DNA from: Nemertoderma westbladi
Lineage: Eukaryota; Animalia; Xenacoelomorpha
Direction of reading: 5' to 3'
DNA length: 64,000 nt
Assembly: GCA_032718475.1 (NCBI GenBank)
Contig: JAUCBJ010008566.1
Span: 10,477 to 74,476, forward strand
The position numbers and the translations under genes were made by a program. Positions 1 through 64,000 of the stretch are shown one piece after another (the first letter of the stretch is position 1; every line of letters begins with the position of its first letter). The notes under the pieces are model-generated. The model saw only the letters and a program-made list of their open reading frames with translations. It was not told the DNA's origin and did not search any database.

Positions 1-1584
1 CCAGGAAGTTTCTGACTGCCTATGGTCCACCCACGGCTCTCGTTCAGACCACTCATAAAGGACCCGTAAGAGCGGCCGTCCTAAAACGCGCTCTAAAGGA
101 CGTTAGACGTTGATGTCTCTCCTCCGACGTTGATGTCAACCAACCCGGCACTTCGACCGGCGGATACACCGACCATAATCCTACACCCTCTGATGCAATC
201 ATATTGTACCCTTCACCCAGGAGTTATAGCCCTCCTTGTAAAGTGGCTCGCCCCAAAGAGAAAAAGACTCTGGCCAGCTTTAAAAAACTGCGTAAACGCC
301 GTCCGCGCAAGAAAGACTAACTGTTTAGAGTATTTACGTATATTAGAAACTGTGATTTTGTATATTTATAGACTTGAATCCCATTTTCTGGGAGCGGTGT
401 AAAAGCTTTTGCGGATATAATCAGTCCCCTTGCCCGCAAAGTACCGTGTGGGTGTTTTAACGGACATAAAAGTTGTTTTTCTATATGTGTGCTTTGGCGG
501 ACATGGCAAGACACAAAACCCGCAATGCGTCAAATCCTCTAGCACAGTGTAGCCTTGATGATTCAGATTACGACATCTAACAGCTGGTTGCTGGCATGGA
601 AACGGCCGTTGGACACATGGTTCTTTGTTCAGCTTAACAGCCAATCAGAGCGATTTTTACTTTAGACGTGGAGATATTCTACAGATCGTACTAGGCGTGT
701 TCAGTCTTACTGTTTTCTGTGTTACAGTTTTGTTGTTGCTTCTAGGCCAAGAACACCGGCTCTGGAGTCAATTTGTTTCAGACTTTAGAAGAAACATTAG
801 TAGGCTTAGATTATAGAACGTATAACTGTTATCAGTACAATCAGTGCTACATTAATGCACGGTGCAAGTCACTGCAACATACATTATTATACTGCTATTT
901 ACTGTTGTCATTATTTGTATCAGTTGGTTGAATATTATTACTTGGAGAACATCGATAAATAACCCAAATTTCCCAATTTTCTTGATACACTACAGGTTAG
1001 AGAGACAGGTTACATATAGCGATTGCGACTTATATTATCGTGGTTTGTAGTGAATTTAATGCTATTTGATAGGCACTACATGAGTCAATTGCTGTTCTCT
1101 TTATGTATGATAAAATTCATTGACGGTCGGCAGATTAGTGTGCAGTATTGTGCTGTACCGGTAGTGTGCATGATTGTGGCTGATAACTAAGCATTTCCTA
1201 AAGAATGCGCCTCATACGTGAATCATAAGCCTTACCTTCTTACCGTTGTGTTTAGTATAAGTCATATCTCTGTTTACCTAGATAGAGCGCCACGTCCTAA
1301 AGGAACTGTTAATATTTCCCGAAAGTGAATAATATTCGTCAGAAATTATTTATTAACGATCAATCGAATAATACAGTAAGCTTACACTGCAATAAAATCT
1401 AAGCCCTCCGAATCCAGTCTCCCGGGTATATCCAGCGGGTGAATGGACGCGCACTAGGCTGGCTTCGGCTAATGTTGTGTTTATTGGTATTAAATACTTG
1501 TCATATGTTGAAGTCTATTTATAAACCAAAAGACATATAAATTTTGGCAGGTTAAACTGCTAAAGGTCTTCAAAAGCGCGTACA
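1..1584 (+). mobile_element. BEL/Pao-family copy A: end of internal region plus 3' LTR (398-1584); rest of the element lies upstream of the window
   Basis: CCCATTTTCTGGGAGCGG|TGTAAAAG junction at 398, same as at 26328. LTR ends AAAGCGCGTACA at 1584. 1-320 encodes the same ...LKKLRKRRPRKKD* tail as 26034-26249. Confidence 0.9.
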
Positions 1585-1589
1585 AGGAT

Positions 1590-1790
1590 CGTAAACTAAT
1601 ATAATGGCATTTAACTGCGAGGCATACAGTAGTCAGCTCGTTCAACCTAATTTGTTCGGACCAGACCAGACTGCAGAGCTCAGACTCAGTTTGAGAGCCA
1701 GTACACTCAGGACAAGCAAGCGAATCAACTATGACTGGGAGAAACTCAGAACTGACAATGCAGTAAAGGAAGCTCACACAGTAAAAAGTT
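1590..1790 (+). pseudogene. Degraded fragment of an RTE-type LINE AP-endonuclease C-terminus
   Basis: NCEAYSS...SD...AELRLSLRA...KRINYDWEKL resembles the end of the APE domain in RTE-clade ORFs; frameshifted. Confidence 0.45.
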
Positions 1791-2258
1791 CAACATCGCA
1801 AGAGAGAAAAGATGTTAAGATACTCCACTTGTGATTCGTTTATGGATTTGTTTTTCCCGAACACATTTACTGCCGTCAAGAAGACAACAGATTTATTGGA
1901 CAATTCGTGCGCTTTACAACCAAATCCCAGGTCATAACTCCCACAGAAGTTCTCTAAGAGTACAAGAGCTGCGTTACGATAGTGTTTCATACTTTCGAGA
2001 TACTTTTCCACAGCTGATAGAACTTTGAAGCACATCGGGTTTATATTATTAAAATTTTGAAATTCATGAAAAGTCATAAAAATTGGTAAAATTTCAAATA
2101 AAATTTTCTATATTACATGGTGTAGTAAAGACATTAGGAATTTCATATAAATATTATTGGTTGGCTTAAATATCTCAAGATTTGCAGGCAAATAATAAAT
2201 ATTTTTGAGCCGTCCAGCATGCATTCTTAAATTATTGAGAATGCATGCTGGATGGCTT

Positions 2259-4270
2259 CGAACTATTTGACCAACCGAACCATGATCCGAACAATTTGAC
2301 CAACCGAACCATGATCCCAACAATTTGACCAACCGAACCATGATCCCAACAATTTGACCAACCGAACCATGATCCGAACTATTTGACCAACCGAACCATG
2401 ATCCGAACAATTTGACCAACCGAACCATGATCCCAACAATTTGACCAACCGAACCATGATCCCAACAATTTGACCAACCGAACCATGATCCGAACAATTT
2501 GACCAACCGAACCATGATCCCAACAATTTGACCAACCGAACCATGATCCCAGCAATTTGACCAACCGAACCATGATCCCAACAATTTGACCAACCGAACC
2601 ATGATCCCAACAATTTGACCAACCGAACCATGATCCCAGCAATTTGACCAACCGAACCATGATCCCAACAATTTGACCAACCGAACCATGATCCCAACAA
2701 TTTGACCAACCGAACCATGATCCGAACAATTTGACCAACCGAACCATGATCCCAACAATTTGACCAACCGAACCATGATCCGAACAATTTGACCAACCGA
2801 ACCATGATCCCAACAATTTGACCAACCGAACCATGATCCCAACAATTTGACCAACCGAACCATGATCCCAACAATTTGACCAACCGAACCATGATCCCAA
2901 CAATTTGACCAACCGAACCATGATCCCAACAATTTGACCAACCGAACCATGATCCGAACAATTTGACCAACCGAACCATGATCCCAACAATTTGACCAAC
3001 CGAACCATGATCCCAACAATTTGACCAACCGAACCATGATCCCAACAATTTGACCAACCGAACCATGATCCCAACAATTTGACCAACCGAACCATGATCC
3101 CAACAATTTGACCAACCGAACCATGATCCCAACAATTTGACCAACCGAACCATGATCCCAACAATTTGACCAACCGAACCATGATCCCAACAATTTGACC
3201 AACCGAACCATGATCCGAACAATTTGACCAACCGAACCATGATCCGAACAATTTGACCAACCGAACCATGATCCCAACAATTTGACCAACCGAACCATGA
3301 TCCGAACAATTTGACCAACCGAACCATGATCCGAACAATTTGACCAACCGAACCATGATCCGAACAATTTGACCAACCGAACCATGATCCCAACAATTTG
3401 ACCAACCGAACCATGATCCGAACAATTTGACCAACCGAACCATGATCCCAACAATTTGACCAACCGAACCATGATCCGAACAATTTGACCAACCGAACCA
3501 TGATCCCAACAATTTGACTAACCGAACCATGATCCCAACAATTTGACCAACCGAACCATGATCCCAACAATTTGACCAACCGAACCATGATCCCAACAAT
3601 TTGACCAACCGAACCATGATCCCAACAATTTGACCAACCGAACCATGATCCGAACAATTTGACCAACCGAACCATTATCCCAACAATTTGACCAACCGAA
3701 CCATGATCCCAACAATTTGACCAACCGAACCATGATCCCAGCAATTTGACCAACCGAACCATGATCCCAACAATTTGACCAACCGAACCATGATCCCAAC
3801 AATTTGACCAACCGAACCATGATCCGAACTATTTGACCAACCGAACCATGATCCGAACAATTTGACCAACCGAACCATGATCCCAACAATTTGACCAACC
3901 GAACCATGATCCCAACAATTTGACCAACCGAACCATGATCCGAACAATTTGACCAACCGAACCATGATCCCAACAATTTGACCAACCGAACCATGATCCG
4001 AACAATTTGACCAACCGAACCATGATCCCAACAATTTGACCAACCGAACCATGATCCGAACAATTTGACCAACCGAACCATGATCCCAACAATTTGACCA
4101 ACCGAACCATGATCCCAACAATTTGACCAACCGAACCATGATCCCAACAATTTGACCAACCGAACCATGATCCCAACAATTTGACCAACCGAACCATGAT
4201 CCCAACAATTTGACCAACCGAACCATGATCCCAACAATTTGACCAACCGAACCATCATCCGAACAATTTT
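2259..4270. repeat. 29-bp tandem satellite, ~69 copies, unit (C/G)AACAATTTGACCAACCGAACCATGATCC
   Basis: Head-to-tail repeats without spacers. Mostly two variants (CCCAAC/CCGAAC) plus rare single substitutions. Confidence 0.98.
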
Positions 4271-4353
4271 TGAATATGAGGGGAGGAGAGTAAAATACTA
4301 TTGAGTTTTTCAGCTGTATCACCAGTGATTACCGGTATTTAGATTAGAATTAA

Positions 4354-5717
4354 CCCTTTTAGGGCCGGGCGTTTTTTACCCCCGCTTAGGACCAGCAGGG
4401 GGGGGGGTCGAATCGACCCATCCTTAATATCTCGGCCCCGTTTTGGTCAATCGTCTTGACATTTGGTGCATATATACTATGATATGTCCTCTACAAGTTG
4501 GTGAAGTGGTAGCACCTAGTTACTGTCGGTTTGCCTAGTTACTTAGTTACTGCCTAGTTACTGGCTGTCTGTCTGTTGTCTGTTCTTTTGGATGTACATA
4601 CAATACAGAAAAATTTTATCATGGCTTAGTTTCATTCAACAACATACTCACTGTATGTGGATAATGGTTTCTTTACCAACGCATGACGCTCTGGTCTGCT
4701 AGTCTGTAGGTCTGTTCAACTTTGTCTGTCTGTCCGACTGTCTGTCTGCTTGTCTGTCAATTAGAATTACAGTAATGCTTGTAAAGTTCTATATAATTTT
4801 GGAAAAAACACAATACAATTTCAATAATTAGATATTATTGATTTACTCATATGAATTTTATGTTTATCGATGAGTGTAGCATTTACCTTAAATAATGAAC
4901 AGATAGACCGACAAACAGACAGACAGACATACAATAAATTACAGACACCACAGACGTCATAAAATGTCTGTTTGAACCAAATGTCTGTTCTTATACTGCA
5001 ATTTAGTAGATAAATGTACTTGACTAAAATGGACAGACGGACAGACCGACAAACAGACAGACAGACAGAAATTAATTTGCTGTCCACCACTTCTCTTCTC
5101 ACCAGCCGGATACCACAGCTCATGGTTGTGTACAGGTTGATCCTGCCGGCGGAAACTGTGCCCAGCAAACATCAGGTGGAATTTCTGCAGGGTGATGCTG
5201 GGTTTTGGCAATGATATGTTACCATTGTTGTATAACACATCATTGCTTATTTGTGCGTTATATGCAACGTTATGCAATTTATACAATTTATCCTTGAATT
5301 GTCTTGATTTACTTGTAAGAAATTTATATTTCATTGATAATTGTAGCATACCAGAGAAACAGACAGACGGCGGACAAACAGACAGACGGACATACAGACA
5401 GACAAGCAGACTGGCAGACAGACAGACATAAACGTCGTATAAATTTCAGAGACCTCATACGTTATAAAATATCTCAAGTAAGCAATTGAGGGTGCTTACA
5501 CTGCAAAGTAATAGATACAATAATACTTACGTACCATATTTTTCATAGTTTGAAAATTGACAGACACATTTGACAGACAGCCAGACAGACATGAGCGTAT
5601 ATCTTTTTACAAGTTTATGTCCTTTCGGTAGAGCAACTATATTGGGAAATATATTCAGCAGCTCAAGTCTTTACATATTTTTACAGCACCAGCGCAAACA
5701 CCAGGGGGTCGATTCGA

Positions 5718-5748
<31 letters not shown>

Positions 5749-5759
5749 CTCTAACAGGG
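4354..5759. mobile_element. Non-autonomous piggyBac-like element
   Basis: TTAA|CCCT at 4350-4357 and AGGG|TTAA at 5756-5763. Subterminal inverted GGGGGTCGAATCGACCC / GGGTCGATTCGACCCCC. Internal (ACAG)n/(CTGT)n tracts; no transposase. Confidence 0.75.
5070..5290 (-). pseudogene. Diverged RTE-type LINE C-terminal fragment inside the piggyBac-like element
   Basis: YNAQISNDVLYN...FAGHSFRRQDQPVHN..LW aligns with YNAHISNQTLYN...FAGHCFRREDQPVHNLVFW at 61043-61555. Confidence 0.75.
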
Positions 5760-5827
5760 TTAAGTAGTTCCTTGCTGTATGTACCTTTAATCTATAAAGT
5801 TGTACTACTTAATGTCACCTAAATTAT

Positions 5828-6226
5828 TTGTACTGTAGTCAAAGAATGGATAGAACAATGGATAGAAGAACATGTGTTGTCAAGCGACGGTGTGTCAGTG
5901 GAGATAGAGATAATCGGGGTAGTCCCCGTTTGTTTCCTGAAATTCGAAATGGACGAAGTAGTGCGCAAGGGTCTCGTGTCACTAGTAACGGGTCGCCATC
6001 AATGGGAACCCGGTTTGTTAATAGAGTTCACGGGGTATACCGATCTGCGAGGAGTTGTGTGTCTGCGGATGATGATGGTGAGATGGTTGAAGATCCATCG
6101 AGAGAAGGCAATGATAAAATAGATAGAACGGGGGGAGGTAGGCGAAAAGTTATGGAAGATACTATTAAATACACAAGAAATTCGCGACGGAGCGCGACGC
6201 CTTACAGGGAAATTATCCACCAATAA
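5828..6226 (+). CDS. Short paralog of the C-terminal block of the 12392-14320 repeat ORF; function unknown
   Basis: GDRDNRGSPRLFPEI...SCVSADDDGEMVEDPS is nearly identical to ~13965-14190. Equivalent stop (IIHQ* vs IINQ*) and homologous 3' flank. Confidence 0.35.
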   Translation: MYCSQRMDRTMDRRTCVVKRRCVSGDRDNRGSPRLFPEIRNGRSSAQGSRVTSNGSPSMGTRFVNRVHGVYRSARSCVSADDDGEMVEDPSREGNDKIDRTGGGRRKVMEDTIKYTRNSRRSATPYREIIHQ

Positions 6227-8089
6227 ATCGACAAAAAATAAAATATTCCAAAGTTTATAAGTTTAACATTTTGATTTTATACAGTAGTAGGAAGAACACC
6301 ACTTATGGAAGCCAGACTTTTTTATGCGAAAAAAGTATTAATTTAGCTTAATTAGGTCTTTAATTCTAAAAAAAATTAATACAGTTTACATACCGTACAG
6401 AAGGCACTGCGTAAACAGAATTCCTACTGGTATCCGGTACCGGAGTCCTAGAGTAGGCGAATCTAGTTATTTTAATTATTATTGTATAATTTGGTTATAT
6501 TGGTCAGGCACAAACCCTAATTAAAACTGTAATGTAACTCTAACCCTAAGTCATGGGGCTCTAATCTAAGAAATTTTGTGGAATTTTGAACCATTACCAA
6601 AGGCCAAACTAAATCGCAAATAATTACAAATAGGAAACGAAAATAAAAATAAGTGCGTGAAAAATATGATGAAAATGAACATGCTGGTTCCAAAAAATGT
6701 AGTATCGGATAATAAAAATGGAAAATTACGGACAGACGGAGGAGTAGTCTTTATAGTGAATTTTTTAAAATCTCACGCAGGCTGCTAGGGGGCGACAAAT
6801 TTTTTTTCATATTTTTATGTACTTTTGATAATTTTCTTTTTGATGGTACATCGTTTTCTATGCATTTTTTAACCACATTGGAGATATATACAAAATAAGA
6901 ACAAAGCAGAGGTTGGGCTTCCCCCTTAATATATTGCGCAGTTTTTCGTATATTTAAATATCGCATGCTACTTCTAGTTACCGAGATATAAGTCATTCAT
7001 GTGCGACAGGTTAGTGTAAATGTTTTTCCTTCCCCCGAGATTCCGATCACCTTATAGAATTAATTAAATTATTCTGGAACATCAATCTTTCTATCCTTAT
7101 TTTCCCATCATTTAAATAATGATATTTTTTCACTTTACGCGACACGACAAATATAACTCTACGATAATTGTTACATAATTATATAGTGACATATGTGGAA
7201 GTAATTAAAAAATAAAGCACAATATTATCATTACCGAATATAATTCAGAGTATGTATTTATGTTGGGTGGGGGTCCAAGTCGTCTCGGTTTCTATGTTGT
7301 CTCTTTAGCACACATTGGGGTTTCCTTGAGTTTGATGATGGCAGCGAGTTAGAAGCTGGTTAACTCGTCACCCCGGGCTGCCTCATCGCCGAAGTCCAGG
7401 GCACGCCAGGGGCGTCGTCCCCCTCAGAGGCACAGACAGCTAGCTCGTAAGAGAGCAAATTGCAGCCTTCGACGTATGCCACGTAGCACTTTTCCTAGAC
7501 CACGTTCCCGCATGCCTTCATTGGTATTTACTAGGGACTCTGCGATGTGGGATATAAATATGTCTGTCTGTTTACACCACACACCGACTGTTGTGCTGAT
7601 GAGTGGTGGAAAGGAGATCCTCCAGGCCTCACATACGTCGCAGTAGTGGTCTTGCTTCGCGTGGACTTGTTGTTCTAGGATTCACTGACTGGTTGGTCTG
7701 GGCGTAGAAGGGTGCATTGGCATGTACAACAGCAATGTCGAAAGACGCAACCCTCTGATTGGCCCAGATCCCATGTGCAACAAGGTCCGCCTGAACCCCA
7801 CCGACTGTCAGTCCCTGCTCATTGAGACCTGACTTGAGGGTTACCTCTCGTTCGACCATCGATTTCCCTACCACCACCGCAATGAGGACTACAAATACCT
7901 CTCTCACCTCATTATGCCTCTTGATGACCAAGCCACCAGTCTTGCAGCTGAGGGCATGTGTACAGGTGGATGGCTGACCACATCCCTCACATCGCTGACC
8001 TGGTGGTGTAAGGCCATAGCAGAGAGCGAGTCCATCTCGGAATATTTCTAGGTCCAGGTCTGTGTTGTCGAGTGCAGAAGGTTGGGCAG

Positions 8090-9790
8090 TCAGCCAGCTG
8101 CCAGCTTGTTGGTAGCTGTCTGGGTAACTGTTCGACTGCAGTTGGTTGGGAGCGATTCAAGTGCAGACTTCATGGAAGCCTTGAAGGCTGCCTCCTGCTC
8201 TGTCCTGCACTGTGCCATGGCTGTTTTGAGGGTCGCCTGATGATCAGCCACTCGGAGGTCGTTACCAGTCATGATGGACTCGACAATCATCGCCGTTCCG
8301 GTGATAGAAGCTGCCCATGATGGTTCAATCCTCGCGACTAGATCCCGAATTCCTATGCCACCATGGCGGGAGGGCAGCAGAAACAGATTCGTTGGATTGG
8401 TGGCTGATGGAGTACCAAATAGTGCTGGAATGGAGTGCAAAGGAGTAGAAAAAGCGGTTTGCGCGGCAAAGGAGTGTGGATCGTATTGTGGCTCTACATC
8501 ACTCGCTATTGTATTGACCACTTGGAGGAGGTAGTCCCACTCATGCTGTACGCATCGAGACATTCCTGTGTGGGCTGTCTGGGGGTACTCCCCTGTTACC
8601 TCACTGAGCTTGGTTATACTCTGTACCCATCTCCCTACTTTGTCTTTCACGAATTGCTTGCACCCCTCTGAGTCGCCTATGAACCCACCAAGGAATTTGT
8701 GGCCAGTGACCACTTGTATATTCCACTTTCTGAATATGGTACGAGCTTGCTCTTCCAGCCTGGGCTTTACCACCAGGAAGAATTTGGTGGGCTCTGGGTT
8801 GTAGCCTATTGTGGGGCCACTTGTGGTGAGCTGGATCCACAATTTGTACACAGCGGCTAGCTTGCCTGCAGTGGAGGAGTCATCTGTAAACCAGCATTGG
8901 CGACTTGTCTCAGTTGGACCTGAGGTGGTGATTAAGGTTTGCTGAGGCTTCGTGGTGTTGATGTCTACAGTGGCGTTGCTAGTGGTCGATGAAGCCGAGA
9001 TGTTGCCTGGGATACGAGACTGATTACGCAGGGGCTGTGGAGATGGTGCGGTGGTGCTCAAAGGGTCTGCATTGTCTTTCCTCTCAGACTGAGCTGGTTT
9101 GAGGGCACGGACTAGAGGCAAGGTGCCACACCCACACATTAGCATGGCAAGGGGATCGCTCTGAGTCATGCCCTCTGCACTCCAAAGTGGTTCCTCACTA
9201 CCGTGGAGGTATAATGTGACATGCCCATTATAGGCATTATAAAGGAACCTGGAGCACCGGTGCCAGTAGTGATGGCAGTTCATGAAGGCAACTGGGCAAC
9301 TAAGTGAGTTAAAGGCGTTTGTTGCATCAATGTGGAGCATACAGTCGGAAGATTGGTCATCGAATAATGCTGACATGGCATGGATTCCACCCTCGATGCC
9401 CGCTTTAACGTCTGCACACAGCTGATCCACACCAAATTCTACGAAGAAATCCATATTGGTGGCTGAGGCGAGGCAGTTGGCAAGGAGGCGGTATAGAACC
9501 TCCCCGATGCCGATAGGGCGGACTCCTGGCTGTTTGTCAAGGGCTATAAATCTACAAGCCCTGAGTGCCCTGATCTCGCCCCAGGGAACTACGGAGTTTG
9601 CTAACCGCCATGCCAGCCCGGATACTGCCTCACGGTATCGAGCACTGTGGGAATTGTATCTGGTCAGTACTGCATTCCAAAACTCGGCATCGTCTCCCAT
9701 TGGTCCGGCTGACCCTTTGAGTATATGGGTGACTTTAAGGCCCAGCTGCCAAAGTGACATCCACACCCTCAAATGGAGGGAGAGGATCAT
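8090..9790 (-). pseudogene. Reverse transcriptase portion of CRE2
   Basis: 566-aa open segment colinear with the RT of 41239-45669. Confidence 0.9.
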
Positions 9791-11272
9791 CGTTCTTGAG
9801 AATGTCTGAATAAATGGGCATCTGTGGAGGATGTTTTTGGGCCAACAAGTCTCTCACAGTGGTGCCTTGAGGTTGACCCTCGGTTTGTGACTCTGGATCC
9901 AAGACACCTCCGTTATCCCGATATGTGACCCAATGAATGGTTGCTCAGTTCTGTCCTGCAAGTATCTTTCTGTTAAAGATCTTCGCTGTGTTGCCTGCCT
10001 TTGAGCCCTTGTGGGTTGGGAATTTGTTGCTGCTGCGCTCTGCTGCTGTTACCAGAAGGCTGCGTGATTAATCACTGGATGTCTGGGCCTTTTTCACATC
10101 AGGATCACGTTGGAACAAGGTGGACATGAGAAACAAATGTCGCTCTGATGGGTGGTTGCCATTTGTCACATAGTTAAACTCATTTGCAAGCAACTCATTA
10201 GCTTTTCTGCCTATGTTACCTCCTGGAACGAGATAACGGCGACCTGGTAGCTTAATGAGGCAGGCATGGCGGCTCTGTTGATGTTCCAGGTGCATTAACC
10301 CAGTCCCCCTTGAAGGAGGATTCTAAGAATTCGGTGGTTGGGGGATTCTGCATTGTACCATACATATTGATATTCTGTATTCCTTATGTGGGCTGCTCAC
10401 TGTCGCTGGGGTTCCCCTTGGCACATGTGTTTGGGCAAGCAAATGGAGAAAAGTCCCTGGCATCAGTGGAGATGTCTTCATCGCTAATTACGGGAGATGG
10501 TGGGGCATCTAATTAGAGTGATTTAGTGATGGCTGGAGTGGTCCTTGTTGGGTTCCTATACATACAGTCCCATTACCATGGGCATACAGTCTTTGCAGCC
10601 TGACTTTGATTTCACACAGCTACATCTGCTGGTGGGGCTACATCCTCTTGCGTCATACCTGCAGCATCTATGTGGTTGTATGGATGACTGTGACAATTAG
10701 GCTCTCCCATGGTTTATTGAGTTGTTGCTTGGAATGCATTGACAGATCATCTGCTGAGCTTGGTTGATCGGCTGGGGTGGACAGACTGAGTACTGGGCGT
10801 GTCGGGTTGGCATAAGAACTGGAACAGGCAAGAACATTTACCCCAGTTGCTGAACTGTCATTGTACATGATCGCTGAATCCGCCAGGGGTTGTGTGCCAA
10901 AGGCAGGGCTTGCAAGAATGGGCCAATCAACGGGTGGGTCAGCCGGGTCGGTTAAGCAGTCATTCTGGCTTGCTTGATTACGTAAATCAACAGTTCCCTC
11001 ATTGGGGATGGATGGGTTGCACCTGGAGGTGCTGCTAGATGCTCGGAATTGGCTGACCCGGCGATTGCGGGCTTATTGTCGGAACTTGTGGCAGCCTGAT
11101 CAGCTAGCAAAGAAGCTCCATCGGCTGGTTCAACAAGAGTGAACATCTGGGCATCGGGGCCATCTGTGGGTCTGGTTTCTGTGGGACTATCAGGCAGGGT
11201 CTCATCTGCATCCACAAGGGTATCCTCGTCCGCCAATATATCGCTAGGTTTGGGTGGATGTGAGAATGGGCT

Positions 11273-11721
11273 ACTACTAGGATCGGCATGCTGCATTGCA
11301 GCTGCATTTTCAAGAATGCTGTGCCGGCTTATCGACAAAATTGCACAGCCACAACTCCCTATCACCCATGACATTTGCTAGATCATCGGCATCTTCAAGG
11401 CCAGTGTCCTTTAAGATATGTCTCAAGAAAGTCATGGGCTGTCCACCATGCTTATTCACTCCATGAGGCTGTCAAAGTACAAGATTATGCACTGGCTGGT
11501 CCTCACGGCGAAAGCAATGTCCTGCAAAGCGGAGGCGATTTTGTTCTAGTGTCAAGCTTGGGGGAACCAATGAGACACCTCCAATGTTATATAGTGTCTG
11601 GTTGGAGATGTGTGCATTGTACTTGACACAATGAACCCGGCGTAGCATTCTTGTGCATGTGCCATCCAGAGATTTGGTGTCCTCAGCAGTTAGAGCGCAG
11701 CATGGACTCCCATTGTGCCGT
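11273..11721 (-). mobile_element. 5'-truncated RTE-type LINE nested in CRE2
   Basis: 14-bp TSD TGTGAGAATGGGCT at 11259-11272 and 11722-11735. Highly similar to 61010-61445. Short (TAG)n tail. Confidence 0.93.
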
Positions 11722-12391
11722 TGTGAGAATGGGCTGGTCATTGAGGTATCCCTAGTATCTTGGACTGGTGAAGGTTCTAAGTAGCTGCTGGGTTGGATTA
11801 GCCTGGAACCTTGTATCATTCCCCCTTCAGCGCATAACCCGTATTTTGAAGGGGCACAGTTATGACACACTCGCTCAGGCTTGATGCAAGCGCATCTCAA
11901 ACAACGGCCTGATTTGCCGTTGCATCCGCAGCAGCTAGCATTTAGGGTAGAAGATAATCTTCCCTGAATGCAATTTTTGCATGTCCCCCCTGACGAGCAG
12001 TATGATGGATTTTCCCATCATACTCTACAGTTTGTTTGGAAATGCCCTACTAAATATATTTCTACAGCATGGGATTTTTGACGCCATTTACTCACAAAAA
12101 TCGTTTTATCACATTTTAAAAAATATGATTTCGCTAAGCCTTTCCCACTGTAATATTTATGTTTTTTGTGAGAGGCCATACCGTAGTGACTTTAGTCACT
12201 AAATCCGGTATTAAATCTGCACTGCAAATTTTGAATTTTATAGATTATGAAGAATCCATATTTTTTGAATAGTTGATTATTTTTGGTCGGTTTATTGAAT
12301 GATGTTTTACCTGTAAAGTGTTGATAAAAGAGATCCACAGGAACGTAAAACGATAGGTTGCAAAGAATCGCAAAGAAACATACCCAGGACA

Positions 12392-14320
12392 ATGTGTGAA
12401 AGTGAAAGGCTGCTAGATTTATTAAAATGCGAACAAACTCCAGATAGTTCGCATGGGTCCCCTGTCACTGGTCATGGGTCACCATCAATGGGAACTCGGA
12501 TTGTTGATAGAGTTCACGGGGTATTTCGATCTGCGCGGAGTTGTGTGTCTGCTGATTGTGGTGAGATTTTTGAAGATTCATCGAGCGAAGGCAATGATGA
12601 AATAGATACAGCGAGGGAAGACAATGCTAAAAGAGATCCACTAAGAAAATATCGAAATAAATGGGGTACTGCCCGCAATGGGTTCAGGTTCATTGGAGAA
12701 AGAGATAAACGGGTTAATGCCTGCCATGGTTCGAAGGTCATTGGAGAAAGAGATAAACGGGTTAATGCCTGCCATGGTTCGAAGGTCATTGGAGATAGAG
12801 ATAAGCTGGGTAGTGGATCTCATGTCACTGGTCACAGGTCACCATCAATGGGGACCCAGATTGTTAATAGAGTTCACGGGGTATTCCGATCGGCGAGGAG
12901 TTGTGTGTCTGCTGATGATGGTGAGATGTTTGAAGATGCATTGAGCGAAGGGAATGATGAAATAGATACAGCGAGGGAAGACAATGCTAAAAGAGATCCA
13001 CTAAGAAAATATCGAGATAAATGGGGTACTGCCCGCAATGGGTTCAGGTTCATTGGAGAAAGAGATAAACGGGTTAATGCCTGCCATGGTTCGAAGGTCA
13101 TTGGAGATAGAGATAAACGGGGTACTGCCTATGGGTCGAGGGTCATTACAGATAGCGATAAGTGGGGTACTGCCCAAGGGTCGCGAGTCATTGGAGATAG
13201 GGATAAATGGGGTACTGCCCAAAGGTCGCGGGTCATTGGAGAAAGAGATAAATGGGTTACTGCCCATGGGTCGAGGGTCATTGGAGATAGAGATAAATGG
13301 GGTACTGCCCAAGGGTCGAGGGTCATTGGAGATAGAGATAAATGGGGTACTGCCCAAGGGTCGCGGGTCATTGGAGAAAGATATAAATGGGGTACTGCCC
13401 AAGGGTCGAGGGTCATTGGAGATAGAGATAAATGGGGAACTGCCCATGGGTCGAGGGACATTGGAGATAGAGATAAATGGGGTACTGCCCAAGGGTCGCG
13501 GGTCATTGGAGAAAGAGATAAATGGGGTACTGCCCATGGGTCGAGGGTCATTAGAGATAGAGATAAATGGGGTACTGCCCAAGGGTCGTGGGTCATTGGA
13601 GATAAAGATAATTGGGGAACTGCCCATGGGTCACTGGTCATTGGAGATAGAGATAAATGTGGTACTGCCCAAGGGTTGCGGGTCATTGGAGAAAGAGACA
13701 AATTGGGTACAGCCCATGGGTCGAGGGTCATTGGAGATAGAGATAAATGGGGTACTGCCCATGGGTCGAGGGTAATTGGAGATAGAGATACGCGGGGTAC
13801 TGCCCATGGGTCGAGGGCCATTGGAGATAGAGATAAATGGGGTACTGCCCATGGGTCGAGGGTCATTGGAGATAGAGATAAATGGGGTACTGCCCATGGG
13901 TCTAGGGTCATTGGAGATAGAGATAAATGGGGAACTGCCCATAGGTCACGGGACATTGGAGAAAGAGATAATCGGGGTAGTCCCCGCTTGTTTCCTGAAA
14001 TTCAAAATGGACGAAGTAGTGCGCATGGGTCTCGTGTCACTAGTAACAGGTCACCATCAATGGGAACCCGGTTTGTTAATAGAGTTCACGGGGTATACCG
14101 ATCTGCGCAGAGTTGTGTGTCTGCTGATGATGATGGTGAGATGGTTGAAGATCCATCCGGAGAAGGCAATGATAGAATAGATACAGTTGTGGGAGATGTA
14201 CAACATTCAATATGGGAAGAAAGTGATGTAGAAAGAATTATGGATGATCTTCCTATATACACAAGAGCTTCACAACGCAGCGCGACCATAAGGTCTTACA
14301 GGAAAATTATCAATCAATAA
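12392..14320 (+). CDS. Orphan 642-aa ORF: duplicated ~120-aa block plus ~20 copies of a 15-aa repeat (IGDRDKWGTAHGSRV)
   Basis: ATG-initiated uninterrupted ORF across 360-bp and 45-bp repeats. Paralog at 5828-6226 keeps the same frame and stop. No recognisable domain. Confidence 0.45.
   Translation: MCESERLLDLLKCEQTPDSSHGSPVTGHGSPSMGTRIVDRVHGVFRSARSCVSADCGEIFEDSSSEGNDEIDTAREDNAKRDPLRKYRNKWGTARNGFRFIGERDKRVNACHGSKVIGERDKRVNACHGSKVIGDRDKLGSGSHVTGHRSPSMGTQIVNRVHGVFRSARSCVSADDGEMFEDALSEGNDEIDTAREDNAKRDPLRKYRDKWGTARNGFRFIGERDKRVNACHGSKVIGDRDKRGTAYGSRVITDSDKWGTAQGSRVIGDRDKWGTAQRSRVIGERDKWVTAHGSRVIGDRDKWGTAQGSRVIGDRDKWGTAQGSRVIGERYKWGTAQGSRVIGDRDKWGTAHGSRDIGDRDKWGTAQGSRVIGERDKWGTAHGSRVIRDRDKWGTAQGSWVIGDKDNWGTAHGSLVIGDRDKCGTAQGLRVIGERDKLGTAHGSRVIGDRDKWGTAHGSRVIGDRDTRGTAHGSRAIGDRDKWGTAHGSRVIGDRDKWGTAHGSRVIGDRDKWGTAHRSRDIGERDNRGSPRLFPEIQNGRSSAHGSRVTSNRSPSMGTRFVNRVHGVYRSAQSCVSADDDGEMVEDPSGEGNDRIDTVVGDVQHSIWEESDVERIMDDLPIYTRASQRSATIRSYRKIINQ
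13040..13975. repeat. 45-bp minisatellite, ~20 copies
   Basis: Unit TTGGAGATAGAGATAAATGGGGTACTGCCCATGGGTCGAGGGTCA. Confidence 0.95.
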
Positions 14321-14734
14321 ATCGACAAAAAATTTCATAGGCCAAGTTTATAATCTTTAACATTTTGTTTTTTATGGTAGTTCTTTTTTTTTTATAGTAG
14401 CAAGAACGCCATTCATTTTTATACGAAAAAATATTGATTTAGTTCATATTGATATTGTAACAAATGGTATGTGTTGGGATAGTCAGTCATACCGGTAACG
14501 ACTACTGTATGAATCAATGTTGACAGTGCAGTAAAAATTCACCAGCCGTATAATGTTCTCCATTTTGTACTTCCTTTTCTACTGCTTTTTTTTATTTTTT
14601 TTTACTAGACTCTAGACTACTAGTATCTCAGATTGTTGATAATGATAATAATTTACTATAACAATAACAATATTGAGGGATATCTGTGGAAATGTGAGTC
14701 TATAAATAAATAAAGTTCGAAAGTTTATAGCCCT

Positions 14735-15080
14735 GGCAAACCGGCACCATCATCCAATCTGAGTCCAGAGCGGGGGGCAAACCGGCACCGTCGTCCAAAC
14801 CGAATCCAAAGCGGGCAAACCGGCACCATCGTCCAAACCGAGTCCAAGGTGGGCAAACCGGCACTGTCATCCAAACTGAGTCCAGAGCGGGCAAACCAGC
14901 ACCGTCGTCCAATCCGAGTCCAGAGCTGGGGGGCAAACTGGCACCGTCGTCCAAACCGAGTCCAAAGCGAGCAAACCGGCACTGTCATCCAAACCGAGTC
15001 CAGAGCGGGCAAACCGGCACCGTCGTCCAATCCGAGTCCAGAGCGGGCAATCCGGCACCGTCGTCCAATCCGAGTCCATA
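14735..15080. repeat. ~38-bp tandem repeat (~9 copies) derived from the last codons of the CRE ORF
   Basis: Unit CCGAGTCCAGAGCGGGCAAACCGGCACCGTCGTCCAAT; minus strand reads RSGLGLDDGAGLP, like the C-terminus of 41239-45669. Confidence 0.9.
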
Positions 15081-16450
15081 GTGCCACTTGATCCAGGATC
15101 CACAAAGGCAGTGAGAAGCGCCTCGAATTATAGCGAACTGGATTCACTGTCTGACCCACCCCATTACCATGCTGTATGGCTTCGCCCTTACCTGACTCAG
15201 ACGGCATGCAAGGACACGAAGCAACGAAGCAAGATGCCACAAATGACACTTCAGCTCCTTCTAGGACTGTCATTGGGGCGCGTCCCACATATGACTCGGC
15301 GCCAAGGTTAGTTAGCCTAACGTCAATCAACGCCTGAGTCAGGGGTTGAACATGCCCCGGATTGCCAGGTCGCAGCGGAGTCCGTTGGCCTCTCCAGAGG
15401 TGTCTGTGTGTCGCTCTTGGACAACCGGTTCCCTTAAAACATTTGTCTGAATGCGAGGGCAGCTACATCACCGATTGTGTCCCAGAGCTCGTTGTGCTGC
15501 TGGATAACAAGGAGCCCTGATTTACAATTCAACCCATGTTTGAGGTTGAAGGGGGCCCCACAGCCATCGCAGCAGCTGGGCACTCTTGCAAGTGGTTGGC
15601 CAGATTGAATGGCAAGGCTGTCGCGGAATTCGCCTGGGGATAGGTCGAATTCATATTTCGCAAATTGTAGTGTGTTAATCCAGCTACCGATCTTATTCTG
15701 TGGCCCACTGTATTGTGTTGATCCGATCCTCCGGAAGATCCTCCAGAATTTCCTCTACCTCTGTAGTGTTGGCAGCATTGCAACGAATGTTGGTGGTCTT
15801 TAGGGCCTCTCAAAGTTACTCATGGTGACTGACCAGGCTGAACTCCTCTTCGAGAAGTATTGCCCCCACAAGGTGTTTAGTAGAGGAGATTGAGTGGGCA
15901 ACTCATGTTCGGTCTCCTTTGTTGGGTTACAGAGTCCCAGGCCACCTCTCCGAGGTGACAATGCTGATAGGCGGCGCTCTCTTCCGGTGATACTTCCATA
16001 TCCGCTTTTCCGTCAAAGACTGCGGGAAGGTACAACTCCGCTAGAAACCTTGACCACCGTGGCCACCTAGAAACCGGTGCCCTGTTACCACCTCAATCTG
16101 GTGCTTCGCAAACATTTTGCGACCAACATCAACAAACTGGGGGCTCACTACGAGGTAACAATTACTCGGTTCGGGGTGGTATCCAAAAGAGGGTCCAAGT
16201 GACAGGAGCTTCTCAAACCATTCGAGTAGTGCACTGAGATCAGCCGACCCAGAATACTGTCAGAATACTGTGTCCGCGGTAGCCAAAATAGGAATGCTGA
16301 GCACCGTGGCCACAACCAACGCACATTCCAAAGTGCGGTGGTCCTATTGAGGGAGTTAAATGCATTCGCCACATTCACGAGCAGCACTCCCCAGCCGTCC
16401 TCAGATCGGCTTCCAAACAAAGTGGTCATGGAGTGCACTGCGGCCTCAAA
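14735..16450 (-). mobile_element. Heavily deleted CRE-like non-LTR fragment (CRE3)
   Basis: [33 protein letters not shown] (16148-16438) and LIDVRLTNLGAESY..RAPMTVLE (~15260-15330) match the 41239-45669 protein. Confidence 0.85.
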
Positions 16451-16549
16451 AATGCAAAAAAAAGTGAATATGACATACTTTGCTGAGTCTAGCCGTTGGC
16501 GTATGGGAGACCAACCCCATCCTCGAGCCCCAGCCCACTGCTAGCGCCA

Positions 16550-16945
16550 CTTCCCCCGAGATTCCGATCAGCTTATGGAATTAATTAAATTATTCTGGAA
16601 CATCAATCTTTCGATCTTTATTTTCCAATACTCTACAGTTTGTTTTGAAATGCCCCACTAAATATATTTCTTAGCATGGGATTTTTGACAACTGAACTGA
16701 TCTGACAAAAAACGTTTGTCACATTTTCATAAAAAGGATTTCGCTAAGCCTTTCCCACTGTAATATTTATGATTTTTGTGAGAGGCCATAACGTAGTGAC
16801 TTTAATCACTAATTCCGGTATTAAATCTGCACCGCAAATTTTGAATTTTACAGATAATGAAGAAGCCATATTTTTTGAATAGTTGATTATTTTTGTTGGT
16901 TTATTGAATGAAGTTTTACTGTAAAGTGTTGATGAAAGAGATTCT
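16550..16945 (+). repeat. Unclassified interspersed repeat; uninterrupted counterpart of 7028-7111 + 12009-12340
   Basis: CTTCCCCCGAGATTCCGATCA...TATTTTCC continues directly into ATACTCTACAGTTTG... here, whereas CRE2 splits the other copy. Confidence 0.85.
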
Positions 16946-17211
16946 CCACAAAACCCTCGCGGAGATCGGAAAATAAAAGGAACACGGAGGATATTCAGTA
17001 GTAATAAACGGAAAGTGGAAGGTTGCAAAGAATTATTAGGTCCGATGACCGACAAGTTATGTCGTAAAGCCGATAGTTTGCTAGATAAAAATACGGGAAG
17101 TACAGATGGAAATACGAAAAAAAACAAATCCATATCCCACAATTCACCACCCAGCAAATTTACACTTTCAAGAAATCCATGGGGGCCGAGCCCCAACACT
17201 CTTATAGCGAA

Positions 17212-17308
17212 GGAGTCTACTGGTGTGCACCACGGAGCTAGCCACAGAGGCGAGGACGTCTACTGGTGTGCACCACGGAGGTAGCCACAGAGGCGAGGAG
17301 GTCTACTG
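17212..17308. repeat. ~42-bp tandem repeat, ~2.3 copies
   Basis: GTCTACTGGTGTGCACCACGGAG(C/G)TAGCCACAGAGGCGAGGA repeated. Confidence 0.85.
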
Positions 17309-18013
17309 AATCGGATCGGGAATTCAATCGACGACTGACAAATGTTGAGAATACCACGGCAAAGCTGCTCGGGATTTTAAATATAACAAATATTAGTATG
17401 TAATTACGTTAGTACTTAAGTTATTCAATATTTTCATATATGATGTAACTTATCATCTAATAAATCCATACCAACACAACACCTTTATGGACATTATTGT
17501 TTTCTCGCGACCTACTGAAGTTATAAAATACCACCTGCCAGCCTGATCCGCTAATCCTAAAACCTTTGTAACATTATTCAATAATTAATTACTCATTTTC
17601 CAGGTTTGTGGTCCCCCCCCCCCCCCCCCCCCCCCCTCCGGCCAAGAAAGTCATTAAAAAGTCATTAAAAGCCTCAATTTACGTAGTGACTACTGTATTA
17701 TTTCAACCAATCACAGCTTATTATAGCTATTAATTCATAATTTACTAACCAATCTCAGGTCAATATTTGGACGACCCCACCCGTTACCATAGCATCATTA
17801 CTTGTTCTTTGAATTCCCACTAGACGTGTTAAAGGTGACCTCGAAAATTGAGTTCAGGCATTGGCTCAGTGTCTGGTGTAATAAGGTGTATGGTGTAACT
17901 GGTGTCTGGTGGTTGGTGTCTAGTGGCTGGTGGCTGGTGTCTGGTGCAGAAGGTAACTTCTACTACTTTTCAGTTCTTGCAGAACTTTTCTGTTTTCACG
18001 ATCACGTGATCAG

Positions 18014-20249
18014 TGTTCGCGCTTTCAGACCTTTAGCAGTTTAACCTGCCAATTTTAGGTGTCCTCTTGTTTATAAATCGACTTTAGCCTATAACAAGTA
18101 TTTAGTGCACATGAAGTAACATTAGCCGAAGCCAGTCTATGCGCGATCATTCACCCACAGTTAAGGGAGACTGAATTCGGGTGCTTTGAAGTTATTGCGT
18201 TGCAGACCTACTGTATTATTCGATTGATCGTTACTATATAATCTCTGACAATATTATTCACTTTCGGGGAAATATTAACAGTTCCTTTAGGACGTGGCGC
18301 TTTAAGTATAAAACAGAGTTATGACTTACACTAAACACAACGAGATGGTTACTGATTTTCGTAAATAGCGCATTCTTTAGGAGATGCTTTATTATCTGTC
18401 ACACTGCTGCATACGACTTCACACTGCTGCACACTGATCTGCCGACCGTCACTGAATTCGACCATATAGAAGGAGGATAGCAACTGACACATGTAGGGAT
18501 TATGAAATAGCATTTAATTCACACTAAAACCACTATAATGTAAGTCGCAATTGCTACCGGTAACCAGTCCCTCTTACCTTCAGTAATCAAGAAGATTGGG
18601 GGTTTTATGATTATTTATCGGTATTCTCCAAATATAACAACATATCCAATATAACAATTAATAACAGACAGTAAACAGCAGTAAAATAATGCGGTGAATA
18701 GGATTGAGTGAGTGCAGTTTGATCAGTCAGGCCCAGTTGTTATGGTTTGTTGCACAGTTGCACAGTGCAGATAATAGATTTACGTTCTTATAATCAAAGC
18801 CGTCTAATGTTGGCCAAAGTCTGAAACTTCCAACACAGAAGTACAGAAGAATTTCCAAGCAGTTGTTCTCGCTCAGAAAGGTAAACAAAGACCGTAATGC
18901 ATTGCGCGGTTTTCCATAGGCCTCTGTACAAGATAAAATGAAAATCGCTCTGATTGGCCGAGCCTGAACAAAGAGAGGCTCCACGTGTACAGTAAATCAG
19001 CTGACAGATTTCGTCATCGGAGTTCCAGTCTTTTAGAGTATTAGGCGTATTGCGGCAGAAAATGGCTTGTTATGTCCGCTAAAACACCTACAGGGTACAT
19101 TGCGGAGAAAATGGCTTGTTATGTCCGCTAAAACAACTACACAGTTCATTGCGGAGAAAAATGACTTGTTATATCCGCAAAAGCTTTTACAAGGCTCCCA
19201 GAAAATGGGATTTAATTCTATAAAATATAAAAAATCACAGTTTCTAAAATATAAAAATACTCTAAACAGTTAGTCCTTCTTACGCGAACGGCGTTTACGC
19301 AGTTTTTTGAGGCTAGCAAGAGTCCTTTTCTCTTTGGGGCGAGCCACTTTACTAGGAGGGCTATAACTCCTAGGTGAAGGGTGCAATACAATTGCATCAG
19401 AAGGTTTAGGGTTACGGTCGGTGTATCCGCCGGTCGAGGTACCCGGTTGATCGGTATCAACCTCAGTGGAACGAGGTCGAACAACCTTGAGAGCGCGTTT
19501 TAAGACAGCAGCTCTTACTGGTCCCTGATGGGTCGTTTGCACGAGAGCGGTAGGTGGACCGTATGTAGTGAGAAATTTCCTCGGTTTGATGGTTCTTTCC
19601 GACTCGCGTTCTCGGGCTCTGTTGAAATCGATATGCTTCTCCTCGAGCTGATTTTCCTCAGCTTGTTGTTGGAGGCATTCGTCCAAAACTCTTTCAGAGA
19701 GTAGGGTCGTCCAAGTTCGATATCTTCTTAGAGGTCCTGGATTTCCCGATCGAGCTGAGATAAAGCTAATTCGTTTACCGCTTGGACTTGCTGCTGCAAT
19801 TTACGTTTCTCTAAACAATCGTAGGTTCCTTTTCCGATCTTTTGTCGAATAGTGTCTAACGCATTGCGTACAACTTTCTCCTCCACCTCGGTGACAGGTT
19901 GTATCGGGGTTAAACCGGGTTGATTATACGGGTTGAACGGCGATATTAAATGTCCGCGTCCCAATCCAGCTAGGTAGGATGGGCGAATATCTAGGGAGCC
20001 CACAACCGGAGTGCCACTGACTTATTGTTCGGGTAACACTAGATCTTTGAACAATTAGTACAGTTCAGGAGGATCCGTCATACTATTAGGATCAAGAGTC
20101 TGAGGTCTCACCAGGGAATGAGGAGGTCTGACCGAGTATTCCGGAACTCCGATCATAAGTTCATCCAAGGACCATTTGAGTCGAGCGAGCGTAGGTAATA
20201 CGTCGAACAAGTTTCGCTCGAAACTCCCGTAAATATAGTGAGTAAAACT
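18014..20249 (-). mobile_element. BEL/Pao-family copy D: 3' LTR (18014-19191) plus ~1 kb of 3' internal region
   Basis: Reverse complement of 25270-27606. LTR termini TGTAAAAG...CGCGAACA on the minus strand. Confidence 0.93.
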
Positions 20250-21014
20250 TTGCAACTGTCCAACTAACCATAACAACTGGTCACTTGGCACCTGCGGTAC
20301 CGGTATTACCGATACTGGCTGAATATCACCACATTATTGTACTTCTGTTTACTGTCTGTTATTAATGGTTATATGTTGATGGATATGTTGTTATATTTGG
20401 AGAATATTGATAAATAATCATAAAACCCCCAATCTTCTTGATTACTAAAGGTTAGAGGGACCGGTTACCGGTAGCAATTGCGACTTACATTACAGTGGTT
20501 TTAGTGTGCATTAAATGCTATTTCATAATCCCTACATGTGTCAGTTGCTATCCTCCTTATATATGATCAAATTCAGTGACGGTCGGCAGATCAGTGTGAA
20601 GCAGTGTGAAGTCGTGTGCAGTAGTGTGACAGATAATAAAGCATCTCCTAAAGAATGCGCTATTTACGAAAATCAGTAGCCATCTCGTTGTGTTTAGTAT
20701 AAGTCATAACTCTGTTTTATACTTAAAGCGCCACGTCCTAAAGGAACTGTTAATATTTCCCCGAAAGTGAATAATATTGTCAGAGATTATATAGTAACGA
20801 TCAATCGAATAATACAGTAGGTCTGCAACGCAATAAATTCAAAGCACCCGAATCCAGTCTCCCTTAACTGTTGGTGAATGATCGCGCATAGACTGGCTTC
20901 GGCTAATGTTACTTCATGTGCATTAAATAATTGTTATAGGCTAAAGTCGATTTATAAACAAGAGGACACCTAAAATTGGCAGGTTAAACTGCTAAAGGTC
21001 TGAAAGCGCGAACA

Positions 21015-21025
21015 ATAATAGATTT
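21015..21025 (+). promoter_or_regulatory. Non-tRNA primer-binding site candidate of copy B (ATAATAGATTT)
   Basis: Abuts the 5' LTR. Exact complement of AAATCTATTAT at 26742-26752 in its 3' LTR and at 18771-18781(-) in copy D. Confidence 0.75.
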
Positions 21026-22897
21026 CTAGATTCTTTATTGCACCGTAGGCAATAAAGTCGAAGGTACCGGTCGAACGGTAAGCTGTAGGCCTAACTGCCC
21101 AACTGCCCGAACCGGTACTTACAGGTACAGCAGTATTATTCGATTTTGATAATTATATACCGGTAGGTCTTGATATTTAATCAGGGACGCCTGGTTTTTT
21201 ATTGGGATTTTACTTATTTCTGTCAGTTTTATTTATTTGTAAGTGTAATATTGAGCAGAAGGCGTGTAAGCCTGCTCAGATTGTATAAATAATTTGTAGG
21301 CTGGATTGTTGTCTGACTGTTGTTAAGTCTGAAGAGATTGCAGTGTGTGTAGAGTGTATGTCCGATAAAGTACTAGTTAGGAAGGTGACAGCATCCAGTG
21401 CTGTAAGGTAAATCCCCCCCGAAAGAATAAGTCGTACTACTCGGTTAGAACGCATACTAACTAACCATTTCGGAGTCTGCATATACTGTAGTTTATTTAG
21501 GCTTGATAGTAGTCTGCCAGCGTTTGGTTTGTATTTTGTTTGTGTAGTCTGTACGGGTAGCGTAATATTTACTATTCAGAGTCTATGCTATTATTCGCAA
21601 CCTACATAATCCCAAGTTTATTCCTACAGTAATTGTGCTTGTTATACATACCGTTATAGTTATATTAACCCCGGTACTACATCAGGGCTGCTTGGCGTAG
21701 GTAAAGACTGGTGATTTTATGCTCTAGTCACTCCAGCAGATACCGAGGTTCTCTTAGCTGTACAAGTATATTCAACTGCTGGTTATTTGTTGTATAAGTA
21801 CTTGTACCTAATTTAGGGTTCAGTGTACAGTGCTTTCCGAAAGTAATTAGTGTGTAGGCAGTATATTTGTGTTGTAAAGTGGTTAATAGGCACGTTAGCT
21901 CTGGTTGGCTGCGGTAATTAACTTCTAGGTAAGAACACTCCGGGTACATAATGTAGTACTTATAGAGCTGTACAGCTAAAGACTATAAGTCATCAGACGG
22001 TGGTATTTTCTTATCTGGACAACGCAATTTATTTACTACTGCTTAATTATTTTTAAATACCGTAGTATCCTGTCCATTTGTAAGAACCAGAAATTCTAAC
22101 TTCTTGTTAGGCTGGTTTGTAGAAAATTTGTACGTGTAACTTTTGTGTTTATTTAGAGATTGTAATCTCACCCAGTAATTGTACGTAATTTGTAGTAATA
22201 AGTAACTTAGTCAAGTAGAACTATTTGTTTTAGTGTCCAACAAGTAGCACTTTACTGAGAGCGTACAGCTTCTGTGTAGTGACTCCTTACCAGAAATAAT
22301 AACATTTATTTTAAATATTGTCAAAAACCCATTATAAGGGTATATATATATTATAAATCAACTCAAACCAATTTATAAAATAGTAGGCCTGTTATCCATC
22401 AATTAGGTCTTAATATCAGTTGGACTACTGCTTAATATCAGTAATAAAGTAAAGAAAAGTAACCCTAAAATTCAGAAATTCAATTATTATAAAATAATTG
22501 ACATACCGGTATTTACGATAGGCTTATTATATTTATTTCCATAAATTTAAGCTGAAATTATATACCGGTATTCTGTAATTAATTCAAGTCTATAATCATA
22601 CTTATATATACTATAAGTGTAAGTTGTATACCGGTATTCACGGTAGGCTTATTATATATATTTCTATATATTTATGCTGAAATTATATACCGGTATTCTA
22701 TGACAAACCCTAGTCTGTAATAATACTTATATATATACTATAAGTGGATACCGGTATTCTAATATATTATATATATATATCGCGTTACATTGAGTAACGA
22801 TATCGGTAATTAATTACTAGGCTAACAGTTGATACTGCATTACTAGACTTGCTTTAACTGTCGTTATATTAGTAGGCATTCAACTGTACAATCAAAC

Positions 22898-23521
22898 ATG
22901 GCTGACACAAAGCAAACTCTGTCAGATAGTCTCCTAGAAACAACAGTCTGCGACTCCGACAGGAGTACCGAACATTTGAGACCAAAGTTCAAGTCCCCTC
23001 CTACTGTAAGAAAAGTCATCCCTTCAGTAGTAGTATCAGACCCTAGGCTAGTAAAGCACCGTAGGTCTATCATAGGCACTCGGGCTCAAGTCAAGCGGGA
23101 CCAAGAGGCAGCTGTTAAACAGCAGCAACACCCGAGCCGAGAACTTATTTCTCAGCGGCCCGATAGCTCCGGTAGTTCAGATACTGTAGAGTTGACACCC
23201 GAGCGCAGAGCAAAGATGGCAGAAGCAGTTTATTCGGATCCACTTCTCATTCTTCCTGAAGCCGTACTCACTAGAGTATTGATTGCGGTGGAGGAACATC
23301 AAATCGATTGGGCGAGAAGTAAGCGATCGACCAAGGACAGTTATGCGGGATACACAAAGGAGGAACTGAAGTCTATTGTCGAGACGCAATGGAACTTCCC
23401 CGGACCCGGACTCCCGTTTAACTTATCGGAAGCTGCCTGGGAGGACTTATACAGGATGGGAGTAGTAAAGGACACTAGAGATCCAGCAATAGAGTCTGTT
23501 AAACCCTTTGACCATCTGTAA
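22898..23521 (+). pseudogene. Truncated gag N-terminus of copy B
   Basis: MADTKQTLSDSLL...QWNFPGPGLPFNLSEAAWED...DPA aligns with the first ~195 aa of 49963-55017. Confidence 0.9.
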
Positions 23522-24694
23522 TTCTAGTCGATTAAGATATCGCGGCACCCACCGATATACTTGAAAGACAAAATTCTAGAATCAATGGTTAACGTCCCCA
23601 GACATGTTCTGGAATAAATCGGTGCCCATCTTAAATATTACATAGTTAATATTTATAAAAATCTATTAAAACAAATGTTATAATAGAGTAAATGCATACA
23701 AATAAACTCTAAGGAGTTTGTAAACCAAGAAAATCTATGAATCAAAATCTGTTAAATTTTAGATCCTTTAAAAATTCTAGTCGATTAAGATATCGTAGTA
23801 CTTACCAATACCCTTAAAAGGACAAATTTCCTAGAATCAAGGATCCCAGTCCCCAGACATGCTCTGGAATAAAATTGCGCCTATTTAACATTAAATAATA
23901 AAATTAACGGGAATAAATTTAAATTCATATCTTCTCATGAATTTGATAAATTGTATTTTATACAATTTATAATATTCCCAAACTTCCATTAATTAATAGA
24001 TCATGGGAGCGGAGATTCACCCTATTAAGTGTATTAGTGTGCGAGAATCTCCAATATATAGTCAATAGCCGATAAAATTCATAAAATCATGTATGAAGGG
24101 GAATATTGACAATTAAAGAATTACTATTAAATAGCATCCCAGATCTGTATGCATGAGAATTACCCTAATTCTACTGCTAGCTTTCCATAATGTCACCATG
24201 GCAACAACCACGCTAGAATTAGAAGCGAGTTAAAAGAACAATATAAAGCTTGCCTCATTGAATAGCATACGGAATAAATAGCGCACTGCTAGTATCCAGG
24301 GATACATAATAATAACGTGGCATTCTGAAAGGCACTTGACTAACGGACAAATGGCCCGAATGTGTACAATTTGTGACAGTTGTGTGGAATTTGTGCGTTT
24401 ATAGGTGAATGTTAATACTAAAGTGTGTTTACAGTAGCGAGTCGCAGTTGTGAAAGTAGCCCTACCTCTGCAGTAAGAACCTGAAGTAAATCTAAGCCCT
24501 TGGGACGGACAGTGGAGTGACTCGCGCTGGTTGTTGTTGTCGTTGTGTAGCTACTATGTTGGCGATAGACACAACGGCGACAGTACATCAGCGCTGAGGA
24601 ACTTGCGCTGTCCGGGGGCATTGAGGTGGAGGCAGCAACGACCGCTAGCCTAAATTATAATTAATTATAATATCGATAAACTCATATAGCAGCT

Positions 24695-26249
24695 ATGACT
24701 GAGTTGATAGAAGATGATCTTGGTATCAGGGAGCGATATACCCTACCATTGCAAGCGTTTGTTGATAGTTTAATACGCGGCGACGCTAGTCCACCCACTA
24801 CGGAAGACGATGGCCGTTATATCGAACCGCCAATGTCAAAGGAACAGCTCACGCGTGAATTGGACTATAGAAAATTCACCGCTCGCTATACGCATCGTAA
24901 TGGTACGTATACAGACTTCTTTACTACTGGCCATCCTATCGATTTACATGATATGGACGATGTAGACACCGAAAGGGAAATGATCCTATTTAAATATCAT
25001 ACCCAGCGGAGTCGGAGCAATAAACTGAGAATCGAACACGAAAATTATATTCGAAACTAACTCGAAAGAGAAGACGTTAAAGAACCAGATAAACGCAGTG
25101 ACTTCAACGTATCTTTGGAATTATTGAGAGAGACATTGTAAAACTGGAGAAAGATCACCAGCGTTTCCCCTACAAGACGTGCGTCTTTGGTATTATTACG
25201 ATGAATGCCCTAGACCCAACCAACACACGGAAAGACATAAACATCCGCGGAGATGTTGCGCTAAACACAGTTTTTACTCGCTATACTTACGGGAGTTTCG
25301 AGCGAAACTTGTTTGCGTATCACCTACGCTCGCTCGACGCAAACGATCCTTAAATAAACCGATGATCAGAGTTCTGGAATACTCGGTCAGACCTTCTCAT
25401 TCCCTAGTGAGACCTCAGACTCTTGATCCTAATAGTATGACGGAACCTCCTTAACTGTACTCATTGTTCAAAGATCTAGTGTTACCCGAACAATTAGTCG
25501 GTAGCACTCCGGTTGTGGGCTCCCTAGATATTCGCCCATTCTACCTAGCCGGATTGGGACGCGGACATCTAATATCGCCATTCAACCCATACAATCGTCC
25601 TGGGTTAACCCCGATACAACCCATCACCGAGGTGGAGGAGAGAGTTGTACGCAACGCGTTAGACACTATTCGACAAAAGATCGGAAAAGGAACCTACGAT
25701 TGTTTAGAGAAACGTAAATTGCAGCAGCAAGTCCAAGCGGTAAACGAATTAGCTTTATCTCAGTTTGATCGAGAAATCCAGAATCTCTAAGAAGATATCG
25801 AACTTGGACGACCCTACTCTCTAAAAGAGTTTTGGACGAATGCTTCCAACGACAAGCGGAGGAAAATCAGCTCGAGGAGAAGCATATCGATTTCAACAGA
25901 GCCCGAGAACGCAAGTCGAAAAGAACCATCAAACCGAGGAAATTTCTCACTACACACGGTCCACCTACCGCTCTCGTGCAAACGACCCGTCAGGAACCAG
26001 TACGAGCTGCTGTCTTAAAACGCGCTCTCAAGGTTGTTCGACCTCATTCCACTGAGGTTGATGCCGATCAACCGGGTACCTCGACCGGCGGATGCACCGA
26101 CCGTAATCCTAAAACCTTCCGATGCAATTGTATTGCACCCTTCACCCAGGAGTTATAGCCCTCCTAGTAAAGTGGCTCGCCCCAAAGAGAAAAGGACTCT
26201 TGCTAGCCTCAAAAAACTGCGGAAACGCCGTTCGCGTAAGAAAGACTAA
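24695..26249 (+). pseudogene. Disrupted additional sense-strand ORF (~500 aa reconstructed) upstream of the 3' LTR; unknown function
   Basis: Consecutive ORF pieces 24695-25060, 25179-25454, 25464-25790, 25832-26249. Homologous peptides at 19270-20240(-), 47046-48330(-) and 1-320. Confidence 0.7.
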
Positions 26250-27639
26250 CTGTTTAGAGTATTTTTATATTTTAGAAACTGTGATTTTTTATATTTTATA
26301 GAATTAAATCCCATTTTCTGGGAGCGGTGTAAAAGCTTTTGCGGATATAACCAGTCATTTTTCTCCGCAATGAACTGTTTAGTTGTTTTAGCGGACATAA
26401 CAAGCCATTTTCTCCGCAATGTACCCTGTAGGTGTTTTAGCGGACATAACAAGCCTTTTTATGCCGCAATACGCCAAATACTCTAAATAGAGTTTAGTTC
26501 AGATGACGAAATCTGTCAGCTGATTTGCTGTCGATGTGGAACTTTCTTTGTTCAGGCTCGCTCGACCAATCAGAGCGATTTTCATTTTATTTTGCACAGA
26601 GGCCTACGGAAAAATGCGCAATGCATTACGGTCTTTGTTTACCTTTCTGAGCGAGAACAACTGCTTGGAAATTATTCTGTACTTCTGTGTTGGAAGTTTC
26701 AGACTTTGGCCAACATTAGACGGCTTTGATTACAAGAACGTAAATCTATTATCTGGCCATCAACTGAATCACTGATGACACATCTGCACCTGTCAACTTG
26801 TCAACTGGACTGACTGGATGCATTACTGGCCCTACTGCACTGTGCAACTGTGCAACTAACCATAACAACTGGTCACTTGGCACCTGCGGTACCGGTATTA
26901 CCGATACTGGCTGAATATCACCGCATTATTGTACTTCTGTTTACTGTCTGTTATTAATGGTGATATGTTGATGGATATGTTGTTATATTTTGAGAATATC
27001 GATAAATAATCATAAAAACCCCAATCTTCTTGATTACTAAAGGTTAGAGGGACCGGTTACCGGTAGCAATTGCGACTTACATTACAGTGGTTTTAGTGTG
27101 CATTAAATGCTATTTCATAATCCCTACATGTGTCAGTTGCTATCCTCCTTATATATGATCAAATTCAGTGACGGCCGGCAGATCAGTGTGAAACAGTGTG
27201 AAGTCGTGTGCAGTAGTGTGACAGATAATAAAGCATCTCCTAAAGAATGCGCTATTTACGAAAATCAGTAGCCATCTCGTTGTGTTTAGTATAAGTCAGA
27301 ACTCTGTTTTATACTTAAAGTGCCACGTCCTAAAGGAACTGTTAATATTTCCCCGAAAGTGAATAATATTGTCAGAGATTATATAGTAACGATCAATCGA
27401 ATAATACAATAGGTCTGCAACGCAATAACTTCAAAGCACCCGAATCCAGTCTCCCTTAACTGTGGGTGAATGATGGCGCATAGACTGGCTTCGGCTAATG
27501 TTACTTCATGTGCATTAAATAATTGTTATAGGCTAAAGTCGATTTATAAACAAGAGGACACCTAAAATTTGCAGGTTAAACTGCTAAAGGTCTGAAAGCG
27601 CGAACAGGGACATAGTATAATATATCAGGTATACTCCAA

Positions 27640-30600
27640 CCAAAGTATATTTGTATCCATCAAACTTTTGTATGAAACGTACCACCCACCGATGGACAAC
27701 AATGATGAGATCAAAAACGAGTTAAAATTAAACGTTTCCTGTGAGAAATATTTGACTCTATTAAATACAAAGTGCAAGCCAACAAACATGGAGAATATTT
27801 TAACCAAACTTACAAAGAACGATATGATTTTGTTGAGCCCAGGTACGTGTATAAACGAGGCACTAGTAAACTCCGTTCTCTACCTCCTAGAGGAAAGCAC
27901 AAATTTTCGTGTAGGCATTTTACCTACAGAGTTTTCGACCAAGCTCAGTACACCACTAAGTGATATGTTTTCCTTGGTCAAATTTGCCAGTAGTAGATAC
28001 AAACGACCAGACATAGAAATTTTGCTAATCCCAGACAATATTCTAATAATCCAATAGGGCACTTTGTATTACATGACGCTATCCATAAGGACAAAGAAAT
28101 TTATACTCTCTGTCCAATGGGAAACCCATATTACACAAACACAACAAAAGCAATATGCAATGTCCTTAACACAATTGATAACCTGATCCCCTGTACGAAA
28201 ACTTTACCCTCAAGTCTAAACTTTGACCAATGGCGCCCAATACAAGCCCCAAACATGTCTCAATTTCCAAAGCAAACAAATAACGTCGACTGTGGGATTT
28301 TTGAGTGTTTGTATTCCTATATGCTTGCTTTCCCTAAAGAAAATAACGATTTTGTCAAGAATATGGCAACTAACGAATGTGCACAGGGTAGAGTTTGGAT
28401 GGCAACTTCCATAGAAAGAAAATCGGTAATTAAAACAAATGCACCTCAAGATGAAAGATTCTTAAACCCTGGCCCAAACTGGCCCAACACTGAACCCAAG
28501 ACCAGCAAACAACAAAAAACTAAATCTGCAGAGAACACAACTGGACGAGTACCAACAATCCCAGGATCACCATGCCCCACACACCCGATCTCAAAACGAA
28601 TCCACCCAGAATGAAATCCACAACGCTGGCTTCCAAGGGAGCCACACAAATTGCGAAAAGCAAACACAGCACTGGATGTATTAAAAATTCTAATCGACTC
28701 GAATATTCTAAGGAACCCTAAAGACATACTTATTCGGGCACTATTACCTATAGGTGGAGCACTCCAAGCATCAACATAAGTGCAATAAACTGTCGCTCCA
28801 TTGATGAACTAGCAGCTGACGTGGCTGAGTTTGCACTGGTTGCTGAAAGCTCCGCAATTACACATTTTTCAACAATTATAGAAACCCCCGACACCTTCAG
28901 CCTTTTCCAACTTGTGGACCTTGTAGCTCTGCAAGTCGAAGTGAAAACAATAAACAGCCAATTGCGAGTAACACAAAGTAAGGTGGATGCCATGGAAAAC
29001 GGCCTAGACGAGTTACAGACACAACAACCTACATCTACCTGCAAATTTTGCTGCAATTCGACCAATCCCAAGCAAGGAAAAGATCACAATGACTCAGACT
29101 CAGAGACTACTCAATCAGACAACACACAACTAAGGAATGAAGGTATCACCAAAGAAACTATCTTGAATAATAACAAACACAGCAACAAAAAGTCAAAAAA
29201 GAAAAAGTCGAAACGTTACAAAAAGAAGAGCAGGAGCAGTAAATTCACCTTTGAGAGTGATACTGATGAAAGTACAGACTATGCAACTATAGATGCGTGT
29301 TCAATGTCCCCACAATCAGAAATAGCTGAACCACTGGACGGTCCACCCCATGAAAGATACCCCAATGGTAAACAAACTGCTTCGCTAACACATGAAAACC
29401 CAACAGCTAAGGATCCACCTAACATAGAGAATACAGAACCAAGCATTGTCAACCCCAAAACCATAGAAGAAGTATTAAATAACGTAAACGTATGGAAATC
29501 AGACAAGCATACTACAAAGCCATACTCAAACCATCTATCTCCATCAACAACCCCAGTTGACACCAGTAACTATTTTGAACACCTAGACCAAGACTCAAAA
29601 CTAGCCACTGTGTTGGAAAACAAAACGCCATACTGAAAGCACTAAAAGAAACCTTAAACAAGAATAATAGGGAAAAAACGGGTAATGGCGAAAGCACAAC
29701 ATCTAACTCAGAAGAAAAAAAGAAAAACACCAGGAGATCAATGGATGAAACAACTGAAACGAAAGAACCAGGGTCTACAAAACTACTGAAGAAAATAATA
29801 GTAAGTGGCCTACCTTCAAACACCAACTCAGTGGATCTCTCGTGCTTCTGTTACAAACAAACAGGGATGTACCCAGTCAATGTGTATGTGAGAGGATATA
29901 AATGTGAACAAAAAGAGGCAACTATAACAATCGAGATGAAAGATCTTGAGACGTATCTCAACCCAAATATGTGGCCTGGTGACAAGCTCCGAACCAGAGA
30001 ACTCGAACCTAACAACACTGGAAAACGCTATAGGTCCACTGATTACACTCCCCCAACTCACAAAATACTCACCCTAACTTCAACTACAGTAAACAATCCG
30101 CCCCGTTTACCCTTTCATACATCCCAAGAGAGAGACACAACCCCATTTTCAGACGCAACCAACTTAATAATCGGGACAACAATGGCTTTAACAGACATCA
30201 ATGGGATAGCAATAAAGACTAATGATATAACCATGGAAATGAAACGCAAAACATACATCTAAACATGCCCTATAGCGCAACATCTACACACCAGAATGTA
30301 AACAATAATCAGGCCCACTATCGCAACAGGAAGTCAACCCGCAACATTGCAGCCCACTATAACCATGGCGATCTACACAGTCGTTTTTAAATACCAAACA
30401 CAATCATTACCACCAGATGTAGGGCCTGCAGTAAATAGCAGATTAGATCATCTTAACCAAAAACCTGAATAAACAAACCAATGAAACCCCAACTATTACA
30501 CCTAAAAAAGCCGAAACACCCCTGATTGTCCTCACATATAAAACTGCACTGGCTATATAAGAAGTAAACATCATATAGAAATCCTCCTAAGAAAGACATC

Positions 30601-32520
30601 TCCAGACATACTAATCATTCAAGAACACTGGCTTAGTGCTGGTGAATCAAAACACCACTTCCACAAGAAACAAATGATGAAAGGCTATACATGTGCAGAT
30701 TACACAGTATCGGACGGTATGTTGGCCATTAAGGCAAGAGTGCGAGGGGAGGGTGGAGTAGCAATATTCCTCAAGTCAGCAATATCACCTTACTCCTCTG
30801 TGTTGAAGACATTATCAGACAGGGTAGTTGGGATAACAATAAAAGGCATCTTTAGCCAGGATATAACTGTTACAGGTATATAAGGAAAACAACCTGAAAG
30901 TCACATTGAAGATGATTCAAACAACCAATCACACCATACGCCAGTACTAACCACTTTCTATCTCCATAGGCTAGAAAATATAAATTACAATGCCAGGTGG
31001 ACCAAAACCTTGTGAAGGAAAGCTTACTTGTTCAAAAATGCATCAATGAAGCAATTAGATTCCTACAAGAAAGATATTGAAGCCTCCATACTATACTACT
31101 GAAGACAACACAATTGATACGGCAGCAGCAGAATCTTTCATAAAGGCTATCTTGACATCTGCCAATAAACATATCCCCTCTACCACACCAAGAAGAAGAA
31201 AGAACTGGAATCCGCAACTATCTAAAAGTAGAAACGCAAGCACCACCAACACCAATAATCGAGAAACGGTAAACCCTGAAAACAAACTCAGGCAGATGCA
31301 GAAAACGAGAGAACTATCAATGCTACAACACAGGATATATCGATAACAAGTCACTACTCTTACTCAAGCATCTTCAACCAGCCCAAACACATTCTGGAAC
31401 AAACTGAAAGAAAGAGATGCACACAACAGCCACCAAATGTCACCAGGCAATGCAAATAACCTATATGACCACTACAAGAATTTCTATAATAACAACAATC
31501 GAAGCCAAATCGCAAAATATAAAACTTCTGAACCGCATCCAAAGTTTCAAGCAGTACCTCATCATCAACAAAATAAAGATAACCATAATGATTTTAACCT
31601 ATTGAGTACAGAAGATATAAACGATGCAATTAAAAAACTGAATAAAGGAAAGGCTGCTGATTCAAACAACATCTCTGTGGAACACCTATGTTATGGAAAC
31701 TCCGAATCTATGTGTAATTTTATTGCTTTTCTCTTTAATGAAATGCGAAGCACGGGATACTTTCCAAACCTTATGTGTTTAGGACTATTGCTCCCACAGT
31801 TGAAGAGCTATGATCGACAAAAAAATCAAATGTCAAGTTACAGAGGTATTTCTATTGTATCGATACTACTGAAATTGTGGGAGCACACAGTGGTGAAGGA
31901 ACTAACATCTATTGACACAAGTTCCCTACAAATGGCATACAAGAAAGGGATGTGCAATGAAACACCATATCTGACAGTTTCAAAACTGATCGAATGGTAT
32001 AACAAGGGCTCATCTCCTTTACACGTAGTATCTTTAGACCTAACATCAGCATTCGACTGCATCAACCATCACTCCTTGGCGTTGGATGCTATATATGTTG
32101 GACAACGTCCTAATGGACCTTTATGACAGCCAATCTTTTGAACAAAAATGATGACCTTTTCAAAATGCCGTGCAATCAATAACCTGTTCAACTGCAACAA
32201 CGATAAAGTTACACATCTGTTTTCAACCATTTTAACACATCATGTCGCAAAAACCTATCATGTTAATCTGATGGATGATTACAACCTTTTATCGTGGCAA
32301 GAAGGTCTCCAGACACTCACTAGCATTGCTACCTGACAATAATGTGTGAAGAAGGTGTTAAAAGGAGCAAAGGTCAGAACTAAAGCTGGAAACATCCCCC
32401 TAACCTTCAAAGAAAAGTTTCACAGCTCTTATTTCCGATCAATCCTAAACAACTGCAATAATGACCATACATCCAAACATACTACAATATTATCGTTCTT
32501 TGGGCTAGAGTAAACCTACA
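27640..32520 (+). mobile_element. Degraded APE-type LINE (RTEX-like motifs): ORF1 region with Ulp1-like protease, coiled coil and RRM-like domain; ORF2 with APE and partial RT
   Basis: IIVSGLP...LNPNMWPG (29790-30000). PDILIIQEHWL and RGEGGVAIF (30600-30775). KLNKGKAAD...EHL, YRGISIVSILLKLWE, SLDLTSAFD (31437-32126). Boundaries approximate. Confidence 0.8.
27810..28330 (+). pseudogene. Ulp1/C48-like cysteine protease remnant
   Basis: LLSPGTCINEALVN, ILLIP, then after a frameshift GHFVL in frame with PKQTNNVDCGIFECLY. Confidence 0.7.
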
Positions 32521-32929
32521 CATCAAACTTTTACAGACTGATCTAGACACCGTTTCTAACCATAAGGTCTTATTTTGTCATATAATCTATGAGATTAATA
32601 TATATTGTTAATGATATTGTTATTATTATTTTATATTTGGTATATTGGTATAGATATATACAACAGTTTGTGCATCTAGCATCCAACATAACATACAGTA
32701 CATGTATGCGTGCTTGTTTCATATTTTATTTATTTTCTGATACAATTTAATCGAATTATGAATATTTTTATTAAGCCTCAATTTTTCTTGTTACTAACTA
32801 TTACAGTTACTATTTGATTATTATTTAGATTAATTACCATAAAAAATAACTAAGTGACTGATATTTTATGACACTATTTTCGACTTTAATTGTAATGGTA
32901 GGAAATCATATATGATATATGATATATAT

Positions 32930-35900
32930 ACAGTGTACACACACAAGGGTAACGGTTGCATTCTGCGACAGTGTACACACACAAGGGTAACGGTTGCATT
33001 CTGCGACAGTGTACACACACAAGGGTAAAGGTTGCATTCAGTGACAGTGTACACACACAAGGGTAACGGTTGCATTCTGCGACAGTGTACACACACAAGG
33101 GTAACGGTTGCATTCAGTGACAGTGTACACACACAAGGGTAACGGTTGCTTTCAGTGACAGTGTACACACACAAGGGTAGCGGTTGCATTCTGCGACAGT
33201 GTACACACACAAGGGTAACGGTTGCATTCTGCGACAGTGTACACACACAAGGGTAACGGTTGCATTCTGCGACAGTGTACACACACAAGGGTAACGGTTG
33301 CATTCTGCGACAGTGTACACACACAAGGGTAACGGTTGCATTCAGCGACAGTGTACACACACAAGGGTAACGCTTGCATTCAGCGACAGTGTACACACAC
33401 AATGGTAACGGTTGCATTCTGGGACAGTGTACAAACTAACAAACACAAGGGTAACGGTTGCATTCTGCGACAGTGTACACACACAAGGGTAACGGTTGCA
33501 TTCAGCGACAGTGTACACACACAAGGGTAACGGTTGCATTCAGCGACAGTGTACACACACAAGGGTAACGGTTGCATCCTACTACAGTGTACACACACAA
33601 GGGTAACGGTTGCATTCTGCGACAGTGTACACACACAAGGGTAACGGTTGCATTCTGCGACAGTGTACACACACAAGGGTAACGGTTGCATTCAGTGACA
33701 ATGTACACACACAAGGGTAACGGTTGCATTCTGCGACAGTGTACACACACAAGGGTAACGGTTGCATTCTGCGACAGTGTACACACACAAGGGTAACGGT
33801 TGCATTCTGCGACAGTGTACACACACAAGGGTAACGGTTGCATTCTGCGACAGTGTACACACACAAGGGTAACGGTTGCATTCTGCGACAGTGTACACAC
33901 ACAAGGGTAACGGTTGCATTCAGCGACAGTGTACACACACAAGGGTAACGCTTGCATTCAGCGACAGTGTACACACACAATGGTAACGGTTGCATTCTGC
34001 GACAGTGTACAAACTAACAAACACAAGGGTAACGGTTGCATTCTGCGACAGTGTACACACACAAGGGTTACGGTTGCATTCAGCGACAGTGTACACACAG
34101 AAGGGTAACGGTTGCATTCAGCGACAGTGTACACACACAAGGGTAACGGTTGCATCCTACGACAGTGTACACACACAAGGGTAACGGTTGCATTCTGCGA
34201 CAGTGTACACACACAAGGGTAACGGTTGCATTCAGTTACAGTGTACACACACAAGGGTAACGGTTGCATCCTACGACAGTGTACACACACAAGGGTAACG
34301 GTTGCATTCTGCGACAGTGTACACACACAAGGGTAACGGTTGCATTCAGTTACAGTGTACACACACAAGGGTAACGGTTGCATTCTGCGACAGTGTACAC
34401 ACGCAAGGGTAACGGTTGCATTCTGCGACAGTGTACACACACAAGGGTAACGGTTGCATTCTGCGACAGTGTACACACACAAGGGTAACGGTTGCATTCA
34501 GCGACAGTGTACACACACAAGGGTAACGGTTGCATTCAGCGACAGTGTACACACACAAGGGTAACGGTTACATTCAGCGACAGTGTACACACACAAGGGT
34601 AACGGTTGCATTCTGGGACAGTGTACACACACAAGAGTAACGGTTGCATTCTGGGACAGTGTACACACACAAGGGTAACGGTTGCATTCTGGGACAGTGT
34701 ACACACACAAGGGTAAAGGTTGCATTCTGGGACAGTGTACACACACAAGGGTAACGGTTGCATTCTGCGACAGTGTACACACACAAGGGTAACGGTTGCA
34801 TTCTGCGACAGTGTACACACACAAGTGTAACGGTTGCATTCTGCGACAGTGTACACACACAAGGGTAACGGTTGCATTCTGCGACAGTGTACACACACAA
34901 GGGTAACGGTTGCATTCTGCGACAGTGTACACACACAAGGGTAACGGTTGCATTCTGCGACAGTGTACACACACAAGGGTAACGGTTGCATTCTGCGACA
35001 GTGTACACACACAAGGGTGACGGTTGCATTTTGCGACAGTGTACACACACAAGGGTAACGGTTGCATTCTGCGACAGTGTACACACACAAGGGTAACGGT
35101 TGCATTCTGGGACAGGGTACACACACAAGGGTAACGGTTGCATTCTGCGACAGTGTACACACACAAGGGTAACGGTTGCATTCTGCGACAGTGTACACAC
35201 ACAGGGTAACCGTTGCATTCTGGGACAGTGTACACACACAAGGGTAACGGTGGCATTCTGGGACAGTGTACACACACAAGGGTAACGGTTGCATTCTGCG
35301 ACAGTGTACACACACAAGGGTAACGGTTGTATTCTGCGACAGTGTACACACACAAGGGTAACGGTTGCATTCTGCGACAGTGTACACACACAAGGGTAAC
35401 GGTTGCATTCTGGGACAGTGTACACACACAAGGGTAACGGTTGCATTCTGCGACAGTGTACACACACAAGGGTAACGGTTGCATTCTGCGACAGTGTACA
35501 CACACAAGGGTAACGGTTGCATTCTGCGACAGTGTACACACACAAGGGTAACGGTTGCATTCTGCGACAGTGTACACACACAAGGGTAACGGTTGCATTC
35601 TGCGACAGTGTACACACACAAGGGTAACGGTTGCATTCTGCGACAGTGTACACACACATGGGCAACGGTTGCATTCTGCGACAGTTGTGTACACACACAC
35701 AAGGGTAACGGTTGCATTCAGCGACAGTGTACACACACAAGGGTAATGGTTGCATTCTGCGACAGTGTACACACACAAAATGGTAACGGTTGCATTCAGC
35801 GACAGTGTACACACACAAGGGTAATGGTTGCATTCTGCGACAGTGTACACGCACAAAATGGTAACGGTTGCATTCTGCGACAGTGTACACACGCAAGGGT

Positions 35901-38900
35901 AAGGGTTGCATTCTGCGACAGTGTACACACACAAGGGTAACGGTTGCATTCAGCGACAGTGTACACACACAAGGGTAACGGTTGCATTCTGGGACAGTGT
36001 ACACACACAATGGTAACGGTTGCATTCTGGGACAGTGTACAAACTAACAAACACAAGGGTAACGGTTGCATTCTGCGACAGTGTACACACACAAGGGTAA
36101 CGGTTGCATTCAGCGACAGTGTACACACACAAGGGTAACGGTTGCATTCAGCGACAGTGTACACACACAAGGGTAACGGTTGCATCCTACGACAGTGTAC
36201 ACACACAAGGTTAACAGTTGCATTCTGCGACAGTGTACACAGACAAGGGTAACGGTTGCATTCAGTGACAGTGTACACACACAAGGGTAACGGTTGCATT
36301 CTGCGACAGTGTACACACACAAGGGTAACGGTTGCATTCTGCGACAGTGTACACACACAAGGGTAACGGTTGCATTCTGCGACAGTGTACACACACAGGG
36401 TAACCGTTGTATTCTGCGACAGTGTACACACACAAGGGTAACGGTTGCATTCTGCGACAGTGTACACACACAAGGGTAACGGTTGCATTCTGCGACAGTG
36501 TACACACACAAGGGTAACGGTTGCATTCTGCGACAGTGTACACACACAAGGGTAACGGTTGCATTCAGCGACAGTGTACACACACAAGGGTAACAGTTAC
36601 ATTCAGCGACAGTGTACACACACAAGGGTAACGGTTGCATTCAGCGACAGTGTACACACACAAGGGTAACGGTTGCATTCTGGGACAGTGTACACACACA
36701 AGGGTAACGGTTGCATTCTGCGACAGTGTACACACACAAGGGTAACGGTTGCATTCTGCGACAGTGTACACACACAAGGGTAACGGTTGCATTCTGCGAC
36801 AGTGTACACACACAAGGGTAACGGTTGCATTCTGGGACAGTGTACACACACAAGGGTAACGGTTGCATTCTGCGACAGTGTACACACACAAGGGTAACGG
36901 TTGCATTCAGCGACAGTGTACACACACAAGGGTAACGGTTGCATTCTGGGACAGTGTACACACACAAGGGTAACGGTTGCATTCTGCGACAGTGTACACA
37001 CACAAGGGTAACGGTTGCATTCTGCGACAGTGTACACACACAAGGGTAACGGTTGCATTCTGCGACAGTGTACACACACAAGGGTAACGGTTGCATTCTG
37101 GGACAGTGTACACACACAAGGGTAACGGTTGCATTCTGCGACAGTGTACACACACAAGGGTAACGGTTGCATTCTGCGACAGTGTACACACACAAGGGTA
37201 ACGGTTGCATTCTGCGACAGTGTACACACACAAGGGTAACGGTTGCATTCTGCGACAGTGTACACACACAAGGGTAACGGTTGCATTCTGCGACAGTGTA
37301 CACACACAAGGGTAACGGTTGCATTCTGCGACAGTGTACACACACATGGGCAACGGTTGCATTCTGCGACAGTTGTGTACACACACACAAGGGTAACGGT
37401 TGCATTCAGCGACAGTGTACACACACAAGGGTAATGGTTGCATTCTGCGACAGTGTACACACACAAAATGGTAACGGTTGCATTCAGCGACAGTGTACAC
37501 ACACAAGGGTAATGGTTGCATTCTGCGACAGTGTACACGCACAAAATGGTAACGGTTGCATTCTGCGACAGTGTACACACGCAAGGGTAAGGGTTGCATT
37601 CTGCGACAGTGTACACACACAAGGGTAACGGTTGCATTCAGCGACAGTGTACACACACAAGGGTAACGGTTGCATTCTGGGACAGTGTACACACACAATG
37701 GTAACGGTTGCATTCTGGGACAGTGTACAAACTAACAAACACAAGGGTAACGGTTGCATTCTGCGACAGTGTACACACACAAGGGTAACGGTTGCATTCA
37801 GCGACAGTGTACACACACAAGGGTAACGGTTGCATTCAGCGACAGTGTACACACACAAGGGTAACGGTTGCATCCTACGACAGTGTACACACACAAGGTT
37901 AACAGTTGCATTCTGCGACAGTGTACACAGACAAGGGTAACGGTTGCATTCAGTGACAGTGTACACACACAAGGGTAACGGTTGCATTCTGCGACAGTGT
38001 ACACACACAAGGGTAACGGTTGCATTCTGCGACAGTGTACACACACAAGGGTAACGGTTGCATTCTGCGACAGTGTACACACACAAGGGTAACGGTTGCA
38101 TTCAGCGACAGTGTACACACACAAGGGTAACGGTTGCATTCAGCGACAGTGTACACACACAAGGGTAACGGTTGCATTCAGCGACAGTGTACACACACAA
38201 GGGTAACGGTTGCATTCTGGGACAGTGTACACACACTAGAGTAACGGTTGCATTCTGGGACAGTGTACACACACAAGGGTAACGGTTGCATTCTGGGACA
38301 GTGTACACACACAAGGGTAAAGGTTGCATTCTGGGACAGTGTACACACACAAGGGTAACGGTTGCATTCTGCGACAGTGTACACACACAAGGGTAACGGT
38401 TGCATTCTGCGACAGTGTACACACACAAGGGTAACGGTTGCATTCTGCGACAGTGTACACACACAAGGGTAACGGTTGCATTCTGCGACAGTGTACACAC
38501 ACAAGGGTAACGGTTGCATTCTGCGACAGTGTACACACACAAGGGTAACGGTTGCATTCTGCGACAGTGTACACACACAAGGGTAACGGTTGCATTATGC
38601 GACAGTGTACACACACAAGGGTAACGGTTGCATTCTGCGACAGTGTACACACACAAGGGTGACGGTTGCATTCTGCGACAGTGTACACACACAAGGGTAA
38701 CGGTTGCATTCTGCGACAGTGTACACACACAACGGTAACGGTTGCATTCTGGGACAGTGTACACACACAAGGGTAACGGTTGCATTCTGTGACAGTGTAC
38801 ACACACAAGGGTAACGGTTGCATTCTGCGACAGTGTACACACACAGGGTAACCGTTGCATTCTGGGACAGTGTACACACACAAGGGCAACGGTGGCATTC

Positions 38901-40918
38901 TGGGACAGTGTACACACACAAGGGTAACGGTTGCATTCTGCGACAGTGTACACACACAAGGGTAACGGTTGCATTCTGGGACAGTGCACACACACAAGGG
39001 TAACGGTTGCATTCTGCGACAGTGTACACACACAAGGGTAACGGTTGCATTCTGCGACAGTGTACACACACAAGGGTAACGGTTGCATTCTGCGACAGTG
39101 TACACACACAAGAGTACCGGTTGCATTCTGCGACAGTGTACACACACAAGGGTAACGGTTGCATTCTGGGACAGTGTACACACACAAGGGTAACGGTTGC
39201 ATTCTGCGACAGTGTACACACACAAGGGTAACGGTTGCATTCTGCGACAGTGTACACACACAGGGTAACCGTTGTATTCTGCGACAGTGTACACACACAA
39301 GGGTAACGGTTGCATTCTGCGACAGTGTACACACACAAGGGTAACGGTTGCATTCTGCGACAGTGTACACACACAAGGGTAACGGTTGCATTCTGCGACA
39401 GTGTACACACACAAGGGTAACGGTTGCATTCAGCGACAGTGTACACACACAAGGGTAACAGTTACATTCAGCGACAGTGTACACACACAAGGGTAACGGT
39501 TGCATTCAGCGACAGTGTACACACACAAGGGTAACGGTTGCATTCTGGGACAGTGTACACACACAAGGGTAACGGTTGCATTCTGGGACAGTGTACACAC
39601 ACAAGGGTAACGGTTGCATTCTGGGACAGTGTACACACAAAAGGGTAACGGTTGCATTCTGGGACAGTGTACACACACAAGGGTAACGGTTGCATTCTGC
39701 GACAGTGTACACACACAAGGGTAACGGTTGCATTCTGCGACAGTGTACACACACAAGGGTAACGGTTGCATTCTGCGACAGTGTACACACACAAGGGTAA
39801 CGGTTGCATTCTGGGACAGTGTACACACACAAGGGTAACGGTTGCATTCTGGGACAGTGCACACACACAAGGGTAACGGTTGCATTCTGCGACAGTGTAC
39901 ACACACAAGGGTAACGGTTGCATTCTGCGACAGTGTACACACGCTATGGTAACGGTTGCATTCTGGGACAGTGTACACACACAAGGGTAACGGTTGCATT
40001 CTGCGACAGTGTACACACACAGGGTAACCGTTGTATTCTGCGACAGTGTACACACACAAGGGTAACGGTTGCATTCTGCGACAGTGTACACACACAAGGG
40101 TAACGGTTGCATTCTGCGACAGTGTACACACACAAGGGTAACGGTTGCATTCTGCGACAGTGTACACACACAATGGTAACGGTTGCATTCTGCGACAGTG
40201 TACACACACAAGGGTAACGGTTGCATTCTGCGACAGTGTACACACGCAAGGGTAACGGTTGCATTCTGCGACAGTGTACACACACAAGGGTAACGGTTGC
40301 ATTCTGCTACAGTGTACACACACAAGGGTAACGGTTGCATTCTGCGACAGTGTACACACACAAGGGTAACGGTTGCATTCTGCGACAGTGTACACACACA
40401 AGGGTAACGGTTGCATTCTGCGACAGTGTACACACGCAAGGGTAAGGGTTGCATTCTGCGACCGTGTACACACACAAGGGTAGGGGTTGCATTCTGCGAC
40501 AGTGTACACACACAAGGGTAACGGTTGCATTCTGCGACAGTGTACACACACAAGGGTAACGGTTGCATTCTGCGACAGTGTACACACACACAAGGGTAAC
40601 GGTTGCATTCTGCGACAGTGTACACACACATGGGTAACGGTTGCATTCTGCGACAGTTGTGTACACACACACAAGGGTAACGGTTGCATTCAGCGACAGT
40701 GTACACACACAAGGGTAATGGTTGCATTCTGCGACAGTGTACACACACAAAATGGTAATGGTTGCATTCAGCGACAGTGTACACACACAAGGGTAATGGT
40801 TGCATTCTGCGACAGTGTACACGCACAAAATGGTAACGGTTGCATTCTGCGACAGTGTACACACGCAAGGGTAAGGGTTGCATTCTGCGACCGTGTACAC
40901 ACACAAGGGTAAGGGTTT
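32930..40918. repeat. 38-bp tandem satellite, ~210 copies, unit CAGTGTACACACACAAGGGTAACGGTTGCATTCTGCGA
   Basis: Continuous head-to-tail array with recurrent variant monomers. Confidence 0.99.
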
Positions 40919-41238
40919 CATACAACAATGCTGCAAGGCTGTTATTTAAGATCCCTCATAGGAGTAGTAGTACTGTAGGTATTCTTTGTGGCTCATAATC
41001 TACCCTGTTTTATTCATTTACGGTATAGGTCTATTTCTTTTATTTTTTTTTTTTTTTTTTTTTTTTTTACCTCCCTCTTTTTATTGGCTGATAAATGTAA
41101 TAGCAAAAAACAAATATTAGGCACGAGACGAGATCACAAAATACGAATACAAACACAAAACACGCTTTGTTAATCAAGTATTTAGTATTTGATGTATATT
41201 GAAATGTTTTATTGCTTGAAGGGGCGGTTGCTGGTTGC

Positions 41239-44200
41239 CTAGTAATAGGCCATTGAGGGCAGCCCTGCGCCGTCCTCCAGGCCCAGTCCGCTGCGCCAAT
41301 TCACCCGGGATCCACGGAGGCAGTGGGAAGCCCCGCGGATAATGGCGAGTTGGACTCGGGTCCGGATCCAGCCCATTACCACACTGTAGGGTTTCCCCCA
41401 CGCGCGATGCAGCCTCTCCGCAAAGGTCCGGAGCAGTTTGTTGGCCTGTGGAGCCACGATCCCATCGCACGAGGCGACAAACGGGGAGAAGTTGCCACGA
41501 CGATCAGAAACGGCGTCGGCATAGATCCGCTTCTTAGCATCCTCAGTGGACTCAAGAACACTCATTGGGGCGCGGCTTGAGTAAGACCCGGCGTCAAGGT
41601 TCATTACCTTTATATCAATCAACGCCTGGGTCTGACTCTCAAACGCGCCCCGAATCCCGATGTCGCACCGTAGCCCCGCCTTGTCCTCAATCCAACACAG
41701 TCCTTGTTCCAACACCACGTTGCGTGAGCCGAACGCCTGGGCCGCGATGTTCCCCACGAGGTCCCGCAGCTCATTATGCCTCTGTATTACGAGGCCGCCT
41801 TTCTTACAATTTAACCCATGGTTAATGTCGAAGGCGGCCCCGCATCCGTCACAGCGGCTTGGAACCGATGCTAAGGGACGGCCATACCGGATGGCCAGCG
41901 CGTCCCTGAACTCCTGCAGCGAAAGATCCAGCTGGTGTTCCGATATCGGGAGGGAGGAGATCCACCCACCCGAGCGGTAGTCCGCAGCGCGTTGGATAGT
42001 CCTTCGCCGGTCTTTAGGCATCTCCTCCACCGCTTCCTTATACTGGTCTTCCTCGCGGGCCAGCTGTTCTACCCGCCCAGCCTTCCTCGCATATTGGAGG
42101 CATTCTAGATGTCCCGCCAGAGAGAATTCGTCGTCGCCCAGGATTGCCCGTGATAGGGCTCGCGTTCCACTTTGTGATACCCTGTAGGAAATGGCGGCCT
42201 CTGCGACGGGGTTGCGTAGGCCCATGCCGCCAGTGCGAGGGGACAGGGCAAACAAGCTACGTTCCTTCACTGACACATCTCCATTGAGAACGGCTGGGAG
42301 GAACTTCTCCGCGATGGCGCGCTCCAGGTCCTCAAACTCAAGGCTACAGTTAGGTGTGACCCGCTGGAGATATGCCCATTCTCTTTGCAGAGAACAGGCC
42401 ATCGCTGCGAATGCAGCCTGCGGCTGGGTCTCAGCCATCTCAGACAGTTTATCGACAGAAGTGACCCACGCTGCTACCTTCGCCCCTACAAACGTCTTCT
42501 GGTCGTCCGTCCCACCAATAAACCCCCCGAGGAAGCGGTGTCCCGTTACGATGTTGATGGGGTGACCCGCGAAAACCCTGTTGGCCTCATCCAGAAAGGC
42601 TTCGTCAACTACAAGGAAGCATTTCGTAGGCTCTGGGTAGTAGCCGAGTGTGGGGCCGTGATGCTGCAGCAGGAGGAACCAGTCAAGAACATATTCTAGC
42701 TTTCCTGCTGCCACGGAGTCATCGGCATACCAGTTCTGGCGAGTCTTGGTGCTTCTAAGACGACGAATAAGAGGGAGTGCACCCGACGCGTAGAACGGCA
42801 TTGCTAATGGGTCACCCTGCGTGGCCCCTTCCTCACTGAACAGCACCTCCTCTGTTCCGCGGACTATGAGGATGCTGTGACCCCGGTAACTGTTGAACAA
42901 GAACAGTGAACACCGGGGCCACAGTTGGCGGACGTTCCACAGAGCTGCCGTTCTGTTTAGTGCATTGAATGCATTTGATGCATCCACCAGGAGAACACCC
43001 CACCCATCATCGCGCCAATCCTCAAATATTGCCGCCATCGAGTGGATAGCCGCCTCAGCACCTGCAGAGGTGCCAGCCGACAACTGCTCCGCTCCGCACG
43101 TGTTGGTGATGTCGTCCCCGGTCGCCTCTGCCATGGCACGGCCCATGATCCGTCGCAGGCACTGACCAATTCCTATTGGCCGAACACCAGGACATTTATC
43201 CAGGGCGATGAGCCGTCCTGACTGTAATGCGCGAATCGACTCCCACGGAACTACTGAGTTTGCAATGGAGCGGGTAATACTGGCTATTGCATCCCGGAGG
43301 CGCTCGCTATGGGCCCCATAGCTGAGGAGGTAATCGCGCCACCTGGTAGAGTCCGATCCGGTCGGACCAGCGCCTCCATGTAGTTTACGGGCAGCGGATT
43401 CGATGTGTGACGCCGTGATATCCACATCAACCCTGAGTGGAAAGTCTTCCTCGGGTTGTAGTACTGCCTCCGGTGGGGGTGGTGCTGCTGAGGGATTTTT
43501 ATGCTCGGAGAACTCCAACACCCGCTGGTTACTTCCTCCTGATTGGATCTCGTCATTGGGGTCGAGGACCCCACCGGATTCTCGCCCCGTCACCCATCTG
43601 ACTGCGCTTCTAACCTTTCCCTCCAGCATGAGCCGAGTGAAAATACGGATCGTGTGTTCCTTTTCCTCTCCTGGTGGTCGGCACCTCCTGGTACCCCGCT
43701 TGCCAGTTGAAAACTTTAAGGAGCAGCGTTCGGCTTCCACAAGCAGTGTCTCCAGGTGTCCAGAGCGCCATAACTCGACGCGTCTGGTGAGGAGTCGGCG
43801 AATATCGGCTGCTTTAATAACCTTGGGGTCCCTGTGGAGTAGCAATGAGTCAGCGAGGAGGATGCGCTCCGAACGAGCATTAGCAATGTTGTGCGTTAGT
43901 CCAGAGACAAAAGCACCGGCCTCATCCGAGAGGAGGGAGACAACGTCCCTGCCCACAGCACCCCCAGGCAGCCTGTATTTTGAGCCGCATAGCTGGCTCA
44001 CCCGTCTCCACTGGTGGAGAAGTTCGTCTGGCACTGCCCCCTTACCAACTAGAGGAGCTCCATATGCACGGTTCATCAACCCCTCCGGGTCTGAGTCGCG
44101 GTGACCCTCTGCAATGGGGTCCCAGAACGCTGCAAACGTGGAGGTGCCACCCCCGAACTGACCTGCTCCAACCCCGGACTGACCTGCTCTACCCCTGGAC

Positions 44201-45764
44201 TGACCTGCACCAGCCCCAGACTGACCGGCTCCAGCCATCCTGGACTGACCTGCTCCAACCCCGGACTGAACAGTTCCACCCGCGGACTGACCTGCTCCAA
44301 CCCCGGACTGTACTGCTCCAACCCCAGACTGAACAGCTCCAACCCCGGACTGACCTGCTCCAACCTCGGACTGGCCTACTCCAACCCCGGACTGACCTGC
44401 TCCAACCCCGAACTGAACAGCTCCACCCCCGGACTGATCTGCTCCTGCCCCAGACGGACCTGCTCCAACCCTGGGCTGACCGGCTACAGCCACCCCAGAC
44501 TGACCTGCTCCAACCCCGGACTGTCCTGCTCCAGCCCCGGACTGTATTGCTCCAACCCCGGACTGACATGCTTCAACCCCGGACAGGCTGGGCTCAACAC
44601 CGGACCAAACAGCTCCAACCCAGAATTGACCTGCTCTACCCCTGGACTGAACAGCTCCACCCCCGGACTGGCCTGCTCCAACCCCAGACACGCTGGCTTC
44701 CACCCCCAAAACCCCGGACTGATCTGCTCCAATCCTGGATAGGCTGGCATCCACCCCCGACTGACATGCTCCAACCCCGGACTGAATAGCTCCAACCCCG
44801 GACTGACCTGCTCCAACCCCGGACTGAATGGCTCCAACCCTGGACTGAAAGGCACCTGACGCTGCTGTAGGCCCCACACCTGATACAGACTGGGGGAAAC
44901 ACGGCATGGACTGGGGGGGACACATTCCAGATTGCGGGACACACAACACAGACTGGTGGGCATCCGACACAGACTGGGGGGCGCCCAACTGGGAGGAACC
45001 CAACATAGACAGGGAGATTCCTGACACAAACAAGGGTTCATCCGACTCAGACTGGGTGGCACTCGACATGGACTGATGGACATCAGGCACAGACAGAGGG
45101 ACACACAACGTGGATTGCGACACATACTGGGGGGCACCCGACACATACTGGGGCACACCTGACACATACTGGGGCACACCCGACACATACTGGGGGCCAC
45201 CCGACACATACTGGGGGGCACCCGACACATACTGGGGGGCACCCGACACATACTGGGGGGCACCCGACACATAGTGGGGGGCATCTGACACATACTGGGG
45301 GGCACCCAGCTGGTGTGAACCCGATATAGATAGGGGAGCACCCGACACGGGTATGGGGAAGCACGACATGGATTGGGGGGCAACCAATACGGGCTGGGGA
45401 GCACCTGACTCAGACAGGGGGGAGCCGGGCACAGACTGGAAGACACCCGGTTCATATATGGGGACATCCATCACAGACTGGGGAGAGCCCGACGAGGATT
45501 CCATGAGGTAGTCGAGTTCATCCAGAGTTGAGTTTATTTGTGGTGTCTCACTTGGTGCCTGGACCCTGCCCTTTTTCGTTGTTGTAGCCTGACTCGTCCG
45601 CGGCGAGTTGGTTAGCATGTAGTCGAGTACGCCGTGGCCCACAGACCCGCTGTAACCGGGAGGCATCACGATGGGAACGGATTCTGAGGCTGTGTGAAAC
45701 GGGGTCGCTGCCCTATTGGGTAGCTGAAACGGGGTCGCTGTCCTATTGGGTAGCTGAAACGACG
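41239..45764 (-). CDS. CRE1 polyprotein, main part: Gly/Ser/Gln-rich repeats, reverse transcriptase, CCHC knuckle, restriction-like endonuclease
   Basis: ALDKCPGVRPIGIG, DASNAFN, GATQGDPL, WYADD; CDGC...H..NC, RHNELRD, RCDI...IDIKV, E..K..Y, FSPFV. Frame stays open upstream of 45669 up to the TSD. Confidence 0.95.
44150..45300. repeat. Coding 21-bp repeats in CRE1: (GAGQSGV)n at ~44150-44850 and (PQYVSGA)n at ~45120-45300
   Basis: Visible in the DNA (ACTGACCTGCTCCAACCCCGG; ACACATACTGGGGGGCACCCG) and in the translation. Confidence 0.9.
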
Positions 45765-45769
45765 AGCTG

Positions 45770-46966
45770 TGTTCGCGCTTTCAGACCTTTGGCAGTTTAA
45801 CCCACCAAATTAAGATGTCTTCTAGATATTAAATCGGTTTTTAGTCTATGACAAGTATTTGATTCACTACACTAGTCGAAACCAATCCGTGCGCGACCAT
45901 TCACCCGCTGGAGATTCCCGGGAGATTGGGTTCGACGGTTTAATTTTATTGCTATGTAAGCCTAATGTATTATTCGACTGACAGTATTATATAATCTCTG
46001 ACAATATTATTCACCTTCGGGAATATTAACAGTTCCTTTAGGACGTGGCGCTTTATCTATATAAACAGAGTTATAACTTAAACTACTCACAACGATATGG
46101 CTTAATTATAATTCACATATATGGCGCATTCTTTAGGAATTGCTTCTTTAACAGACTCACTCATACACAATGCTGCACAATACTGCATACTAATCTGCCA
46201 ATCTTCACTGATTTTAGTCACATATAAAAGGAACACAGACTGACTCATGTAGGGTCTATCAAATAACATTAGATTCACTTCAAACCACTTTAACATAAGT
46301 CACAATCGTTTATCTGTAACCTTTCTCTCTTACCTTCGGTACATCAAGAACATTGGGTTTCGGGGTTGTTTATCGTTATTCCAAATATAATAATTCATCA
46401 ACCATATTATGAAGAACTGACGGTAAATAGCAGTATAAAACAACAAGTCAGTACCGGTATGTCAGCAATGAGATATAGGCATGTCCGTTAAAGGATATAT
46501 GCCCTTTATAATTAAACCTACTAGTGTACGACTAAAAAGCAGTACAGCACAAAATACTTCCAAGCCGTTCTTTCTTTGGCTCAAGACTGAATGTAAACAC
46601 TGCACATAGGCATTGCGTCATTTCTCGGAAATTTTCTGTACAAGGAGCCACAAAAACGCTCTCATTGGCTGACTGAACCGAGAGACGCCGTAGAACAAAG
46701 GAAATCAACACGTATGAATGTCAGCTGTTAACCGTAGTCATAGTAACTACTGTTCAAGAGTAGCTATCACCCTTTTGCGTCACGAATTGCCATAGAATCA
46801 TAAAAATATGCCTTTCACAGTACACATACGGAGGAAATAGGTCTTAGATCCTCTAAAAACACCGATACAGCAATAATACGGTCTCTTACACTTATTAAAT
46901 CAACTACAGAGTATTTTAATGTAAAAGATAATAAAATAACGGGGCAATTCAGCAAAGGCTTTTACA
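45770..46966 (-). repeat. 3' LTR of copy C
   Basis: Direct repeat of 57162-58358 (offset 11392). Confidence 0.97.
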
Positions 46967-49962
46967 CCGCTCCCAGAAAATGGGATTTTCAGTCTATAAA
47001 ATATAAAAATCACAGTTTCTAAAACATAAAGATACTCTAAACAGTTAGTCTTTCTTACGCAGACGGCGTTTACGCAGTTTTTTGAGGCTAGCAAGAGTCC
47101 TTTTCTCTTTGGGGGGAGCCACTTTACTAGGAGGGCCATAACTCCTGGGTGAAGGGTGCAATATGATTGCATCAGAAGGTGTAGGATTGTGGTCGAGGTA
47201 TCTGCCGTTTCGATATGCTTCTCCTCGAGCTGATTTTCCTCCGCTCGTAGCTGGATACGTTCATCCAAAAACTCTCGCAGAGAATAGGATCGTCCAAGTT
47301 CGATAACTTCTTAGAGATTCTGGATTTCTCAATTGAATTGAGATAAGGCCAATTCGTTTATCGATTGGACTCACTGGTATAACTTACGTTTATCTGAACA
47401 AACGCAGGTTTCCCTTTTGATCTTTATAAAATAGCGTTTAACTCGTTTCGTACAACGCTCTCCTTCACCGTGATGAGGGGTTGTATCGCGTTAAACGTGG
47501 ACGACCATACGGTTGGATAGTGATATTAGGTGTCCGCGTCACAATCTGGCTAGGTAAGATGGGCGGCTAGCTAGAAATCACTGCCGGAGTGTTACCGATT
47601 AATTGTTAGGGTAGCACTAGATCTTTGAACAGTGAATACAGTCCGCGAGGATCCGCGACACCACCAAGATCGCAGGTCTGAGGTCCAACTAAGGAATGAG
47701 GAGGTTTGACCGAGTATTCCGGGACTCTGATCGTAGGTTTACTCCAGGATCGTTCGAGCCGAGTGAGCATAGGTGATACGTCAACAAGTTTCGGTTTACG
47801 TGGATGATTATGTCTTTCCGTTTATTAGTTGGGTCTAGGGCATTTATCGTAATAATACCAAAGACGCACGTCTGATGGGGTAAACGCGGGCGATATTTAT
47901 TTGTTGTTACAATGCTTCTATCAAGAATTCCAAATATACGTTGGAGTCACCGCGTCCATTTGTTTCTTAAGTGTCTTTTCTTTCGAGTCGATTTCGAATA
48001 GAATTTTCGCATTCGAATTTCCGTTTATGGTTCCGACTCCGCTGGGCAGGATATATAGTCGACATAGTCCGTATTATGTAAATCGATAGGATGACCAGTA
48101 GTTAAGAAGCCCATATACGTACCATTACGCCGCGTATATCGAGCAGCGAATTTTCTATAGTCCAACTCACGCGTGAGCTGCTCTTGGGACATTGGCGGTT
48201 CGATATAACGACCATCGTCCTCCGCAGCAGTTGGACTAACGTCGCCGCGTATTAAGCTATCAACAAGCGCTTGTAAAAGTAGAGTATATCGCTCCCCGAT
48301 ACCAAGACCATCTTCTATCAACTCCGTCATATCTGCTATATATGAGTTTATCCATATTATAATGAGTCCACATTTAGGCGAGCGGGCGTCGCTGCCTACT
48401 TCAATCAACCCCCGGACAGTACGAGATCCTCAGCGCCGATGTGTCGTCGCCGCTGTACTTTCGCCAACGACGTAGCCGCACAATGACAACGACAACCGGC
48501 ACAAGTCACTCAACTGTCCGTCCCAAAGGCTTAGATGTACTTCAGGTTTCCTTGGAGAGTTAGGTTACTTTTACGATTGCGACTAGCTACTGTAAACACA
48601 CCTTAGCAGTAACATTCACCTATAAACTCACAAATACCACACACTCGGGTCACTTGTCCGTTAGTCAATGCCTTCCAGAATGTCACTGTATTATTATGTA
48701 TCCTTGGATACTATCAGTGCACTATTTATTCCCTATGCTATTCAATGGGACAAGCTTTCTATTGTTCTTTTAACTCAATTCTAATTCTAGCGTGGTTGTT
48801 GCTATGGTGACATTATGCAAAGCTAGCGGTAGAATTAGGGTGATTCCAATGCATACAGATCTGGGATGTTATTTAATAGTAATTCTTTAATAGTCAATGT
48901 TCTGTTTTATACATGACTTTATGAATTTTATCGGCTATTGACTATGTTTGGGAGACTTTCACACACTCATACGCATGATAAGATAAATCTCCGCTCCCTT
49001 GATCTATTAATTAATGGAATTTTGGGAACTTTATAAATTGCGTAAAAATGGCAATTTATTAAATTCATTAAAAGGCATGAATTTAAATTGATTCCCTGAA
49101 ATTTTATTATTTGATAATTAAATGGACATATTTTGATTCTAGAACATGTCTAGGGACACAAGATCCTTAATTCTAAGAAAATTGTCTCTTTAAGAATATC
49201 GGTAAATGCTACGATATCTTAATTGACTAGAATTGTTGAAGGATCTGAATTTTACAGATTTTGACTTATTTGATTTGTAAATATTAACTAATTAATATTT
49301 GAGATGGGCACCGATTTATTCCAGAACTTGTCTGGGGACGTTAACCACTGATTCTAGAATTTGTCTTTCAAGTATATCGGTGGGTGCCACGATATCTTAA
49401 TCGACTAGAATTACAGATGGTCAAAGGGTTTAACAGATTTATTTTGCGTTATACGCTACTGTTAAAGGGACATCACGCTACTATATGTATTATTTAATAT
49501 ACGGTATGAGAGCAATATCGCACGAAGCAATGTCAGTGTGAAGAGGCAAGTCGTTTCCAAGGTCTACCCAGAGCTTGGTTTAGCCGAGACACGAGGATCT
49601 GAACTTTGCATTCCTAATACTCTGCCTACCAATAATACTTAAATATAGTAGTGGCTTTATTGTACTTTAATAAGTACAGACATTTCATCTTACTGTAGTT
49701 ACGTATTTATAACATAATACGGACAGTAAGGAAAGAGAAAAATAATTATTTCTTGCCGTCGCATTAAATATAATATATACGTAATTAAGTAATAAACGCG
49801 AATATATATTGCACTAATCTACTAAATAATCGCTAAAATAACATTCTACTGAATAAAATTAAAGAAAACGATTATAATAGAATTACATAGTAATACATAC
49901 AGAAATATAAAAATAATAAAATAATATAAAATAATAGAGTCACACACCCACTCCATATGTTG

Positions 49963-52900
49963 TTACGTTATGGAGTCCCTAGATGTTTGAAGGATTAGGG
50001 AGGTGGTCGTGGGAAGAGAATCTTGCCTTCCACAGTTTCCGGAGAGTCCTCCATTCCCTTCCGATAAACACAAACGACCGACTGGGTGATTGAGTCGCTG
50101 CATCCTGAATACAATTCCAGGTTTCCTCTTTGTCCTGGAATAGTGACGATAGAAACATCGCTCAAAGTGTATGACGGCGTCACAAAGCCGATTCCAGGAG
50201 CTATAGTGGTCCGTCGCTCTCTGCAGGAGAGGTGAGAGTCCCTGCGAGACGTCTGATGTTCCAGAGCTCCAATCGCTCTCTCTGATCTTCATGAACGATC
50301 CACTCGCGGAGGGGAGGCCCAGATCCACGGCGTCGTCCCTGGCAACATGTAATACCGACAGATCTATCCCGGGTTCAAATAACTCCGATCCACACGTCCG
50401 GGTTTCAGGTTCGACTTTCTCCGCTCCCTTGGCTGGTATAATCTCAGTCGGAGTAAGATGGGGAGGACATTCATTCTCCTTACTCAGGAAGTCGGGTTCA
50501 CCTAATCGGTCTGTAGTATCTGTCAGTTCTTGAGGAGTTGCTCCTCTGGAAGCGATGTCCGTTGGTTTAAACTTCTTGGGGCAATATCTCCATTGATCTA
50601 CATTGGAGCTAAGATTGTCATTATCTGAGGAGTGTGGTGTTCCCTCAGTTGGGTCGTCTCCCTCACTAGTATCATCTTCCCATTTACTCCGCTGGCAGAC
50701 GCGATCTTGAAGCAGTCTTTCTCTGAGCGTTCTACGGGAAGGTCCAGTAAGGTACCAACCTACTCTAGTTCTTACCGCATAGGGCTGAAGTGGTTGCGGT
50801 TGAGCAGGTCGTTTCTCTAATGTCTCCAGCGCCTCATGCGCGTTTTGGCCGATGAGTATTTGCACTCCAGGATAATCAGTCTGGAATCGAGGTATGTTAA
50901 GATGTTGGATGCTCTCATCCTCGTCCCAATTATAAAGGTCTGCTTGAGTAGTAGCGAAGTTCTTTATAGCCACCATTTTCACTGACCTGATGCTATGTTC
51001 TCCTAGTTCGTCTTGTGGGGTGGACAACGCGCCTACATAATAATCAGCTGTTATTGTAGATTTCCAAACTTGCATAATGCCTGACATGTTGAGCTTAGTT
51101 TGGAACTTGGGTTGTCCAGCAAATATATCTTCGGCTAGCTCTTTATCGATGAATGTTCCTGTGCTGCCGGAGTCCAGGAGGGCGTTCACTACATAACTCC
51201 GTTTAGGTCCGTGCACCCTTACCTGCACCACAGGAAACTCTCGGATTCCTATATTGGAAGTTGGCGCTTTCCAAGATGGTTGTTGATCGGAAGTAGTTAA
51301 GGTAAGGTCGCTGTCTGTGTCTTTCTCATGTACGAGTGCTCGATACACTGCGGTGGTGTTTATTAGGTAACAGGATTCGTTTTGGTCGGAGAACTCGTCC
51401 GTATAGAATCCTTCCATCTCAGATTGATCAGTGTCGTTCACATCACTGAATTGGACATGTAGTTCGGACTCACTTACCTGACTCGGGCTGTTTCGTTCGA
51501 ATTCCGTGTGCAACAAGATATGATGTTTTGCGCCGCACTGTGCACACCTTGCGTCGGAGTTACAGGTTCGCCGTTGGTGTCCTCGTCTGAGGCAATTATA
51601 ACACAACCGCTTATCCCACATGACTTCACGTCTATCCTCGAGTGATTTCCTCAGGAATTTATCACACGCATTTAAACGGTGGGGCCCGTCGCACAGCACA
51701 CATTTTGGTTTGATGTTACTTACCTTATTTTGAGTCACATTGTGTACACTTGCCCTTTCTTCGGGTTTTCTCACCTGAATTCTCTTGGGAGACGTGGGAG
51801 GAGTTTTTCTTACCTGTTCCCTCCTGTCATTTGTTCGAGACTTAAATTTACTTACCTGATCTTTAGGCATTTTGTTCACGTAATAAGATCTATCCGTGTC
51901 TTTCCCGCTATCTTCTCCTTGAGAAGTCTGGCTTTCGCCGTCATCGGTATAACATACTGGTGTTACTTTTCTCCTAGAGACGGGTTTTTCACTTACCTTG
52001 TTTTCCGGTGTCTTCTCTCGGGACTGCTTGAGGAGTTGCAATTTCACTTCTCCATCCAAGAATGACATGAGATCAGCCATGGTAGGGTCTCGTCGTTGTT
52101 GTTCCATCATATAAAGTACTTTCTTATCCCAGCGTGTGCCTACCCCACCTTTCGGTAAAGTAGAAGCCACAGCTCCAATGACCATAGAACTTTGGTATTC
52201 ATGAGACTTACCTAACCAATCTAATTGTCTACAGATCTCTTGAATCTCATCGGAAAACTCTATAATCCCGCTGCTAATAAACTTTCGGGGCGCTACTAAT
52301 TTTGCATATAAATACTTAGCGATATTATTCCTATTACCATACCTGATGTTTAGCGTGTCCCAAACTTGTCTTAATCCGTCTGGATGTCCAATAAACTTTA
52401 ACGCCATTAACTTGGGAGATCCTTCCAAGCACTCGATGAGGTATCTAAGTTTTTCTCCATTAGATAGTACAGAGTTCTGTATGTTATCTTTGTAATATTC
52501 ATTAAAAGGTAACCATTTCATCTCATCTCCATTGAATTTGACTATCTCTCCCACCTTCACCGCTTGCCGGGCTTCGGTTCTAGCCATTTGACGCGTAAAA
52601 CTTTCTTGGGCCATCGTGTTATTTAATATCGAGTTATCGGTATATAAATTTCTCGGATTATGATCAGGTCTATAGGGAATGTCATTATCAACAGGTCTAT
52701 AATTACCCTTAATAGGGTTTACTATAGGAGTTTCTACTTCGCTAGCAGTATATATGCGTGTAGGCTCCACACCTTGCGCATGCAATACTTCAGACCTAAC
52801 AGGTTGACACATTGTTACAGAGGGTGGTGGTATACCCTTTTGGGTGTTTACTAATTTATCGCGTTCAAGCGCGATACTTTGCTGCACTTCTTGCAACTCT

Positions 52901-55017
52901 AGCCTACTTTCCCTTACTGTGCCCTTGAATTGCTGGACAGTCTCCTGCATCTGCCCGAGCAGGATATCCATCCCCCGCCGTCTCTCGTCTACCCAATCAA
53001 CCGCCGAAACGGGATCCGCCAACGTCGTAGCGGGCGGACGAGGGACAACGGGCGACAAATTGTGAATATTTCGCTCGGGGTCCAGGACCTGAACTGTCTC
53101 CTGGGCAGTTCTGCGGGGCACAGGTAGCTTAGTGCTATGCAGAGGGAATTTAGAGGTAGTTTCAGGGAGCACAGGTATGTCTATCACCGAAGGGGTGATT
53201 TCAAGAACAGGCCTAATTATTTCAGGCTCATCTACTATAGTAGGGAGTCTTTCTATTGTAATTATTTGGTCTGTGGGTTCTGTACTCTCTAAGTTGTTGT
53301 TATTTAGTTGCCTTCTAACAGCTGGAGGCAAATCAGGCAATTTCTGCCGGTGGAATGTTCTTTTACGTCTGCTTAGGCGAGATCGATTTCTTCCGCCTTC
53401 AGTGTCGGTGGTATCGCCTTCCTCAGATGAGGTATACCCTTGTCTCTTGGGAGTAGATCGACTCATCATCTGCATATTGCTCGCTGTTAACTGTTTATTG
53501 AAGTTGTCTTGCCTCTCTTGAAGATTTTCCAACGCTAGTTGGGTTGCCTCTTCAGATGCCCTCCGTTCTGCTTCTGCCACTGCCTCTGCTGTTTTTCTTT
53601 CGGCTTCTGCCGCTGCCAGTGCTGCTGCCGCTTTCCTTTCCGCTTCGGCCTCTGCCACTGCCACTGCTGCTGCTGCTTTCCTTTCCGCTTCGGCCTCTGC
53701 CACTGCCACTGCTGCTGCTGCTTTCCTTTCCGCTTCGGCCTCTGCCACCGCTGCCTTTCTTTCCGCTTCTGCCTCTGCCACTGCTGTTGCTGCCTTTCTT
53801 TCCGCTTCTGCCTCTGCCACTGCTGCTGCCACTGCCACTGCCTTTCTATCTTCTATACGTTTTTTCTTTACTTGTTCTTCTTGGTCTCTAGCGATGCGGA
53901 GTAGTTCATCGAATTTAGCTTGGTTCGCAGCTAACCTATCCACATCAATTGCATCCAACACACGCTGGGCTCCTTCACTATTAGGGCTAAGCCCATCTAG
54001 TCTTCTCCTCAACTCTTCATCACCTACGAAACGCTGATAGTCTGACAGATAGATATCAATGGCATCCTTCTTATGCGGTTTCTCTGCCGTCGCTTCACTT
54101 TCCACTTGGGAAAAAGTAGCGTCTGTTGATTCTCCATGGGTTGAGCGCTCCTCCAACTGAGCTTTCCACTGAGCTGCTCCTTGAACCTGGCGACTCACCC
54201 GTTGAAACCAAGTCTTTACGGCAACTTGCAACGACGTGTCTTGCCTTCTTTTAGAAGCCTCCTCAAAGGCGGATAAGATTAGCCTAATTCGTAGAACTCT
54301 TTCTCTAACTTGATAAAGCAGCGATCCCTGCTCTTGAGGTCCTTGAGGTTGTTTAAACAGTTGTCTTTCTACTCGCTCCATAGAGCTGAAGAATCCCTGG
54401 GCGTATCCGGCTGCGGACCTCTTCCATACAGCTGGATCGATGGTTTCCTTGGCTACTCCCATCCGGTGTATGTCTTCCCAGGCAGCTTCTGATAAATCAA
54501 ACGGGAGTCCGGGTCCGGGGAAGTTCCATTGCGACTCGACAATAGACTTCAGTTCTTCACTAGTGTATCCCGCGTAGTTATCTCTAGTTGACAGTTGACT
54601 TCTCGCCCAATCGATCTGGTGTTCTTCCACCGCGATCAATAACCCAGCGAGCACGGCTGCAGGAAGGATGAGAAGGGGATCCGTATAAACCGCATCCGTC
54701 ATCTCTGCTCCGCTCTCGGGTGTCAGCTCTACAGTATCCTCACTACTGGAGCTGCTGGGCCGCTGAGGAATAAGTTCTTGACTAGTGGGTTGTTGCTGTT
54801 CCGCTGCCTTTTGGTCCCGCTTGACCTGAGCTCGGGTGCCTATGATAGACCTACGATGTTGGACCAGCCTAGGTTCTGTTATTACTACTGGAGGGATGAC
54901 CTTCCTCACAGTGGGAGGTGAACTGGATTTACGACCAGACGTTTGTACGTCTCTATCTGAGTCGCAGATAGTTACATCTAATAAACTGTCTGACAGGTTC
55001 CGCCTAGTATCAGACAT
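49963..55017 (-). CDS. BEL/Pao Gag-aspartic protease polyprotein (1684 aa) lacking RT, RNase H and integrase
   Basis: DUF1759-like KFNGDEMKWLPF...LSNGEKLRYL. Triple Cys-His motifs CVLCDGPH..C, CYNCLRRGH..C, CAQCGAKHHILLH. Protease ALLDSGS, ILIG, AVRTRVGWYLTGP. No YxDD or DDE motif found. Confidence 0.93.
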   Translation of the reverse strand: MSDTRRNLSDSLLDVTICDSDRDVQTSGRKSSSPPTVRKVIPPVVITEPRLVQHRRSIIGTRAQVKRDQKAAEQQQPTSQELIPQRPSSSSSEDTVELTPESGAEMTDAVYTDPLLILPAAVLAGLLIAVEEHQIDWARSQLSTRDNYAGYTSEELKSIVESQWNFPGPGLPFDLSEAAWEDIHRMGVAKETIDPAVWKRSAAGYAQGFFSSMERVERQLFKQPQGPQEQGSLLYQVRERVLRIRLILSAFEEASKRRQDTSLQVAVKTWFQRVSRQVQGAAQWKAQLEERSTHGESTDATFSQVESEATAEKPHKKDAIDIYLSDYQRFVGDEELRRRLDGLSPNSEGAQRVLDAIDVDRLAANQAKFDELLRIARDQEEQVKKKRIEDRKAVAVAAAVAEAEAERKAATAVAEAEAERKAAVAEAEAERKAAAAVAVAEAEAERKAAAAVAVAEAEAERKAAAALAAAEAERKTAEAVAEAERRASEEATQLALENLQERQDNFNKQLTASNMQMMSRSTPKRQGYTSSEEGDTTDTEGGRNRSRLSRRKRTFHRQKLPDLPPAVRRQLNNNNLESTEPTDQIITIERLPTIVDEPEIIRPVLEITPSVIDIPVLPETTSKFPLHSTKLPVPRRTAQETVQVLDPERNIHNLSPVVPRPPATTLADPVSAVDWVDERRRGMDILLGQMQETVQQFKGTVRESRLELQEVQQSIALERDKLVNTQKGIPPPSVTMCQPVRSEVLHAQGVEPTRIYTASEVETPIVNPIKGNYRPVDNDIPYRPDHNPRNLYTDNSILNNTMAQESFTRQMARTEARQAVKVGEIVKFNGDEMKWLPFNEYYKDNIQNSVLSNGEKLRYLIECLEGSPKLMALKFIGHPDGLRQVWDTLNIRYGNRNNIAKYLYAKLVAPRKFISSGIIEFSDEIQEICRQLDWLGKSHEYQSSMVIGAVASTLPKGGVGTRWDKKVLYMMEQQRRDPTMADLMSFLDGEVKLQLLKQSREKTPENKVSEKPVSRRKVTPVCYTDDGESQTSQGEDSGKDTDRSYYVNKMPKDQVSKFKSRTNDRREQVRKTPPTSPKRIQVRKPEERASVHNVTQNKVSNIKPKCVLCDGPHRLNACDKFLRKSLEDRREVMWDKRLCYNCLRRGHQRRTCNSDARCAQCGAKHHILLHTEFERNSPSQVSESELHVQFSDVNDTDQSEMEGFYTDEFSDQNESCYLINTTAVYRALVHEKDTDSDLTLTTSDQQPSWKAPTSNIGIREFPVVQVRVHGPKRSYVVNALLDSGSTGTFIDKELAEDIFAGQPKFQTKLNMSGIMQVWKSTITADYYVGALSTPQDELGEHSIRSVKMVAIKNFATTQADLYNWDEDESIQHLNIPRFQTDYPGVQILIGQNAHEALETLEKRPAQPQPLQPYAVRTRVGWYLTGPSRRTLRERLLQDRVCQRSKWEDDTSEGDDPTEGTPHSSDNDNLSSNVDQWRYCPKKFKPTDIASRGATPQELTDTTDRLGEPDFLSKENECPPHLTPTEIIPAKGAEKVEPETRTCGSELFEPGIDLSVLHVARDDAVDLGLPSASGSFMKIRESDWSSGTSDVSQGLSPLLQRATDHYSSWNRLCDAVIHFERCFYRHYSRTKRKPGIVFRMQRLNHPVGRLCLSEGNGGLSGNCGRQDSLPTTTSLILQTSRDSIT

Positions 55018-56329
55018 GACTATGCATACCGCTGAATGTCTACTGCTGTATTACAGTCTAAGCAAGTCTAGTAACTCAGTATGAACTGCTAGCCTAGTAA
55101 TTAATTACCGTTACTGCTACTCAGTGTAGCGTGATATATATATAATATATTAGAATACCGGTATACTTATAGTATATATAACTATTATTACAGACTAGGT
55201 TTATCACAGAATACCGGTATAATTTTAGCACAAATATATATAAATATATAATAGGCCTATCGGAATACCGGTATACAGCTTACAGTTTGTAGGATATATA
55301 ATTCTGAAATAGAATTAATTACAAGTACCGGTATAATTTCAGCCTAGATTTATAGAAATAAAGATAATAGGCCTATCGTAAATACCGGTATATCAATTAT
55401 TTCAAATAATTGAATTTCTGTTACTTTAGGGTTACTTTGTTACTTTATTACTGTTATTTGAGCAGTAATCCAACTGATATTGAGACCTGATGGTTGTATG
55501 GTAGGCCTACGATTTATAAATCGTTAGATTTGATTTATAATATATATATACCCGTTTTAATGGGTTTTGTCAATGTTTGAAATAAATGTTATTATTTCTG
55601 GGGAGTAATCACTACACAAAGCGGTGCGCTTTCAGTGAAGTGTTACGTACAGGACACTAAAACAAATAATACTAATTTACCTAAGTTACTTAATACTATA
55701 AATTACGTACAATTCGGGTGAGATTACAATCTCTAAATAAACACCAAAATTTTACAAAAACACAAATACGAATTTTTAGGGTAATTTTACAAGAAGTCTA
55801 CAAACCAGCCTAACAAAGGGTTAGAAAACTGATTATTACAGCGGACAGGGTACTACGGTATTTGAAATAATAAGTAGTAGTAAATACACTGCGTTGTCTA
55901 GATAGGAAAATACCACCGCCTGACGACCTATAGCCGTATCGCTATAGGTTCTACGTTATGTATCACGGAGTGTTCCTACCTAGAAGTTAATAGAGCTAAT
56001 CGAATGTGCCTATCAACCACTTTACAACACAAATATAATGCCTACAATAATTACTTCGGAAAGTACTATACACTAAACCCTAAATTAGGTACGAGTACTT
56101 GTATAACAAATAATCAGTAGTTAAATATACTTGAACAGCTAAAAGAACCACGGTATCTGCTGGAGTGACCGATGCACAAAATCACCAGTCTTTACCTACG
56201 CCGAGCAGCCCGTGTAGTACCGAGGTTAATTTAACTATAGCGGTATGTATAACAAACACAATTACTGTAGGAACAAACTTGGGGACTTGAATGTTGCGAA
56301 TAATCGCATAAACTCTGAATAATAAATAT

Positions 56330-56900
56330 TACGCTACGCGTACAAACTACTCAAACAAAATACAGACCGAACACTGACAGACTACTATCAAGCCTAAACA
56401 AACTACAGTATATGCAGACTCCGAAATGATTAGGGAGTATGCGCTCTAACCCAGTAGTGCGACTTATTCTTTAGTTGGGGGATTACCTTACAGCGTTCGC
56501 TGCCCCTACTGCCTAATCGTACTTAATCGGACAGATGATCTACACACGCGGCAATCCGTTCAGACCTAATAACAGCCAGACAACTATCCAGCCTACAAAT
56601 TATCTAAATAAAATTATACGCTACCCGTACAGACTTACACAAACAGAGTACAGACTAAACGATGGCAGACTACTCTCAAGCCTAAATAAACTACAGGACA
56701 TGCAGACTCCGAAATGATTAGGGAGTATGCGCTCTAACCCAGTAGTGCGACTTATTCTTTAGCTGGGGGATTACCTTACCGCATTGGCTGCCCCTACTTC
56801 CTAACCGTACTTAATCGGACAAGTGCTCTACACACACTGCAATTCGTTCGGACTTAACAGCAATCAGACAACAGCTCAACCTACAAATTGTCTGTACAAT
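56330..56900. repeat. ~290-bp tandem duplication in the leader of copy C
   Basis: TGCAGACTCCGAAATGATTAGGGAGTATGCGCTCTAACCCAGTAGTGCGACTTATTCTTTAG at ~56412 and ~56701; single copy in B (~21290-21570). Confidence 0.9.
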
Positions 56901-57149
56901 CTGATCAGGTTTACACGCCTTCTGTTCAATACTGGCCTACAAACAAATAAAACTTGACAGAAATAAGTAAAAATCTCAATAAAAAACCAGGGCTGCAGTC
57001 CCTGATTAATTATTAAGGCCTACTGGTATATAATAATCAAAATCGAATAATACTGCTGTAGGTACCGGTCCGGATGATCAGGCAGTCAGGCCTACTGGTT
57101 ACCGGTCGACCGGTACTTTCGACTTTATTGCTTATTGCAATAAAGAAGC

Positions 57150-57161
57150 TATATCCTTTAA
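57150..57161 (-). promoter_or_regulatory. Non-tRNA primer-binding site candidate of copy C (TTAAAGGATATA)
   Basis: Abuts the 5' LTR with no spacer. Exact complement of TATATCCTTTAA on the same strand inside the LTR (57880-57891). Confidence 0.75.
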
Positions 57162-58358
57162 TGTTCGCGCTTTCAGACCTTTGGCAGTTTAACCCACCAA
57201 ATTAAGATGTCTTCTAGATATTAAATCGGTTTTTAGTCTATGACAAGTATTTGATTCACTACACTAGTCGAAACCAATCCGTGCGCGACCATTCACCCGC
57301 TGGAGATTCCCGGGAGATTGGGTTCGACGGTTTAATTTTATTGCTATGTAAGCCTAATGTATTATTCGACTGACAGTATTATATAATCTCTGACAATATT
57401 ATTCACCTTCGGGAATATTAACAGTTCCTTTAGGACGTGGCGCTTTATCTATATAAACAGAGTTATAACTTAAACTACTCACAACGATATGGCTTAATTA
57501 TAATTCACATATATGGCGCATTCTTTAGGAATTGCTTCTTTAACAGACTCACTCATACACAATGCTGCACAATACTGCATACTAATCTGCCAATCTTCAC
57601 TGATTTTAGTCACATATAAAAGGAACACAGACTGACTCATGTAGGGTCTATCAAATAACATTAGATTCACTTCAAACCACTTTAACATAAGTCACAATCG
57701 TTTATCTGTAACCTTTCTCTCTTACCTTCGGTACATCAAGAACATTGGGTTTCGGGGTTGTTTATCGTTATTCCAAATATAATAATTCATCAACCATATT
57801 ATGAAGAACTGACGGTAAATAGCAGTATAAAACAACAAGTCAGTACCGGTATGTCAGCAATGAGATATAGGCATGTCCGTTAAAGGATATATGCCCTTTA
57901 TAATTAAACCTACTAGTGTACGACTAAAAAGCAGTACAGCACAAAATACTTCCAAGCCGTTCTTTCTTTGGCTCAAGACTGAATGTAAACACTGCACATA
58001 GGCATTGCGTCATTTCTCGGAAATTTTCTGTACAAGGAGCCACAAAAACGCTCTCATTGGCTGACTGAACCGAGAGACGCCGTAGAACAAAGGAAATCAA
58101 CACGTATGAATGTCAGCTGTTAACCGTAGTCATAGTAACTACTGTTCAAGAGTAGCTATCACCCTTTTGCGTCACGAATTGCCATAGAATCATAAAAATA
58201 TGCCTTTCACAGTACACATACGGAGGAAATAGGTCTTAGATCCTCTAAAAACACCGATACAGCAATAATACGGTCTCTTACACTTATTAAATCAACTACA
58301 GAGTATTTTAATGTAAAAGATAATAAAATAACGGGGCAATTCAGCAAAGGCTTTTACA
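57162..58358 (-). repeat. 5' LTR of copy C
   Basis: TGTAAAAG...CGCGAACA on the minus strand; CCAAT box at 58056-58060. Confidence 0.97.
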
Positions 58359-58641
58359 AGCTGGGAGATGAAGCCATGGTTATATCATGGTCTACCAGGG
58401 TCTCGTCGCCATCTTCTCCTGTTGATGATGTGGCAGCCGGTTGGGATGCACTGTTGTTTTTGGAAGGCGATATGTCGCGCGAAGTGCCGGAGACGACTTG
58501 CTGCGAACTGACAGCTCCCAGTGCGTTACAACAGCGCCCACTCGCCATCGGAGCACAGGAGGCGCATGGCAATCCCGACCTCGCACACGAACAACGAACG
58601 CAGCGACCAGATCTAGGGTTGCAACCACAGCAAGCAGGCAT
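58359..58641 (-). CDS. N-terminal segment of the CRE1 ORF with Cys-rich CXC-like motif
   Basis: MPACCGCNPRSGRCVRCSCARSGLPCASCAP...MASSPS joins in frame to SSFQLPNR...IVMPPGY at 45764. Confidence 0.9.
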
Positions 58642-58968
58642 CGCGACAGACAGATACTCCAAGAGGGCGAGAGAGAGAAGGATCGAGCAAACTTGCTATT
58701 AAACCAGACACAGGCAGAATATAGTATTAGGCAAGTTAGAACTCGTACAGTCCCGTCAGTACATTGTATGTGCTCGTGCTCAATTACTACAATAGGTCTA
58801 TTTCAGGTTTGAACTCTCGTGTAATTCATTTCAAGTGCAGCTTGGTTACTATTGTGTATAATGCGACATACATGGCACTGCTTGGGCACAGCGCTTTAAA
58901 TGCTGCAGCCTAGCCCAACCCTGGCTCTCACCTTCAGTGGTCGATAAAGGGGAACCAAGGTAACTTAT

Positions 58969-59480
58969 GAAACAGAGTGGAAGGGTTTACTGTGGAAGAT
59001 CAGCCATGGTGGTGAACAGACATTCCTTTAGGAAACAGACAGAGTGGAAGGGTATACTGTGGAAGATCACCCATGGTGATGAACAGGCATTCCTTTAGGA
59101 AACAGAGTGGAAGAGCTTTACTGTGGAAGATCACCCATGGTGGTGAACAGGCATTCCTTTAGGAAACAGATTTGAAGGGTTTACTGTGAAAGATCACCCA
59201 TGGTATAGAACAGGCATTCCTTTAGGAAACAGAGTGGAAGGGTTTACTGTGAAAGATCATCCATGGTAGTGAACAGACATTCAATAGGAAACAGAGTGGA
59301 AGGGTTTGCTGTGGAAGATCACCCATGTTGGTGAACAGGCATTCCTTTAGGAAACAGATTTGAAGGGTTTACTGTGAAAGATCACCCATGGTATAGAACA
59401 GGCATTCCTTTAGGAAACAGAGTGGAAGGGTTTACTGTGGAAGATCACCCATGGTGGTGAACATGGAACATGCATTCCTT
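58969..59480. repeat. ~62-bp tandem repeat, ~8 copies
   Basis: Unit GAAACAGAGTGGAAGGGTTTACTGTGGAAGATCACCCATGGTGGTGAACAGGCATTCCTTTAG. Confidence 0.93.
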
Positions 59481-59487
59481 GGCTTAA

Positions 59488-60674
59488 CCCTATTAGTACC
59501 GGGCTATAAAATGCTGTACAAATACATATCCGTCTCATTTTTTGTTTGTACGTAGGTATCACTAGTCTGGATCCGACCCAAAAAAAAAATTTTCGAAAAA
59601 ATGTACTGGGGTGGTAATATTGCAGCACTAAAATAGTGCACAATTTTCACAAAATATGAAAGTTACATTTTTGGCTAATTAATTTTCAATACAGGCTTTC
59701 TGGAGCGCAAAATACATTGGAAAATATTTAAAAATGATACGATTATCATAATTGGCTGTTTAGTCCTCTATGTGTAGGCAAAAAATGAAAAAAACAAGTA
59801 ACCAGCACTTTTCAGTTAGAACACAAAATTTTTAATTCACTTATACGATGCTATGAATTCACATTTTCAGGTTTTCTAGGGCGCTGATTCTAATGTAATA
59901 CATTTCAATTATGCCAGATCATTGCTACTAGTATTTTTCGGCGTAATTTGGCAAATTTTGGTGCTAGCACCAAATTTCGTACCCATCACCAAAAAGTACA
60001 AGTTTGCGATGTCCAGTGCTGTTTTTATTGATTCCATCGGATTCAGGACCCTCATAAACCCGTATAACGCAAGAAGCAAGATGATACTATCTACTGATAA
60101 ATTTACTCATTTTCCAAAATTTGGTGCAAAACAACAATTTTCACCCACCGGCGAAAAATACAAGTTTGATACGCTTGGTGCAACTCATATATATTTCATC
60201 GAAACCAGAACCCCAAAAACCCCAATTGCGTAAAAAACAAGTTGCAAACAATCAATTTACAAAATTGACATATTTCAAAATTTGGTGCTGGCACCAAAAT
60301 TTGGCACCCGCCGAAAAAAACAAGTTTGAAATTTCTAAATAAATTTGTATGAATTCCTTCCAATTGCTAACACTACAAATCCGGTGTAAATCAAAAATAG
60401 AGATGATAAAATTAATATTTAATGAAATGTAATTTTCAAAAAACGTCTTGTGCCAAAAAAAAAGTGCCAAAAGTAGGGTTAAAAAATGGTGATATAACTC
60501 GAAAACTACACAATATGTTTGTAAACGGTTTTCACTAATAGGAAGACAATAGAGTTTTAGGAAAAGTCATAAAATTTCAGATTCCCAACTGCGTTTGTTT
60601 CAGAATTATAATAAAAAAACCACGGGGGTCATATTGAGCCACCCCCCCCCCCCCCCCCCCCGGGTTTAATAGGG
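59488..60674. mobile_element. Non-autonomous piggyBac-like element
   Basis: TTAA|CCCTATTA..CCG at 59484 and CGG..TAATAGGG|TTAA ending at 60678; subterminal poly-C as in 4354-5759; no transposase. Confidence 0.8.
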
Positions 60675-60992
60675 TTAACGAGCCTAAAAGATTCTCCCAT
60701 TCTAATGCGACATAGAGTTGTTCTAGAATTTGGTCTATGTTAAATAATCCTGTGTTATCTACTACTTTGTTTATTAGTTACATTTCTTACTTAGACGTTT
60801 AGTTAAAATTAGATCGGAATATGTGCTACTTATGTAAATATGGGGAATTTATTGTAACTGTTTTTATAGTGAAGTTTCTGGAATAACTAAAATTAAAATT
60901 AAAAATTGAAGATTATCTTCCTGGTCATATAATCCTTCCATACTACTTACTACTACTGCAGCAGTAGAGTGGTAGGTCTACTACCGGTAAGA

Positions 60993-61885
60993 TACTACTA
61001 CTACTACTACTAGGATCAGCATGCTGCAATGCAGTTGCAATTTTAAGAATGCTGTTGCGGCTTATCGACAAAATTGCGCCGCCACAACTCCCTATCACCC
61101 ATGACATTTGCTAGATCATCCGCATCTTTAAGGCCAGTGTCCTTCAAGATGCGTCTCAAGAAAGTCATGGGCTGTCCACCATGCTTATTCACTCCATGAG
61201 GCTGCCAAAATACAAGATTATGTACTGGCTGGTCCTCACGGCGAAAACAATGTCCTGCAAAGCGGAGGCGACTTTGTTCTAGTGTTAAGCTTGGGGGAAC
61301 CAATGAGACACCTCCAATGTTATATAGTGTCTGGTTGGAGATGTGAGCATTGTACTTGACACAATGAACCCGGCGTAGCATTCTTGTGAATGTGCCATCC
61401 AGAGATTTGGTGTCCTCAGCAGTTAGAGCCCAGCATGGACTCCCATAGAGGAGTACTGGAACTACTGCTGCTCTAAATAATCGGACCTTAAGTTTCCGAT
61501 TAATTCTCGGTGACTTCCAAATCCTGGAAAGCCTATTCAAGGCTGTCCTGTCCATGCCTTTCCCTTACGTATTCGAAGGTCCTCACCTGACTTCCGGATC
61601 CATCATCTCAGGTAACAGAAGTGTCCACATGCTCAAGCATACCATCCTTTGAGCTTATGCTCATCCGGTCAGAGACTTGCTGGGGACTTTCAAAGTTAAC
61701 TGTCAAAATGTTTGTCTTTTTTGGAGTTAATAAAAAGACCAACACTAGAAGCAGCCTGTTCTAATGAGCTGAGGAGCCGCTGGGCTCCCTCTAGTGATTC
61801 TGAGAGTACTCCTAAGTCATCAGCAAAGTCTAGATCAGTTAGGTACTTGGCAGGATTTCCTCGACTTCTGGAGCCAGTAGGTGAG
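60993..61885 (-). mobile_element. 5'-truncated RTE-type LINE with (TAG)n tail
   Basis: YLTDLDFADDL...GLFINSKKT at ~61715-61850. C-terminal ORF 61043-61555 (LLYGS..W, RLRFAGHC, DRELW). (TAC)n on the plus strand at 60993-61013. Confidence 0.9.
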
Positions 61886-62459
61886 TTATCATCACTACAT
61901 CATCATTATGAAGATCTAAGGAAATGCGTAGAACTTAGTCAACCACAATAATTATGAACAATGAATGACAAATGAGGCCAACCCGGTATTTGTATAACAT
62001 TTTATAGCGCGGTACTAATAGGGTTAAATCATCATAGCTGTAATGACTTCACTTTATTGATTTCTTACGTAATGTTGTAGACCAGGAGTTACTTTAGGAA
62101 AGAAGGTAGACCTAGAAATACTACCAGATACCTTGTTGATGTCCGCAATTTATGTAATATTGTTAGCATTAGAATTATATGCCAGGTGGTTGAGCATTGT
62201 GAGACTATCTATTTATTATTATTAAATAATAAGGTTGAATTAAAGCTTTCGGATTCTTACTGGTTTCGTACATTTTATTTTCAGCCTTTTATCAATTCAT
62301 CGGGCCTTTTAAATGTATAATTATATTTCAACATGAATGATTTTGTTACTTTAATATAAGTGCAGGACAATCCACTACTGCATGAAACACGGCATCTGTC
62401 TCTTATATAATCTCCATCTGTCTATATAATATTGGACAGTTCATAGATCAAAAATATGC

Positions 62460-62660
62460 ACAAGCCCCTGTGGGGCGAGCCACGAAGTGAGTGAGCCTTA
62501 GCGTAGTGGTACCATTAATCAACCTGTCGTTCTGTCGTTCTGTCGTTCTGTCGTTCTGTCGTGTTCAATTTTAAACGTTAATAACTCGGCCAATCTTTGA
62601 TGAAATCTATCCAAACTTGGTACACATGTTGTTTGGCAAAAGTTTAGAAATTTTCCAAGT
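62460..62660 (+). repeat. Possible DINE-1/HINE-like non-autonomous element end with (TCTGTCGT)n microsatellite
   Basis: GC-rich GCGAGCCACGAAGTGAGTGAGCC, then an 8-bp repeat at ~62524-62562, then AATAACTC...AAACTTGGTACACATG. Architectural resemblance only. Confidence 0.35.
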
Positions 62661-63488
62661 AGAATTTCCGTGTGGCCTTCGAGAAGCTAAGATAATAGCA
62701 GTTAATTAGTTAATTAAGTTGATTGCGGTGAAAACGCCATTTTCAACCTGCCTTTTAAAGGAAATTAATTGTTTTACAGTATAAGATTTAAATAATTATA
62801 CTTAAAAATTATACAGATATAATCCCCATACGCCATTCTATTATAGTTTTTAATTAGTTTAAGTGATTTGCTTTAATAAATGTGTCTTTAATTGATCTAA
62901 ACGTAATTAAACCGCACAATTATTGAGTACAAATTTAATCCTTCCCATTATTGGTCAAGTCTCTGCTGGTGTGGAGCTAGCTGCTGGGAGTTGTGGCTGT
63001 AGACTAACCTGAGAGGAATTGTAATAGAGGCAACCAGTATTGCTATTCCAGCCCAATCACTGAATTGTGTTTATTATAGGCTGGACGGGCCGCATAACCG
63101 TTCGACTATTACTACTATTGCTATCTCAGTTAAATGACAGATATAATAACATAAATACAATCCATGGCATGGCTGTTGTAGGCTTCTGAAATAGTTTATT
63201 CCACAATGTATATGTCTGGTTATTTTTTAATTGAATTATTGCAAAGTAGTAAAATTAATGTTCTTAAAAATAATATTATTATTTTATATGTAACCTAGGA
63301 AATTAGCTACATTTTTTCGCTGCAGCTTTAAGAGTGTACATTGATTTAATATTATTTCAATACCCATATTACTACATCGGCATAAGATGCGTTGGCGTTG
63401 TATCACACATCTCCACATATCACACATCTCCACATAGATGTATCAACAGTTACTCGCACAGTTTCGAAACTTCGCATAGTTATAACTG

Positions 63489-63780
63489 TATAAAGATCGT
63501 CAGTCTGCGTTTAGGAAAAATATTTTATGACAAAACAGGACAAGCGACGAGCGCAACGAGGCATATAATGAAGACGAGTACTGCGTTGACTAAATTATTA
63601 TATAAACCACCTGGCTTCACATATTGATCGCATCCCTAGTTATTATTATTATAAAGATCGTCCTAGCTTGCGTTTAAGAAATATATTTAAATACAAAACA
63701 GGACGAACGCAAAGAGGCTTATAATGAAAACGAGTACTGCGTTTATTATATTCCTATAAACCACCTGGCTTTGCATATTT
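63489..63780. repeat. Diverged ~160-bp tandem duplication
   Basis: TATAAAGATCGTC...ACAAAACAGGAC...CGAGTACTGCGTT...TATAAACCACCTGGCTT occurs twice. Confidence 0.85.
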
Positions 63781-64000
63781 AACGTGCGATTGGAAATAAG
63801 TTCGTGCTACCCTTCCGTGGGTGGTAGATGTCGCGGTTATGTATTGGTGGTTGGGAAGGGTGGGGGGGGGGGGGGGGAGATTAAAAGGGGTGAACACGTA
63901 CTGTCCACCTTTCTTTGATTGATTGGTGGTGTGGGTAAATTTCTCAAAACCTGATTTTGTGATACAGTCGCTGCATTTTAATTTGTATATAATAACTAGG

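Follow-up and report, generated by a model that had tools for sequence, protein, structure and literature searches.

How does an LTR element start minus-strand DNA synthesis when no tRNA-complementary site follows its 5′ LTR? Members of the Belpaoviridae are described as replicating by tRNA priming, from an 18-nt site with complementarity to tRNA-Arg or tRNA-Gly of the host, and their replication is described as poorly understood (PMC8742986). The question is raised by a 64,000-nt stretch of the Nemertoderma westbladi genome (GCA_032718475.1, contig JAUCBJ010008566.1, positions 10,477–74,476, forward strand), referred to below as the window. Comparing the window with itself revealed four copies of one LTR family, which we call A, B, C and D. 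Copy C is a complete element on the minus strand. Its 5′ LTR (57162–58358) measures 1,197 bp, has TG...CA ends and is 100% identical to the 3′ LTR (45770–46966), and the element is flanked on both sides by a 5-bp target duplication, CAGCT. Together, the identical LTRs and the target duplication fix the LTR end and indicate that C inserted recently. Copy B (20247–27606, plus strand) has a truncated 5′ LTR (20247–21014; 97.9% identical to 26839–27606), a 3′ LTR at 26328–27606, and lacks most of gag. A (minus strand, 3′ LTR at 18014–19191) and D (plus strand, 3′ LTR at 398–1584) are present as 3′ ends only. In the self-comparison, the LTR types of C, A/B and D were 74–78% identical over their alignable 3′ parts. 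A and B are joined head to head at 20247 and share no common target duplication; the junction is probably a deletion between two insertions.

Several features surround these copies. The leader of C has two copies of a 288-bp unit (56314–56893) of which B has one. Ahead of the 3′ LTR, the purine tract (46967–46990, minus strand, and its homologues) is short, and a small hairpin (TCCCA/TGGGA) precedes it in all four copies. C's 3′ LTR is abutted by a 1,513-aa ORF (41239–45780, minus strand) without a Pfam match, in which reverse transcriptase (RT) and restriction-like endonuclease motifs are recognisable and which we take to be a CRE/HERO-type non-LTR element. This ORF, with a poly(A) at 41034–41068, ends beside an array of about 209 copies of a 38-bp unit (32930–40921) that has a higher-order period of roughly 540–580 bp. 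Directly after B, broken ORFs with weak Ulp1-protease and RT matches (27596–32126, plus strand) likely represent a decayed non-LTR element. Turning to public data, we found that 12,687 contigs of one run mapped to 1.45 kb of C, and that the depth of single contigs on C ranged from about 10 to 2,780 across runs. This contig depth, which is not equal to copy number, points to a high-copy family.

An initial reading of the DNA by sequence alone had placed the family in BEL/Pao, and for Gag and protease this assignment holds. The single ORF of C (49963–55050, minus strand; 1,695 aa from stop to stop) encodes a BEL/Pao Gag, a protease and a short C-terminal remnant of RNase H. We detected DUF1759 (E 2.4e-12), read the three knuckles of a triple Cys-His box in the translation, and recognised the protease; all three are BEL/Pao hallmarks listed in the accessible part of PMC554778, which gives the box as CX2CX3-4HX4C, CX2CX2-4HX4-5C and CX2-4CX3HX4H. 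The element shares with the Belpaoviridae its 1.2-kb TG...CA LTRs, the 5-bp target duplication, the triple Cys-His box of Gag, the protease motif ALLDSGS and an RNase H tail whose placement fits a gypsy-type order. Protease and tail match full-length BEL/Pao polyproteins in order, with RT and integrase deleted: in the comparison with full-length relatives, the Gag–protease match breaks off and resumes about 550 profile positions further on, in the RNase H tail. The same comparison found no remnants of the element's RT, RNase H core or integrase in the window. Judged by its proteins, the element is BEL/Pao-derived, and the family is a non-autonomous BEL/Pao family that has lost its RT. No close or autonomous relative was found: one search returned seven matches at 23–37% identity, and the best 150 of 13,011 relatives were 25–38% identical, with no RT-encoding partner among them. 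The named relatives among the best listed are spread over several animal phyla and give the family no placement. When a relative's polyprotein was compared with metagenomes, 70 pattern matches yielded 0 confirmed loci, and a conserved LTR motif had 0 matches in metagenome and viral contigs.

Unlike the Belpaoviridae, neither C nor B carries the 18-nt tRNA-Arg- or tRNA-Gly-complementary primer-binding site after its 5′ LTR (PMC8742986). A TGG-type site is likewise missing, as the sequence-only reading had noted, the first TGG lying 173 nt (C) and 178 nt (B) into the leader. We also found no tRNA gene in the element and no credible Rfam match in C (one match, E 0.16, far below the cut-off). What does follow the LTR in C is a 12-nt candidate primer-binding site without TGG (57161–57150, minus strand), which is the exact reverse complement of a site in C's own LTR (57891–57880; LTR position 468–479), the candidate self-primer, present a second time in the 3′ LTR at 46499–46488. 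The corresponding claim for B was equally accurate: its candidate primer-binding site, the 11 nt at 21015–21025 (plus strand), is the exact reverse complement of 26742–26752 (LTR position 415–425). Both matches begin on the first base past the LTR end. The partner in B had to be read from the 3′ LTR, and the caveat attached to it was correct: the 5′ LTR is cut at 20247 and lacks the site. Copy A carries the B-type site at 18781–18771.

The LTR sites are homologous, as proposed, with a CCAAT 169–180 nt upstream in four of four LTR types, and the loop, estimated at about 720–850 nt, measured 718–854 nt from site end to LTR end. Between B and C, the primer sites differ at 4 of 11 positions (1, 5, 6 and 10), and all four changes are matched at the LTR site. 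Only 7 of 11 primer-site positions are thus identical, next to an adjoining LTR end that is identical at 20 of 20, and cross-pairing B with C left exact matches of only 4–6 nt. The complement turned up in 7 of 20,000 shuffled LTRs for C and in 32 of 20,000 for B, and the genomic flanks behind the 3′ LTRs, used as a control, matched over 4–6 nt in four of four cases. The predicted duplex between site and primer site has an energy of −11.6 kcal/mol in C and of −8.0 to −11.6 kcal/mol across versions, which is weak for a 718–854-nt loop and counts against the explanation favoured below. Upstream of the site, the duplex can be extended imperfectly, by 9 pairs in C and 6 in B; we did not rely on this extension, as it overlaps a 9-bp leader hairpin.

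A third version of the site (821–832) is present in the LTR of D, a copy whose 5′ junction the window does not include. This version is near-palindromic: over 11 nt, the site and its predicted primer site differ only at the central base. That the D site predicts a further primer-site variant was set down before public contigs were compared with the B junction. Relative to the B 11-mer, pairing with the D site requires changes at positions 5, 8 and 10. The public data were assembled contigs of four runs (X1, X3, X4 and X5), of which X1 and X3 are DNA runs from different studies and X4 is, by our guess, RNA. The contigs show exactly three substitutions in 21015–21025, all of them predicted from D, namely 21019 T>C (14 contigs in X1, 8 in X3), 21022 A>T (9 and 3) and 21024 T>A (4 and 1). 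The change at position 10 is common to the C type, and those at positions 5 and 8 are specific to D.

The majority lines of loose contig ends further placed the D complement directly after the LTR end in three of the four runs. It was matched at 12 of 12 positions in X1 (2 contigs) and in X4 (3 contigs, agreement 0.7), and at 11 of 12 in X3 (4 contigs, agreement 0.68); a second X3 line, behind another LTR end, matched at 10 of 12, and no D-type junction was seen in X5. The 2-nt insertion at D's LTR end was found in X1, X3 and X4, and the X4 contig that carries it is one of the three behind the X4 loose end. The D pairing is linked via LTR type, as no single contig reaches from the site to the primer site. 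Contig depth for the change at position 5 is about ten times that for the changes at positions 8 and 10, and further primer-site variants may therefore exist. One X1 line (16 contigs, agreement 0.62) resembles an intermediate of C and D and may be a blend or a fourth variant.

We also predicted how the RNA folds around the primer site. In the predicted fold of C, the last U5 bases pair with a segment about 120 nt upstream, giving a U5 inverted-repeat stem beside the primer site (57165–57288, minus strand; 57288–57276 with 57179–57165, inner hairpin 57201–57180). Across five LTR ends, pairing in its two 6-bp helices is kept in 59 of 60 cells, and D shows one double change; the stem is not in B's minimum-energy fold. 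A second predicted stem, between U5 and leader, encloses the primer site (57027–57385, minus strand; 57385–57359 with 57053–57027), and in B as in C all positions of its inner 12-bp helix are paired (12 of 12), with a probability of 0.73 for B and 0.91 for C. Two further hairpins are predicted in the leader (57062–57145, minus strand; 57145–57123 and 57116–57062), with identical stems and different loops in B and C. The primer site itself is mostly unpaired in these folds (0.47–0.99 per base in C, 0.28–0.95 in B). Covariation in the stems did not exceed that of shuffles (57–201 of 500) in an alignment whose leader columns include misaligned flank letters in three of five rows, and the predicted U5 and U5–leader stems flanking the primer site are suggestive only. 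Because the LTR site lies outside the predicted U5–leader stem, the primer duplex would be a pseudoknot ('pretzel'). When longer stretches of C RNA were folded, site and primer site did not pair: of the 12 primer-site bases, 0 had the site as their best partner, which may be because the program forms no pseudoknots. One contig in each of two DNA runs skips exactly 57027–57161, representing a copy without the primer site; these 135 bases begin at the LTR end and take in the leader up to the distal side of the predicted U5–leader stem.

The flush geometry, the four matched changes and a third variant that was predicted and then found lend good support to the self-priming that the sequence-only reading had put forward. 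In all three versions, the duplex ends where the 3′ end of a primer must sit for the LTR terminus to be copied, and a different primer site is not visible, which makes self-primed reverse transcription in some form probable as far as sequence can tell. Minus-strand DNA synthesis would be primed by an 11–12-nt piece near the 5′ end of the element's own RNA, with the LTR site pairing with the bases flush with the LTR end. RNase H would cleave the RNA where this duplex ends on its 3′ side, and the primer would be extended into U5, as in Tf1; RT and RNase H would be supplied in trans. Of these steps, we infer that the primer originates in the 5′ copy, that the RNA is cleaved and that the enzyme acts in trans. 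Self-priming by the Tf1 route is the simplest form, and the sequence evidence makes it reasonably likely that the family is primed in this way, from near the RNA 5′ end and not by a tRNA. In LTR replication, each cycle of plus-strand synthesis would make the primer site anew with the primer as its template. Such re-copying would explain how a short AT-rich duplex came to hold three to four matched changes between nearly fixed flanks.

A self-primer could also derive from the copy of the site in the RNA's 3′ LTR, a route undescribed for any LTR element in the literature searched and one that we consider unlikely. Transcription might start just after the site, in which case the RNA would contain the site solely in its 3′ U3 and would form a circle by pairing from there with the primer site; alternatively, the RNA 3′ end might be made at the site and fold back. 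Transcription signals bear on both versions. In C, a TATA-like hexamer begins only 11 nt before the site and none of the four LTR types has a TATA at about −30, which is in tension with a start at the site itself; ordinary TATA spacing would place the start 5–10 nt after it. The site is preceded in four of four LTR types by ATTA(C/T)A, which we take to resemble weak poly(A)-signal variants. If the hexamer is functional, or ATTA(C/T)A a poly(A) signal, the primer would have to come from the 3′ copy. A hypervariable block that starts at the 3′ edge of the site points the same way: the LTRs cease to align there, the spacer to the next conserved block measures 52, 57, 87 or 179 nt, B's 3′ LTR has an 82-nt insertion relative to A at this edge, and contig depth falls about 6–8-fold just 3′ of the site in three DNA runs. 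The block and the drop in depth fit a template for RT that ends close to this edge, under either self-priming model. Set against a 3′ origin is that the hexamer is a true TATAAA in C only (one of four LTR types) and is not kept as such in A, B and D. A canonical AATAAA lies 180–193 nt before the LTR end in C, D and B's 5′ LTR (three of five LTR ends), offering a better R/U5 boundary and favouring an ordinary long R. Moreover, cutting the 3′ copy would, we infer, remove the R needed for strand transfer on the same molecule. B's truncation point was dropped as a candidate RNA 5′ end, since, in the LTR type to which B belongs, this point falls about 90 nt beyond the site.

The pairing might be real and selected yet serve RNA cyclisation, packaging or the control of polyadenylation, with priming by another route. 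The other long-range stems predicted in the same RNA and the imperfect upstream extension of the C duplex by 9 pairs agree with such a role; it would leave unexplained why, in each of three versions, exact complementarity stops precisely at the base that follows the LTR, and an alternative primer site is not apparent, with no TGG within 170 nt and neither a tRNA gene nor an Rfam match in the element. We regard this reading as improbable. That priming is by half of a host tRNA or by another small RNA, with the match to the LTR being secondary, is highly improbable. Half-tRNA priming exists in copia lineages, according to the accessible part of PMC6317226, but any two of the three versions here differ at 3–4 of 11 positions and every version fits the LTR type it belongs to, so that a separate host RNA would be required to keep pace with each of the three LTR types. 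That the complementarity arose by chance in AT-rich DNA has a negligible likelihood. Matches of 11 nt do occur at about 1 in 1,000 internal positions (at least 11 nt at 7 of 10,175 in C and 7 of 5,293 in B, the primer sites themselves counted), yet chance would have to produce two matches at a fixed position to homologous sites, four matched changes and a third variant predicted before it was found; we rejected it on the D-predicted substitutions in the public contigs.

A primer assembled by splicing was discarded as well. The site is contiguous, and among about 8,000–10,000 donor–acceptor pairs per LTR, C had 0 junction-crossing matches of at least 10 nt, and A and B had one apiece, at the same junction. 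Splice-like signals are present in the element: a donor-like AG/GT(A/T)AG at 57728/57727 (minus strand) and its homologues lie 164–300 nt after the site in four of four LTR types, and acceptor-like tracts are found in the leader and just before the gag ATG. Splicing from this donor would yield an mRNA without the primer site.

Tf1-like self-priming, the reading we favour, can be compared with known systems. In Tf1, the first 11 bases pair and RNase H cuts between bases 11 and 12 (PMC7175516, accessible text); the cutting of the first RNA bases by RNase H is also described in the available portions of PMC5341516 and PMC4600332, and a three-duplex 'pretzel' structure is needed (bioRxiv 2022.12.06.519325, as far as available). 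By analogy, our element may work in the same manner. Like Tf1/Tf2, Tj1, Tosmo and the Tf1/sushi group, it has a primer site directly after the 5′ LTR that is complementary to about 11 nt of its own LTR; as in Tf1/sushi, it lacks a tRNA site and has flanking duplexes predicted between primer-adjacent sequence and U5. These predicted stems resemble the three-duplex structure set out in the accessible part of the Tf1 preprint (bioRxiv 2022.12.06.519325), but about 110 nt of leader with two hairpins separate the U5–leader stem from the primer site, beside which it lies in Tf1. The element further differs from Tf1 in its loop of 718–854 nt, in copies that lack RT and in a start site that is a prediction. 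Tf1/sushi elements are Ty3/gypsy chromoviruses, whereas Gag and protease here are BEL/Pao, and the element is not a member of that group.

Self-priming has been shown for Tf1 and predicted for Tf1/sushi, Tcn1 and copia TAR in the accessible parts of PMC6317226, PMC3601003, PMC5443660 and PMC5445492. TAR (Ty1/copia) and Tcn1 (Ty3/gypsy) are plant lineages for which, in the available text of PMC6317226, the prediction was drawn from complementarity between primer site and LTR, without biochemistry, as is ours; they belong to other superfamilies and hosts. As they indicate that self-priming arose more than once, a further case is less surprising. Self-priming was found only for gypsy and copia lineages in the literature searched, which held no report for BEL/Pao; most subscription journals and Repbase Reports lay outside it, and a prior description is possible. 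The accessible text of PMC3118150 (0 occurrences of PBS, primer, tRNA or self), PMC554778, PMC13524379, PMC8220671 and PMC3286476 contained no useful statement on primers. We think it likely that a BEL/Pao lineage has independently evolved tRNA-free self-priming, with at least three co-varying pairs of primer and primer site and a loop of 700–850 nt.

With a high-copy family and several primer variants at hand, the question is testable by genome-wide covariation and RNA end mapping alone. If self-priming is true of this family, annotation pipelines that require a tRNA site would miss such elements, and a BEL/Pao RNase H would be able to cut an RNA–RNA duplex. BEL/Pao would then be the third superfamily to reach self-priming, after gypsy, where it has been shown, and copia, where it has been predicted.
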